NCBI RefSeq assembly: GCF_964194025.1
Contig: NC_134480.1
Coordinates: forward strand, 41,788,001 to 41,852,000
Direction of reading: 5' to 3'
DNA: 64,000 bases
DNA from: Convolutriloba macropyga
Lineage: Eukaryota
Shown here: piece after piece, positions 1 to 64,000 of the stretch
Position numbering within the stretch: position 1 is the first letter of the stretch
How the letters are laid out: every line of letters starts with the position of its first letter
Position numbers and translations under genes: made by a program
The notes under the pieces: model-generated
Told to the model about the DNA's origin: nothing
What the model saw: the letters and a program-made list of their open reading frames with translations, nothing else
The model's database searches: none

Positions 1-310
1 GGGGGGGGGGTATTTAAGCGGTCCGGTAAGCGGGAAAGAAGGAAGGGTGGTGGAAGGCAGAGGGGTTAGATGATATGTAGGCCTTTGGTCGGCAGTTTAG
101 ATAGATGAGATAGACTTAGGTGGCATCAAAAATTCTCAAAATGATGTTTTCATCTTAAATACCACCAGAAGTTTTTAGTCAAAAAACAAGTCACGAAAAA
201 ATTGCTCAGTTTACCTAAGAATTGTTCCAATAACCATCTTCAAATCGAAAAAAGACACACGCCTTTACAATAATTGCTTTAAACTTCATTCGAGAGCAAT
301 TAATAACTAT
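1..310. repeat. Interspersed repeat family (other copies ~1935-2220, 15685-16082, 21412-21809, fragment 10116-10166)
   Basis: Shared GATATGTA.G...CATCAAAA.TTCTCAAAATGA...AAAAAGA.ACAC...TTCGAGAGCAATT. Confidence 0.8.
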
Positions 311-3300
311 AAATCAATGTAGGAACGGAAACTATAATTTCAACGAATTGGGAACAAACTAAATTATTACTGAATTTGAAATATCCCCCAACAAAGAAGC
401 AAATTATAAAATTGAATACATAAAAAGATAATAACGGCAAAGAAATTTAAACTAATGAGAACGATTGAATGTAAATATTGATTCTGATAAAGACTCTATG
501 ATTGATCTACCACAAAATTCTCACACAGGTAATGGCGGATTAGAAACCCATATTAAGGACTTATGATATCAAAGTTAAGAGTGACCTTCCAAAAATTTTA
601 ACCAAAAAGTCATTTTTAACACGACGATTAGGAATCTTTGGTAAAAATAGGACTAAACCATCATATCNNNNNNNNNNNNNNNNNNNNNNNNNNNNNNNNN
701 NNNNNNNNNNNNNNNNNNNNNNNNNNNNNNNNNNNNNNNNNNNNNNNNNNNNNNNNNNNNNNNNNNNNNNNNNNNNNNNNNNNNNNNNNNNNNNNNNNNA
801 TGTTTTGTAACAAAACCAATCTGAAAATAACTACGTCATTGTGATAGTCAAATTTACGTAGGCAAAGGCAAAGTCAACAGATCTCTGTCGTGGTACTGAA
901 AATTGTAATATTTCCTGAAGTTAGTGTATTCGGGAAGCTATACTTTTCGTTAACTTAGCAATTATTCAGCTATTTTCTCCTTCTGGTCCTGCTAGCATAA
1001 TTTAGTAGAAACTAAGTCGGTTTTTAAAAAATAGAGACCATACGTTTTGCTACTAGGGATAAAAAGAAGACTTAAAATAGTTGTTCTACCTGAACACAAA
1101 CCTAGTTATCATTAATATTAGGTAATTGTTATTTAATTGCAGTTTTCTTCTAAACTAAAAACTTACAATTGTACAGATTCAATAACTCCACGTTACACCG
1201 TTAAAGATCTAAACCAAATCCTTAGTTCTAGTTTAAATTAAGTGGACATATCTCTGTTTTCTGACTATTAAAATTAGTGATCAACCAATCGATAATTGGG
1301 CTAGGACAGGAAAAGAAACCGGAGGATAACACTGAAGCCAGAGACAACAACAAGACGATTGATTTCAGAGAGTATTATTTCCACGAGACATCATAGTGAA
1401 GCCTTGGCATTTTAAGTCAACCCGTGTAATATTGAATGGTGAACCTGAGTTACCTGATGGGCAATATTCAACATTCTATGAAGTTGGTTTATACTCGTGT
1501 GGTTGGGTTGTGGAACGAACACCGAGGAGCTCTTCACGCCATCTACTACTTTGTTTAAATATATTGGTTGATCGATTGTTAATTGAATTGAGGACCCGGT
1601 ATAATCCTCAAAGTTAGAGTCAGCGCTTTATTCCTTCTGGTGAGAACATTTCTTAGGAACAAGCACATCACATAACAAAGAGAGGCATTTCAAACGTATT
1701 CCAGCATCATCATTATTATTGGCAAGTAAGCACAAATCTATAACGCTTCAAAACAGTTCATTTAAGGATCGAACGAAGGGCTCGGTATGACCCTTTAGTC
1801 TAATTAAGAGCAGTAGGTTTGTGAAGTTACTACCCCTTCCAGTAGCTTTTTTGCTCTAAAGATTTATTCTAGGAATACTTGTGGAATTCTGAATAGGGTA
1901 AACCTCCATCTCAAATATTCAAATTCTATATTAGGTGGTGCTGGAGGGGAGGGGGAAGGCAGGGGGGTTTGATGATATGTAAGTGTTTGGTCTGCAGCTT
2001 AGATAGGTAGGATAGACTTATATGGCATCAAAAGTTCTCAAAATGACCTTTTCATCTTCAATATTACCAGCAGTTCTCATTCAAAATTCAAATCATGAAA
2101 AAGTTGCTTCAGCTAAAAGAAACCTGTGGAATATTCCAATAACTATCTTCGAGTCGTAAAAAGATACACACCGTTACAATAGTTGCTTCACATTTCATTC
2201 GAGAGCAATTAATAACTATTAATTTTTCCATTTAGTTCCAATTAATGAGCTGGAAATAATGAACTAACGCAACTAGATTCGAAATTTTTTATCCTTAATT
2301 GAGCTAAATAATTTTGTTGTCAAAGATCAACCTAGTAAGTTTTTAATTATTACGTTTAAAGAGCTGACAAAATAGGTCTTTTTTATTCGCTTTATGTCAG
2401 CATTTGTGTCGCTTCTTTCGAAACATTCGAATATTTTCGTTGTCATCAAAAACGGTAAAACCGACCAAATGAGACTAAGTTTTGTTCGTTTTTTTTCTCG
2501 ACACGTATAGTCAGCGTTTTGCTGGGTAGGTAGTAATTAGTTGTTGAGTGAGTGAGGAGTGAGGAGTGAGGTAATTGACCTTCCCATGATAAAGAGCTGT
2601 CCAATCAGAGGTCGGTATAATACTAAATTGGAGGCCAAGTTAGCACTGTGTGATGAGAAAGCCTTCTCTAGATGGTGACTCCTTTTGCAGCTGAAACAAA
2701 ATCATTTTCAATTGCATTCCGTTGATGTATCTATGTTAAGTTAGACCCAGTAGCGCGTTTTGTTGAGTCATTCACTGTAGTGAAACATTTCCTGAAAAAT
2801 TTTTTATCAAATGAAAAACATCCATGCTCATAGATTTTGTTCATTTGATGAAAAATTGTAGAAAATGGGCTTACTTTTTTGACTCATTTGCGTTGTAATT
2901 ATTCCATAGACCTCAAAGTACGTCTAATAGTGCATCACGCATTCGAACAGAAAATTTAAACTGGCAATAGCTAGATTTTACCCAAGTTTCCATTTGGTAA
3001 AATCTGTCCAATTTTGCCCATATTTGGCCGAAAACTTGTGTCAAGTTTGTGATTGGCCTCTTGAGATGGAATAATAATAATAAAGATCGTAACTTAAAGT
3101 CGAAACGCAAAAAAACAGTCCATAAAACAAATGTCAAGTTCTTTTATTCGTGTCTTGATTTTTTTTATATCTAGACCGAAGGTTTATTTTTTTTATTTCT
3201 CAAATAATTTTCAATTTTTGTTATTCTGAATTGCAATGTACAGCACTTAGCTGGCAGATTGCCAGCAAATAGCTACAACAGCTTCCTAGATCTATAATCT

Positions 3301-6300
3301 CAAAAAGTTAGCAAATGAAACAAATCAAAAAGTAACTTCTTCTTATTAAATGCTGAGATGTTATATTTCATTAAGAATCTGTATAACTTATCGCTGCTTC
3401 TAATAGCTGCTCTTAAATAATTTTAAGTATTTTAATTATTTTAATAACTCTGTGTAACTTATCATTCTAAATAAAAAGTAAAGAAAAGTCAATTTCAGAG
3501 TGAGAATGAAACTTTTGAGAGTGACGTAAGTCACGTGTGACCAAAAAATTAATCACGCGAATGAAAAAAACATAGCAGGACAAGTTCTGAAATATAATTC
3601 AAACAATTGAATGAAAAACTCAGACGTACTCCACCTGACCAGCAGATCAATTGAACAATGCCAGCCAGAACACAAACAAAATCATCTCAAAAATTGAGAA
3701 ACTGAAAGAATCAAAACTAAACCAAATATACTCATTGCTAAAACTCGAAGCTTTTAAACCTAAGGCAAAATTTTTTCCCTTTAAAAATATCTGTTTCAAA
3801 AATAATTTTAAAATCAATTTTTGTTTCTGAAAGCGGTTCAATATTATAGCTGCAAGCCCTGAAAAATTTTCATTGGCCCTTGAAGATAGATTAACTCGAA
3901 AGTGACCAAAAAATTTAAGAAAAAAAGAATTCAATTGCAAATTATAAGAAAATGTTGCTGAAAATTGTGGTATAAATATCTTCATAATCATTTCTGTGTC
4001 TCTAGAGGCTATCCAGTAACCCAATTCCAAGCTTTAAAAAACTCATTGGCTCATAGATCGATAGGCAATAATTTTTAGAGAAAATTTCAAATTTCAAAAA
4101 ATAGAAATTCGTTCTATTAAAATGTTGAAAGCCATTTAATTGCCCCTAGCAAGTATTTATTAAAATACTATCAAACACTGGATGAGGTTACCTGTTACTG
4201 AGACAAGAAAAAAATAAAATACAAATGTTTTGAAAAAACTAGAAAAACTGCAAATTTTATCAAAAAACTTCCAAAAGCCGAAAGGTTAAATTGTTGAAAA
4301 CAAATCTATTGAAACTTAAAACCATGCAGTAACTTTTTTATCAGAATGGGGAATAGGTTTTCTCGCACTTGAGAATGGACGAATATCAAAAACTAACAAA
4401 CTTTAGGAAACCTTGAAAAATTTGCAGATTTTATCAAAAAATTTTAATATTGGAGACATTAAAATGTTAAAAACCATTCCACTGTTACTAGCAACTATGA
4501 AGTGCCCTATTAACAAACCTCAAAGGAGATTGCCTGGCCCTTGAAGCTGGAAAAACTGAAAGAAATTACAAAAATTTTCAAAAACCTGAAAAAAGTTTTG
4601 TCAAAAAAAAAGAGTTTTGTCAAAAAAAATTGCTAAAATTTGTGATATTCAAAAGTTGAAACCTATTCCATGGCAACTAGAAATTCTTCAGTAACTTATT
4701 ATCCAACCCCTAATGAGGTTTTTTGGCCCGTGGGATTCAAACAAATTGAATACTGGCAATAAATGTCAAAAAATATGAAAAAATTGCAAGTTTTGTCAAA
4801 AAATGCTAAAATTCATGATGGCAAAAAGTTGAAAACCATTCCATTACCACTAAAAAATATGCAGTAATCTATCATCAAACATTTATCGAACTCTAGAGAA
4901 GGTTTCTTGGCACCTAGGGCTAAAAAACTCAATAAATGACAAAATTTTTTTTAAAAAAAGCTGAAAAAAATTGCCAAAATTAGTATCCTTTCGCGTGTTT
5001 GTGTTTGTAGTATCAAAACTTATAGCTCATAAAATGGTCATAACAAGAAGTTTTGTGTCGCAAAAGAACTTAATCAACTTTTAAAAACTTCAACCTAAGA
5101 CTAATCAAACAAAGAAACTCAAAGAAATAACCAAAAACATGAAAAATTGCACCATTTTGAGCACAAAAACTCCTTAAAATGACCTTTTAACTTTAAATTA
5201 AAGCCATCCCAGCAGCTGCACCACTATTAGCACTTGACGGACAACTAAAACCTACTTTGGACCTCTAATGAAACTTAATGCCCGCTGGGTTTTACCTGTT
5301 TATCCCGTTTTGAACGATCAAAGCCATTGAAAATTGTGTGAACACATCTTAAAAAAAAACAGCGCACCAATATAATTCAAATTCTTTGAATTGTAAAAAA
5401 CATAGCAGAACAAATCTTGACGTACAATTCAAAAAATTTTCTTCGACTAATCAAAAACTAGACCTAAAGCAGCCTACGAAAGAATTGGGAAAACCATTTA
5501 AAAAAATCAGATAACAAAATTTGTTAAGAAACTCTAAATCAATGTCAAATTGCCGCGTGTGAACAAAAAAACCATTAGCGAGAAAGCGAAATTTTGTCCA
5601 AACACAGTTTTCTCACTCCACTTCAAATTTAGAGCGAAAAAAATTCACGCCGCAAATCCACTCACTTTTTCGCTCCACTTCCTGTATCGGCATGATCAAA
5701 ATCACTACTCCAATTTGACTTCAAAAATCATGAAAATGTGTGAACAGACCTTAAAAGAAAGACAGCGCCCCAATACAACTCAAAGTTTTTGAATTGTAAA
5801 AAATTTCTCCACCAATAGTGAAAAAAGTTATCACGCAAGCAATTCAGTTGCAATTGCATGAGCAAACGAAGGAAAATCAGATTTGATGTATTTGGGACGT
5901 CATACATTCGTAAGGAAAATCTTAACGACAAAATAAAACATAATAAGACAAGTCCTAAAACAATTCAGCTAAAATTTGTCAACTAAACAAAACACTAAAC
6001 CTAAAAAAGACAGTGAATCGAATGGAAAACCATTAAGAGAAAAAAATCAGATAAAACTTTTAAAAAATACAGCAAAAATCAAAGTAAAAATGGAGAAAAA
6101 TTTAGAAAAACGAGAAAAAAAATTAAAGAAAAAAATCCAAAAAGACATTTTTAATTTTTCAATTATATTCTCTGAAAATAGCAAAGTTTCGAAAACTGTT
6201 CTCATCACACTTTGCGAAACATTTACTATTGATTCATTGAACAAGCTTGACCGAAAAGTACAGACAACAAAAAATGCAGAGTTGATCAATTTATTTTAAG

Positions 6301-6377
6301 AAAATATGTCTAATCTAACTTTTTTAATTCACTTAGTAACAATAACCTTGCCACAGTCCCTAATTACGCAACTGAAC

Positions 6378-6977
6378 AACATAGCTGGCAGATTGCCAGA
6401 AAATAGCTGCAATAGATTCGTAGATCGGCAGTCTAAAAAAACAGTGAAAAAGACAGACCAAAAAACTCGTCTTTTCATTGGAGGCTGGTCTGTTATATTT
6501 TGATTTAAAAATCTGTATAAGTTATTGCTGCCTCTATTAGCTGATCGCAAAAAGTGGCTGTGACGCCATATGGTCGTAACAAAAATCATGAAGACGAAAT
6601 AAAAAAAAACCAAGAGAAGGCCAATAATAGCCTGATATGTTATCTCTCAAATAACCTTCATTTAGAGTGACACGCACCCATTTGACCTTATCTCTTTGAA
6701 TTAAAGTAAATTAAAGTCAATTTCAAAGTGAGTAAGTCATTTTTGAGAGTGAGGTAAGTCAAGTGTGACCAAAAAATTAATCACAAGAATGAACGCAAAA
6801 ACTCGCTCCACTAAGAGCGAAAAATGACGTCACGCATGCAATTCAGTTGAAATTGCATGAACGAATGAACAAAAAGTGGCTGTGACGTCATATGGTCGTA
6901 ACAAAAATCCTGACGACGAAATAAAAAAAAACCAAGAGAAGGCGAATAATAGCCCCAGCTATCGCTGTGCGGCTATT
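6378..6977 (-). mobile_element. HINE-like element, same family as 26151-27211; further fragments at ~3250-3600, 5320-5960, 7660-7761 and 32740-33020
   Basis: Same two termini and long stretches of near identity with 26151-26600. Confidence 0.7.
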
Positions 6978-7493
6978 AATAAATAAAATTTTCTGAAATA
7001 CATGAAGAAACAGAAGAATCAGCCAAAAAAAATCAAAAAGAAGAAAATTAGGTAAAAGTTTTTTAAATTCAGCCTATTTTATTCAACTTAAACAATCATC
7101 AATTGATAATAACGAAAATAAAAAGCCATCAAACCCCTCAGAATAAAAAGCCATCAAAAACCTGTAGATTCAACCAAAAAATTATCAGCCACTAAAATAA
7201 TGAATTAGAGTACAGAAACCGCTAAAAAAGCGTCTAAAAACAAAATCACAAAAATAGCACAAGGATGCATTTAAAACTCCAATGTATGATTGAAATAGCC
7301 AAAAAACCTATTCAACCTACATTTTTTGTTAATAGAGCTGAGAAAAACCATTTTAACAGAAGAACTAGAGCAAAACTAAAAAGCTGCTTCGAAAAAGCCG
7401 CACTTGATCAAAAAAATTCGCTCACCTAGCAAAATTTTTCTTCGCGCCTAATTTTCATACTCTCCCTCTCAAAAGCGCGGCATGAACAGAAAA

Positions 7494-7540
7494 TCTCTCT
7501 CTCTCTCTCTCTCTCTTCTTTCTTCTCTCTTCTCTCTGTC
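7494..7540. repeat. (CT)n microsatellite
   Basis: Direct reading. Confidence 0.9.
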
Positions 7541-8143
7541 ATTCAGTTCTTTCAGCTGATACACTTAATTTTCACGTGCGGCATTGACTGTTACATTCTG
7601 TTTTAAATGCACTCAAAAATATCGGAAAAACAAAAACGCTCCACCAATACTCCTCTTCGAGTCGCAGAAAAGACAGCACCCCAATACAATTCAAGTTCTT
7701 CGAATAGTAATCAACGAAGAGAAAGGCAGTAATAGCCCCAGCTATCGCTTTGTCGCTATTAAAAACTTAAGAAACAGAATTTCGATTGTTTTCACACAAC
7801 TAAATGCAACCTGAGCGTCAATTTTACATGAGTGTAAATACCAATCACTGCGTTTTGTCTTACCGACGTAAAGAAAAGATATATCAGTCTATACAGGTAA
7901 AGAAAATTGTTAAATTTGAAAAGCAGTTGTTCGTTAGTTCAAATTAAGAATTTCTCCGTTAGTATTTTAGCTATTTTTGTTCATATCGTGACGTGCGAAA
8001 TCGTTTTCAATCACATCCCAGACCGATGTGACTTCTGATCAGACAAGTCTCGGACTTTCATTTCCTTTACTTTTCCAGACCGTGTAATTCGATCGCAGGG
8101 TGCGCATGTGTGCGCTTGAAGATGGTCTAATCAGAGGTCACTA

Positions 8144-9427
8144 CCCAGGTTTAGGTGCGCGACCCTAGACCGCTTTGATCAGACCATTTCCCAGACTTTG
8201 CCCCCTGATCAGACCATCGTCCAACCCAAGGCTCTCTGATTAGACTGTAGTGCAACTCAAGAAATCGTGCGACCATAGTGCGACCAAAAGACCTCTGATC
8301 AAACCATCGTACGACCCAAAGCCCTCTGATCACACCGTAGCGCGACGATCAGACCGTAGTGCGACCCAAAAAATTTGTGCGACTTTAGTGCGACCAACGC
8401 TCCCTCTGATCAGACCATTCCTGAATACATGTCATAATCCGTTGTTATTTGTTTAAATTATTCAATTCAAATCTATGTAGTACTCAACTGAAAATTTATT
8501 AAATTAGTATATCTTGTTAAGGTTAGGACAAAACTAATTGATAAACATACCCGGCAGATTGCCGGAAAATAGCCGCCGTTGATTCCAATAAGCATGATTG
8601 GGATTGAACGAATAGAATATATTGAAAAAAAAGATTTTTGTACAAAAATATTTTTTAAGTCCGATTTATTTTGATGGCATTTCGTAGTTGAACATACTTC
8701 TGTTTCTTAGAGAGAGGCTACAGGGGCTACTATTAACACCAATAAGCATTAGAGGTCGTAACTAAGACTTATAGGAACGACGTTCAAATAGCGGGCATCT
8801 AAAATTGGGCTTTATGGGTTTATCCCGTTTCTATTTCTGACTTCAATTTTTTATACCGACTCTGTTCATTTTGAATTGCTTTGCTTAGCAACTGATGTTC
8901 AAATTCACTTTTAGCAGAAAGAGAGAAGAGAGAAACTAGCCTAGAGAAGTCAAAAAGATTTCACGCAAAATGTCAAAAAAGCGGCAAAATGGTAAAGCGA
9001 AAAAAAGTTTGACGAAGTAAAAAAAAAACGAGCGCAATAATAGCCGGCTGAGAAGATGAGGGCGGCTATTAAAAATATAAACAGAAAGACATTTTGAAGT
9101 ATCTGCAAATTTTCTTTTGAGTCATCAAAAACAGTGATAAAATAAATATGGTCTGTTGATGCTCTGTGGTCAGATTTTGGGGCAACTTATGTCCAGACTT
9201 TGGTCTCTGATCAGACCGTAGAGCGACCACTGTCCAGAATTTTGTGTGACCTATGATCAGACTATAGTGCGACTTTGCCCTCTGATCAGACCGTAGCGCT
9301 ACCATTGTCCAGGCCATCGTGCGACTCAGCGTTTCCCAGACGATGTATTTTGGGTCGCACCACGCCACCAGTGTGCGACCCAGATGGTCTGATAAGAGCA
9401 GTCTAGGGTCGCGCACCTAAACCTGGG
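8144..9427. mobile_element. Non-autonomous TIR DNA transposon (CCCAG ends, TA flanks, subterminal TCTGATCAGA repeats; CMC/EnSpm-like)
   Basis: CCCAGGTTTAGGTGCGCGACCCTAGAC at 8144, with its exact reverse complement ending at 9427. TA lies on both sides. Related TCTGATCAGAC arrays occur at 27890-28115 and 28500-28640. Confidence 0.8.
8544..9070 (-). mobile_element. HINE-like element, second subfamily, nested in a DNA transposon
   Basis: AACATAC-CCGGCA-GAT-TGCCGG-AAAATAGCCGCC ... AATAGCCG...GGCGGCTATT. Confidence 0.65.
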
Positions 9428-9511
9428 TATGGTCGGAACCCCTCAACTTGGGATCTAATGACGTATATAATTTACAAATGGGTTAGCTGCATAAATTCCT
9501 TGGATATGGCT

Positions 9512-9808
9512 TTACTCTATTAGATCCTGAAGTGAAGAATGAGGAATGAATCCTGAACTGACCCCGATGTCCTTGAGATGTTGCATGTAGATATTGTCCT
9601 TGAACTTCATCTCGTTGATCCTCTTGTTTGTATGCATGAGGAACTTGGCCCCGTAGACCACGTGGAATAACAACAGCACCAGAGTCATGGCCTTGATAAG
9701 GTACCTGTCTATGATGGGAGCATGATTTGGGTCATCTTTCCAGGGCGTGATCAGGGCGAATGCCACACACAGCAGACACAGATAGAGCATACTTGCCAGG
9801 ATGTACTT
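9512..9808 (-). CDS. Cys-less pLGIC last exon (M3, short loop, M4, tail)
   Basis: tttag|AAG TAC ATC CTG. Encodes KYILASMLYLCLLCVAFALI...IDRYLIKAMTLVLLLFHVVY...LIE*, giving YLD|KYIL across the junction. Confidence 0.92.
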   Translation of the reverse strand, partial: KYILASMLYLCLLCVAFALITPWKDDPNHAPIIDRYLIKAMTLVLLLFHVVYGAKFLMHTNKRINEMKFKDNIYMQHLKDIGVSSGFIPHSSLQDLIE

Positions 9809-10361
9809 CTAAATTATTCAAGATTAATTTTTTTATTGCGAAGAATTCTAATTTGCAATTTTTCACTACGTTGCCACTATGTTGTGGTTATTCCAATCGT
9901 TTGTTCCAAAAGTTTGTTCCAATTGCACAACAAATGCCTAACAAAATTTATTGAGCCTTATTGGTCAATTTAATCGAAATTTATTTATTTAAAAATCCTC
10001 GCAACCAATTTGCAGTTTCTATCGATACCGCCCGGCGCAAAATTTTATCCTGTAATAAACGCCTCACCATTTAGGGTAAAAGCAATCAAAAAATCAATTA
10101 ATGGCTTCTCTTTACAAAGACACACGTTTACATTATTTGCATCAAACTTCGTTCGAGAGCAATTGAAAAGAAAACGAGCGGACAAAAATTGCATTAAAAA
10201 ACCAGCAGGACTCAAAAAATACAAAAGCTGCTACAAACTTTGTTTTATAGCGGTTAAGACCTATGTGCAGCAGAAATTGAGGAAACAGCTTTTAATTCAC
10301 GACATTTTGTGGAAAATTTCCTTCCCGGGAGAAGGGGAGAAGAGTTAGTAGGTCAACTTAC

Positions 10362-10551
10362 ATCCAAGTATGTGAGGTATGATATGGGAGGGAGTGTTCC
10401 AGCTACAGACAGTTTGAAGGTCACAGCTACAAGGAGGAGTGTCATGGCATTGCCTATCCTGTATATGTTCCAGATAGGGTCAAATGTGAAGATGGTGAAG
10501 GACAGCACCAACAGGGAGAACATCATGCTCACGTGGTTCACAACGTAGTAC
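10362..10551 (-). CDS. Cys-less pLGIC exon (M1, M2, M2-M3 loop)
   Basis: tttcag|G TAC TAC...TTG GAT|gtaagt. Encodes YYVVNH...RIGNAMTLLLVAVTFKLSVAGTLPPISYLTYLD. Confidence 0.93.
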
Positions 10552-11429
10552 CTGAAACGCATCTTTTCCATTTCTGCCCCCCCCCCCCCAAGCTTAGTGG
10601 ATGCATATTATTTGAATTAGGCATGTTTCTTGCCCTTCAGTGGATTCCTCATTTTTTCAACTTTCAACTGAGAAATCAACTTTTTCTCAGAGCTTCATTT
10701 TTCATTTTGCAATTAGCGTTTTGCAATCCTAAAGCTAAAATCTTAACGTCTGTCTTGCAAGATCTTGAATCGCATGACAAAAAAGTCAAAAATGGTCAGA
10801 AAAACATTTTTGATGATGTGTCTTGTCATCGCATTATTACCAGCAAACTTGTTATGCAGCAAACTTTCTGTTTAGGACGGAGAAATTTGGTCAGTGAGCT
10901 CAACCCCATGATCATAAACTCATAAACTGACGAACCAAAAACAGGATAGATCTGACTTTTTTCTTGTTTTTGAAGGGATGTAACTCTTCTTGAGAAAGAA
11001 AATTACAGACACTTGAACGTTTCTGTAATTTTGAACGTCCCCCCCCCCCCCCCCCCCCGTCTTCCTTCCCATCCCCCTAAAGTTTCTGAGTTTTCTCATA
11101 AATTGAGATTTATAAGATGGGGAGGAAATCGTATCTGGAAAAAATCGATTGGAGGGGGGGGGGGGGGGGTCTTCTGTAAGTTAAAGATAATTTGGCGCAA
11201 AAAAGATTCGTTTTAATTTGGCTCGTTCCCACAGAAAAAACCGATAGCATATGCAATTTTTGTTAAATTTTTGGGTCTTTCCCATTATAGCTCCCCCCCC
11301 CCCCCATGAAATTACAGACCCCCTTATGGAATAATTACCATGATGGGGTCTATAGGTTATATGACCACTAAGCCGAGGGGAGGGGGGGGGCTATAATGAG
11401 AAAGACTCAATTCGAGAACGATTACCAAC

Positions 11430-11665
11430 TTGATGCGTCTCTGTACTCTACAACGTGCCACTATGAACCCAGCAGTGTACCCCAGTTTGATAGAACTGTC
11501 TGGGTGCTCTGGCATCTTCTCCACCTCCACGTGTCTGAAGAGAGTCCACTCCTGCTCGTCCCTGAAGTTGGCTAGGTCCAGTGTACTCATCCTCTCCTCG
11601 TCTAGAACCAGTTCTATGTCAGCCGCACCCCACTCACTTGTTACGTATACACTGATGTCTTGCAC
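11430..11665 (-). CDS. Cys-less pLGIC exon (beta7-beta10)
   Basis: tttag|GTG CAA GAC...ATC AA|gttggt. Encodes VQDISVYVTSEW...DEQEWTL...CRVQRRIK, giving FPRD|VQD across the junction. Confidence 0.9.
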
Positions 11666-13073
11666 CTAAATCAATTGCGTACAAATAACTTGATAGGTAG
11701 CCATCTCTGACCTTCTTTGTTTGCCTCCCTTCCACCCCCACGTACGTTATAAAACCCTCAGTTACATAGCACGTACATACATGCATATTTAATGCGTAAT
11801 GATATGAGACCTGCGCTTGGATGTTGCTTATAGTATGAGCCCAATAATCTTGGGGGGGGGGGGGAGGAGCCCAGGCCTACACCTCAAATCATGAAAAGAC
11901 TTTAAAAGTCTAGTAGGGGGACAATATTGACTATAATTACACGGTCGAGCTTCCTAGTTAAAGTCGAGCTAATTTCTTTTCATGGGTCTAGCTTAAGTCT
12001 TTTCATAACAAAGAAAGTCCAGCTAAGGTCCACCATTAGTCTTTTCATAAGTCTATTTCTTTTCAAAATCCGATATTTTTCATTTTTTCTGCTTCTGTAC
12101 ATACAGAAGCAGAGCCGGAGCAAGACTAAATAGCTGTGCACCAGAGCAGTCCAACTTAAGAAACAGTTGGAAAACTGCCAGAAGCCTTAATATTTTCAGC
12201 AAATCTTAAGATAAAGAGATATGGCAGCTCGAACATATTACCACATTACTTGATTCAATGAAACCAGCTAGCTTAAGTGTATTGCTCCTAATCCCATTAG
12301 CCATAACAAAATTTCGGCGTTATTCAGTTTGTTTCCCCCTCCAAATTTATGAACTATTTTTTAAAAAAAAATGGCGCCGGTTTTTGAGGGATTTGTGGTT
12401 TTTCTGAATCGTAAAAAATGAAGTAGTATACATGCTGACTACGTTATATGCAATTTTGCACGGAATGGCAAAAAAGTAAACTTATGAAAAGACTAAAGAT
12501 GGACCAATGAAGAGACTCTAACTCGACTTTGTTTGCAAATCTTGTGTCGAGCTTAAGTTCAGCCCAAATTTTAAGTCCAGCTGAAATCTTTTGTAGAAAT
12601 TTGGGTCCAGCTAAAGTCTTTTGCGAAAAATTTGAGTCGAGCTAAAGTCCAGAATGTCTTAAAGTCCAGCTAAGCTCTTTTCATAGCTCAAATGAGTCAA
12701 GTATGGTCTATTTATAGTGCATTTTGCTCGAGCGTTGTCTTTTCTTAAGTNNNNNNNNNNNNNNNNNNNNNNNNNNNNNNNNNNNNNNNNNNNNNNNNNN
12801 NNNNNNNNNNNNNNNNNNNNNNNNNNNNNNNNNNNNNNNNNNNNNNNNNNNNNNNNNNNNNNNNNNNNNNNNNNNNNNNNNNNNNNNNNNNNNNNNNNNN
12901 NNNNNNNNNNNNNNNNNNNNNNNNNNNNNNNNNNNNNNNNNNNNNNNNNNNNNNNNNNNNNNNNNNNNNNNNNNNNNNNNNNNNNNNNNNNNNNNNNNNN
13001 NNNNNNNNNNNNNNNNNNNNNNNNNNNNNNNNNNNNNNNNNNNNNNNNNNNNNNNNNNNNNNNNNNNNNNNNT

Positions 13074-13481
13074 GGAGAGGGATGGGTAAAAATGGCTAAA
13101 GAGTGTGTCCAGAACGAATTTATCAAACGGAAAGTGAAGAAAATTGCCATGCTAGGGGGCGGCAACGATGCAGGGAATATGGATCATTCGGAGAATGACG
13201 TTGCCGGTGTCCTCCTCAAATTCGAAGAAACGACTAAAATGTATCTGGGCAAAGGGTTCGACATTGTGTGCGTCCAGTGTCCCGGAAGAAAGAAACATAA
13301 AGAAGTTATGAAAGAACTTAATAAAGGATACAGAAAAACATGCAAGAAGCTAAACATTCCCTTCCACTCAACAAAACGTTTTTCTGTCAAACATCTAGCT
13401 TAAGACGGAGTCCACCCAAAACCTGACAAGATCAATAAGCTGATGAAGGACATCTACAATGCTCTGAGATCACTAGCCTAA
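13074..13481 (+). pseudogene. SGNH/GDSL esterase-like fragment, probably retrotransposon ORF1 esterase (partial second copy 19039-19208)
   Basis: IAMLGGGND (block III) and, past a TAA at 13401-13403, in-frame DGVHP (block V). The 5' part is lost in the N-gap. Confidence 0.65.
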
Positions 13482-13589
13482 AGTGTCCATTTGCGGAACC
13501 AACTGCTGTGTGGTCTCATGCTTAGCAGTCCCTCAAGGCTAATAAAGAGAGCCGTAACGAGCAGAGGAAGAGGGGGAAGAGGAGGATGA

Positions 13590-13697
13590 GCGTTTGTGTG
13601 TCTGCGTGTTGGTGTGAGTGTGTGGTGTGTGTGTGTGTCAGTTGGTGTGTGTGTGCGTGTGTGGGTGTGGGAGCGTCTGTGTGTGCATGTGTGTGTA
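13590..13697. repeat. Imperfect (GT)n microsatellite (copy at 19317-19424; another near 31370-31510)
   Basis: Direct reading. Confidence 0.9.
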
Positions 13698-16123
13698 AGT
13701 TCTCAACGGTGGTACATATGACATTTAAACTATATTTCACGTGTTTTTGTTGCTCTTCTTGTGGTGTTTTCGCTTTTTCTTAATTATAACAGTTCTCATT
13801 GGGCTTATAGTTTCTCCAAATTTTGTCAACTTGTCCGTTTCATCTTCTAAGCATGACTTTCATTGACTCATGTACCCTTTAATTTTGAATGATTTTGGTC
13901 TTTTAAAAATTGTCTTCATTTGATTTTTTGTCCTTTTTGACCTGACGGAACTACAAAATGTTGTTTTATAGCTTCTAAAGCAATATGCCATGCTGCGATT
14001 AAAGGATTTTGTATGTAATTTGTTTTTCTGGATTTTTTCAAAAACTTTCATTATTTTCAAAAAGATGCAGGAAAATTGTTGGTTGTAAGGTCCTTAGTTA
14101 TTTCAATTCTTTGGATTGTAATTCAAGACTTGTCCTGATATGTTTTTTTCGAGGAATCAGATGACTGCGGGTTTTTAATAATATATGCATGGCTTTCCAT
14201 TGGATTTCTAAATAACGTGTAGAAATTCTTTCGTATACGAATTCATTTATAAAATATTTCAAGACCAAATTACGCAATTTACTTTAATTATTCAAGGAAA
14301 TATATTGACGTTTGCAAAAACAATTGTCCTCATCACTGTGGCTTTCATATATATAAGTGAAAATTTTTGTTTCAACTGTCACTAGTATATAAATTTGTCA
14401 AAAGCCAACTTGGGAAAATCTGGATGATTTTGTTTCATTATCTGCTGACAAGATGTGAATGTTCAAACATGAGGACCCCAAATCCAAGAATTGGTTCGAA
14501 AACGCAAGAGAGTACGTTCTCCTGAAAAGAATGCTGTAAAAATCACTCTGCTAGCAAGTTAATTTTTAAATTCATAGAGTGCTAAGTGAAAGTCGTGATT
14601 TGCACACGTATAGGGGTGACTATTGTTTTCACCAGAAAATTGATGTCTTGCATCTATCATTACTCTCATCTGTAAACAATGATGTGTTTTCAAATTTTTG
14701 CTTTGGCTTGATACGTTTCTATTTCTGATACGTTTCTATTTCTTTGAAAGTTCATAGTTGAAGAGGCTGATTGAAAAGTTTTTAAAGCTAATGCTCAGAC
14801 CGAAAGTGGTCATTTCAAGACCAATAACTGAAGCACAAAAGGCGTTCATGATGCATGAACGAACATCACGAGCCTTTTATGCTGTCAGATAAAACATTAA
14901 ACGTTTTTCCCAGAACCTTTAACATAACCGACTAACGTCGGGAGAATTGCTATCAAACGACCGGCGAGAGGTTGGCTTCGTCAGTAGCTAGCCACGGTTT
15001 AGTGAGGGTAGCTTTAGCCTAATTGAAGGGGCAAGATTTGAGCGCAGCGGGGGGAGGTCACCGGGCTGCTGATGGGGGGCAACAGTGGTGGGAGGGGGCA
15101 AGAGTGGGGAGGTGGGCTTCTATTTGATAGGTTTCCGCGGAAAATTTTTTCAACAGTAAGTGTTACATTTTTTCTGGCAAAAACTTTATCTGTTTCTTTT
15201 GCCCTATCCCCAGAAAAAGTAGTTTTCTTTGACCATGTGAAAAAAACTACAGAACTGCCTACCTGACGGCATGGTTGTACACGCTCTAATCAGCGCTCTA
15301 CGGAGTGATGTGAACAATTTTTTTCAGAAAAGAACGGCCAACCAAGAAAAGAAATTGTGGTCTAAAATTGCTAAACATAACCAACTAACGTCGGAAGAAT
15401 AGCTCTTGAACGGCTAGTGGGATCTCTAATTAATAGCAGCCTGATTCAATGGGCGGGGACATTTACTCGGGGGCTTTAAATAAACTCATCAGAGGTTAAT
15501 ATATACCATTATCAATATTTAACGTGAAAAAATGGCACCAGTTTTGGCGCATTTTTCATTTAACTTTTAGTGTTCAATTGGCACCAATTGAGGTCAGCTG
15601 CTTGAAATTGTGAATTAGAGAGAATTTTAGATCACAAAAAACGCAAGTTATGGGCTTAAAAGTTACTCGAAAAGTCAATAAAAAGGGGGGTAGATGATTA
15701 GGGGAGGTAGGTGGAGGGCAAGTAGTCGAGTGTCTGTAGTTTAGATATGTAAGGGTGGCCTATATAGGATCAAAAAATCTCAAAATGACCTCTTCACCTT
15801 GAATATTATCAGCAGTTCTTAAAAACTAAACATTACAAACTAAGTTACTGTTAAAATACAATGTTCGAAAACACAATTCAACAATGTCAACAATTCACAA
15901 TTCAACAATTCAACATTTCAGTAAAAACAGAGGTAAATGTTCGCAACGAAAGAAGTCAAAATTCAATTCCTGAACAAACTTGCTCTAGCTTAAAAAAAAC
16001 CTGTGGAATACCAATACTCTTCTTCGAATAGTAAAAAGACACACACGTTTACAATAATTGCTTCTGTTCGAGAGCAATTAACAATGATTTGTTTAGAATA
16101 CAGAGAAACATATCCAAACTAAC

Positions 16124-16289
16124 ATCTCTTGGGAAATCATGTAGTTCCATGTTTTCAAAGAATAGAGCCCTGACCCTCCAGTGTCTGACTACCCAAGTGA
16201 TGTTGATGAGGTCATCCACCTGAGTAGAGTACCACACACACTCCTTCTTGATATCTTCTACATTCTTCAACACCAGTCTAGGGTCGTAA
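16124..16289 (-). CDS. Cys-less pLGIC exon (duplicate copy in segment 1)
   Basis: Identical to 21851-22016 except one synonymous change (ACT/ACC), with the same splice sites. Confidence 0.75.
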
Positions 16290-19200
16290 CTTAACAAAAC
16301 TAATCTTACACACCTCACAGTCACAGTGAGACATGGATGCATACAGCAGATACTTCAATGGAGCTCAGGGATAACGACGCCACTTCCGATCATGGTCTCA
16401 GAATAATCAACTCTAATAACATTAGCTTTAACTTGTAATCACTAAGCACACAACTTTATGATGATTGCTCCGACCCACTTTAGTGGGGGAGGAACTATAT
16501 ACTCAACTGGTTTTATTTGTTCAGTCAATTTTCGCCGATCGATATATTCATCGTACAGGATTGTGAGTGGTAGAAAGCTTGTCAAGCGTAAAATTTCAAA
16601 ATAAAAATATTTCTTTCGAATTTTGCTTTCTCCAAGGAGTTACGGATGTTTAAAGATTCGTGAACGCTAGCCTAACTTCCGTTTTTTTTGTTCACATTTT
16701 TCGAAATTTTCGCTTAAATTTTAAGTCACTTTTGCAAAATATGATAGCGTTGTTAACGATAGTCTAATTGATTTTACATTTAAAGATTCTATGAACCATT
16801 TCTCATTTTCTATGAGAATTCTGTGAACCATTTGTTTTGGCAAAACTTTCAACTAAATTTTTAAAAATTAAGGGCTTTTTTTTCATAAAAAATTCATCAA
16901 ATATGCCAATTTGGCCCCCTTTGTCCAATTTGACCGATGGTGCAGACAAAAAAACTGCTGAAACAATAATCGTATTCTCAGAAATTGGCTAATTGTACCT
17001 CCAGCATAGTTTATTTTTTTGATAAGTTTAGATTTTCGTTCGCCAAAAAACCTTTAACGCCATGTTTATAATATATACGTTTTTAAAAGCCGCGCAGCGA
17101 TAGCAAGGCCGGTTTGGTTCTCATCGTTGAGAGTTGCATTGAAAAAAGATTTAGATTAAATTTTGGGCCTGTCTTTTTTGAAATTTTATGATAATTTCTA
17201 TCATCCCAATTACAAGAAAATATTTTTTAATTTATAGGTTCCATTAAAAAGGTTTTTTTGTTTTCCAATAAAATCCAATGAAGCAATATTCGTATTCAGG
17301 AGTAAAGTTCATGGTTTCTATGGCTCCAACAAATTGTTTTCGTAAATTGCTATTAATTTTAGATGATGTAATGCTTCTTTGGTTTTATAACTTGATACGC
17401 ATCCAAAATTCATCATTTATTTTGGATATACGGACTTTTTGGTGAAATTAGCTGTTTCGGTAACGATTGGAACATTTTTCGGTTTCAAAGGAGAACCAGC
17501 ACAAGTAAGAGCAGTTTTGGTCTAGTTCTGGAATTTTACGGTTCAAAAAAAAATTCGGATGATGATGAGGTGATGTATATATTTTAGAGAAATTTTTTTT
17601 TCAATTTTACGTGCAAAATGAGGTAACTGAACATTCACAACAATTTCATCAAAGACATAAGTTATTTTGTCGTCAACATCAATTGCATAAAAATGTTCGT
17701 GAAATTTTGAACTCTGTCTGTATTCAGTTTTAATGTGTGGTGTTTTAGTAGGACATAGTCTTACTAATCACATGTAAACAATGGCTGCATAAACAGTTCC
17801 AATTCAAACTATTTAACATTTTAAGTTGAAAATTTATGGTTGTAAGGGTTTACGGTTTTAAAAATATAAAGTTTTTTTAAATTCCCCCTTTTGATTTTAC
17901 TTCTGCAACCTTTTAGCGTAGCCTCATTAAAAAATGAGGTAGCATCTTTTCAATTGAATTAACATGTAGATTTATTTGCTGTTTCATTATTGTTTCTTGT
18001 GTTGAAATACGTGTTTTCAAAAATTTTAAAAATTTTTTCGTGACATTTTCCAATGTTTGGGGTTCTTTTTGCTGTCTTGTCCGACAACCATATTGATACC
18101 ACATTAATAAAGAGTAGCAAGTCACTTTAAAGAGGCGTTGACATAAGTTGCAATTTACTTATTTCATTTTTTTGTTGATAGGTTTTGATCTTATAGGCTT
18201 CGACACCGTTTCCTCGCAAAATTGAATTGAACTTTTGATTTTTGTTTGCGGTTGTTCTTTTTAGTCGTATGAGATTCTGGATAATGAGAGATCTCAAACG
18301 TTTTGTTCGATGATATAAATGAAGCCATTGCTTGAATTCATGTATTCTAGTTTTGCACATTTTGTTTTCTGTCTACTTGTTATTCTCATTAAAGACAGGT
18401 CCCGTATTTTTTCTTGTAAAATTCAATTAATTTTGGTCTTAAGTAAGGCTTGTAATTTTATTTAATTTTCTTGTTTGTCTTGTCTCTTACGCTCCCTAGT
18501 GGCAGTTATCATTGGCCCTCTAATAACTTATTGTTTGCGTTGTATAAAGGTCAGAGTTGAAGCGATTTTTTAAATGGATAAAACACTTATTTTCGAACGA
18601 TAAGTTGTTTTTTGAAAGTTTCTATCTCTTCCTCTTATGGTGGACAATTAAATCAAAAACGTGGTTGAGCGGGGTCAGAACATTATGCGCAAACACACCT
18701 TAACGAGCCTCCTTTTTTCTTTGACCTTTTAACTAGATAAAAAAGTATTTACTTCAAAAAGAAATTTATCGTGATGTGAGTGAGAATTGGCTGCAATAGG
18801 AAGGGGATAAAATGGTGTAGGAATGGTATGCAATGAAANNNNNNNNNNNNNNNNNNNNNNNNNNNNNNNNNNNNNNNNNNNNNNNNNNNNNNNNNNNNNN
18901 NNNNNNNNNNNNNNNNNNNNNNNNNNNNNNNNNNNNNNNNNNNNNNNNNNNNNNNNNNNNNNNNNNNNNNNNNNNNNNNNNNNNNNNNNNNNNNNNNNNN
19001 NNNNNNNNNNNNNNNNNNNNNNNNNNNNNNNNNNNNNNAAGAACTTAATAAAGGATACAGAAAAACATGCAAGAAGCTAAACATTCCCTTCCACTCAACA
19101 AAACGTTTTTCTGTCAAACATCTAGCTTAAGACGGAGTCCACCCAAAACCTGACAAGATCAATAAGCTGATGAAGGACATCTACAATGCTCTGAGATCAC

Positions 19201-21850
19201 TAGCCTAAAGTGTCCATTTGCGGAACCAACTGCTGTGTGGTCTCATGCTTAGCAGTCCCTCAAGGCTAATAAAGAGAGCCGTAACGAGCAGAGGAAGAGG
19301 AGGAAGAGGAGGATGAGCGTTTGTGTGTCTGCGTGTTGGTGTGAGTGTGTGGTGTGTGTGTGTGTCAGTTGGTGTGTGTGTGCGTGTGTGGGTGTGGGAG
19401 CGTCTGTGTGTGCATGTGTGTGTAAGTTCTCAACGGTGGTACATATGACATTTAAACTATATTTCACGTGTTTTTGTTGCTCTTCTTGTGGTGTTTTCGC
19501 TTTTTCTTAATTATAACAGTTCTCATTGGGCTTATAGTTTCTCCAAATTTTGTCAACTTGTCCGTTTCATCTTCTAAGCATGACTTTCATTGACTCATGT
19601 ACCCTTTAATTTTGAATGATTTTGGTCTTTTAAAAATTGTCTTCATTTGATTTTTTGTCCTTTTTGACCTAACGGAACTACAAAATGTTGTTTTATAGCT
19701 TCTAAAGCAATATGCCATGCTGCGATTAAAGGATTTTGTATGTAATTTGTTTTTCTGGATTTTTTCAAAAACTTTCATTATTTTCAAAAAGATGCAGGAA
19801 AATTGTTGGTTGTAAGGTCCTTAGTTATTTCAATTCTTTGGATTGTAATTCAAGACTTGTCCTGATATGTTTTTTTCGAGGAATCAGATGACTGCGGGTT
19901 TTTAATAATATATGCATGGCTTTCCATTGGATTTCTAAATAACGTGTAGAAATTCTTTCGTATACGAATTCATTTATAAAATATTTCAAGACCAAATTAC
20001 GCAATTTACTTTAATTATTCAAGGAAATATATTGACGTTTGCAAAAACAATTGTCCTCATCACTGTGGCTTTCATATATATAAGTGAAAATTTTTGTTTC
20101 AACTGTCACTAGTATATAAATTTGTCAAAAGCCAACTTGGGAAAATCTGGATGATTTTGTTTCATTATCTGCTGACAAGATGTGAATGTTCAAACATGAG
20201 GACCCCAAATCCAAGAATTGGTTCGAAAACGCAAGAGAGTACGTTCTCCTGAAAAGAATGCTGTAAAAATCACTCTGCTAGCAAGTTAATTTTTAAATTC
20301 ATAGAGTGCTAAGTGAAAGTCGTGATTTGCACACGTATAGGGGTGACTATTGTTTTCACCAGAAAATTGATGTCTTGCATCTATCATTACTCTCATCTGT
20401 AAACAATGATGTGTTTTCAAATTTTTGCTTTGGCTTGATACGTTTCTATTTCTGATACGTTTCTATTTCTTTGAAAGTTCATAGTTGAAGAGGCTGATTG
20501 AAAAGTTTTTAAAGCTAATGCTCAGACCGAAAGTGGTCATTTCAAGACCAATAACTGAAGCACAAAAGGCGTTCATGATGCATGAACGAACATCACGAGC
20601 CTTTTATGCTGTCAGATAAAACATTAAACGTTTTTCCCAGAACCTTTAACATAACCGACTAACGTCGGGAGAATTGCTATCAAACGACCGGCGAGAGGTT
20701 GGCTTCGTCAGTAGCTAGCCACGGTTTAGTGAGGGTAGCTTTAGCCTAATTGAAGGGGCAAGATTTGAGCGCAGCGGGGGGAGGTCACCGGGCTGCTGAT
20801 GGGGGGCAACAGTGGTGGGAGGGGGCAAGAGTGGGGAGGTGGGCTTCTATTTGATAGGTTTCCGCGGAAAATTTTTTCAACAGTAAGTGTTACATTTTTT
20901 CTGGCAAAAACTTTATCTGTTTCTTTTGCCCTATCCCCAGAAAAAGTAGTTTTCTTTGACCATGTGAAAAAAACTACAGAACTGCCTACCTGACGGCATG
21001 GTTGTACACGCTCTAATCAGCGCTCTACGGAGTGATGTGAACAATTTTTTTCAGAAAAGAACGGCCAACCAAGAAAAGAAATTGTGGTCTAAAATTGCTA
21101 AACATAACCAACTAACGTCGGAAGAATAGCTCTTGAACGGCTAGTGGGATCTCTAATTAATAGCAGCCTGATTCAATGGGCGGGGACATTTACTCGGGGG
21201 CTTTAAATAAACTCATCAGAGGTTAATATATACCATTATCAATATTTAACGTGAAAAAATGGCACCAGTTTTGGCGCATTTTTCATTTAACTTTTAGTGT
21301 TCAATTGGCACCAATTGAGGTCAGCTGCTTGAAATTGTGAATTAGAGAGAATTTTAGATCACAAAAAACGCAAGTTATGGGCTTAAAAGTTACTCGAAAA
21401 GTCAATAAAAAGGGGGGTAGATGATTAGGGGAGGTAGGTGGAGGGCAAGTAGTCGAGTGTCTGTAGTTTAGATATGTAAGGGTGGCCTATATAGGATCAA
21501 AAAATCTCAAAATGACCTCTTCACCTTGAATATTATCAGCAGTTCTTAAAAACTAAACATTACAAACTAAGTTACTGTTAAAATACAATGTTCGAAAACA
21601 CAATTCAACAATGTCAACAATTCACAATTCAACAATTCAACATTTCAGTAAAAACAGAGGTAAATGTTCGCAACGAAAGAAGTCAAAATTCAATTCCTGA
21701 ACAAACTTGCTCTAGCTTAAAAAAAACCTGTGGAATACCAATACTCTTCTTCGAATAGTAAAAAGACACACACGTTTACAATAATTGCTTCTGTTCGAGA
21801 GCAATTAACAATGATTTGTTTAGAATACAGAGAAACATATCCAAACTAAC

Positions 21851-22016
21851 ATCTCTTGGGAAATCATGTAGTTCCATGTTTTCAAAGAATAGAGCCCTGA
21901 CCCTCCAGTGTCTGACTACCCAAGTGATGTTGATGAGGTCATCCACCTGGGTAGAGTACCACACACACTCCTTCTTGATATCTTCTACATTCTTCAACAC
22001 CAGTCTAGGGTCGTAA
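21851..22016 (-). CDS. Cys-less pLGIC exon (copy in duplicated segment 2)
   Basis: taag|T TAC GAC...CCA AGA GAT|gttagt. Encodes YDPRLVLKN...FFENMELHDFPRD (Pro-loop). Confidence 0.85.
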
Positions 22017-25000
22017 CTTAACAAAACTAATCTTACACACCTCACAGTCACAGTGAGACATGGATGCATACAGCAGATACTTCAATGGAGCTCAGGGATA
22101 ACGACGCCACTTCCGATCATGGTCTCAGAATAATCAACTCTAATAACATTAGCTTTAACTTGTAATCACTAAGCACACAACTTTATGATGATTGCTCCGA
22201 CCCACTTTAGTGGGGGAGGAACTATATACTCAACTGGTTTTATTTGTTCAGTCAATTTTCGCCGATCGATATATTCATCGTACAGGATTGTGAGTGGTAG
22301 AAAGCTTGTCAAGCGTAAAATTTCAAAATAAAAATATTTCTTTCGAATTTTGCTTTCTCCAAGGAGTTACGGATGTTTAAAGATTCGTGAACGCTAGCCT
22401 AACTTCCGTTTTTTTTGTTCACATTTTTCGAAATTTTCGCTTAAATTTTAAGTCACTTTTGCAAAATATGATAGCGTTGTTAACGATAGTCTAATTGATT
22501 TTACATTTAAAGATTCTATGAACCATTTCTCATTTTCTATGAGAATTCTGTGAACCATTTGTTTTGGCAAAACTTTCAACTAAATTTTTAAAAATTAAGG
22601 GCTTTTTTTTCATAAAAAATTCATCAAATATGCCAATTTGGCCCCCTTTGTCCAATTTGACCGATGGTGCAGACAAAAAAACTGCTGAAACAATAATCGT
22701 ATTCTCAGAAATTGGCTAATTGTACCTCCAGCATAGTTTATTTTTTTGATAAGTTTAGATTTTCGTTCGCCAAAAAACCTTTAACGCCATGTTTATAATA
22801 TATACGTTTTTAAAAGCCGCGCAGCGATAGCAAGGCCGGTTTGGTTCTCATCGTTGAGAGTTGCATTGAAAAAAGATTTAGATTAAATTTTGGGCCTGTC
22901 TTTTTTGAAATTTTATGATAATTTCTATCATCCCAATTACAAGAAAATATTTTTTAATTTATAGGTTCCATTAAAAAGGTTTTTTTGTTTTCCAATAAAA
23001 TCCAATGAAGCAATATTCGTATTCAGGAGTAAAGTTCATGGTTTCTATGGCTCCAACAAATTGTTTTCGTAAATTGCTATTAATTTTAGATGATGTAATG
23101 CTTCTTTGGTTTTATAACTTGATACGCATCCAAAATTCATCATTTATTTTGGATATACGGACTTTTTGGTGAAATTAGCTGTTTCGGTAACGATTGGAAC
23201 ATTTTTCGGTTTCAAAGGAGAACCAGCACAAGTAAGAGCAGTTTTGGTCTAGTTCTGGAATTTTACGGTTCAAAAAAAAATTCGGATGATGATGAGGTGA
23301 TGTATATATTTTAGAGAAATTTTTTTTTCAATTTTACGTGCAAAATGAGGTAACTGAACATTCACAACAATTTCATCAAAGACATAAGTTATTTTGTCGT
23401 CAACATCAATTGCATAAAAATGTTCGTGAAATTTTGAACTCTGTCTGTATTCAGTTTTAATGTGTGGTGTTTTAGTAGGACATAGTCTTACTAATCACAT
23501 GTAAACAATGGCTGCATAAACAGTTCCAATTCAAACTATTTAACATTTTAAGTTGAAAATTTATTGTTGTAAGGGTTTACGGTTTTAAAAATATAAAGTT
23601 TTTTTTAAATTCCCCCTTTTGATTTTACTTCTGCAACCTTTTAGCGTAGCCTCATTAAAAAATGAGGTAGCATCTTTTCAATTGAATTAACATGTAGATT
23701 TATTTGCTGTTTCATTATTGTTTCTTGTGTTGAAATACGTGTTTTCAAAAATTTTAAAAATTTTTTCGTGACATTTTCCAATGTTTGGGGTTCTTTTTGC
23801 TGTCTTGTCCGACAACCATATTGATACCACATTAATAAAGAGTAGCAAGTCACTTTAAAGAGGCGTTGACATAAGTTGCAATTTACTTATTTCATTTTTT
23901 TGTTGATAGGTTTTGATCTTATAGGCTTCGACACCGTTTCCTCGCAAAATTGAATTGAACTTTTGATTTTTGTTTGCGGTTGTTCTTTTTAGTCGTATGA
24001 GATTCTGGATAATGAGAGATCTCAAACGTTTTGTTCGATGATATAAATGAAGCCATTGCTTGAATTCATGTATTCTAGTTTTGCACATTTTGTTTTCTGT
24101 CTACTTGTTATTCTCATTAAAGACAGGTCCCGTATTTTTTCTTGTAAAATTCAATTAATTTTGGTCTTAAGTAAGGCTTGTAATTTTATTTAATTTTCTT
24201 GTTTGTCTTGTCTCTTACGCTCCCTAGTGGCAGTTATCATTGGCCCTCTAATAACTTATTGTTTGCGTTGTATAAAGGTCAGAGTTGAAGCGATTTTTTA
24301 AATGGATAAAACACTTATTTTCGAACGATAAGTTGTTTTTTGAAAGTTTCTATCTCTTCCTCTTATGGTGGACAATTAAATCAAAAACGTGGTTGAGCGG
24401 GGTCAGAACATTATGCGCAAACACACCTTAACGAGCCTCCTTTTTTCTTTGACCTTTTAACTAGATAAAAAAGTATTTACTTCAAAAAGAAATTTATCGT
24501 GATGTGAGTGAGAATTGGCTGCAATAGGAAGGGGATAAAATGGTGTAGGAATGGTATGCAATGAAAGGAACTTTGGGCTAACTCTGTGATCCTAAAACGA
24601 CGACAGGTGTTTAAGCTGCCTAAGCGAAAACGCTGCAATTATTGCAGTCCTAATGACACATAATTTTGGATTAAAATATCAACCCTGGCAGCTGTAAATA
24701 CAAGTTAAAAGTTTTTGTTTTCAGCACAACAACATATATTACTCCGAAAAACGTTTGGAGCCTATTTTGAAAATTAACGCTTGAAGGTCATCAATGTTTT
24801 GCTCTTCGCAATGCCAATCATTTTTTTTCTCTCGTCTGGTTGCATTGAAAAGCTCATGAAAAACTAAATTGATTGTTGAAAAGGTTTTTAATTTTTTAAA
24901 AAATTTTTTATTTTTAATTTTGAGAAAAATTGAGGCTCAAAATATTTTTTAAAAATACGCATTTTTGACCTTTCACGCTTTCTATGTACAGATATTGAGC

Positions 25001-26150
25001 ATATTAATACAATTCTACTTAACGGATGTTTTCTGTAAAAATTGACATTATGACTTTGATAATCTGAAGCTTTTTACAAAAATGAGCATGTTTAGCAGTT
25101 TCTTCATTAGGGTGGAAACAAATTAGACAATTTTTTTTAAAAATGAAGCCAAAACTTGAGGAAGTCAGAACTACGAATCGTAACAAAAATTGAAAAAAGT
25201 TTGACGAGGTGCATATTTACTAGAAGCGTAACCATTTTTGATTACAGAATTCTGGAGCGGAATCTATGAACGAAATATAAATTTTCGAATTTTTTTTCCT
25301 TTTAGAGAGAAAACAAAGTTATCACTATGCCAAATATGAGCACCACTTGACAGGCTTAATGCCTTTTTGGCGTCCTTTCAGATACATTTAGATACAAAAA
25401 TTGTATTTACAGTATCTGAGAACAATTTATTATTATTATAAACCTAGCTGAGATTAACATCGAGGGTGGGGGATTTTTTAGAAGTACATTATATGGAAGT
25501 ACTAATAGAAGTACATTATTTATTATTTGAAGGCTTGGGGCATTATGAGCGACCGCAAGTTTTATATCCCACTGATTTCAGACTTAATTTTATATAATAT
25601 CGAAGTGAAATTCTCCGCTTTTTACCAATTTTTATTGTGTCAGTTCACCAATTTATGGGTTAGTCATATATACTGAAAAAGTAAGTTAGCACTCCTAGTT
25701 TTGCGAAGTAAAGAATCAATTTTTGGTGGAATTTTACTCCAACTAAAATTAAAATTTTGAGAGCAGTTTTTACACAATTGATCTTCTACACTAGCTTCCC
25801 GTATGCCTTTGGAATTTAAATAAAATGAGGGAGAGCCAAAGGCAAAGTTGATGAACTCTATCCAAATTTCACAATAAAAAGAAAGTTGTTACAAGATGCG
25901 ATATGTAACAATTTTTGTTTTACTGCGAAGCTTGGATGGAGTTCATCCAACTTTACCCTCGGCTTTCTCATTAAATTTCATAGGTAGACGAAACTTGAAT
26001 TTAGGTTGTAGTATGTTGTCTCAAAAATTGAATTTTTACTTTGTTAAAATATGTGGAGCTAACTTACTTTTTCCGTCGTTCAGTGCAGTTATACCAAATA
26101 TGACTGCTCATAAAATAGACCTGAGAAACAAAAAAATGCAGGATTTTTTT

Positions 26151-27211
26151 AACATAGCTGGCAGATTGCCAGAAAAAAGCCGCAATAGATTCAAAGATCG
26201 GCGGTCTAAAAAACAGTAAAAAAGACAGACCAAAAAAATTCGTCTTTTCATTGAAGGCTGATCTGTTATATTTTGATTAAAAATCTGTAAAAGTTATTGC
26301 TGCCTCTATTAGCTGATCTCAAATAACCTTCATTTAGAGTGACACACACCCATTTGACTTATCTCTTTGAATAAAAGTAAATAAAAGTCAATTTCAAAGT
26401 GAGGAAGTCATTTTTGAGAGTGAGGTAAGTCAAGTGTGATCAAAAATTTAATCACGCGCATGAACAAAAAAACTCGCTCCACTAAGAGCGAAAAATGACG
26501 TCACACATGCAATTCAGTTGAAATTGCATGAACGAATGAACAAAAAATGGCTGTGACGTCATAAGGTCGTAACAAAAATCATGACGACGAAATAAAAAAA
26601 CATAGCAGGACAAGTCCTGACGTACAATTCAAAGAATTTTCATTGACTAAACAGAAAATCTAGACCTAGAATGGGCTATGAGTGAATTTAGAAAACCATT
26701 TTAAAAAAATCAGAACAAAAAAATAAGAAAAAAACAGAAAATCAATATCAAAATGCCGCATGTGAGCAAAAAAAAACCCTAGCGAGAAATGAAATTTTAA
26801 TTTAAACAAAAAACTAGGCCTTGAATGAGCTGTGAATGGATTGGGAAAACCATTTAGAAAAAAATCCGATCCAAAAAATCGAAAAAACAGTAAAAATCAG
26901 AGTGAAATTGCCGCATGTGAACAAAAAACCACTACCGAGAAACCGAATTTTTGTTCAAACACAGTTTTCTCACTCTACTTTAAAATTAGAGCGATAAAAA
27001 TTCACGCCGCAAAACCACTCGCTTTTTCGCTCCACTTCCTGTTTCGGCGTGACCAAAATCACTACTCCAATTTGACTTCAAAAATCATGAAAATGTGTGA
27101 ACAGATCTTAAAAAAAAAAAAAGACAGCGCCCCAATACAATTCAAATTCTTTGAATTGTAAAAAACCAAGAGAAGGCCAATAATAGCCTCAGCTATCGCT
27201 GTGCGGCTATT
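26151..27211 (-). mobile_element. Helentron-associated non-autonomous element (HINE/DINE-1-like)
   Basis: One end is AACATAG-CTGGCA-GAT-TGCCAG (hairpin)-AAAAAAGCCGC. The other is AATAGCC...GCGGCTATT (subTIR plus inverted repeat). Flanks are T/A-rich, and the internal sequence is shared with 5320-6977. Confidence 0.7.
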
Positions 27212-27337
27212 AAAAAAAATACCAGATTAACTAACAACGCATACGTCAAATTTGTCATTGAACTTTGATTCGAAGGTTCACCTCTGTGCTTTGAATATAG
27301 ATATTTGTTAGTTTGTTATTTGTTTGTTACTACTCAC

Positions 27338-27416
27338 TCGCATCTGTCGTCTGATGCCCAGCTGGCCTCAATCAGCACCTCAGCCTCAAAACTCTGATTC
27401 TTAGTGTCTATGTCTC
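27338..27416 (-). CDS. Cys-less pentameric ligand-gated ion channel, most 5' exon found (extracellular domain)
   Basis: ttttttccag|...|gtgag boundaries. Encodes (x)DIDTKNQSFEAEVLIEASWASDDRC, matching the pLGIC beta1-beta2 pattern. Its phase-2 end fits the next exon. Confidence 0.85.
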
Positions 27417-30400
27417 CTGGAAAAAATAACCACTGTAAAGAATGCAACAGGTCAATTAACTCGTGAAGATGGAATCTTGAAACAGTGTAAAAAATTCAAT
27501 TTGAAAAAATGTCGCCAGGTCAGATTTAATGAAGTTTGAGCTGTTTTTATGTTTTCATCACAATTTTTAATTTTTGTGCTGGACTGGATGATTGTAATTT
27601 CTTCTCAATTCACATTATTAGGCAGTTACAACCAATTTGCGCCCGTTCTGTGAAAAGTCCAGCAAGAAATTTCAAAACAATTGATGCAAACAGAAAAGCA
27701 GCTCAAAATTTAGATCAATTCATCTGACTTGGCGCCAACTTTTGGTATGTTTTGGAATCTTAACTATGTTCATATTTTGTAAAAATCAATTTAGATTTTT
27801 GAAACGTAAGACTATTATCTACTTCAATTTTACATCTGCGATCAACTTTAAAATTTAAAACTTTTCAAAACATACCCTGCGAACAGATATGGTCCTGACC
27901 AAAATTAACTCTGATCAGACTTTCCGGACTTAGAGGGTCTCTGGTCAGACTTTCCAGACCGCACAATTTCTGATCAGAACATAACATCTCGAGACCATGG
28001 TCCAAAGTCAAAATTGGACCATTACCCCGACTATAATCAGACCATGATCAGACTTGTCAGACTAAATTAACCTCTGATCAGACTCAATCTAGACCATTGT
28101 GCGCATATGATCAGATTATATACTTATCGCTAAAATATATTCATTTCATGAAAATTGATGTTTCAAATATTATATTCAACTAAGGCAAAGCCAGTTCTAA
28201 AAGTATTGCCAATGAAAAGAAAACTCACTTGCCACAAGAAAAATTTATTGAGTATACTGCTGATTCGTGTTTTGACTGAATAGATGAAATTAGACAACTT
28301 TGCATAATAACGTCTTTATCTACAGTTATTCTAATTCTTTTCAAAAGTGGATCGGCATTTGCTATCAGCGTTCCGTTGGTTCTAATCAACCCCATCAGAC
28401 TCTCGATGAATCTCAGATCAGAATGCTGCTGTATTGTTGACCCTTGGCAGAGACATCTGTGAGAAAAAAACTTGAACTTGAAAAAATTAATTGCTCGAAT
28501 CGGCCTCTGATAAGACTATCCTGCACTTGAAGCCGCCTATGATCAGACTTTCCAGAACAAAGTGACCTCTGATCAGACCATCTCCAGACCATGTTCCAGA
28601 ATCTAGTGCGCTAGACTGTAGTGCTGCTGTCCAGACGTAATGAAAAGAACGACGCTCAAAATTAGACGCTCAAAATGATCATTTTTAAAAATTCAATAAA
28701 TAACGTGTGTGCACTCAAGTTGGTCTGTCCAGAGAACAATTTGGGTTTCGACCTCAACCTGGGTGGCGATTAGACGCTCAAAATTATCAATTTTAAAAAT
28801 TCAAAAAATAAGAATAATGGCGAATAAATATCTGCATATCAGAATACTATTTCAAGTGCACTTACCTAAAAGGAGGAAACAAATTCTCAACCTCACAATC
28901 TTGTCAGAGTTTACAAATTTCTCCAAATCTCCATTTTCCATTAGTGCCATAAAGCTCAATTCAAAGCTACAAAACAGCGAACAGCTAAAGAGAATAAATG
29001 AAGTGGAAAATGAAGATATGAATTTAAAATTAGAAGCTAAAAAGGATCAGCCCTTAATTGATTCACATTTTGAATGTGGTGAAATTGATGTAAGCTGTCG
29101 CTTTTTCAAACTGTTCAGTCGTGCGTGAAAACATTTCAGCTCGTTGGTTTTGAAAAAAGAAATGGCCCGCTTTAGTCCAAGCTGGTCAGAGGCCGGCCGC
29201 CTTTTAAACGGTACCGCTTTTGAACAAATATGATAATTATGTTAAATATGGGTTGGGGGAGGGGATAAAGGGACTAAGAGTTCAATCTCTGCCTTTCGAG
29301 CTATCATGATAATTTCTTCTGTTATTGATGAGCTCGATGAATAAATGCTAGGCTCATGAGAGCCTGAAGAACCTAATGAGATAAAATGTGCCATTAAAGA
29401 TTGCGTTCAAATCAACTTTGTTATCAAAAATATGATTTTCTAAAAGGTTATTATGAAAAACGTTGAATTGTTTATTGCCCAATTTAATCAGATTAGGAGG
29501 TATTAAGTCTTTTTTGAAGAAAAAGATATGCAATCGTCAATTGGTTTTTTAGAGATTTTTTCATATTACTAGAGCGACTAGTTATTGGTGGTAGACGTCC
29601 TTTTTGTTATAGTTCTGGTTTGAGGCCTTGAAGTCATTGCGGTTAGAAAAAGTTAGTCTGCGAACAGGGTATTTCCTAAGTCGTTTTTAGCAGTTCCTGA
29701 GACCACTGTGCCTCTCCTATACTGTTCGAATATACTGTTCGAATTGTTTGTTTCACAACACGTAAGGAATATGATCATGTCTTCTCATGTCAAAAAATGT
29801 CCGCAAAATCGGCTCTTGAACTTTTTAGATATCCATAAGGTATGTTTAATGATCATACAATAAGAGGCCATAAATCAGTAAACGTTTTTGCATAAGTAGT
29901 ATAAACAATCAAAATTTGTTGCTTTGAAAAAACATTTGGTCACTATATTCTGCACCTGAAGACCGGAAAATTTCCCACCCTTTAAAAACCTAAGAACAAT
30001 TTAAGGTTTCAACGGTCAACTTTTTTGAGCGAATGATATTTTCTTACAAATTTCTTCCTGAAGGTTGCTCATTTCATGCTTAAGGGAGAGATGACAGAAA
30101 AGTGATTAGAGAAAACTGATTGCTAACTTAATGCTAAACCTATCACTAAAAAAAATCAGACTTCAAATTATCAAAAAAAATATTAATATCAAAATATTAC
30201 ACGTTGAACTTGCAATTGTGTTTCCTGCAACGAAGTTTTCAGAAGATTTAATAGCGACTACTTATCAATTTTATATAGGATTATGTTCGGTAATGTAAAA
30301 ATTAACGTCTCGTAGTGTTACTATTATCAGTCCATACTCAGTGTTTGCCCTCTTTTCAGGCCATATCTCCGGACCTATCTTTTTACAGGAACATCAGTCC

Positions 30401-33400
30401 AGATTATTTCTATTATGAGATCTTAATGCGACCACAATTGTCCGCTCCATTTTTGAGACAAAATCCTGGGAGTCACAATTAATGTTTTGCTATTTGAGCT
30501 CAAAAAGTCTCATATTAAGGAGCCTGTTAAAAATCCGATTGGCAAAAAGGCAGAAAAAAATAAACAAAATTTCGAAAAAGTACTCTGTCGATTTTTTTAA
30601 AAGCAATGAACCACAAAAAAAAAAGATAACAACATGATGCCATTTAGCTGGGTTTGAATTTTCATCGAACTCCCCATTTTCTTCAACAAAATAATGTATG
30701 AACTCGGCTGACATTCTCTTTATTGTTTTGTAATGAAGACCGCATTTCGCTGCCATGAAGCTGATTTTAATGTACTTTTTAAAAGTTAAATGATGACGCT
30801 TTTTTCGAAATGAAATACTGTGATTTTTGAGGAACGATTTTTCTTGTATCTCAGTTTGGGTTACCTTTGTCAAGCAACCGAAAGTTCGTCCTCTTCGATA
30901 TCAAAATCGACAAATCGGTTAAAGGTCTTTGACTTTTCTATCGTTATTTTGTCCATCTAAAATTGTTTTTTCCTTTTTCCTTTCTATTCAACCAGATTAA
31001 AACAATAATCAAAATTGGTGCTGACAAGTATTTGGTCAGAAAATATGAAAAAGCGATGTAATCACATGTAGAAAACACAGGAAAATTGGAAATCTCTCCG
31101 TGTGTANNNNNNNNNNNNNNNNNNNNNNNNNNNNNNNNNNNNNNNNNNNNNNNNNNNNNNNNNNNNNNNNNNNNNNNNNNNNNNNNNNNNNNNNNNNNNN
31201 NNNNNNNNNNNNNNNNNNNNNNNNNNNNNNNNNNNNNNNNNNNNNNNNNNNNNNNNNNNNNNNNNNNNNNNNNNNNNNNNNNNNNNNCTAAGTGTTTTTT
31301 ATGTGTAAATTTGTGTGAACATGTTGCTTGTTTGTTTTTTTGTTTTTAGGTGCTTTTGAGCTGGTCTGTGTTCCTGAGTGTGTGTGGGTGTTTGTGTGAT
31401 TGTTAATGTGTCTCTATGCAAGAGTGTGCGTATGTGCTGGTGCATATGTGTCGGTGTGTGTTTTTAAGTGTGTGTGTGTGCGGGGGGTGATTTTGTGTGA
31501 GTTTGCGTGCGTTAAAGAACCAAACCAAAACAAAACTTTTTTTTCAGGATTGAACAATTCTTTGTAAAGACAACTTTTGGAAAAAATTTTGAGCCCAAAA
31601 TTTTGAAAGCTTGAAAGTTTACTTTGTGAAAGTTTTTCTGAAATAGCTGATGTTCATAAATAGCGTTAGTTTTTTCATATCCAGGGTTTTTGTAATTTTT
31701 TTAAAAACTACGATCTAAGGCTTTCGTTTTACACGATTATAGAGTGAAGAAGTCTGAAAACCAATTAAGTGAAAAGTTGACTAAGATCTTAATAGCGGAA
31801 TTAGATAATTATAGCAACATCTTTCAAAATAACTCAAAATTGTGTGTAAACGGACGCTATGGAGGCAACCTGGATAACTCAGATGAATAAAAAATTTCAA
31901 TAAAACTATTTATAAAAACCTTTTAGACAGTGGAGAAATTTTGCAATGAATTTGTAGAACTTGCAACGAATTGATTTAACTAAGGACAAGACAATTAACA
32001 ATCTAACAGCAATGTCGAACTAAAATAGATAACAACGCCCGTGACCCTTCATGCGCAAAATGCCTGTTGCAACATTAGGTGCTTCAAGGATCTCTATTAG
32101 TAGCAAAGCATTGACTAGGCGCATCCTTAGAAAGCGTACATAAAAAGCAACATTTTGGGAATGAAAAAAATACTCCAACAAAAGTACTAGATTATAAAGG
32201 CAAAAATAAGACCATTTTTCTTAAAAAATTAAATACTTTTTAATAACAAATAATATAAAAGTCATAGAGAGCAATAGCTACGGACTAAAATAAATAAATC
32301 CATAAATTTAATCAACAATAACAGCCTATGAGATTAGTCATTAAAGGCATTAGGTGATAAAACACCAATTAGTACAACAAATACTAGCAGAACTCAACAA
32401 TATATTTTGAAAACTAACAGCGAACAAGCCATTAAAAGCTAAACTATGACTTAAACAATTCATTGTCTAAATTAGGCATTCTTTGCAACAGACAAGACCT
32501 GTCATTGATAAGACTAAAAGCAACAAACAAGACCCGTCAAAATGACTATAAGTTATATGACAGCAAAAATATTGACAAAAATGGGCCGAAACCAAAAATT
32601 AACTATCATTTTTTTACAATAAAAAGTGTTAAAATCAGAAAAAGTATTAACTGCCCGCTGATGAGCTGATGACTTCAAGCAATTTCAAATAGGAGCAATT
32701 AGAACTGTTTTATTTTAATAGTACTCACCAGCAGAAAATCCGAAAATGAAAGTCAAATTGCCGCACACGAAAAAAAAATTAGCTATAAAAAATTCATAAT
32801 TAGTTCAAATAACGATTTCTCACGCAACACTAAAGGTACTTTGTATGACAAATAACGCCTAAAACCCACTCATTTTTCACTTGTCTCCTTATACTACTAC
32901 AACGTGATTAAAATCATTACTCTAATTTGACTTCTCACTTACGTGAAAAAACAGAAACAAAGGTGAAAAGATCTTGAAAAAAAGACAACACACCAATACA
33001 AACAAATAATTTGGATTGTAAAAAAATCATTTTTCTTCGATATCTCTTATTATATTGTTTCCTGTGAAATTTCAGGAAAAACAAAACACACATGTAAAAT
33101 GAGCAGATAATGCTAGGAATCGATTATGATGCAAATTCTAAAAACCATTGCATGTCAACAACAATGAAAACAACTATTACAATTAAAAACTGAAATATTA
33201 TACACCTTGAGCAAACTACACGGCAACATGCGAGTATACTATTGTTCAAATAATTCCATCTAGAAGTAAACATTAAAATTTCTTTAAAAGCGTAGAATTT
33301 TGAAAATTTTATTAAACTTGAGAAAAAAATGCGAGATAAGTGCAGCATTATCTTTTCACTGGAACCTAATTAAGTTGGTAATTCTATCATAATTAATCTC

Positions 33401-36399
33401 TCTTGGTCCCAAAAACTATCAGAAAAGTATTACGACTAAAAAATTGAAAAAATAATCAGCGCGATAAGGGTATGAAAAGTCAAGATTATGTCTGAACGAT
33501 GTCACGATCTGACAATATTTTTTGAAATACTTGCTAATAGCCTGATGAAGTTCATTTTGCCACTAACCTCCAAAAAGTAATCAGTAAAACCAAGGAAACA
33601 TGAAATGAAGAAATTAGAAGAGCATTTCGACTTTCTAAATCCGGACAAAACTCTAAATCAAAAATGCGCAAATAAAACGCAAAAATACATGAATAATTAC
33701 ATTAATTGATAAAATATTTTGATGGCAGATGGTCATACAGGTGACAAAGAGAGAACGACTTAACAATTTTTCACAAAATTATCACAAAATTCTAACGGGT
33801 AGTTATACTTTTAAACCTTATCATGGAAGATTTGAGATGACACTTAATCAGGAAACTAACAATGCCTTGAAATATTAAAAGACACTTCAAAATACCAAAA
33901 TGTTTTCGAACTTCAATTAAAATTTTAAGCAGTGCAAGACTTTTTAGGTGTAAGAAGAAAAAAATACTGGTAACAAAGTTCATGTCGAATAAATCCGCCA
34001 AATCATTAACTAGGGGAAAAAATTTCCAGATGTGGCAAAAAACTCAGAGAAGATAAGATTTTTAATCGATAAATTTTCCCAAAACTCCATCCAAAATCCA
34101 TTTATTTTCATAAATCTGAACAGCATGCAGTAACTTATATTTGGACTTTTGACAAGCACAAAATGATGCAACCATCAACTCCTGAGAACTGCAACTGTTC
34201 AAATCCTCGAAAGATAACTTATGAGCGGAAGTTGAAGAACTTTAGTTGGAACAGAGAATCTTTCTCTGTTTTAGGGAAAAGGTGTAGACGAATAACTGTT
34301 TTGCGAACCATCATTAAATCTAATGCACACCATTAAGTAAAACATGAGAAAACAGCGAAAATGATTTTACAATTTAAAAAAACCTTACTGCAGAAAGTTC
34401 AATTAGGCTTAAACTATATTGTACCTTTACGAAAAATGACCGTATGGGTTCAAATATTATACCAGTTTTGCAAACGGTTGCATGATACGCTCCCTCGGTG
34501 AATATTTTCTATTTTTCGTTTCAGATCAATTTCGCTTATTAAGCATTGATTGTTTTCAGGAATCAAGATGAAGTTTTTTCTCTGTTCCAAACTGACTAGA
34601 AACGCCATAAAAGTATTCTAAAAAGCTAAAGACAAACAATTAGAGCCATCTTTTAAAAAAACAATCCCAAAAGAAGCTTAAAACATATTATGAACAATTA
34701 CTTTGGTCAAGGCACGTGGATCCGTTTTCAAGCAGTTGAATCTATGAAGTTAAGCAAAAAGCACGCCAAATATCTATAGCTCTCTACATTTCTGTGATAA
34801 AAAATCGCCTTTAGGATTAAAATTATAGCCAAATATAAAAAACAATCCAAGTTCCCTAAGAAATTTCCGTTTTAGGAAACAAAATTTCTTACTTGTCACC
34901 TAAAAAACAAAGAGAACCATCGTGTTACAGTATCAGAGCTCTCAGGGACTCAGCTGCAAACATTTTCAGTAAAATCAACCGAACTAACAATTTCAAAATT
35001 TTTTTTGATCACTGACTATTAATACAATACCTCAATACCTCGTTCCAGATTGTTTGAGGGAACGTGTTGGAAAGAAATTGACAGTTTTGAACAATGTTCA
35101 CGCATGCAGACAATAACTTCGTAGAATATCTCAAAAATTATCGAATCGAGGGAGTTTAAAATTAAACTGTCTGATGATTTCGTTAAGTGAAATTAAAAAA
35201 ACCATTTTTTTTTCTGAGAACAAGGTGCTTTTAGTCTAAGCTGATAACTGAAAAAAAACAAATTGTCTAAATCATTTCAGCAGAAGACTCTTTAGTTAGC
35301 AACCTAATTAACTGAACGTCTAAGGAAACCACAATCCAGGCACGATAATGAAAGAAAATTTCTTTTTCTAATGAGAACTATACAACAAATCTCATACTTG
35401 GGTATCTAGTATTCAAGCGGCTGCTGCTATAATGACTGTTGTTGCTTGAATTTTTGGAATATCTTACAACTTAGAGCCCTTTCAAGCTACTTTTTGGTAA
35501 ATATTTGGTCTTTATCGAAAAAGATTTTTTTAAAACAAACTATGCACGCTTCCTTGCCGCAGTTGAATGCCAGTTCAAGACGGCAGTGATCAGTAAGCAC
35601 TAATGTAAACTGGTTGAAACACTGATTAAAACAATTCCATTGGTGAACACTGATGGAAAACAACTGTTTGCATTTTTTTGCATAAAAACGAGGAAATCCA
35701 AATTTCCTCTTAAAGTTGTAGAATTTCTACGATAGAAGCTTTGCTTAAGATTATTTGGCAATCCAAGAATTACTTGGAGACCATTTGAATAAAGATTTTA
35801 GACCATTTTATGCGTGGCGCCATTTTATGAGTTTTGTAACCAAAATTATGTTAAGTTCACTAGCTCTAACAGATTCCAGCAAACCGAGCCAGGTCATAAA
35901 ATTTGTTTTGATGGACACAGAACTTATAAGTCTTAGTTACGCAGTTGTTGGACAAAGTCCGATCGTTTTTCATTTAGCCTTTCAGCTTTCTTCTGGTTGC
36001 TAGAAGCCGTCAAAATTACAACTTGGTCATTTTTGGTTATGAAAGCTTTTGAAGGATCGCAAAAAGCGTTTTTAGAAATTCAGGTGCAGATATGCCGGAA
36101 TATATTAGTCCATGGTCAAAATGTCAAATATCAATTGAGGAACGCTGTTCTGTGATAAAACAGTTTCAGCCACGCAAAGTCAAAATCAAGGTTAACGACT
36201 ACGCTAAAACACATTACAATTTTAAGTATTTTTTTTAGATAGTTTGAAAAGAATTCCGTTCAAGCTCTAGTTTTCTGGTCGGACTTTAAAACATTTTAAT
36301 TTTTCATTCGGAAATATCACCAACATTTTAATTAGCCTTTTAAATTTTTTACCAGTCAAAATCTATATACATAATTTAATTCTGTTGTTTTGAGTAGTC

Positions 36400-37030
36400 A
36401 GGTAATTTCTATTCTACCTCTGCGTTCGCACTTTAAGGAACTTTGGGTAAAAGTAAAGTGGAGACTTGGTTTTAAAAACTGCGACTTTGAGACAAATTGC
36501 CTTCATTTTGCAATGAAACTCTGGATGTATTTGGTGATCATGCTCTCTATGTCACGGACGTAGAGGCGCCATCGCAAGACACGACAGAATGCAAGATCGG
36601 GTTATATCAGCTTGTTCGACAGCTATCGTAACTCCAATTTGGGAAAACGAAACCTAATCGCTGATAAAAAATTTGCTACATGGCGACATTTTCTATTCAT
36701 CACGGACGCCAGGCCGTTCTGCTGCTCTTGATGTTAGAGTGGCTTCTTCTCTGCAACTAAAAATTATCCATTATGCGGCTGAGATGATAGGTTGCGAAAC
36801 AGAAGAATCTAAGTTCGAAAGTTTAGAGAGTTTGAGCAAAAATGATTTCATTAAGGTATTATTTTTATGCCAATGGCAATGGAAGTATTAGGTGGTATAT
36901 TTTCGCTTTAAAACGAATAGCCACATTTTCAGACGATCAGGAGCTATCAATCCCAGAGATTTTGCATTACTTTTGACAGACAGGCAGAGTCACTCCCAAT
37001 AGTTGAAATACGTGAGTTTAATGTTGTTGC
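36400..37030 (+). mobile_element. Decayed 3' end of a restriction-like-endonuclease non-LTR retrotransposon (CRE-like)
   Basis: Fragmented KWRLG, C..C.ETLDVFGDHAL, ARHDR.QDRV, GDI...GRSAALDVRVAS and PMAMEVLGG motifs, i.e. zinc knuckle plus PD-(D/E)xK endonuclease, with stops and shifts. Confidence 0.65.
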
Positions 37031-40000
37031 TAGCCAGCGCGCCATTAGAGTCTCGTATGTTTATAGAGAACTTCAATCTCACCTTTCTGAGGTAAAAGTT
37101 TTCAAAATCTTCTATTGAGGGGATCTAATCATCATCTTCAATTTTACCCGACCAAAGTGGGGAGAATAGAAACATACTTTTCATGTGTGAAAAATTGATA
37201 AGGACTGACGAAAGTTGATTAAACAAATTGTTGATCTGCTGTTTTGATAAACATAGTCACGTTAACAAAATTATTTGTCATTTCAATTGCCTAATTATTT
37301 TTGCTTATTCAAAGGTTTGCGTATTCAAATAATAGTATATTCACAATATTTTTTATGTTTCACTTTTGCAGGTAAATCTGCAAGAATTCTCACCTGGAAT
37401 TTTGCGTGCTTGCAGACGTTTCAGGTAAATTTACTTAGACATTTTTAGTGAGGTAATCGATAATTGCAGGGACATATTCAAAGTTTTCATTTCATGACTA
37501 AAAACTAGAGGACTCTTTTCGACAACAACCTCCTTTTACAAAAGGGGAACTATTCTTGAATAGAAATTAAGGGAAAAATTTATTAACCAAACAGAGACGA
37601 CTGATAATTTTCCACGTATGTGCAAACTGTATTACACTGAAAAGAATAAAGTACGCTATGCTATGACATATAGACGAATTGGAATACAAAGCGAAAAGAA
37701 TTTCCGACTGGTGGGTCGGTGGGTTTCCCGCGATAACCGATCCGCAATTTCCGGATTACATCCCACAGCGCATGAGAGGCATGGCCGTGAACAGCGGTCC
37801 GCAATTGCGCTCAAACTCATATTCGGCTATCTAACCTGTAGGCCACGTAATATTGTGTTGAAGTATAGCAGAGAAGAGTCGATTCTCTATTAGGTACCAT
37901 GGGGGGGGGGGGGGGGAATGGTGAAAAGATCCGATTAGAGTTTAAAGTTTCCAGAATATTTTCACTTTTTGCTTTTGTTACGTTTCGAATGTGCTCAAAG
38001 TCTTATGTCATATACCAAATGATAATATTTTAATATAAAAAAAGAGATCGCGGATTGGGATTGCTTCTTAATATATTCAGTGTAGTTTTCATTTTATAAA
38101 TGTTTGAGAACACAAATGCAGTTGAAATTTAAAACTAAATCGGTGCTCGATGAATTGTAAATTATGCATTGAAATCAGTAAAATTTTTGACTGAAACCTG
38201 CAGCCGCCTTAAATGAAATCGCCATATAAAGTACGTGAGCCTTGAAATATATTTGACCCCACCTTTCTTGAACTTAACTTTGATTAAATTTTGTAGATTT
38301 AGCGACGATTTTGATGCATAGCCGACAGTTCCTGTGTATACGTTTGAGTTGATTAATTAGTCCACGGAGCCGGTTAACAGGATAATTTTGAACCTATCCG
38401 GAAATTATTCACACAGCTATCTTAACCAACCTGTTAAAAAGCGTCAAATAATACATCGATACAATTATGGTAGACATGATCGATCAAATTTTTATCAGGT
38501 GCGCCATGGCCTAACTAATCGTTACATTGATATAAGGTCATATTTTGTACCAGGCTCTGCAGAACTTTGGTTCCAATTTATAAATTTGTTCAGGTGAACA
38601 TATAAGCCGATTAGAGATGATTGATTGATTAGTTTAACAAATGCACACACCTTTTGTTATATTTTTATGACTTGTATTTGCGCTCTAATGAGCTTGTATG
38701 TTTAACAATGTTTGAGCAACTGTACATTCAACAGATCGTGCCTCTCCGCCTAATTTACACACTCAAATGCCACAATTGGACGAGTTTTCACTTAGCCGAA
38801 TTGTTTTTCTACTTCTTGAAATCAATAAAATAATCAATCTTTTCAAATTTAATTGTCCGAAAACACCTATTTACTAGTGTAAATTGAGAAAACAGGGGAA
38901 ATTGCTGACTTTGTGAGAGTGGAATTAATAATTTTGAATTCGTTTCAATGGGTATTTTAGGCTAATTGGGTATGAACGGGCCTTGGGGTTGTTTACGAGT
39001 ATTAGTTTGTGCGTGTCTTGGTGTGGGGTGGCTAGATGTTGTGAGTTGTTGTTTTAAGCCAAGCTGGCGTTGGGGGGAGAGTTGGTGAAAAGAATTAGTT
39101 ATAGCAGCAGTAGTATTGACAGGCGTGGAGTGAGTTCATGTGTGTATATGTGTGTGTAATAGAAGGTGGTTGATTTGATTGACAGGCGAGTGGTGAACAA
39201 ATTGTCTGTCGCTCAAATCGATTCAATCTTTTCATGCTTTTCATGCTCAGCAAGAGAGCTGAAGACTTACGGCTTAAATCCACTCACTTCTGGCTAAATT
39301 GAAACATTTTCTACCTCAGCCAGCGAGTAATAACTAAGCCACCTCTTATATCTATCTACTAACTACAACTACCACCACCACCACCACCACCAATACCACC
39401 GCCACCAGTCTTTTCTTAACAAAACACTCGTCCTTCTATTAAATAGCCAAGCCTCAATCTCAATTTGCTCTAATTATTAGCTATTATTCATTCTCAAACC
39501 CAAATCACCAAACCAATATCCCCAACACTCACCTCAATTCGCCCCAGCAGTTGTTCCTCCAAATCTTTTCAGCCGCCCCCTTTAACCCTAGCTCCCATTT
39601 TGCCCGCCCGCTCAGTGGCCTGATCGTGTGTGTACGAGTGTGTGTGTTGGTTGATTTGTGGCCGGCCGGGGTAGCCAGACAAGCAGTTGAAAGCCGGGGC
39701 AACTGTCGACGTAAAGACACTAAATTCATAACTAAATTCCCTAACTAGCAGAGAGCAGGCCTGTCTCAAACAGACCCTGAAGAGAAAAGCGTAAGCCCGC
39801 GAAACGAAAACCATTATTATTTTGATTCCTTTCAATTTGGCCAATTTGTATATTTTATTCTATCACTTGTTCAGGCGCGCCGCCTTTTTACTTATTTTAA
39901 ACCTCACATTTGCCTGTTACATTGTCTTAACTCGCAATTGTAAGATTTAAATAAGCTACTGCCACTTACACGCATTTACTTCGCACGCCCCACTAGTTTG

Positions 40001-43000
40001 CAAAAGCTGTCGTCAATTTGCGACTGTCAAATTGCATAATTTATCACTGCATCTTACAGCAATAGCCCGCCTTCACTTACGGCCAGACAAGCAGACAGAT
40101 ATCAGAGGCCAGCTAGTTAGTGCCAGTCTGTAACAGGTAACAGTTTATAATTTATGATTTATTTCAGCTAATATGCTTAACCGTTAAGATAATAACAGCT
40201 ACTACTATTACACTTATGCTACTAAATTCTTATCTGTCATTTCGACGAGTGTTAATGTCGTTTATTGATTCTAATGCTTTGCGGTCACATGACTTTCCGG
40301 TCAAACTTGATTTTGAAGCTAATGAACTCGAAATTTTTCGCACTTTTTTTAATCCTTTAAAGCTTTTAAATCGGATCAATTTAGCAAAATTGGGATCTTT
40401 TTATGGAGGCAGTAAATTTAAATTTATTACTTGACTTTGTGGCTGAAAGAAATTTGGGGTCTTTCCCATTATAGCCCCCCATACGAAAATATAGCCCCCC
40501 CATTGTGGAATGTTTACCATGATGGGGGGTATAGGTTATTTGACCAGTAAGCTGGGAAAGACCCGAAACTTGTTTGTTTCCACGAGTTTTTTTTGTTTGA
40601 AAATGACCTAATTGTTAAACATCAGATCCTAGCAGATTAAAATCTAGCCAAATATAAGAGATTATTAGTCTTTTTTTTGAAAAATGTAACCTTTCGAATT
40701 AAATTTTCGAATGATACTATGTCTCGGACTACAACTTACTCATAAATCAGAGTTCTATCTAGTCGAGGCCAAAAGTATATCTTGTAAGATTCTTACAGTA
40801 AAAAGTATATTTTGTTAGATTCTTGCAAGAAAAAGTTTGCGACTGTCAAATTGCAAGATTAACTTTTTCCGTAAAAGTCCCATAAAGAGCACACCAGGGG
40901 GGATGGAGAAAAGAGTAAATGCCGTTTTAAAAAGCTCTCTTTTTAGGTTTTTAAAAACTATTTTGACACATAATTTTGACCTCCTTTTCATGAAGTTTTC
41001 AAAAATTTAATAAAAAATGAATTTTCTTAAAGTTCTTTTAAGACTAATTCAGATTGACGTGTTTTTAACCTTTGTCTATAATTGTCAAATGTTTGAATGA
41101 AAAACCACTATCGAAAATGCTACAACAGACCATAAAAAAAGTAAGTTTTCTAATTTTTCTCCTAACTGAGTACTGTGACTCCCTAAATTGCTAAAAATTG
41201 ATGAAATAATGTAATTGCTGTGAATGGTTGTATGTTTTGCAGTTCTTACCGCTTAATACGGTGAAAGCGGTAAAAAATGTCACCAGTAAAAATACAAGTA
41301 ATTTTCATAAGTCATTTGAGCTATATAGATTATTGTGTAGATGCCTAACTTTTGGTTATAATCGTGAAATTTACATGTTAGAAATGAAAAATTCGGAAGT
41401 TTTTTTAAAAATAATTTGTGACTAGGACTGGCCGTTCCGATGTCTGAAAAGATTAAAATAACCTTAAAATTGATTAATACCGATTTGTTTCACAATTTTA
41501 TTTGCCTTCACCTTTCTAATGTACTAGTGCTACATATAATACAAAACTAAAACATTTTTAGTGCTATCTGATGCAATCCTACTGTAGTACTATTGCCGTG
41601 GTATATGTCGACATAGTGATTCAACCATTTAAACCGTGCCAGCTGGCAAAAATTGTAAACCATCAGTATAAAAAGCATAGAATTTGTAGAAGCACTTTTT
41701 CCAACTCTTCGAAGATACAATCCACTGGCTGGCGATTCAGGCGCAGCAGCAGAGGAATAGCCACGAATAACAAAAAGCTCAGCTGAGCGCATTGGCTAAA
41801 TGTTTAGCGATATAGCTCGAGCATTAGCAGCTAATGCTTAACTTATTACCTCACATTAGAAATGAATACAATTATGCGCTATATTAGATAGTGATGACTG
41901 TAACTAAGTATTTCTTTTCAATACAATATCTCATTCTCCTTGCTAATTTATGCTCTGAAATTAATATCATTGGTTTAATTGTTTGATTGTTCGAAAAATA
42001 CAATAACAGATAAAATGGTACCTTAACAATTGAATCAGGTTTTCAAAGATGCGTTTTCGGTTTTGTACCAGAAGATTGTTGTCGGCGAAAATTGATTGCA
42101 CAGAAAAGTCAGTCAGATGTAAATTTCTTAGCCCCCAAATAAAATAGGAGTTTGGGAACATTAAACAGATACAGCTGCTTGCCAATTTTATTTACAGACT
42201 GCTTCGGCAACAACCCATCACTGTACCGCAAAAAACAATTACCAGAAATATTTGGGGCGAAAATGTCTCAACCAACTATACCCAGAACCGCAGTGTAGTT
42301 TGCTAACATTAGCACCACAGCTGCAGTAATTCCCCAGTTCTGTTGGACTGATGTACTAGCTAGTGGTTGTTACAATTGTAAGAGAATTTCTGTTTCTGCC
42401 ATCCCGTAGAATGTTTGATTGTTTTTCGTTTTTTGAGGAAAAGAGGAGCGGTTTGGCTGCATTTAATTGTAAGTTGACTTATATTTAGCACTTCTTTTGT
42501 TATCAATATGTTATTCGCCAGAGGTTTGATATTTGCTTAAGAAAACGAGTCTTTGAAACAGGAAAACGAAGAGCTTTTTTCGTTTTTGTCAAGATCAATT
42601 TAATTCGAATCTCCGGCCGATAGTTGATTCCTCAAAACATGGCATGGCTTTTTTTTTAATAGAGTGCAACATAAAGGCTACTACTAAGTTGTCATAACTT
42701 GAGTATTCTAATAGTCAGTTCATAATACATTAGTTTTTAGTACGTTAGAATTGCAATTAATAGTTATTCATTCATGCTGATAATATGCTTAGAGGCATTG
42801 TCTGTTCAAGCACCATTTCAGAACTGTTCACAATTAAAGCTTCATGTGATGGATTACATGAATCTGATTTTTTCTTTAATTTTTATAATATAGAGAGGGA
42901 AGTTTCAACTAGCTGTTTTCACGTTATCTCCAGAAATAAAAAATTGAAATTAGTATTGCTTTACTTTTTTGAGTTCAATAAATGCGAGAAAGAAATTTCA

Positions 43001-46000
43001 GGTATAAATTTCACAAAATCTAATTTTTAAATAATCACAGCTCACTTGACCTTTGCGTAAATATATGTTTTTCCGAAGTAGTGTTCTGATATACAGAGAA
43101 TCCAAACATATTCCCTAATTTCTCCGATCCGCATAATGAAAACAATATTACCTTCTAAGTCCTTTTTCAGTGCAGAAATGCATTTAGTAGCCTCGCTTAT
43201 TTTGTATCGTTTTGCATATCTCAACGAATGAACTTTTAATATTGAGTCGAAGAGGACTTGCGAATTGACTCAATTTTGACGGTCCAATTCCAACCTGTAA
43301 AGTGAAATGAAATAATTCTGTTTTTTACCAATTAGTACAGAATTGTTTCTTTCTCAGCTCCTTAAATTGATGTTTTATAGTTGCAGTTGGTGAGTACTTG
43401 GTGTATAATTTGTGTAGAGATGTTGCTTAAACGAGTATGTGCATTATAAAGGAGATCGTCAGGTTAGAAAATTAAAGTTTTTTAAGTAAATCAAAAATTT
43501 TGAAAAATAAAAATCAACGTTATTTTTTAGATATATGAAATCACGACATGAGTATTTTGGAGAATCTGAGTTAAGACAACATATACAAAATAAAAGCGGG
43601 AGTTAAATCTCAAAACTACTAAAATGTATATAGTGTTCAAAGCCAGCTATTAATTAGATTTTGGGCAGACTACTATGATTTGCATGCTTGGTTTAATTAA
43701 TTTTATTTGATGCAGGTATGCCATTTTTAAGCTCAGTTTTTCAACTTGTTCCATTTATTGTATTTAACTTTTTGATCGAAAATTAAATAATTTTGCTGAA
43801 AAAACTGTTGCCGCTATTGATCAAACTTTTACGGATACACTTTAGCTCTAGTAGTTGATTCTTTGGCTCGTGATTTTCATCAATATTACAAAATTAGCAT
43901 CCTAAAAATGTCATATTAATACTGAGTAGCTGCTTTTAATTTACTGGATTGCAGTTTTTACATTTTCTTCCGGAAGTTTTTGAATTGATGGTGTTGATGT
44001 TTATTGGTTATAAATAAAGCTAGCTGTCCCAGAATTGATTATCTGTTGCATAGAATTTTACTTTAGACAGTAATGTCCTATTTCATTATTTTTGTGAAGC
44101 CCAATCCAGCTTACAACTTTTCAGTTACATATACAACAAGGAGGATCGGTAATGTGCGTTCGCACATTAAGTTCCGACCCTGCTCATCTACATTTTCACT
44201 TAATTGTCTACCAAATGAGGAAGAGATAAAGAAATCAACACGGCAACATGTCGTTCAACAAACTAATAAATGAATAAAACAATCTACCTTAGAAGGCCTC
44301 TGAGACCTGTGACTACCATTATATGACTACTACCAGAAAAGACGGCGATAAAAATCAAATAATTTCAAATATTATTTACGACCAAAACTCGTTGTCCTTT
44401 TTTTGAAAATCATTAATAACCAAATCAAGATGTCATCAGATAAAACTTACACCGAGAAAGTTAACCTATAGTTTATTAGAACAAAATATGGAACTTATCC
44501 TCAATGGGACTTGGTAACAAGTCGACAAGAAATGAGCAAAAGGGCAAAATTTAATAAAACACTGCTTTTTTGAAAAGATTAAATTTCGAACTGAATAGAA
44601 ACATTATGCATCAAATGAATTCATTGAGAGATTCTTTTATTTCTCCACAGAGAGAGATTGAAGCCTTTCACTATCGAGGATATCTCATACGACTGCAAAA
44701 AGAACGACGAATAGAGGCAAAAATGAAAAATTGGCACGAAAAAATTCGCACAAAAAAATTTGCACGAAAACGATGTCCCAGCCAATTAACATTAAGCTGT
44801 TCATTAAAAACATTGAAAATCTTCGATTGCGTTTTATTAAAGTGAAAAAATTGTGAATCATGGCGCCCATTACTGAAATACTGTGAAAAGAAAACAAAAA
44901 CCTACAAAAAAGGGGCAAATATGCAAAAATTACGAATATTTTATGAAAACTGGTTGGACCAAGCGGAAAAGACAATTTGAGGAAAATAAAACCGTTATGA
45001 AGAGCAAATTGTTTATCAAAAGATAAATGACGCAACTAATTTGTTTTTTCGACGAAAAAGTGACAATTGTATGGCAGTGGCAATTGTACTTTTTGTTTTT
45101 CGATGGATAGTTTCTTGTTTATAAGAATAATTTATGTGACTACTATCTGTAAGCTCAACAAGTGTTTGTTTTAGTAGGATTATGGTTGTTTGTGAAACAA
45201 ACTGGTGTTTAGACACTCCATAATCGTTAAGCTGTTGATGGCATTTAAATAAAATTAAAAACTAGAGAATCTCGAACTTTAAGAATTGTCGTTTTTGTTT
45301 TTTCGATGAAAAATGAAGTTGGTTTTTCAATTGCGTGGCTATAATTTTTTTATAGTGCAAGAGAACATCATTTTTGTAGTTTATGACTAATATAGCAAAT
45401 TGAAAACCTTTCCAGCGCGAAGATGGCCATCATGTCCGAAAGATTTAAGAAATTTTGTTCTATAAAAAGTCAAATTTGGAATTTCTAACGCTTATGTCTC
45501 TCATCCATCAACATATGAATATTTATCAGAGCAGAATATTTATCTGCGTCATATTTAACATTTTTTTGTCTCATTATTAATACAGAAAACCTGCAATGCT
45601 GTGTTTTGCATTTTCCGTATTTCTCTCGTAGAAATACTTTATTTGATGATATTGTTATATGATAATTAAAAATAACAGCCATTCTATTAGGTTTGACTTA
45701 ATTTTTTTTGGGTTGATTTTAAAAGAGATTGTGATGGCAAAAAAGAAGACTTTTTTGAAAAAAAGTATTGAAAAATGCGTTTACAGGTCTTTCAATCTAC
45801 AAAAAAGCTTGCCCTAAACACAAATATCGACATCCACCTCGTTGTTTAAGCTCCGTGAGATTTGGAAAAGCATCACAATTAATCTTGAAGAATTAAACAA
45901 TTGCGATGGTTGTGTTTGAACTGCTGGCTGAAAGAAAGATATATTTTTCAGAAAAGTGCTTGTAAAGCTTTTTTTTCTTCAAATTATGTCGATGCTTGTC

Positions 46001-46902
46001 GCGCAAGTTTTTTATTAACCTTCACTGCCCAAAGTTATAAAGCAAAGTGGACCACTTCCTGCCAAATGAAAATCTGTTTAGCTTTATGGTTTTTGATTTC
46101 GTTCTCGTATTTCTGAAATTTTATTTTTGCAAACGGAAACAAACTTCTGCATGCGATTGATGGTTATGGTCGAGCTTTTAGGTTTCCAAAATTCAATTTA
46201 TGTAGAGCGGTTGGAATCTTAAAAATTTCAAATAGCTATGATTGCTTTTTCCGTCCGTTATTTTTAACAATCAACTGTCTGTATTCAGAATGATTTCAAC
46301 CGTCATTTGTTATTAGTTGTAGTAGCCGAAGAAAAGATTTGCTTTCAGGATTTTTATTAGATTTCGATTAAAAGGATCTTTAGGTATCACATTAACCATC
46401 ACCAGTATTTTTTGGATTTTTTTCAGGAGTTGACCATAATCTGTTAGTTTTTTTGCTTCATAAAGAAAATACAATAAATAAAATAAAACTTGTCATTAAT
46501 AGCTGCCGATAACTATCAATCTAGCGTTAGGTAGACTGAATTGTAACAATTGATTTATAAATGTGATCATGCTATAAAGTTTGAAAAAAATGCTAATGTG
46601 CGGGTGTCCCGCCTCCTGCAGGTAAGTTTGACTATGTGTGTGTGATAGTGCTGCGATTGGCCGTCAGAGAACCCAGCTAATCAGCTTGCATTGCTGATGC
46701 CAGTGCTGGTGGTTCCTACAAAAACGTGGCTTAATTGTTCTTGTTGGCACTATATGCCTGGTGTGCCTTTTGCCCACTGTTGTTCGTGGGCATCAATTAA
46801 CATTTTGCGTGTGATTTTTTTTATCAAATCTTTTTTTGCTACTGTGACAAATAACCAATCCTGAACCTTCTTTTGCACAGCAAAATGAACATCATGCTTT
46901 GG

Positions 46903-47014
46903 AGTAGTATATCGTGAGCAAGAGTGGGGCGGGTAAAAGGAAGTACCTATGTATTAACATTAGGTATAGCCTCCTACCCTCCAATTTCCAAAGATGTACC
47001 TCCTCACAGCATGA
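46903..47014 (+). repeat. Left terminal inverted repeat of the Polinton
   Basis: AGTAGTATATCGTGAGCAAGAGTGGGG...CCTCACAGCATGA is the reverse complement of 63599-63716, apart from the G-run and one substitution. Confidence 0.97.
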
Positions 47015-47320
47015 TACTCAAGCTGTTCACACGAAAGGGATTAGCAGGATAATCCTTTAATAATAAATTAGGATGACTCATTTACAGTTACGTACGACTT
47101 TTCAAAAATGCACCTCACAGCATGACACCAAGCTGTTCACACAAAGGGGGATTAGCTAGGTAATGTTTTAATATTAAAATAGATAGGATGACTCATTTAC
47201 ACTTATGTACAGCTTACGTGATTTTCAAAAATGTACCTCACAGTATGATACCCAAGCCCTTCACACTAAAGGGATTAGCAAGATAGTGTCTTAACAACAA
47301 ACTAATAAGGTCATTTACCC
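46985..47320 (+). repeat. Left subterminal tandem array, 3 units of ~110-125 bp
   Basis: Core CCTCACAG(C/T)ATGA..C.CAAGC..TTCACAC.AA.GGGATTAGC recurs near 47002, 47113 and 47236. Confidence 0.9.
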
Positions 47321-47743
47321 ACCCATTCCCATATTAACAAAAAAGTACAATTTTTTATTTTTGGTTTTTACAGATTTTTTTTACAATTTTTTAAATCAAT
47401 TTTTTGTTTAAAATAGTGTTTCACTGTATCGTTTTAAACTGAAGTTCCAATTTTCCGATTTCAGAAAAATTTGTATTATTGTTTTGAAAATGTCTATTTC
47501 TTAATTTTTTTTAGCCAATCACATAATCTGTCAGATCTGATTTTGGAATGTTGATGCTGAAAAACATTTACGATTCATTTTGTCTTTTTTCTTGGTTGAA
47601 CATAAGTAGCCTAAAAAAAATGCAAAATACTCCAATTCTTCCTTTACTTCCTTCAACATCTTTTCTTTCTACTTCATTCAGATTTAGATTACGCTCCTAT
47701 CACGGAAGCATCAATATTTAAAACGGTAGTAACCGATAACAAT

Positions 47744-48199
47744 TTGGAATTATCTTTTGAGGTGGATTGCACTAGAGTAACAATTAAAACTCAGACAACT
47801 AGCTTGACACTTCCGAAGGATTTGTGGAGAACTTTAGAGGCAGCTAGACATCATAACCTCCACCTAGCCGTAGAAAAAGTCAACAATTCACTGCTTTCTC
47901 TCCAAACTTATTTTCAAACCATTGAAAGAATTCGAAAAGAACAAGGGTTTCACCCGTTGAAAGACAGCAAAGGAATTATGTTCCCGTACTCTCGTGACAT
48001 AAATCACTACGGTGTTTGGTGGGTAGAAGACATGTTCTCCAAGCATGCGGACTCATTTTCTAAAAAACCAGAAGCCTTCAATCTGCCCGATTTCAAAGAC
48101 CTTATTCTTCCTCCGATCCAGGAAACTGACAATGAAGAGACTCAATCATCTCATCAAAATATTCCTTTCTCGAACTATAGGTGTTCTCCAATAGAATAG
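47744..48199 (+). CDS. Polinton accessory protein, unknown function (true start probably upstream or spliced)
   Basis: 151-aa ORF inside the element. The frame stays open upstream of the TTG start to a pyrimidine-rich CAG acceptor-like site near 47680. Confidence 0.55.
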   Translation: MELSFEVDCTRVTIKTQTTSLTLPKDLWRTLEAARHHNLHLAVEKVNNSLLSLQTYFQTIERIRKEQGFHPLKDSKGIMFPYSRDINHYGVWWVEDMFSKHADSFSKKPEAFNLPDFKDLILPPIQETDNEETQSSHQNIPFSNYRCSPIE

Positions 48200-48539
48200 T
48201 GAGATAACTCGCTTTTGTTTGATGCTAAATTCACCCTCACGTGACTAAATATAGAAAACTCATCTTTGGCATCTCGTGATGTTACTAAAAATAGAAGTGA
48301 CATAACTATTACGTCATGACGCACGCTCTATTTTCTTTGGTTACGAATTATTTTATAACATCTCATTGGATACGAAGTTTATTTTTCGCTACTGTTCTCG
48401 TTCTTACTTAAATTTCATTGGTTCAAGATATCAAGCCCTTTCTTGAAGACAATTCATTCATTTGTTTCTTTCCACTCCAATATTCAGTTACCCTTGTATA
48501 CCCAACTTTTCTACTTTAAAAACTCATTTTTACTTACTG

Positions 48540-49136
48540 ATGGATCAAAGCTCAGTCTCACCTAATTCCAAAAAACAATTCTCCTTTCCCATCCGCAAAC
48601 GAAATTACAAGGGAAAACCAGTTGTTCCCTCTCCACAGTTTGATTACCACAATGAGAGCATGTTTTCTCTATTTAAAGACATGAACGATAAAAAAGACAA
48701 CACCGACTCAAAACCAATTGAGGAGCACGATGGAAGAAACAACTGTTGGTCCTTTCAAGAATACGGTAACCGGAAAGTTCAAATCAGCATCCCAGAGGAA
48801 ACAATCAACACAAACTCTAACTGGACTCACTTGAAAGTATTTCGCGAAAATGTGGAAACTGAGTATATTCTGCATCAATTTCTGATGCTATCGGCCAGAG
48901 AATTGAAGCTTGTTATTGAAAAGATACCTGAGATGATAAAAGAAGCACTACTGTTCGAACCTACTGTAGGTACTGCGAAGCTGGTGATTGACGAAACTGT
49001 GTTCCAACCAACTGATGTTAAGGAAAAAGCAAAATTTGATGTGTTCTGGGAGGTGAGTGAGACTGCTCGACGGAAGGTGTGTGTGACTAGAATATTTTTC
49101 CAAGATGATCCGAATCGATGTGATGTTTGTCTTTAG
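48540..49136 (+). CDS. Polinton accessory protein, possibly PC4-like ssDNA-binding fold
   Basis: ATG at 48540 (MDQSS). Segment RKVQIS...THLKVFRE...FLMLSARELKLVIEKIPEM has a beta-beta-beta-helix pattern resembling PC4, judged by eye only. TATA-like, E-box and ATF-like motifs lie upstream at 48237-48325. Confidence 0.6.
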   Translation: MDQSSVSPNSKKQFSFPIRKRNYKGKPVVPSPQFDYHNESMFSLFKDMNDKKDNTDSKPIEEHDGRNNCWSFQEYGNRKVQISIPEETINTNSNWTHLKVFRENVETEYILHQFLMLSARELKLVIEKIPEMIKEALLFEPTVGTAKLVIDETVFQPTDVKEKAKFDVFWEVSETARRKVCVTRIFFQDDPNRCDVCL

Positions 49137-49176
49137 TCACTTTTTAAAATTTAATGTTCCAGTACAGTTGCTTGAT

Positions 49177-49575
49177 ATGAACATTGAGGAATTTGTAGCG
49201 TTAGAGAAATAAATCAGTAAACTTTTTGTTGGAAATACAAAACGCAAAAATTATTTTTTGGCTGTCTGTCGAAGCTTGATCAAAAATGTAGATCTGGATA
49301 AAATCAACAGAGAAGCTCCGTTTGGGGGACTAATAGGAGTTGGTGACTCAAAGTTAGAAAAACTTCTCAATTGGTCAAAAGTTTTTCGATTACATGCTAC
49401 ATTTCATGATGCCGCAGGATACCTGAAAACAAATCTAAATATCGGCCCTGGATATTGTTACATGGTTCCATTTTTTAATTCTATATTGAATTTTTGTTTC
49501 TTGGGACATATAACAGGTCTTGCATATTGTTGTTTTTTGAAAATGTCACCACGATTCCAATTTATCAAAGTGTGA
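49177..49575 (+). pseudogene. Phospholipase A2-like (HD motif) small protein with a premature stop
   Basis: ATG 49177 MNIEEFVALEK, TAA at 49210-49212, then in-frame ...GGLIGVG...RLHATFHDAAGYL. A Gly-rich loop followed by HxxxHD resembles viral PLA2 domains. Confidence 0.5.
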
Positions 49576-49617
49576 ATCATTATTTCCTAAAGACGAACAA
49601 AACTCAGTTGCTCTCTA

Positions 49618-49872
49618 ATGACAGATCATCTAAATCACGCATCTGACTTTATTTTTGATAATAACAATCAAGAAAGACCTCCTTGGAAAATCTGTGGTCG
49701 CACTTGCTCTCGAACAGCTTTTTTGTCAATATTTCAGTGCTTAGTTGTATTAGTACTGCTTCTGTTTTCAATTATTAATCTTATTTTTGCTAGAACTTGT
49801 GACAAACGAACAGTTTGGATTGCTATTCTTTCAAGTGCCGTTGGTTATATACTTCCTAATCCCAGAACATAA
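49618..49872 (+). CDS. Small two-transmembrane-helix viral membrane protein
   Basis: 84 aa with hydrophobic segments FLSIFQCLVVLVLLLFSIINLIF and VWIAILSSAVGYILP. It ends 1 nt before the ATPase ATG. Confidence 0.75.
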   Translation: MTDHLNHASDFIFDNNNQERPPWKICGRTCSRTAFLSIFQCLVVLVLLLFSIINLIFARTCDKRTVWIAILSSAVGYILPNPRT

Positions 49873-49873
49873 A

Positions 49874-50614
49874 ATGAACAAAATCATTTCAACAAACGAA
49901 CGAATTTTGATGTATCTTGTTGGTCGTTCCGGATCTGGAAAAACTGTTTTTATCAATGATATGCTACGAATGAAAACTTTTCAACCATCATTTGATCGAA
50001 TTTTATACTTTTATAAGCACTTTCAGTCAATTTACGACACAATGATGCAATCAATTGCAGACATAGAATTCATTCAGGGAGTTGACTTTGATTTAATCGA
50101 TAACTTACCCGCTGACGGCACTAAATATTTACTTATATTCGATGATTCATTGGACATTCTTTCCAAGTGGGAAAAATTCAACGGAATTGCGACAGCCGGT
50201 AGACATCGAAACCTAAATTGTGTATATATCAAGCATAATCTCTTCCACAAAAACAAAACTGGACGTGATGCCGAGCTGCAGACTACTCACATTGTTTTGT
50301 TCAAATCACCGAGAGATGTGCAGCAGATTGATATCTTGGGGAGACAGCTAGGACTCGGAAGACAACTAAAACAGTGGTATGATGATGCAACAGAAAGTCC
50401 ATATGGTCATCTTATGATTGATTTGAGACCATCTACACCTGACTTGTTGAGATACTGTTCAAATGTAACATCATTTCCCTCAGAATTCTTTGTACCGAAC
50501 AGTCGTGCTCGTATTACTGATATTAATGATAAACGCACAGAACTATTATACTCTGCAGCTCTTTCGCAATCTCAGCAAGAAATTTCAACCAGCTTTCCTT
50601 CTAAATTGTCCTAA
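49874..50614 (+). CDS. A32/FtsK-HerA-family DNA packaging ATPase
   Basis: Walker A GRSGSGKT, Walker B LLIFDD, arginine-finger motif GRH, and downstream HIVLFKSPRD and PYGHLMIDL. Intact ORF from ATG 49874. Confidence 0.95.
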   Translation: MNKIISTNERILMYLVGRSGSGKTVFINDMLRMKTFQPSFDRILYFYKHFQSIYDTMMQSIADIEFIQGVDFDLIDNLPADGTKYLLIFDDSLDILSKWEKFNGIATAGRHRNLNCVYIKHNLFHKNKTGRDAELQTTHIVLFKSPRDVQQIDILGRQLGLGRQLKQWYDDATESPYGHLMIDLRPSTPDLLRYCSNVTSFPSEFFVPNSRARITDINDKRTELLYSAALSQSQQEISTSFPSKLS

Positions 50615-50846
50615 AGAGTTCATCAGATTTCACTGTGAGTGTATTGTAAACTTGATTGAAGGAAACCTCATAGCAGTAAGAAAAAATCAGTTTGTTCGCT
50701 TCCAAAAACAACTTAGAAAACTCACGTCAAAATCAACAACCCTCAATTCCAGAAGACTTATATTGGGCTCGAAAGCTGGAATAACAATTTTAAATTACAT
50801 ATATCAACCTTGTATGAATAAATTTTCAAATTTCTTCAATGAGTGA
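50526..50846 (+). CDS. Conserved small basic Polinton protein (putative virion core protein)
   Basis: CECIVNLIEGNL...KQLRKL...RRLILGSKAG pattern typical of the small gene that follows the ATPase in Mavericks. It overlaps the ATPase end. Confidence 0.75.
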   Translation: MINAQNYYTLQLFRNLSKKFQPAFLLNCPKEFIRFHCECIVNLIEGNLIAVRKNQFVRFQKQLRKLTSKSTTLNSRRLILGSKAGITILNYIYQPCMNKFSNFFNE

Positions 50847-51309
50847 GGTCAAAAAGTTTGTTCTTGTTCCAAAAGAACTGTGGGAGAGCAGAAAAAGGAA
50901 ATTACCGGAACCCTACAGCGAGATCTATAAAAAAGAAGAAACAGTTTTCCCAGTTATCAAAAAAGTGAAAGAAGAAGTTAGTTCCGAAAAAAACGAGCGT
51001 CCACATAAAGAACTTAAGACAGACCTGGATTTTCTTTATGAGAACTATCCTGAGACATTGAAAACTTTGAAAGAGATTTACGAAAACAAACGGTTAAAAA
51101 TTTCACTTTCCAATACAGTTATTGTTGACAACGTTGACGCAGGAGTTGATATAAAAACATTCCTTTGTTCAATTAAATTGAAGAACGCTCCAGTTGATCC
51201 AAACTATTTCCTTATTCTTAAAGTTCTAAATCTGAGACCACATCTGGTTAAAAACAACATTTTGAGGACAAAGTATGGCTCAGACTGGTTCAATTACAGT
51301 TTCAGATAG
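50839..51309 (+). CDS. Polinton protein of unknown function upstream of integrase
   Basis: 156 aa with N-terminal KKFVLVP and a C-terminal Trp. Overlapping start/stop arrangement with both neighbours. Confidence 0.75.
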   Translation: MSEVKKFVLVPKELWESRKRKLPEPYSEIYKKEETVFPVIKKVKEEVSSEKNERPHKELKTDLDFLYENYPETLKTLKEIYENKRLKISLSNTVIVDNVDAGVDIKTFLCSIKLKNAPVDPNYFLILKVLNLRPHLVKNNILRTKYGSDWFNYSFR

Positions 51310-52219
51310 AATCAAATTGCAGAAGTTGTATAAAGGGAAGGGACCAGCAGCTTTCGGTTCTATCAATAACCTAACAAAATCAAGTGGAATCAGTCGCGAG
51401 AGAGTTACTGAATTTTTACAGTCAAAAGACTCTTATACGAAGTACAAAGGAATCAGACGAAAATTTCCCCGGCTAAATGCGCATGCTCGCTATATTGATG
51501 AGATTTGGTGCTTGGATCTTGCTCAAATGGATAAACTATCACAATGGAACCGAGGTATCAACTTTTTACTCGTTACTGTCGATGTTTTTTCTCGATTCTT
51601 GCGAGTAGAAGCATTACGAAGCAAAGGAGCAGAGGGTGTGAAAGCAGCTTTTATCAAAATGTGTTCGAAAAAGAACGAACTCAATTTCCCAAAAACGTTA
51701 TGGCTAGATCAAGGAAAAGAGTTTTTTGGAGATATGGCCAATTTCTGCGAGGATGTGGGAGTCAAATATTTCACACTTATAGTGAAACAAAAGTAGCTTT
51801 TGGCGAGAGAGCTATACGAACCCTGAAAAACTTAATTTACCGCTACCTGGAGGAAAAGGACACATTATCTTACATCAAAGACCTGCAAATGTTTGTTGAC
51901 ATCATCAACTCTAGAATAAATCGAAGTTTTTGGTTTGGCACCCAAAAATGTAGTCAATGCTGACTTTTTGACTGCCATGTACAAGCGGATGAAACTACGA
52001 AAAAACAAGATGCCTAATTTTAAAGTAGGTGATAAAGTTCGGATGGTATTAGTAGGGCACAATTTTCAAAAAGGATATAAGCCTCACTATACACATGAAA
52101 TTTTCCTAATTCGAAAAATAAACACTTTGGCTCCTTTCCCGACTTACTTTGTTGTTGATCAGAAAGGAGACAACATTGATGGAATCTTTTACGAGCAAGA
52201 ATTGTCAAAAGTTAAATAA
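51275..52219 (+). pseudogene. Retroviral-like (rve, DDE) integrase, two frameshifts
   Basis: WCLDLAQM (D), VDVFSRF, LWLDQGKEF (D), FGERAIRTLK (E) and C-terminal FKVGDKVR...FYEQEL are spread over ORFs 51275-51796, 51544-51963 and 51935-52219. Shifts are near 51768 and 51930. Confidence 0.93.
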
Positions 52220-52246
52220 TCATTTTTCAATTAGTCGCGCTAGAAA

Positions 52247-52586
52247 ATGGACGGTTACAATCTGCCATATTTTAAAGGAGTTCCTCGTCAGAGAGGGCGT
52301 GGTTTTGGAGCCTTGGCTAGAACAGTCGCTAGAACAACTCTCCCAATTCTCAAGAAATACGTTTTACCTGCAGCAAAAAAAAATTGGACGAGATGTAATC
52401 GAGTCCGCCATTCCCGAAATTGGAGGTGTTTTATCAGGACAGACTTCAATTAAAAAAGCAGTAAAGAAGACTGCGAAATCAACAATACGAAAACAAGTTG
52501 GTGGTGGTATGAAAAAGAGGAAAAACACGAGACAAAGTATCGTTCGGCAAAAAATTCGGAAAGACTTTCTGAAGAACCTTGACTAA
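52247..52586 (+). pseudogene. Small basic/amphipathic virion protein (QRGxG type), frameshifted
   Basis: MDGYNLPYFKGVPRQRGRGFGALARTVARTTLPILKK... continues in the other frame after the A-run near 52375-52383 as KIGRDVIESAIPEIGGVLSG...QVGGGMKKRK. Confidence 0.75.
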
Positions 52587-52627
52587 TCATTTTCCCAAAC
52601 AAACGTCACAGAGTACAGTCAAACATC

Positions 52628-53427
52628 ATGAATTCGTTTTATCTTGAATTAGTATCCAACCCTTCCTCTCAAGTTTATCCTCAAAATACAATGGCTTCAT
52701 TCACTAATTTTCTTCCCGACAAAATTGAACTGGATGGATCTTGGGAAGTAGCTTTAGTCGAAGTATCATATCCCGGTATATGTTATAACGTTGAAGGAGG
52801 ATTGATGACCTTTCACTATGATGAGAAATTTAAGCATGTCTTTGCCATTCCACCAGCAGTTTTTAACTCTATGGATGAATTTGTAAAGAGTCTTACAGAT
52901 ATTCCCAAAAAAGCACGGCATCCCAAAAACTTAGATCCTCAATTTTCCATCAACATCGACAAAAAAGTCGAAGACTAACTTTTTGCAATAGAGAATCTCA
53001 AAATGTATCATTCAGCAAAAGTTTGGCTGCTAACTTGGGCGTTGAAGCTGACAAACCTGTTATGCCTTATTCGAAAAGATCATACAACACCAAGTCCTGG
53101 GCAACGGCAGATCTCCCTTTTGATATTACTGGAACACATACAGTTTTACTCTACTTGGATATAGTTGAACCCAATTCAGTCGGTGATGTGAAATGTCCTC
53201 TTCTACGCTCCTTTCCATTCAAACACCGAGAGTTCCATAATGATGAGATTTTTAAGAGATCGCAGGTTCTGAGTTATCGCAGTTTCGAACACTTGAGATT
53301 CCATAAAGTAATCAAATCGAACTTCCACAGTATCCATGTAGAATTAAGAAACGCTGCTGGACAGCTTGTTCCCTTCTTCCCTATTGGTCAAGTTCAACTT
53401 ACTTTATTATTCCAGAAAAAAACTTGA
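52628..53427 (+). pseudogene. Minor capsid protein (penton, single jelly-roll), one frameshift
   Basis: N-terminal FYLELVSN.SSQVYPQNT..SFTNFLP..IELDGSWEVALVEVSYP and C-terminal LYLDIVE..SVGD...PLLR...SIHVELRN..GQLVPF. The frames join at the A7 run 52961-52967. Confidence 0.9.
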
Positions 53428-53467
53428 TCATTTCCTCAATTATCATTATAAAAAACGGTCGGCTAAA

Positions 53468-54707
53468 ATGAATTCCTTGTCTCACTCTATGCCCGACTTT
53501 TTTCGGAAAGTTCCAATTTTAGACCCAATTCTTTGGTCCAATGAACAACAAATATTTCCAACAAATTCCTTAAACGAATCAACAATCGAATTTCAATTGG
53601 AAACTGATCGTAATATTTTCACTGACTTGCGATCTACTCGATTATTCATCAGAGGAAGGGTTATTAAAGGCGATCGAACACGTTTGGATAATGCCGCAGA
53701 AACATTACTGGTAAACAATGCTCTTCATTCACTTTTCTCTAATTGCGAAGTCTATCTAAACAATGAACAAGTTCACAGTGCCAATTCTCTTTATGCTCAC
53801 CAAGCTTTTGTCTCTGCTGAATTTTCAGGAACAAAAGGAACCAAGGAGAGCTTATCCCAATGCCAAGGATATCGATACGAGATTGAGCCGAACGATTTTA
53901 CAAAAAGAGCTTTTACAGATACTGTTTTTCAAAAAGATAAAGATGAATTTACTTTTTACGGTCCGTTGGCAATAGGTCTATTTGCTTGTGAAACTTTACT
54001 TCTCCCAAATGTCAACCTCAGACTGAAATTGATCCGATCATCTCCAGCGTTCTATATGATCGATACTGGTGGGCTGAACTCTGAGGCTATAATTTTGGAA
54101 GCTTGCCTTTTTACTAGACAGGTAGCGATCTCAGATAACTGGATGAGAAGTTTCAAAAGCAGACTGCTTCGAGAACCTGCCATATTTTACTATGATGAAG
54201 AACTTCCAAAGACGTTTATTATTCCCGCTGGACAGAACCAGTTTATACAAGAAAATATATTTCAAACAAACCAATTCGAATGATTGATATTGCTATGAAT
54301 CTGAATAATGAGTTCAGTGGAACATACAACACGAATCCGTTCCATTTTCGTAAATTTGGTCTTCGACAAGTTAAAATTGTGCGTGGGAATCAAACTATTG
54401 TAAACTTGAAAACAGAAAATCACGTGAGAGCTTATGCTGAAACAATGAAAGCACTCAAATTTGATGATGACGGTCCTAACATTCAATACAAGGATTTTAA
54501 AAAAATCATTTTCATTTATTTTTCGATCTCACTTCAACACAGGAGGCCAGTGTCGAAATGCATTTTCCTGATGTAGTTGGAGCAGGAATTCGTTTGGAGC
54601 TCTACTTTGCTAACAATTTGACCAATACTGTAAAATTATTCGTTAGTGGTGAACGTATAAGTTCAATTGCAGTTGATAAGGAGGGATCAGTCACCAAAAA
54701 TGGATAA
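53468..54707 (+). pseudogene. Major capsid protein (double jelly-roll), two frameshifts
   Basis: ATG 53468. Motifs IEFQL...DLRSTRL, VNNALHSLFSNCEVYLN, FSGTYNTNPFHF and terminal FDLTS...IRLELYF...TAA 54705-54707. Shifts are near 54263 and 54500. Confidence 0.9.
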
Positions 54708-55092
54708 TCAACAACTCTTACATGTCAACAGGTTCCCACACCTAAAGTTCAAATACCTCGGTTCCTTCCCTGCAGACCTTCGACCAAAATATTTACCTAC
54801 AAACACGTTTTGTATAATCAACATAGATCCATCTACTCAACCGGGCTCCCACTGGATTTTGCTTGCGAATAAAAATGGAAAGTTGTTCTACGGTGATTCG
54901 ATGGGAGAAGTTTTGGAAAAATATGGCATCAGGACAAGAGCAAACTTTGGTTCATTAGTACAGGAGAAACTCCAAGATTCAGAATTGTGTGGTTTATATG
55001 CTATTTATTTTGCACATGTGCTATTTTCTAAAGTTTCGTCTAAATATTTAAATGATTTTCATATATTGAAGTTCTTTGCTGATGTTTTGTAA
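54700..55092 (+). CDS. Adenain-like cysteine protease (capsid maturation)
   Basis: Catalytic His (PGSHW), Asp (YGDSMG), oxyanion Gln and Cys (LQDSELCGLY). The ATG at 54700 overlaps the MCP end. Confidence 0.93.
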   Translation: MDNQQLLHVNRFPHLKFKYLGSFPADLRPKYLPTNTFCIINIDPSTQPGSHWILLANKNGKLFYGDSMGEVLEKYGIRTRANFGSLVQEKLQDSELCGLYAIYFAHVLFSKVSSKYLNDFHILKFFADVL

Positions 55093-55320
55093 GTTTTGAA
55101 AACCAAAATCTTGAAATTTTTAAACAGTAATCCGTAAAATGTTGCAAATGGTTTTCAAAACTTTTTATTGAGGTTTTGTAATTTTGTATTTAATTATTTG
55201 TATGTGTATTTGTATCTAATTCAGTTATTTCAAAAAAGTCTTTTGTTAAATAGAGGTATTGGTAGGAAAACTGTTAATTAAAAACAGAGGCGAATTAAAT
55301 ATAAGATTAATGAAAACGAG

Positions 55321-58300
55321 TTATAAATCTAAAGGAGTAGTGTGAATACCATCTTCACAGACTTTACGCTTGGGATAAAAATATGAAAGTCCCACTTTCT
55401 TTAGTTCATAGGTACAAACTTTCTTGTTGTCAACAACTCTGAAGCCACGATTTGTTGAATAAACTCGCTCCTCATTGAACAGAACTTTTCTATATTTGTT
55501 TAGGGGCTCCTCAATGTTGCTCTTGTTGAGTCCTTTACTTGATAGTTTAACTGTGTCTGTTTCCTCATCGTAACAGCAATACGTCTTTGAACAAAGAGCA
55601 ATCATTTCAGAGCATCTAAATTCTCCCTTAAAAAGTCCAGGAGTTCTCTTGTCAAAGGCAGCATGTTTTCTGCAACATTCTCGTGGGAAGAAATTGCTGC
55701 TAGAGTTTGCTGCAAAGTTATCATTGCAGTCGCTCTGTCTCATCCAGTACCACACTGATCGCATTTGTGGTCGAATGATGTCTACAATTTTTTCTTCACT
55801 AAGGGCCATATAGAGACTGTCGGTATCCATTTCAATGAGTTCGTACTTGTTCTTATCACAGAAAGGGGTGAAGAAGTTGTATTTAAGTTGTAACATGGTG
55901 AGTTTGGCGTACTGGAGGATGAAGAAGCCCACAATTATTGGCTCTTTATGATCGATACGCGACTTGCTCATTTCTACCTCATATATCTGCTCTGGTAGCT
56001 CATTCATAGTCTTGAAAAACCTATTGTTAATAAATTTGTCCACCTGTGATCCTTTCACGTACTTGGTATTCGTATGTCGACTACGGTCCATGATCTGATA
56101 TCCATACGAACTGTTTCCAATCAGCTTCATTGTCTCCGCAACGACTGTTGACTCCTTATTCTGGTCTCCTTCGCGGCGGGCATCGACAACATTCTGAACA
56201 AACGTCTCAAAGCAGCGCCGGGGAGTGTATTGGAGAAACCAAAAGACGTCTTTTAGGATCACACCTTTTTCTAGATAAAATAACAAAAGTGATGTAATAA
56301 CTGGTCCTCGTTCAAGCTTGAAACTGGAAATGAGCATTTTTCTGGGTCTGGATAGTAATTTGTTGCGTTCTGCAAACTCTTTCATATGGTCCCCAATATC
56401 ATCGCGTCCCACTTCACAGTTCTTGAAAATTGGAGGAAAGTCTTCAAAGTAAGGATACATTTCCTCTGGAACTTCAAGACTACCATTGACGACACCAAAC
56501 AGTTCTCCACTTTTAATTTTCTCAATGAGCGAGTTTTTGTTCATCGATGGTTGGAAGGGATAGTTTAACTTGAGAAAGTCTTTAACCCCATTTGTGTTGT
56601 CTGTCCGCCATTTCTTCCATTGACACTCCCAGATCTCTTCAACATTTAACCCCAATCCCTTCAGGTACTCTCTTCTATCATTGTCACGTTCTCTCCGCTT
56701 CAATCCGCTTTCTATGTCCTCGAAGAGAAGCGGTTTTTCCTCTTGACACGGACAAAAATGAAAGAAGCAACCCATCGCTTCAAAAACCGTGTTGCAATGG
56801 TTACAAAACCCATCAACTAAATAAGGACCGAGCTTCTTTTGTTTCTTGTGTGTGAACTGGGTTTGCATTTTACAATTGGGGTGAACCTGTTGGAAGTAGT
56901 CCATGACCTGCTGTTCAAAGTAGCTTCTCCAGTTCCTCTTCGGATGAAATTTTTCAGTCTCTTCATTGTACTCCCACTTTGTATAGGGTCCTGTTGGCAT
57001 CTCTTTTGCCATGGAAAAAGGGTACAACTGACTGGCATCTATTCCGACGATGGACTTGCAAACGTTTTCTGACTCTCGAATTTTTGTTTCACCAACTTTT
57101 GCATACCTTGTAAAGATAATTGAGGGTCCCCCTGTTCGCCACTTTCGAATGTAATTATCATATTCTTTATCCTTCTCACAAAACGGAAAAAAAAGCTGCA
57201 TCTGTTGACGAATGAAGGAACCTGTTTGCCAAGTTGGGAAGAGTGTAACCCAACTTCAACATGTCTACTTGTCTTGAGTGGTAAAAACTGATCATTTTCT
57301 TCATAGCCTCAAGTGTAGGTTCGACATCTTTGTTATTGTACCACATGAGGAAGTCACGAAACGTCTGCATACCTTTTCTTTCCCATATATTTTGGAGCTC
57401 CAAGTAATTTTCTTCGGCATTTTGTGGAACTTTCTTGAGTCTCAACTTCTTCAAAATTTCATCCTGCTCCATTCCACCGTTTTTCAATTCCACAAACATA
57501 TCGTAATCGACTGAAAGAACGTTGTGATTTTTCAACTTGCTCCAAAAGCTGTCAATTGGTGGCAGTTGGGATACATTCAACTTCTCAATACTGTCGAACC
57601 ATTCATAGGGGAAGAAACCTTTCTCTTCACTCGCTCCATAGGCTTTTAGGAAATTATCCAGAGTTGTCGCTCCTCCCAGGAAGTTTAAAATGTCCAGAAA
57701 CTGTAGACCAAGAAAATTCATGCCAATATATTTATTCCCCATTCGAATCACTTTAGGAATAACGTTTTTTTCTATTAAGAGGTGATGCAGAAGATACTCT
57801 TTTATTAGGTTTAAATCATACCGAGAGCTGTTGAATCCGAAAACAGGTATGGTACTGTAATATTTTTCAAAATCTTGTCTCAATTTTGATATCACCCTGA
57901 GCTCGCTTCTCAGTCTCCTAATTTCAAGATCTTCGTCTTCCTCCACCTCGGGTTCAGCTTCGTTCTCAAATAAGTCTTCCGCTCCGGTGGGTACCTGCTT
58001 GTCTTCCACTGGAACCAGTTGTCGAAGAGCCCAATATTTTTCTTCCAATACCAGTACGAAATCATTGAGTTTCTCCCTCATTAGAAGCGTGCTCTTTTCC
58101 GCTATATTACTCAAGCTGGATACAAAATCACGGATTAGTTGAAGTGGATCTTCGTTGCAAATAAAAATTGGTTCGGAGAGCAGATTCGAGGATATTGACA
58201 CACTAATGGGGACATGTTTTCCAATCCATGAAGTCAAATCTGTGTTTCTGAGTGTACTGTCGGGGACTGTTGTTGACTCAAAATCGAATACGATAAGATG

Positions 58301-59646
58301 AGAAAACAATCTCAGCTCTTGCGGAACATTAATATTTACATCTTCCAGACGTTCAAAAATAGTTTCAGATAACTGATAGGCTCCTGTTGGATATTTGTGT
58401 TGCGTGTTTTCTGAGCAGTTTTGCATGTGCCGCAATAAGTTAAGGATCTGTCGAAAAATTGATCGCATACGTAGCACCGGAACGTTTTGAGGAATTTGTT
58501 GATGTCTGCTGTCCAACAAATGTGATTTTCATATCTCAGTAACGAAGTTTTCTTTGAACGTTTCATCGAGGAGCGACGAGTATGTTCAGCAAACATTTCG
58601 GATTCTTCGTCAAAAAATATGGAGTAAATCTGAATATTTCTGTCAACTAGAGCCTCAAGAACAGGAATATCGTCTTCATGTATTCCTTGAAACGTTTCGT
58701 CATTTCTCCGTGTCGCTGAGAGAAACATCCGCATCAATTCCATTGTTTTTTGTTGTAGCTCATTGCTACCATATAATTCATAGGGCAAGGAACGAAACAT
58801 ACATAAATTGTCTTGAAAAGGTTTGTTTTCGCAGTCAGATACAAAACATTTAACTATTGGACTCCTCAGTAAGGTTGATGGAATTGAATGTTCTATGCAT
58901 CCTAGCGGAACACCACTGAGGAGAAATACAAAGAAAGTGACATTTGTAACACAATAAAACTTCCACTTTGTGTCTGGACGTTGATTAATTAGATTTGGTA
59001 AAAATTCATCTTGTCTCAACATTGATTTAATATAATTGAGATCTGAGGCATCAGAGAGAACCATGGGATTTGAGAATACGGGGTTGTTATCTGCTGCGTA
59101 GTAGTAGAGGAATTCGTCAGGATTTTGCACACTCTGCAGCACGAATCCAAACGAAATATTGATTTTAGCTGAACTGGGTAACTCGTTGTAAACACAATCC
59201 AATTTGTCGATCACTGTTTCATGGTTGATCTCCATTATTTTGAAGTTGTGAACTTTCTTTCTGGACAATTCAAGAACCGAGTCTCTCAGAAAGTGTTGAA
59301 CCGTTTGACGTTCACTATGAAGAGCGGGAGAGTCTCCATAGATAGATAAGTCAACTTCCTCGTAGGTGCTAAGAGTTGAACGTTGGTGACTGTTTCGTTT
59401 GTGATGTAGAAGTTGATAATAAGTAGAGAAGGACAAGGGACAGCTGCTACAGGAAAACTTCTTTTTGATAACCAGAGACGGTGCATGTACGGAAGCAATG
59501 TGTTTCTGCAATTTATCTTGGTCAGGAAATGATTTGGGGCATTGTGAGCAAACTATTGCGTGAAGCTTCTGATGTCTGCTCATATTGGATTTCATAAGCT
59601 TATTGCAGGAAGAACACTGTTCCTTTGGGTTAGAACTTCTGGGCAT
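55321..59646 (-). pseudogene. Protein-primed family B DNA polymerase polyprotein (C2H2 fingers, terminal-protein region, vOTU-like protease, exonuclease, polymerase with VSR-like insert), two frameshifts
   Basis: ATG 59646 (MPRSS). ExoI FDFES, ExoII GFNSSRYDL, ExoIII YNNKDV, PolA DASQLYP, PolB KLIGNSSYG and PolC MDTDS lie across ORFs 58336-59763, 57176-58519 and 55321-57201. Shifts are near 58440 and 57190. Confidence 0.96.
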
Positions 59647-60070
59647 TTTCTCTAAAAAAAACAGAGCAAGATGAGGATTTGTTGTTTGAAATCTGTGAAA
59701 GTTTGCACGTAATTGAAAAGTGAAAATGAAAGTAAATTTTAAAATTGAAAATAATTTCCGCAATTATTAAACTGATTTTTGAATTGTTAACAGGGAAAAT
59801 GAAAGTTTGCCTGAAAACTGCTGTCCTCTCTACTGATTTCAAACTCCAGAAATTGTTTTGGAAATAATACTAAAATGTGCACTTTGCTACCTTTTTATTA
59901 TTAAACTCTTTGGAAAAAGTTAGAGTTTTTCACAAAGAATTAATTCAGAATTAATTCATAAATAGGTATTAGAAATTCTCAAAAAACATGATGAAAGTTT
60001 TCACTATAACAAAATACAAAATTGAAAAATGATTATCCAAAATTTTTGAAAAGTTTGTCCAGGAAAATCT

Positions 60071-60649
60071 TTAAAAGAGTTTTCGACTGATCGATTTTTT
60101 AGCAGGGATGACAAACTCAATGTCTTCATCGTTGGAATCAGCTTCTGATTTATCCAACTTCTTTTGACGTTTACGTGGAGCCTCCAAAACTGAGGAGCTG
60201 ATTTCATTTGGAGATGAAGGAGGTGGCGTCACAGTTAACGGAGAGTCATTGTCAAGTTGCCACAAAGCTTCATAAAGTTCGCGGTCCCTAAGGTGTCCTA
60301 ACTGATATTCGTACATAGGTTGGCAGCTCAGTTCGTAATCCATAAATTTCTCTCGAACTTGTTTTGGTACGTCAGTTAGGTTCTCACAATCTTTTACCTG
60401 GAGTCCTACTGGTTCCAGTTCAACTGAGTGGAAGTCAGGAACAACTTCGCTGTGAGGTAATACGAATTCACCTCCGTGCTTTATCATACTAAAGTCTTCG
60501 AAAATTGCGCGAGGCAGAATAGTACGTTCCTCGGCTAGCCATTGCCCATTTACTTTATTTTCGATTACCAGAACCACATCGTTCGAATAAATGGGAAGAA
60601 AAAGATTGATTCGCTGATTCGTTCCCTTTGATACAATTTTGAGGTCCAT
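60071..60649 (-). CDS. Polinton accessory protein with NLS-like PRKRQKK and acidic tail
   Basis: Intact 192-aa ATG ORF. A splice-acceptor-like TTGTTTGTAG lies 1 nt before the ATG. Confidence 0.7.
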   Translation of the reverse strand: MDLKIVSKGTNQRINLFLPIYSNDVVLVIENKVNGQWLAEERTILPRAIFEDFSMIKHGGEFVLPHSEVVPDFHSVELEPVGLQVKDCENLTDVPKQVREKFMDYELSCQPMYEYQLGHLRDRELYEALWQLDNDSPLTVTPPPSSPNEISSSVLEAPRKRQKKLDKSEADSNDEDIEFVIPAKKSISRKLF

Positions 60650-60689
60650 TCTACAAACAATCTTAATCTTACCTCCCGAAAGCAGATTT

Positions 60690-60975
60690 TATTAAAAGAA
60701 AACTTACCTGTTTGTTTTTGGATTTAGAGGTGATGTGAATGGTTGCGGTATCTACTGTTGAGGGGAAGTTTTGGCAGGCTAAAATGGTTCAGTTTAAATA
60801 CAGGAACAGACTAAGATTTCTATTAGTTAAATTTGAGCAAACTTACCTGTTTGTATTTGGATTTAGATGTGAAGTGAAGTGTTGCGTTATCTACTGTTGG
60901 GGGAAATTTTGGCTGGCTAAAATGGTTCAGTTTTAATACAGGAACAAATCAAGGTTTCTATTAGTTAAATTTGTT
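60690..60975. repeat. Tandem duplication of ~138 bp containing a minus-strand splice donor CAG|GTAAGT
   Basis: AACTTACCTGTTTGT.TTTGGATTTAGA...GCTAAAATGGTTCAGTTT.AATACAGGAACA occurs at ~60701 and ~60840. Confidence 0.85.
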
Positions 60976-61005
60976 TGCTTACCCGCTTCAACACTGCAAG
61001 TGTTC

Positions 61006-61165
61006 AACTTGAAACTGTCAATAAGGAGAAAGAAACAAAGTCTTTCTGAAAACTGTCAACTTGAAACTGTCAACAAGGAGAAAGAAACAAAGTCTACCTG
61101 AAAACAAAAAGATAACTTGAAACTGTCAACAACGAGAAAGAAACAAAGTCTATCTGAAAACAGAA
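61006..61165. repeat. Three tandem ~52-56-bp repeats
   Basis: AACTTGAAACTGTCAA.AA.GAGAAAGAAACAAAGTCT...CTGAAAAC occurs three times. Confidence 0.9.
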
Positions 61166-61239
61166 AGTTAAATTAAATTAGAATTTTGACCAACTGATTT
61201 TTAGAATTTGTTTTGAAATAATGAATAGTAGTGGCGAAT

Positions 61240-61932
61240 GAATGAGTAATCCAAACTAATTTGTTATTGAGGGTTCATATTGCTAATCCTTTTCGTGAGA
61301 ACAGCTTGGGTATCAAGCTGTGAGGAACATCTTTGGTAATTGACATTAGTAAAGGGTAATATTGTAAGGGGTAAATGACCTTACTGGATTGTTAAGAGAT
61401 TATCTTGCTAATCCTTTTCGTGAGAACAGCTTGGGTATCGTGCTGTGAGGTACATTATTGTCGATTGACATTTTCAAAGTGTAATATGTGAAAAGGTAAA
61501 TGTCCTTACTAAGAGATTATCTTGCTAATCCTTTTCGTGAGAACAGCTTGGGTATCATGCTGTGAGGAATATCTTTGGAGTTTGACATTAGTAAAGTGTA
61601 GTATGAGAAAAGGTAAATGACCGTACTGATTTGTTGTTAAGGCACTATCTTGCTAATCCCCCTCGTGTGAACAGCTTGGGTATCGTGCTGTGAGGTACAT
61701 TATTGGAATTTGAAATTAGAAAAGTGTAATAAGGGAAAAGGTAAATGACCTTATTATTTTGTTGCTAAGTCATTTTCTTGCTGATCCCTTTCGTGTGAAC
61801 AGCGTGGGTATCATGTTGTGAGCTACGTCTTTGGCATTAGTAAAGTGTAATATGAGAAAAGGTAAATGACCGAAATAGATTGTTAGGGTTTTTGCTCATC
61901 TCTGTCGTGAGAATAAATTGAGTTTCATGCTG
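61240..61932 (-). repeat. Right subterminal tandem array, 5 full units plus 1 degenerate unit of ~117-128 bp, inverted relative to the left array
   Basis: TTGCTAATCC.TTTCGTG.GAACAGCTTGGGTATC.TGCTGTGAGG recurs near 61280, 61405, 61522, 61650 and 61778, and in degenerate form at 61892. Confidence 0.93.
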
Positions 61933-62196
61933 GTTCGAAATGAGTAGTTATTAAGAAATTTAACTTCTTTTCTTTTTTACAAATGAAACTTTATTCAGCT
62001 GCGGGAAACAGTTTTTTCCTTTGTTAAATTTGAGACTCAAATAAGTTGTAAATTACACTTAATTCTCTAAATTTTTCATCCGGGGTTCGAGTCCGGGTGG
62101 GATCCTCTTTTGCTAAAACTGATTTTGTGTTAATAAAATAGGATGTCATTACGTTATGATCCATTATAAATATGGTTAAAATCTAAGTCATCTCAA

Positions 62197-62338
62197 GTAC
62201 CAATGGTTCAGTGGTAGTATCTGGGACTCCCATCCGGGGGTCCCGGGTTCGATCCCGGGTGGGGTCCTCTTGTGTTGTTCAATGGTTTCTCGGCTGAAAA
62301 TCTGGTGTACATTGACGAGCATTAGCCGGCGGGGTTTT
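62197..62338 (+). ncRNA. tRNA-Gly-derived RNA polymerase III transcription unit (not a canonical tRNA)
   Basis: A box TGGTTCAGTGG (62204-62214), B box GGTTCGATCC (62246-62255), CTCCCA anticodon-loop-like segment, TATAAATA at 62165-62172, first T4 run at 62335-62338. The acceptor stem pairs only 4/7. Confidence 0.65.
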
Positions 62339-62947
62339 CTATATAGAGTCTGATAGTTGCATGGGTATATGTGATAGGTAAGACGGGAGTTGACACATAG
62401 CGCATATCACATATACTCTAAGTGGCTTTCAGACTCGCAGAAAACCTTCAGCCATCAATGTCCAGAAGCCCTAATGAAACTATTTTCTTTCCATTAAAAA
62501 ACCCATTTTTTCCGAATTTTGACACCTATTGTACCCCCACATCATCCTTAGAATGATACCATTCATCAGGAATAAACTGTATTCAACAACTAACATCTAT
62601 TTTGAAAAAAAAATTGAAACTCTAAACTTAAAACACAAATGTATTCAGATCTAAATTATGCAGATTTCATTTTCGAATACACCAAACTGCTGCGAGTATG
62701 TCGAAAGACTTTTGAAATATAAAACAAATACTCACTTGTAAGTTTTCCCAATTTTCATTTTCGACTACACTTAGTAGTTTGATTATTGTCAGATATTTTT
62801 TTTATTCTGTACAGATAATCAAATCACTAGGGGTAAATCGAACCAGCGACTTTGGGGTTTGTTTATGTTTTTGGTTTTTTGTGAACCGTTTGTTTCTTTT
62901 GTTATTTTTTTTTGTTTTTTTTTTAGTTTTTTTATTTTTAGGCTTAT

Positions 62948-63172
62948 CTAAATCAGATCCAGATCAGCTAAGTTTTCGTTGAGCACCTTGCAAATGGCCT
63001 TGCAGTTTCTATATTTAACTGGTCGGCCAGTGCGTTTGGCTACTTGTTTGCGAACACCGGGACGGCCCGCGGTTCTCTTAGCCATTTGAGGCCTGCTAAA
63101 TTTGGGAGTGGGAGGAGAACCTTCCCAGTCAGAGACTGGTTCCTCCTTGATAGGTGTAGTTGGCAAACTCAT
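62948..63172 (-). CDS. Small basic protein (74 aa) with duplicated AKRT(A)GRP motifs
   Basis: ATG 63172 MSLPTTPIKEE...QMAKRTAGRPGVRKQVAKRTGRPVK. It is a GC-richer island in AT-rich flanks, with a TATA/Inr promoter upstream. Confidence 0.7.
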   Translation of the reverse strand: MSLPTTPIKEEPVSDWEGSPPTPKFSRPQMAKRTAGRPGVRKQVAKRTGRPVKYRNCKAICKVLNENLADLDLI

Positions 63173-63215
63173 TTTTAGCAAAAATTCAACAACAATTTTG
63201 TTAACAAAAGTACCA

Positions 63216-63250
63216 GAATGAAAAGTGATTTTGTGTTGCAGCTATTTATA
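63216..63250 (-). promoter_or_regulatory. TATA box plus initiator for the small basic ORF
   Basis: Minus-strand TATAAATA (63250-63243) and TCATTC Inr-like motif (63221-63216) ~30 nt downstream, ~45 nt before the ATG. Confidence 0.6.
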
Positions 63251-63598
63251 CTCATTTCAAATACACAAGTGTGCATGGATTAATGCTCGGAGATTAACTC
63301 ACACCAAAACTTTTACATTTTTAACCAAATTCTCACCCCCACACAGTATGAGCCATCTATCATAACAGTATGTCATTTATTAACACCCACACAAAAATGA
63401 ACCATTCAATAACTTTTAATTAAAACACACTTTTTATCTATATGAGTTTCTCATCTTAGTTCATTTAAATCACTACAAGCACTTAATCCCCTAATGACTA
63501 AAACAATATTTTCTCACGCTACAGTAAAACTTAATCCTTTGTAAACAAAATATTCACAAGAAAAAATGGACAAAAGTGACTACGAAAATACCGGTGAG

Positions 63599-63716
63599 TC
63601 ATGCTGTGAGGAGGTACATCTTTGGAAATTGGAGGGTAGGAGCCTATACCTAATGTTAATACATAGGTACTTCCTTTTACCCCCCCCCCCCCCACTCTTG
63701 CTCACGATATACTACT
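63599..63716 (-). repeat. Right terminal inverted repeat of the Polinton
   Basis: TCATGCTGTGAGGAGGTAC...CACTCTTGCTCACGATATACTACT, followed directly by the TSD CTTTGG. Confidence 0.97.
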
Positions 63717-64000
63717 CTTTGGTTTTAACAAAGTTGACCGTTTTGATTATTTCACGTGCTCCTGAAAGAACTTGTAAAAAAGGACTAATTATTGCATGTG
63801 AATAAGTGTGAATAGGCATTTAGAAAATACTAACAGATTAGAAAATTGAAAGTGATACGTTGATAGAAATAGCTCACTGCGTATAATGTAAATATCAACC
63901 TAAAATTTCTTCTTATTGCATTTTTAGGAGTTAGGGTATTGTAAAGTGTCAACTTTTTGATGTTCTTGATAAGTGTTGCAAATGTGTTTGTCGTTGTATT

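What the first reader, a model, noticed from the sequence alone, without database searches (positions are those of the whole stretch)
62165..62338. tRNA-Gly-derived Pol III RNA inside a Polinton: possible analogue of adenovirus VA RNA
Seen: GTACCAATGGTTCAGTGGTAGTATCTGGGACTCCCATCCGGGGGTCCCGGGTTCGATCCCGGGTGGGGTC closely follows eukaryotic tRNA-Gly(CCC). A and B boxes are intact and a TATA lies ~30 bp upstream, but the acceptor and anticodon stems are disrupted. The first T4 terminator is ~70 nt past the tRNA body, giving a ~140-nt RNA with an extra possible stem (CGGCTGA 62291-62297 with TTAGCCG 62322-62328). Known: adenoviruses, relatives of Polintons, make Pol III VA RNAs of ~160 nt that counter PKR and RNAi and are thought to be tRNA-derived. 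I know of no described equivalent in Polintons. Inference: promoter kept while cloverleaf lost fits a viral regulatory or decoy RNA.
Basis: partly seen in the sequence, partly recalled or inferred. Interest (0 to 1): 0.8.

Follow-up and report, generated by a model that had tools for sequence, protein, structure and literature searches.

The report
Decayed tRNA relic in Polinton arm
A worn-out tRNA-like sequence that still has RNA polymerase III promoter boxes sits in an extra 1.7-kb piece in the right end of one branch of a Polinton family; it looks like a passenger, not a conserved virus-style regulatory RNA.

Summary
At 62196-62267 (+) there is a tRNA-derived sequence with a near-consensus A box, a perfect B box, an upstream TATA and a T4 run about 70 nt downstream. 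It lies inside a TSD-bounded Polinton (46903-63716). It is not a working tRNA: ARAGORN finds nothing at default settings, and Rfam tRNA scores 12.7 bits against a threshold of 29.

It lies in a 1,666-bp segment (61933-63598) that splits the right inverted repeat. The left arm lacks this segment. So do all four relatives sampled through their polymerase and a fifth from another assembly. Ten arms at eight loci, found through a small ORF in the same segment, do carry it, so it travels with one sub-lineage. A 20-kb tandem array holds eight more copies.

Among the copies the tRNA-like part varies as much as its flanks. Its cloverleaf pairs in 67% of cells with no covariation. Array copies have lost the B box or the T run. 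The proposed extra stem folds no better than shuffles, and the T4 is the base of a long palindrome. No copy was seen in about 150 kb of non-Polinton DNA, so an abundant host SINE is not supported either.

The best reading is a hitchhiking tRNA-derived relic that may still be transcribed. The VA-RNA analogy is unsupported but not excluded.

The parts
46903..63716 (.). Polinton/Maverick copy, 16.8 kb and decayed. Flanked by the 6-bp target-site duplication CTTTGG at 46897-46902 and 63717-63722. Ends are 5'-AG...CT-3'.
   Evidence: The sibling L001 is 97% identical over 10.5 kb.
46903..47014 (.). Left terminal inverted repeat. It is followed directly by the ~120-nt subterminal tandem repeats (47002-47320).
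63599..63716 (.). Right terminal inverted repeat, 93% complementary to the left one.
61256..61932 (.). Right-arm subterminal tandem repeats (~117-128 nt units), the counterpart of 47002-47320. In this copy the extra segment separates them from the terminus.
61933..63598 (.). Extra segment of 1,666 bp that splits the right inverted repeat. The 8-nt direct repeat TCATGCTG flanks it (61925-61932 and 63599-63606). The segment is absent from the left arm and from L001, L002, L006, L016 and L009. It is present in 10 arms at 8 loci.
61933..62555 (+). Non-coding half of the segment, which holds both tRNA-like pieces and the palindrome. L004 lacks this half but has the other half.
62066..62112 (+). 5'-truncated second copy of the tRNA-like unit: anticodon-loop side through the T arm plus the same short trailer. 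It has its own B-box-like GGTTCGAGTCC at 62084-62094.
62165..62172 (+). TATAAATA, 25-32 nt upstream of the tRNA-like body. Kept in 7 of 10 arms and altered in most array copies.
62196..62267 (+). The tRNA-like body (72 nt). A box 62204-62214, B box 62246-62256, a 6-nt anticodon loop and a weak acceptor stem.
62268..62338 (+). Trailer ending in the first T4 (62335-62338). It would give an RNA of about 140 nt if transcribed from about 62196.
62331..62447 (.). Long imperfect palindrome (hairpin). Its 5' base contains the T4 run.
   Evidence: -48.3 kcal/mol, z = -6.85; no compensatory pairs; 3 of 109 columns vary among 10 arms
62948..63181 (-). Small ORF (77 aa as listed; 74 aa from the shared ATG) in the other half of the segment. 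It is basic, with two GRP motifs, and converges on the tRNA-like unit.
55324..59646 (-). Zinc-finger plus protein-primed type-B DNA polymerase gene region. The polymerase part is broken in this copy. One sibling (L015) has it as a single 1424-aa ORF.
51275..52216 (+). rve-type integrase gene, broken in this copy.
49910..50611 (+). A32-type packaging ATPase gene, open in this copy.

Best explanation
The sequence is a decayed relic of a tRNA gene or of a tRNA-derived retroposon head. It is present as one full-length and one 5'-truncated copy.

The relic belongs to a 1.67-kb segment that entered the subterminal repeat array of the right arm in an ancestor of one sub-lineage of this Polinton family. 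Since then it has been copied passively whenever that sub-lineage transposed (at least eight loci). It has also been amplified in a tandem array by unequal exchange between the flanking ~120-nt repeats.

Its A and B boxes are still close to consensus in the Polinton-borne copies. RNA polymerase III may therefore still load and make an RNA of about 140 nt that ends at the T4 at the foot of the neighbouring palindrome. Nothing in the comparative data shows that the element needs this RNA.

Shown: the anatomy, the asymmetry of the arms, the presence/absence pattern, the lack of extra conservation and the lack of structure.

Inferred: the origin from a tRNA or SINE, neutrality, and possible residual transcription.
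For: 1. The segment 61933-63598 interrupts an otherwise continuous inverted repeat. In the left arm, and in both arms of sibling L001, the terminus abuts the 120-nt repeats directly. An 8-nt direct repeat flanks the segment.
2. It is absent from L001 and L002 (cores about 97% and about 96% identical to the window), from L006 and L016 (about 73-90%) and from L009 (another assembly). L004 has only the ORF half.
3. It is present, with the same junctions, in 10 arms at 8 loci with different flanks.
4. The tRNA-like body varies at 5 of 72 columns among the 10 arms, against 165 of 1706 for the whole arm (p = 0.54). Against the array copies its identity is 0.81, compared with 0.79 for the whole non-coding block, and 43% of equal-length windows are at least as conserved.
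5. Cloverleaf: 67% of cells pair, which equals the shuffles, and the changes break pairs. Rfam tRNA scores 12.7 bits against 29.
6. Of the 8 array copies, 2 lack the anticodon arm and B box, 3 have a C-to-T change in the B box and 4 have lost the T run.
7. The window copy itself is dead: 7 of 13 genes are broken relative to L001.
Against: - In all 10 Polinton-borne arms the B box and T run are intact, and the A box is intact in 9.
- The block from the tRNA-like body through the palindrome varies less than the rest of the arm: 14 of 252 columns against 151 of 1454, p = 0.015. For the palindrome alone it is 3 of 109, p = 0.007. Both tests are post hoc.
- No copy was seen outside Polinton-arm DNA, so a free-living SINE parent has not been shown.
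- The arms are only 1-5% diverged, so there is little power to detect or exclude selection.
- No expression data were available.
Confidence: 0.6

Rival explanations
1. Functional Pol III non-coding RNA of this Polinton sub-lineage. The tRNA-like promoter would drive a small RNA that serves the element. This could be a VA-like decoy. With read-through of the T4, it could instead be a tRNA-plus-hairpin precursor of the kind known from murine gammaherpesvirus 68 (TMERs; named from my own knowledge).
For: - A box, B box, spacing, upstream TATA and T4 are all present.
- The boxes and T run are intact in 9-10 of 10 Polinton-borne arms.
- The unit is found only in Polinton-arm DNA in the sample.
- The block 62196-62447 is the least variable part of the arm. 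The palindrome folds strongly, z = -6.85.
- One carrier (L015) has an uninterrupted 1424-aa polymerase ORF, and its arm is 99.6% identical to that of L014, at another locus. This suggests recent activity.
Against: - The unit is absent from five relatives and from the L004 arm.
- It lies in a segment that splits the inverted repeat.
- The tRNA-like body is no more conserved than its flanks.
- There is no covariation in the cloverleaf or the palindrome.
- The 143-nt fold is not unusual, z = -1.31.
- No Rfam family reaches its threshold.
- The T4 lies between the tRNA-like body and the hairpin, unlike the direct tRNA-hairpin junction of TMERs.
- The array copies decay freely.
Confidence: 0.15
2. 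A copy of a dispersed host SINE (or two nested copies) that landed in the Polinton arm. The tRNA-like part would be the SINE head and nothing more.
For: - A tRNA-like head with A and B boxes is followed by a non-tRNA body of a few hundred nt.
- The truncated second copy shares the same trailer beyond the tRNA end, as copies of one retroposon family would.
- An A-rich run at 62497-62502 lies about 300 nt downstream of the start of the body.
- Such origins are documented for tRNA-like sequences in the terminal repeats of other elements (PMC10886601).
Against: - There are 0 copies in about 150 kb of non-Polinton DNA of the same assembly. All 22 matches lie in Polinton-arm DNA.
- There is no other copy in the 47 kb of host DNA in the window.
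- No clear target-site duplication or terminal A tail surrounds the unit.
- There are no matches in IMG/VR or JGI metagenome contigs.
- A low-copy or extinct SINE cannot be excluded.
Confidence: 0.12
3. A DNA-level role. The two B boxes (62084-62094 and 62246-62256) would bind TFIIIC and act as a chromatin boundary that shields the arm and the neighbouring small ORF from silencing, as tRNA genes and B-box-only sites do in yeasts and mammals (from my own knowledge).
For: - There are two B-box matches 162 nt apart, both invariant in all 10 Polinton-borne arms.
- They lie between the subterminal repeats and a small, apparently expressed-type ORF that has its own TATA.
Against:
- The array copies lose or mutate the B boxes.
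- Relatives do without the unit.
- The invariance among arms that are 1-5% diverged carries little weight.
Confidence: 0.05

Closest known systems
tRNA-like sequences with Pol III promoters in the terminal repeats of non-autonomous LTR elements (Helenus; with Cassandra and Ajax for 5S) - 'TRIMp3', PMC10886601
   Same: [quoted passage not shown] That paper judges a functional RNA unlikely and proposes origin by insertion of a SINE into the repeat.
   Different: Those are short LTR retrotransposons with the unit in both LTRs. Here the carrier is a 17-kb self-synthesizing DNA element, the unit is in one arm only, and it breaks the symmetry of the inverted repeat.
tRNA genes carried by polinton-like viruses and virophages (558 tRNA calls among about 8300 genomes; PMC12220804)
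   Same: tRNA-type sequences occur inside members of the wider Polinton-related virus world.
   Different: Those pass tRNA detectors and are discussed as working tRNAs for codon compensation. This one fails the detectors at default settings and has a 6-nt anticodon loop.
Adenovirus VA RNAs
   Same: Internal A and B boxes, a predicted length of about 140-160 nt, and a host element related to adenoviruses through its polymerase, ATPase and capsid module.
   Different: VA RNAs are highly structured and conserved within their virus groups. Here there is no significant fold, no covariation, no Rfam match, absence from close relatives, and a position in an inserted segment of the terminal repeat.
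tRNA-derived SINEs
   Same: A degenerate tRNA head with intact boxes followed by an unrelated body. A 5'-truncated second copy is typical of retroposed copies.
   Different: No dispersed copies were found in about 150 kb. No target-site duplication or tail was recognised.
tRNA-miRNA-encoded RNAs (TMERs) of murine gammaherpesvirus 68 (from my own knowledge)
   Same: A virus-borne tRNA-like Pol III unit with a hairpin downstream.
   Different: Here the hairpin starts 64 nt after the body, with a T4 at its foot. It is about 115 nt long rather than the size of a pre-miRNA, and it shows no compensatory change.

Membership tests
Functional tRNA gene | Passes tRNA detectors and the covariance model at their thresholds | tested here: not met
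   ARAGORN default gives 0 genes. Rfam gathering gives 0. The tRNA model scores 12.7 bits against 29, E = 2.8, in a 96-nt search.
Functional tRNA gene | Cloverleaf with a 7-bp acceptor stem and a 7-nt anticodon loop, kept across copies | tested here: not met
   The loop has 6 nt and the acceptor stem has mismatches. 67% of cells pair, the same as the shuffles.
Type-2 Pol III transcription unit | A box and B box at tRNA-like spacing | tested here: met
   A box 62204-62214 matches 10 of 11 positions and B box 62246-62256 matches 11 of 11, with starts 42 nt apart. The consensus patterns come from my own knowledge.
Type-2 Pol III transcription unit | Downstream run of four or more T | tested here: met
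   TTTT at 62335-62338. Kept in 10 of 10 arms and lost in 4 of 8 array copies.
Type-2 Pol III transcription unit | Actually transcribed by Pol III | not testable with these tools
   No expression or occupancy data were available.
Adenovirus VA RNA | Sequence/structure match to the described family | tested here: not met
   No Rfam family reaches its threshold in the window. The permissive scans list only weak chance-level hits, none of them to VA.
Adenovirus VA RNA | Stable, conserved, extensively base-paired fold | tested here: not met
   The 143-nt fold has z = -1.31 and the trailer z = +0.12. There is no covariation.
Adenovirus VA RNA | Conserved presence among related genomes | tested here: not met
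   Absent from L001, L002, L006, L016 and L009, and from the L004 arm.
Adenovirus VA RNA | Counteracts PKR or saturates the RNAi machinery | not testable with these tools
   This is a functional property.
tRNA-derived SINE | tRNA-like head with internal promoter | tested here: met
tRNA-derived SINE | Many dispersed copies at unrelated loci | tested here: inconclusive
   0 copies outside Polinton-arm DNA in about 150 kb. This bounds the density at roughly one per 50 kb or fewer. The whole genome was not available.
tRNA-derived SINE | Own target-site duplication and an A-rich or LINE-like tail | tested here: inconclusive
   None was recognised around 62196-62555. Old copies may have lost them.
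Polinton/Maverick | Protein-primed type-B polymerase, rve integrase and A32-type ATPase | tested here: met
   Pfam hits. 826 polymerase relatives at E <= 1e-10.
Polinton/Maverick | Terminal inverted repeats, 6-bp target-site duplication and 5'-AG...CT-3' ends | tested here: met
Polinton/Maverick | Capsid protein and maturation protease genes | not tested
   Several ORFs have no Pfam hit. I did not pursue them.
TMER-type tRNA-hairpin unit | Pre-miRNA-size hairpin directly after the tRNA-like body, without a terminator in between | tested here: not met
   There is a 64-nt spacer, the T4 lies at the foot of the hairpin, and the hairpin is about 115 nt.

The most novel reading that the evidence does not exclude
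One young, still active-looking sub-lineage of an animal-type Polinton has domesticated a tRNA-derived Pol III unit in its right arm, together with the adjacent long palindrome. The unit would make a small non-coding RNA that helps the element, for example against host silencing. That would be the first Pol III RNA gene described for a Polinton and a functional parallel to the VA RNAs or TMERs of larger DNA viruses.
Probability: 0.12. Interest if true: 0.7.

Novelty: new member of a known kind. Interest (0 to 1): 0.3.

Why it matters
If the unit were a working Pol III RNA gene, it would add a class of gene to Polintons and tie them functionally to adenoviruses. That would be worth knowing.

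As the evidence stands, it is a further example of a known pattern: sequences derived from small-RNA genes lodge in the terminal regions of mobile elements and get copied along. This matters mainly for annotation. Such pseudo-tRNAs should not be read as tRNA genes, as SINEs or as viral RNAs without expression data.

The by-product may be more useful. The family shows arm polymorphism: with the segment, without it, or with half of it. The arm segment has also grown into a tandem array. This documents how Polinton ends are remodelled.

Tried and rejected
1. Rfam at gathering score and at permissive thresholds over the window, over 1.5 kb and over 96 nt gave only chance-level hits.

2. I looked for copies through spurious ORFs over the unit. 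The 44-aa reverse-frame ORF found no candidate. The gene caller of that assembly did not call ORFs there.

3. Pattern scans of IMG/VR (two patterns) and of JGI metagenome contigs gave 0 matches. The bacterial/archaeal genome collection was not scanned, as it is irrelevant.

4. I first read the segment as a one-off insertion private to this copy (after). I rejected this when ORF-based look-ups found it in ten arms.

5. With four arms, I read a hint of selection on the block from the tRNA-like body to the palindrome (7 of 252 columns, p = 0.0015). With ten arms this weakened to p = 0.015, and it vanished for the tRNA-like body alone (p = 0.54).

6. The palindrome shows no compensatory pairs. The only symmetric change is a 2-nt TA indel in both arms of the palindrome, seen by eye.

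7. I looked for inverted ends or a poly(A) tail at the borders of the 1,666-bp segment to name its insertion mechanism and recognised none.

8. The host organism could not be named. The tools give no taxonomy for the ENA assemblies ERZ25071359 and ERZ25074608, and no paper cites the first of these, the only one I searched for.

9. The small ORF has no Pfam hit and no relatives beyond its own cluster.

Slips to disclose:
- The A-box and B-box consensus patterns used in the script and in the membership rows come from my own knowledge, not from a tool.
- Early in my reasoning I also inferred, from the overlapping ORF bounds, roughly where the polymerase frame changes. That is not repeated in the notes or the report.

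Full report
**What is there.**

Read directly from the sequence:

| Feature | Coordinates | Note |
|---|---|---|
| A box TGGTTCAGTGG | 62204-62214 | |
| B box GGTTCGATCCC | 62246-62256 | starts 42 nt after the A box |
| TATAAATA | 62165-62172 | |
| First run of four T | 62335-62338 | first after the tRNA-like body |

- ARAGORN at default settings finds no tRNA in the window, and Rfam finds nothing at gathering score.
- With a lowered threshold, ARAGORN calls a 72-nt pseudo-tRNA at 62196-62267. It has a 6-nt anticodon loop and a mismatched acceptor stem.
- The same setting gives 2 hits in 40 dinucleotide shuffles of the window and none in 2000 shuffles of the local stretch.
- In a 96-nt search the Rfam tRNA model reaches 12.7 bits against a threshold of 29.
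- A second, 5'-truncated copy lies at 62066-62112. It has the T arm and the same few bases of trailer.

I could not test the assignment to tRNA-Gly(CCC), because no genuine tRNA of the host was available. None occurs in the window or in the 16 fetched loci, of which the first nine were scanned.

**The proposed RNA.**

- The 143-nt stretch from 62196 to the T4 folds no better than shuffles (z = -1.31).
- The trailer with the suggested 7-bp stem has z = +0.12.
- The T4 is not a free-standing terminator. It is the 5' foot of a long imperfect palindrome at 62331-62447 (-48.3 kcal/mol, z = -6.85).

**The carrier.**

- ORFs between 47.6 and 59.8 kb hit the A32-type ATPase, the rve integrase and the type-B polymerase of organelles and viruses.
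- The inverted terminal repeats are 46903-47014 and 63599-63716.
- The ends read 5'-AG...CT-3', and CTTTGG is duplicated on both sides.
- This is a Polinton of 16.8 kb, and the tRNA-like unit lies 1.45 kb inside its right end.
- The copy is dead. Measured against the gene set of sibling L001, 7 of 13 genes are broken:
  - The polymerase changes frame at least once.
  - A 412-aa gene changes frame twice.
  - Genes of 267, 112 and 193 aa each change frame once.
  - The integrase has four in-frame stops.
  - A 146-aa gene has one in-frame stop.

**The arms are not symmetric.**

- In the left arm the 112-nt terminus runs straight into ~120-nt tandem repeats (47002-47320).
- In the right arm the matching repeats are at 61256-61932.
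- Between them and the terminus lie 1,666 bp (61933-63598) with no counterpart on the left.
- The 8-nt direct repeat TCATGCTG flanks this segment. The repeat may extend to 11-13 nt with an indel.
- I recognised no inverted ends and no A tail, so I cannot name the mechanism of entry.

**Relatives.**

A search with the polymerase found 826 relatives. All the close ones come from one ENA assembly, ERZ25071359.

Relatives found through the polymerase, which is an unbiased sample for the segment:

| Locus | Core identity to the window | Right arm |
|---|---|---|
| L001 | 97% | terminus abuts the 120-nt repeats in both arms; no segment |
| L002 | about 96% | no segment |
| L006 | 80-87% | no segment and no 120-nt repeats |
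| L016 | 73-90% | no segment and no 120-nt repeats |
| L009 | 55% polymerase identity, another assembly | no tRNA-like sequence |

Relatives found through the 77-aa ORF in the segment, which has five clusters of 74-aa relatives:

- L003, L007, L008, L010, L011, L012 (arm duplicated in tandem), L014 and L015 carry the whole segment with the same junctions.
- Their flanks differ, except that L011 and L012 share one locus.
- That makes ten arms at eight loci, counting the window. These arms are 95.4-99.6% identical, apart from the two L012 copies, which are identical to each other.
- L015 has an uninterrupted 1424-aa zinc-finger-polymerase ORF, so this sub-lineage looks recently active.
- L004 has only the ORF half, joined to the repeats at a different point.
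- L005 is a tandem array of at least eight units of 2.1-2.2 kb. Each unit is a few 120-nt repeats plus the segment, about 80% identical to the window, with no core genes in 20 kb.

The unit is therefore neither private to this copy nor a general feature of the family. It marks one sub-lineage and travels with it.

**Is it a host SINE?**

- About 150 kb of DNA from the window and the same-assembly loci does not match Polinton references. It holds no copy of the block 62196-62555, and all 22 matches lie in Polinton-arm DNA.
- The window's 47 kb of host DNA has none.
- IMG/VR and JGI metagenome contigs have none.

This argues against an abundant SINE. It does not exclude a rare or extinct one.

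**Is it under selection?**

Among the ten arms:

| Region | Variable columns | p against the rest of the arm |
|---|---|---|
| tRNA-like body | 5 of 72 | 0.54 |
| Whole arm | 165 of 1706 | - |
| tRNA-like body through palindrome | 14 of 252 (rest of arm: 151 of 1454) | 0.015, post hoc |
| Palindrome alone | 3 of 109 | 0.007, post hoc |
| Terminal repeat | 6 of 89 | - |
| Small ORF | 18 of 234 | - |

- The B box and T run are intact in 10 of 10 arms, the A box in 9 and the TATA in 7.
- The five changes in the body fall in stems and are not compensated.
- On ten distinct copies the cloverleaf pairs in 67% of cells, exactly as the column shuffles do.
- Against the array copies, the body is 0.81 identical where the whole non-coding block is 0.79. 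43% of windows of equal length are at least as conserved. The A box is in the top 8% of 11-nt windows.
- In the array, two copies have a 25-nt deletion that removes the anticodon arm and the B box. Three have a C-to-T change in the B box, and four have lost the T run.
- The palindrome has no compensatory pairs.
- The more variable parts of the arm are AT-rich with homopolymers, where mutation and long-read assembly error are both higher. This may explain part of the contrast.

**Reading.**

The simplest account is a passenger. A tRNA gene fragment or SINE head, duplicated once and then truncated, came in with or into a 1.67-kb segment in the right subterminal repeats of an ancestor of one sub-lineage. 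It has been copied with that sub-lineage since. The flanking direct repeats make both loss and tandem amplification easy, which fits the arms with, without and with half of the segment, and the L005 array.

The promoter boxes are good enough that Pol III may still transcribe about 140 nt. I put 0.6 on this reading.

A working Pol III RNA gene is not excluded. It could be VA-like, or a tRNA-hairpin precursor if the T4 is read through. In its favour are the intact boxes in every Polinton-borne copy, the restriction to Polinton DNA and the quiet block 62196-62447. However, the arms are too similar for this to weigh much, and every direct test of structure or conservation came out negative. I put this at about 0.15, a dispersed-SINE copy at about 0.12, and a TFIIIC boundary role at about 0.05.

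**Known parallels.**

- tRNA genes are reported in polinton-like viruses and virophages: 558 calls in about 8300 genomes (PMC12220804).
- tRNA-like and 5S-like sequences with Pol III promoters sit in the LTRs of the non-autonomous elements Helenus, Ajax and Cassandra. The author proposes origin by SINE insertion and judges a functional RNA unlikely (PMC10886601).
- No paper in the library holds both 'Polinton' and 'VA RNA'.

This case is a new member of that pattern in a new kind of carrier.

- I began to write a tRNA-Gly sequence from memory in my reasoning and stopped. It was used nowhere.
- The A-box and B-box consensus patterns come from my own knowledge.
- Early in my reasoning I also noted, from overlapping ORF bounds, roughly where the polymerase frame changes. 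This is not repeated here.
- The consensus lines printed by the alignment tools were not used.

Noticed in passing
window 62331-62447: Long imperfect palindrome (about 115 nt, -48.3 kcal/mol, z = -6.85) just after the tRNA-like trailer. Array copies have a longer, perfect centre. Only 3 of 109 columns vary among ten arms, the quietest stretch of the arm, yet there are no compensatory pairs. It could be a foldback or MITE relic or a DNA-level signal.
   Followed up: partly
window 62948-63181 (-): Small basic ORF (74 aa from the shared ATG) with two GRP motifs, a TATA about 70 nt upstream and an AATAAA downstream. It is kept open in 12 distinct sequences in 5 clusters (73-93% identity). It has no Pfam hit and no relatives outside its own cluster among 1.84 billion representatives.
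   Followed up: partly
L005 (ENA ERZ25071359 ctg36889) 1-20225: Tandem array of at least eight 2.1-2.2-kb units, each made of a few 120-nt Polinton subterminal repeats plus the 1.67-kb segment. Several Polinton right termini are interspersed and there are no core genes. A Polinton arm appears to have turned into a satellite-like array.
   Followed up: partly
window 59662-60686, with ORF 60071-60649 (-): A second presence/absence region. This ~1-kb stretch has a 192-aa ORF (weak PD-(D/E)XK hit, E = 0.007). L001 and L002 lack it. L007, L008, L010, L011, L012 and L015 have it, L014 with a shorter ORF.
   Followed up: partly
window 60697-61170: Two further tandem repeat families (138-nt x2 and 52-56-nt x3) lie between the last gene and the 120-nt repeats. 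They are shared with the siblings.
   Followed up: no
L012/L013 (ctg37103): The whole right arm (equivalent to window 61050-63716) is duplicated in tandem with a 3.6-kb period and 100% identity. L007 also has an extra solo right terminus plus the ORF half 3.8 kb outside the element.
   Followed up: no
window 62763-62838: A short hairpin that gives weak, sub-threshold miRNA-family hits in Rfam (22-23 bits against 63-80). The surrounding ~100 nt are rearranged between the window and L004.
   Followed up: no
window 13312-18838 and 19039-24566: A 5.5-kb direct duplication at 99.9% identity, separated exactly by the N run 18839-19038. It is either a real recent tandem duplication or an assembly artefact at a gap.
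   Followed up: no
L003 9440-9500: In this sibling the last ~30 nt of the right terminus are replaced by a (CCA)n microsatellite, and about 3.4 kb (equivalent to window 57988-61370) are missing. It is a deleted derivative that still carries the segment.
   Followed up: no
L001 6283 and 22267: I could not find a matching 6-bp target-site duplication at the two ends of this otherwise well-preserved sibling. This may be a sign of recombination between copies.
   Followed up: no

What the first reader, a model, noticed from the sequence alone, without database searches (positions are those of the whole stretch)
62948..63250. Small viral protein with histone H3-tail-like and AT-hook-like motifs
Seen: AKRTAGRPGVRKQVAKR aligns by eye with H3 residues 7-23 ARKSTGGKAPRKQLATK (TAGR/TGGK, RKQVA/RKQLA). 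The unit Q(M/V)AKRT(A)GRP is duplicated, and KRTGRPVK resembles the AT-hook core RGRP. The N-terminus has a SUMO consensus IKEE and proline-directed sites TP, SP and TPK. It has its own TATA/Inr and sits at the genome end. Known: viral histone mimics exist (influenza NS1, adenovirus protein VII). Inference: an early chromatin-modulating or anti-silencing protein paired with the Pol III RNA.
Basis: partly seen in the sequence, partly recalled or inferred. Interest (0 to 1): 0.7.

Follow-up and report, generated by a model that had tools for sequence, protein, structure and literature searches.

The report
Polinton microprotein with import/export signals
A virus-like jumping element in an animal genome carries a real, conserved 74-amino-acid accessory gene whose resemblance to the histone H3 tail is only weak and partial, and whose product more likely works as a small adaptor that shuttles in and out of the nucleus.

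Summary
The ORF (62948-63172, minus strand) is a real gene at the right end of a 16.8-kb Polinton. It has a TATA box at -31, an initiator and a poly(A) signal. dN/dS is about 0.2 between two subfamilies, and a third, distant subfamily holds the same terminal position. No homologue was found outside this kind of element.

The H3 likeness is real but weak: 8 of 22 identities, p about 0.005-0.06 by profile, and no run of identity longer than 3 residues. The K9 and K14 equivalents are not lysines, and RKQVA becomes RIQKA in the sister subfamily. The AT-hook reading fails: there is no RGRP, and the proline of the second GRP is absent from the other A copies.

What is conserved is SPPTPKF-x-x-PQ-x-x-KRTGG, a SUMO-type site and a bipartite basic signal (two subfamilies), and a C-terminal helix with class-1a export-signal spacing (15 of 18 sequences). 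Best reading (about 0.4): a phospho-regulated shuttling adaptor, partner unknown. An H3-tail decoy remains possible (about 0.2). The neighbouring tRNA-like unit usually accompanies the gene, but not always.

The parts
62948..63172 (-). 74-aa accessory ORF (stop included)
   Evidence: dN/dS 0.18-0.29 between subfamilies
63243..63250 (-). TATA box, 31 nt before the predicted start
   Evidence: sequence; TATAAA in 4 of 5 aligned A/B copies, less canonical in C
63216..63221 (-). initiator-like TCATTC
   Evidence: invariant in 8 of 8 aligned copies
62931..62936 (-). AATAAA poly(A) signal, 11 nt after the stop
   Evidence: sequence
63140..63151 (-). SUMO-type site, residues 8-11 (IKEE)
   Evidence: pattern kept in 12 of 12 A/B rows, absent in 5 of 5 C rows
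63059..63130 (-). most conserved block, residues 15-38: DW..SPPTPKFS.PQ..KRT.G.P
   Evidence: pN 0.08 against pS 0.85 for residues 15-28; A versus C, 18 codons: 7 identical, 9 synonymous, 2 changed
63023..63088 (-). basic stretch, residues 29-50: weak H3 5-26 likeness and bipartite NLS-like spacing
62951..63013 (-). C-terminal helix (54-70) with class-1a NES spacing L64-L68-L71-L73
   Evidence: pattern defined in PMC3442415
62197..62338 (+). tRNA-like Pol III-type unit (A box 62204-62214, B box 62246-62256, T run 62335-62338), converging on the ORF
   Evidence: sequence; 21 genomic matches, 19 beside an ORF copy; not called by ARAGORN or Rfam
61933..63598 (.). optional terminal cassette (tRNA-like unit plus ORF) between the subterminal repeat array and the TIR
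   Evidence: absent from the close relatives whose output was visible; tandemly repeated on C9
63599..63717 (.). right terminal inverted repeat ending in ACTACT
46902..47014 (.). left terminal inverted repeat of the same Polinton
   Evidence: integrase, A32 ATPase and PolB family matches inside

Best explanation
This is a real accessory gene of a Polinton, and its product is likely a disordered, phospho-regulated adaptor that shuttles between nucleus and cytoplasm. Shown: own promoter elements, purifying selection, three subfamilies at the same terminal position, a predicted disordered region (1-53) with one helix (54-70), and retained motif patterns. Inferred: the basic stretch (K32-R33 ... 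K46-R47-x-x-R50) is a nuclear import signal; the C-terminal helix is a CRM1-type export signal; the SPPTPKF block is a proline-directed kinase site and, with KRTGG, the grip for a host nuclear protein; SUMO on K9 would tune nuclear retention. The protein would be made early and would move or sequester a host factor. The partner is not identified.
For: dN/dS 0.18-0.29 in 24 A-versus-B pairs (Fisher p 7e-7 to 3e-4; pairs not independent). Four of five alternative frames give 1.2-1.7 and the antisense frame that shares third positions gives 0.38. Constraint is strongest on residues 15-28 and 54-74. The pattern Phi-x3-Phi-x2-Phi-x-Phi is present in 15 of 18 sequences: two of the three misses are truncated before the helix and one has a deletion. 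It is also present in subfamily C, whose tail sequence is very different. Position 70, between the hydrophobic residues, varies freely (D, G, N, E, Q, K). The B copy L009 reads LAGLDL, against LAGLDI in the PKI class-1a NES (PMC6488578 Table 1). The context (acidic spacers, disordered flank, protein end) is the one favoured in true NESs (PMC3442415 passages; model). Bipartite basic spacing from K32-R33 holds in 10 of 12 A/B rows, and the fixed K42/V44 to I42/K44 exchange keeps charge rather than an H3K18 position.
Against: NES patterns are common false positives: 3763 non-functional against 463 candidate segments in known cargoes (PMC6488578). The pattern arises in 7-12% of shuffles of the last 24 residues, and an amphipathic helix raises that rate. 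If the tails are aligned from the C-terminus, the C-subfamily pattern lies five residues upstream of the A/B pattern, so the two need not be one conserved signal. Other helix residues are as conserved as the four leucines. The bipartite basic signal is absent in 6 of 6 C rows and the SUMO site in 5 of 5. No localisation or binding data exist.
Confidence: 0.4

Rival explanations
1. H3-tail decoy: Q-x-A-K-R-T-G-G-x4-R imitates H3 5-21 with lysine and arginine exchanged, so it would occupy an H3K9/K14 writer or reader without being a normal substrate, and would blunt silencing.
For: All three subfamily profiles choose H3 residue 5 as best register; none of the other three core histone tails reaches p<0.05. 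Q29 and K32 are invariant in 17 rows; G35 and R41 are nearly so. Adenovirus protein VII's accepted mimic AKKRS also has the order K-R-S (PMC6028506 passage).
Against: Longest exact match to H3 is 3 residues, below the 4 of NS1 and G9a and the 5 used by HiScan. The R-K context of K9, K14 and K18 are not kept. Pairwise likeness is lost in B and C (p 0.11-0.79). The element's core protein scores as high. Neither the protein nor its profile finds a histone among 177,635 PDB sequences at E<=10. An H3-tail search of the genome did not return the ORF (14 candidates scored).
Confidence: 0.2
2. Nucleosome tether: M30-x-x-R33-T34 is an arginine anchor for the H2A-H2B acidic patch, doubled in subfamily A, and holds the element or its proteins on chromosomes.
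For: Same spacing as LANA M6/R9 and IE1 M483/R486/S487 (PMC9040877 passages). Hydrophobic-x-x-R-T at the first unit in 9 of 17 rows.
Against: The -3 residue is T or A in 4 of 5 C rows. Acidic-patch motifs are too variable in sequence to be diagnostic (PMC10606924 passages). It explains neither the SPPTPKF block nor the helix.
Confidence: 0.12
3. Virion core or cement protein cut after TGG by the element's own cysteine protease, releasing a basic peptide with an amphipathic helix.
For: Conserved G-G, basic middle part, and a C48/C5-like protease in the element (weak matches).
Against: The gene is missing from most family members (22 close DNA matches, against roughly 110 ATPase copies at 85% identity or more among 150 listed). 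It lies outside the virion block with its own terminal promoter. G35 or G36 is replaced in some open copies.
Confidence: 0.1
4. Rev-like RNA export adaptor: the basic stretch binds the neighbouring tRNA-like RNA or element transcripts, and the helix recruits CRM1.
For: Basic region plus NES spacing; 19 of 21 tRNA-like copies adjoin the gene.
Against: Two tRNA-like copies have no ORF. An open B copy (C635) and all five C copies have no tRNA-like unit beside them. The basic stretch is not arginine-rich.
Confidence: 0.08
5. The C-terminal helix is an oligomerisation or partner-binding helix, and the motif resemblances (NES, H3) are coincidental features of a basic disordered protein.
For: Each motif is short and significant only at the 0.01-0.1 level.
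Against: Several patterns survive divergence at dS about 0.65 and beyond.
Confidence: 0.1

Closest known systems
Adintovirus/Polinton motif-bearing accessory genes ('Oncoid', 'Adintoc'; PMC8502044, section 8 read)
   Same: Small accessory ORF upstream of PolB, made of short linear motifs, in an animal Polinton.
   Different: No LxCxE and no paired CxxC; no sequence homologue found; optional within its own family.
Viral and cellular H3 mimics: influenza NS1 ARSK, G9a ARKT, adenovirus protein VII AKKRS (PMC6028506 passages)
   Same: Short basic S/T motif in a disordered segment; K-R-T order as in protein VII.
   Different: No 4-residue identity with H3; no conserved lysine in an R-K or G-K-x-P context; function untested.
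Class-1a NES proteins: PKI, MVM NS2 (PMC6488578 Table 1); viral NES-plus-NLS proteins such as the VEEV capsid segment (PMC10674744, PMC3765696 passages)
   Same: Phi-x3-Phi-x2-Phi-x-Phi spacing at an exposed end; basic signal close by.
   Different: No homology; import signal lies before the export signal; CRM1 binding not measured.
Acidic-patch binders KSHV LANA, HCMV IE1, foamy virus Gag (PMC9040877 passages)
   Same: Met three residues before Arg, followed by a hydroxyl residue.
   Different: Spacing kept in only 9 of 17 sequences; extra phospho-block and helix.

Membership tests
Polinton/Maverick accessory gene | Lies inside terminal inverted repeats with AGTAGT ends, with integrase, packaging ATPase and PolB | tested here: met
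Polinton/Maverick accessory gene | Protein-level purifying selection | tested here: met
   dN/dS about 0.2; synonymous-rich block against subfamily C
H3-tail mimic (NS1/G9a type) | Exact 4-5-residue match to H3 around a modified lysine | tested here: not met
   longest match 3 residues in 17 of 17 sequences; criteria
H3-tail mimic (NS1/G9a type) | The mimicked lysine is kept across homologues | tested here: not met
   K9 position R, K14 position P/T/L, K18 position K only in subfamily A (ungapped register); in the gapped register K32 matches K9 but lacks the preceding R
H3-tail mimic (NS1/G9a type) | Likeness to H3 beyond composition | tested here: inconclusive
   p 0.005-0.06 on 17 columns, 0.06-0.24 on 13 columns; pairwise significant only in A
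H3-tail mimic (NS1/G9a type) | Modified by, or binds, an H3 writer or reader | not testable with these tools
   needs pull-down or enzyme assay
AT-hook | R-G-R-P core (definition recalled) | tested here: not met
   0 of 17 sequences; P51 absent from the other A copies
CRM1-dependent class-1a NES | Phi-x3-Phi-x2-Phi-x-Phi spacing | tested here: met
   15 of 18 sequences
CRM1-dependent class-1a NES | Exposed, in or next to disorder | tested here: met
   single helix after 53 coil residues, pLDDT 64
CRM1-dependent class-1a NES | Same register in all subfamilies | tested here: inconclusive
   five-residue offset in C under end-anchored alignment
CRM1-dependent class-1a NES | CRM1 binding, leptomycin B sensitivity | not tested
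   needs a bench assay; no CRM1 model was run
Bipartite classical NLS | Two basic residues, 10-12 spacer, 3 of 5 basic (definition recalled) | tested here: inconclusive
   10 of 12 A/B rows, 0 of 6 C rows
Adintovirus Oncoid | LxCxE with CK2 site and paired CxxC | tested here: not met
   sequence against PMC8502044 section 8
Acidic-patch arginine-anchor protein | Hydrophobic residue at -3 and S/T at +1 of the anchor Arg | tested here: inconclusive
   9 of 17 rows

The most novel reading that the evidence does not exclude
A Polinton microprotein couples a lysine/arginine-exchanged, non-modifiable H3-tail decoy to a CRM1 export signal, so that it catches a host H3K9/K14 chromatin factor and carries it out of the nucleus. 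It travels in a swappable terminal cassette with a VA-RNA-like Pol III transcript: a two-part anti-silencing module in a transposon-virus.
Probability: 0.1. Interest if true: 0.75.

Novelty: new member of a known kind. Interest (0 to 1): 0.38.

Why it matters
How animal Polintons deal with host silencing is little tested, and their small accessory genes are rarely annotated. This gene is shown to be under selection, has natural variants in three subfamilies that mark its important residues, and is short enough for direct peptide and reporter tests. If it exports a chromatin factor, or is a true H3 decoy, it would be such a mechanism in a Polinton; my full-text search for 'Polinton' with 'histone mimic' returned 0 papers. 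As it stands it is an orphan motif protein with a plausible but untested role.

Tried and rejected
Homologue searches: 5 proteins with the single sequence and 13 with the alignment, all ENA records of the same three subfamilies. The 1.84-billion library gave only a near-identical copy and one repetitive bacterial-type protein with no passing stretch, rejected. Pfam gave nothing above cut-off. PDB gave only chance hits at E 0.9-10, or none. Viral contigs gave nothing by alignment, by ATPase or by a motif pattern. A family profile on 45 loci from other Polinton ends gave a best E of 0.77. The protein atlas was unavailable.

Complex prediction of residues 12-43 with host H2A-H2B: no verdict, score 0.01, alignments not used; this is no evidence either way. 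Expression: no RNA holder listed; the four runs laid behaved like genomic DNA contigs. tRNA-like unit: no ARAGORN call in the window or in 29 loci, no Rfam family, and only 1 of 35 predicted pairs with a compensatory change.

The H3 scores printed used a mis-cut H3 query and were discarded; they were redone. The profile search and the codon counts did not use that query. One search crashed and was redone. Part's output was cut, so L045-L048 were not seen there.

Literature: 'Polinton' + 'histone mimic' 0 papers. The Pol III search gave 9 papers, mostly general reviews, the NES/NLS search 4 unrelated papers; listings only. Supplements of PMC8502044, which hold the gene maps and 'Adintoc' sequences, were not read and could contain a similar ORF. 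PDZ, Homer, 14-3-3, USP7 and Fbw7 motifs were considered from recall and fit only partly.

Full report
Setting. The ORF lies in a 16.8-kb Polinton bounded by inverted repeats at 46902-47014 and 63599-63717. The element encodes an integrase and an A32-type ATPase (both above Pfam cut-off), a zinc-finger-PolB and a C48/C5-like protease (weak matches); several core genes are split across frames. The 74-aa ORF starts 545 bp inside the right end and points inwards. A TATA box lies 31 nt before a TCATTC initiator, and AATAAA follows the stop by 11 nt.

It is a real gene. The genome search gave 36 matches that fall into three subfamilies. Subfamily A has 8 full-length open copies at 89-100% identity. 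Subfamily B has about 14 copies at 55-75%, ten or so in a decaying tandem array on C9. Subfamily C has 5 copies, about 95 aa when whole (P0010), beside a more distant PolB and again about 600 bp inside a terminus in the four C11 and C12 copies. In 24 A-versus-B pairs dN/dS is 0.18-0.29 (p 7e-7 to 3e-4; pairs not independent), against 1.2-1.7 in four other frames and 0.38 in the antisense frame that shares third positions. Within A, and between L009 and the C9 copies, the ratio is not distinguishable from neutral, as expected after insertion. Between A and C an 18-codon block has 7 identical, 9 synonymous and 2 changed codons. The initiator is invariant in 8 of 8 aligned copies. No relative outside these subfamilies was found.

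It is optional. Roughly 110 of 150 listed ATPase matches are 85% identical or more (my count), but only 22 places match the ORF region over most of its length. The close relatives visible lack the 61933-63598 cassette. The cassette also holds a tRNA-like unit with A box, B box and T run. It is not a dispersed host SINE: 21 matches, 19 beside an ORF copy, and it is better conserved than the ORF in B copies. Two copies on C4 have the unit without the ORF; an open B copy and the five C copies have the ORF without the unit. The pairing is common but not required.

H3 likeness. Against the host's own H3, residues 29-50 match H3 5-26 at 8 of 22 positions (p=0.003 full shuffle, 0.03 local shuffle). 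This ranks first among 4362 background pieces, tied with the element's basic core protein. Six of seven A sequences are significant at p<0.05; none of ten B or C sequences is at standard gap costs. Subfamily profiles all choose the register at H3 residue 5 (p 0.005, 0.06, 0.02; B+C 0.009) on a 17-column block chosen after the fact; on 13 columns p is 0.06-0.24. So a faint, H3-specific pattern exists. But no sequence shares more than 3 consecutive residues with H3, whereas NS1 and G9a mimics match four-residue H3 motifs (PMC6028506, passages) and HiScan asks for five identities (PMC11738798, passages). The K9 position is R, the K14 position is P, T or L, and the K18 position is K only in A: RKQVA is fixed as RIQKA or RVQKA in B. 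The stretch is less constrained (pN 0.18) than residues 15-28 (0.08) or 54-74 (0.05). It cannot be an ordinary substrate mimic; it could still be a non-modifiable decoy (inference).

AT-hook. RGRP occurs in 0 of 17 sequences. The proline of the second GRP is absent from the other six A copies (one B copy, L009, has it), and 4 of 4 public runs read alanine there at full depth. Rejected.

What selection keeps. (1) A SUMO-type site, IKEE/VKDE/VKNE, in 12 of 12 A/B rows and in no C row. (2) SPPTPKFS-x-PQ-x-x-KRTGG in all three subfamilies, with proline-directed sites. (3) Two basic clusters with bipartite NLS spacing in 10 of 12 A/B rows; the K42/V44 to I42/K44 exchange keeps charge. (4) One helix, residues 54-70, in an otherwise disordered model (pLDDT 64), with Phi-x3-Phi-x2-Phi-x-Phi spacing in 15 of 18 sequences, including C. 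This is the prevalent pattern of true export signals, which favour acidic spacers and disordered flanks (PMC3442415, passages); the B copy's LAGLDL recalls PKI's LAGLDI (PMC6488578, Table 1). Against this: the pattern appears in 7-12% of shuffled tails, false positives outnumber candidate signals about eight to one, and the C pattern is offset by five residues when the tails are aligned from the end.

Mechanism. I commit to an early, phospho- and SUMO-regulated shuttling adaptor that grips an unidentified host nuclear protein through the SPPTPKF-KRTGG block (0.4). Gene status, motif retention and predicted disorder are shown; import, export, modification and partner binding are inferred. Rivals: H3-tail decoy (0.2); acidic-patch tether with the Met-x-x-Arg-Thr spacing of LANA and IE1 (0.12; PMC9040877, passages; 9 of 17 rows); protease-cut core protein (0.1); plain oligomerisation helix (0.1); Rev-like RNA adaptor (0.08). 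The first two are compatible, and their union is the novel case.

Comparison with what is known. It works like the motif-only accessory proteins found upstream of PolB in adintoviruses (PMC8502044, section 8 and passages) but lacks the Oncoid LxCxE. It fails the sequence tests for a classical H3 mimic and for an AT-hook. 'Polinton' with 'histone mimic' returned no paper; the supplements of PMC8502044 were not read.

Noticed in passing
window 62197-62338 (+): tRNA-like Pol III-type unit with an upstream TATAAAT and a 3' extension of about 65 nt before the T run, confined to Polinton ends and also found in a different Polinton family on C4; a partial second copy of the B-box arm lies at 62079-62112. 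Possibly a VA-RNA-like or tRNA-plus-hairpin transcript.
   Followed up: partly
window 60650-61000 (-): Repeated units of about 139 bp carry GT..AG splice-like donors and acceptors, and the 192-aa ORF starts right after an acceptor: a common spliced leader may serve the 192-aa ORF, PolB and other optional genes.
   Followed up: no
window 60071-60649 (-): 192-aa ORF with no Pfam family above cut-off; its N-terminal 135 residues have many distant homologues (27-36% identity) in other Polinton-like elements of this genome (150 matches scored); it ends in RKLF, a cyclin-docking-like motif (recalled).
   Followed up: partly
G000:C9:47093400-47112000 (L028-L030): Tandem array of about ten decaying copies of the terminal cassette (repeat, tRNA-like unit, ORF, partial TIR) at one element end.
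   Followed up: partly
window 52179-52586 (+): Basic core-protein-like ORF that scores as high against the H3 tail as the finding itself.
   Followed up: partly
L237:1537-2004 (-): A close relative carries a 155-aa ORF that looks by eye like a DEDD/MAEL-type gene, just downstream of the 192-aa ORF and absent there in the window's element.
   Followed up: no
window 61257-61932 and 47002-47336: Arrays of subterminal repeats of about 125 bp at both ends, in inverted orientation; they flank the optional cassette and may mediate its gain, loss and tandem duplication.
   Followed up: partly
window 47978-48199 (+) and 48540-49136 (+): Two unannotated ORFs (73 and 198 aa) at the left end, candidates for further accessory genes.
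   Followed up: no
L089:1480 onward (G000:C5:67541794-67545177): Divergent host H3 variant gene (138 aa) with changes in the tail.
   Followed up: no
G000:C11, C12 and C4 loci (L021-L026, L092-L095): Several elements appear as fold-back arrangements, with the same end at both sides.
   Followed up: no
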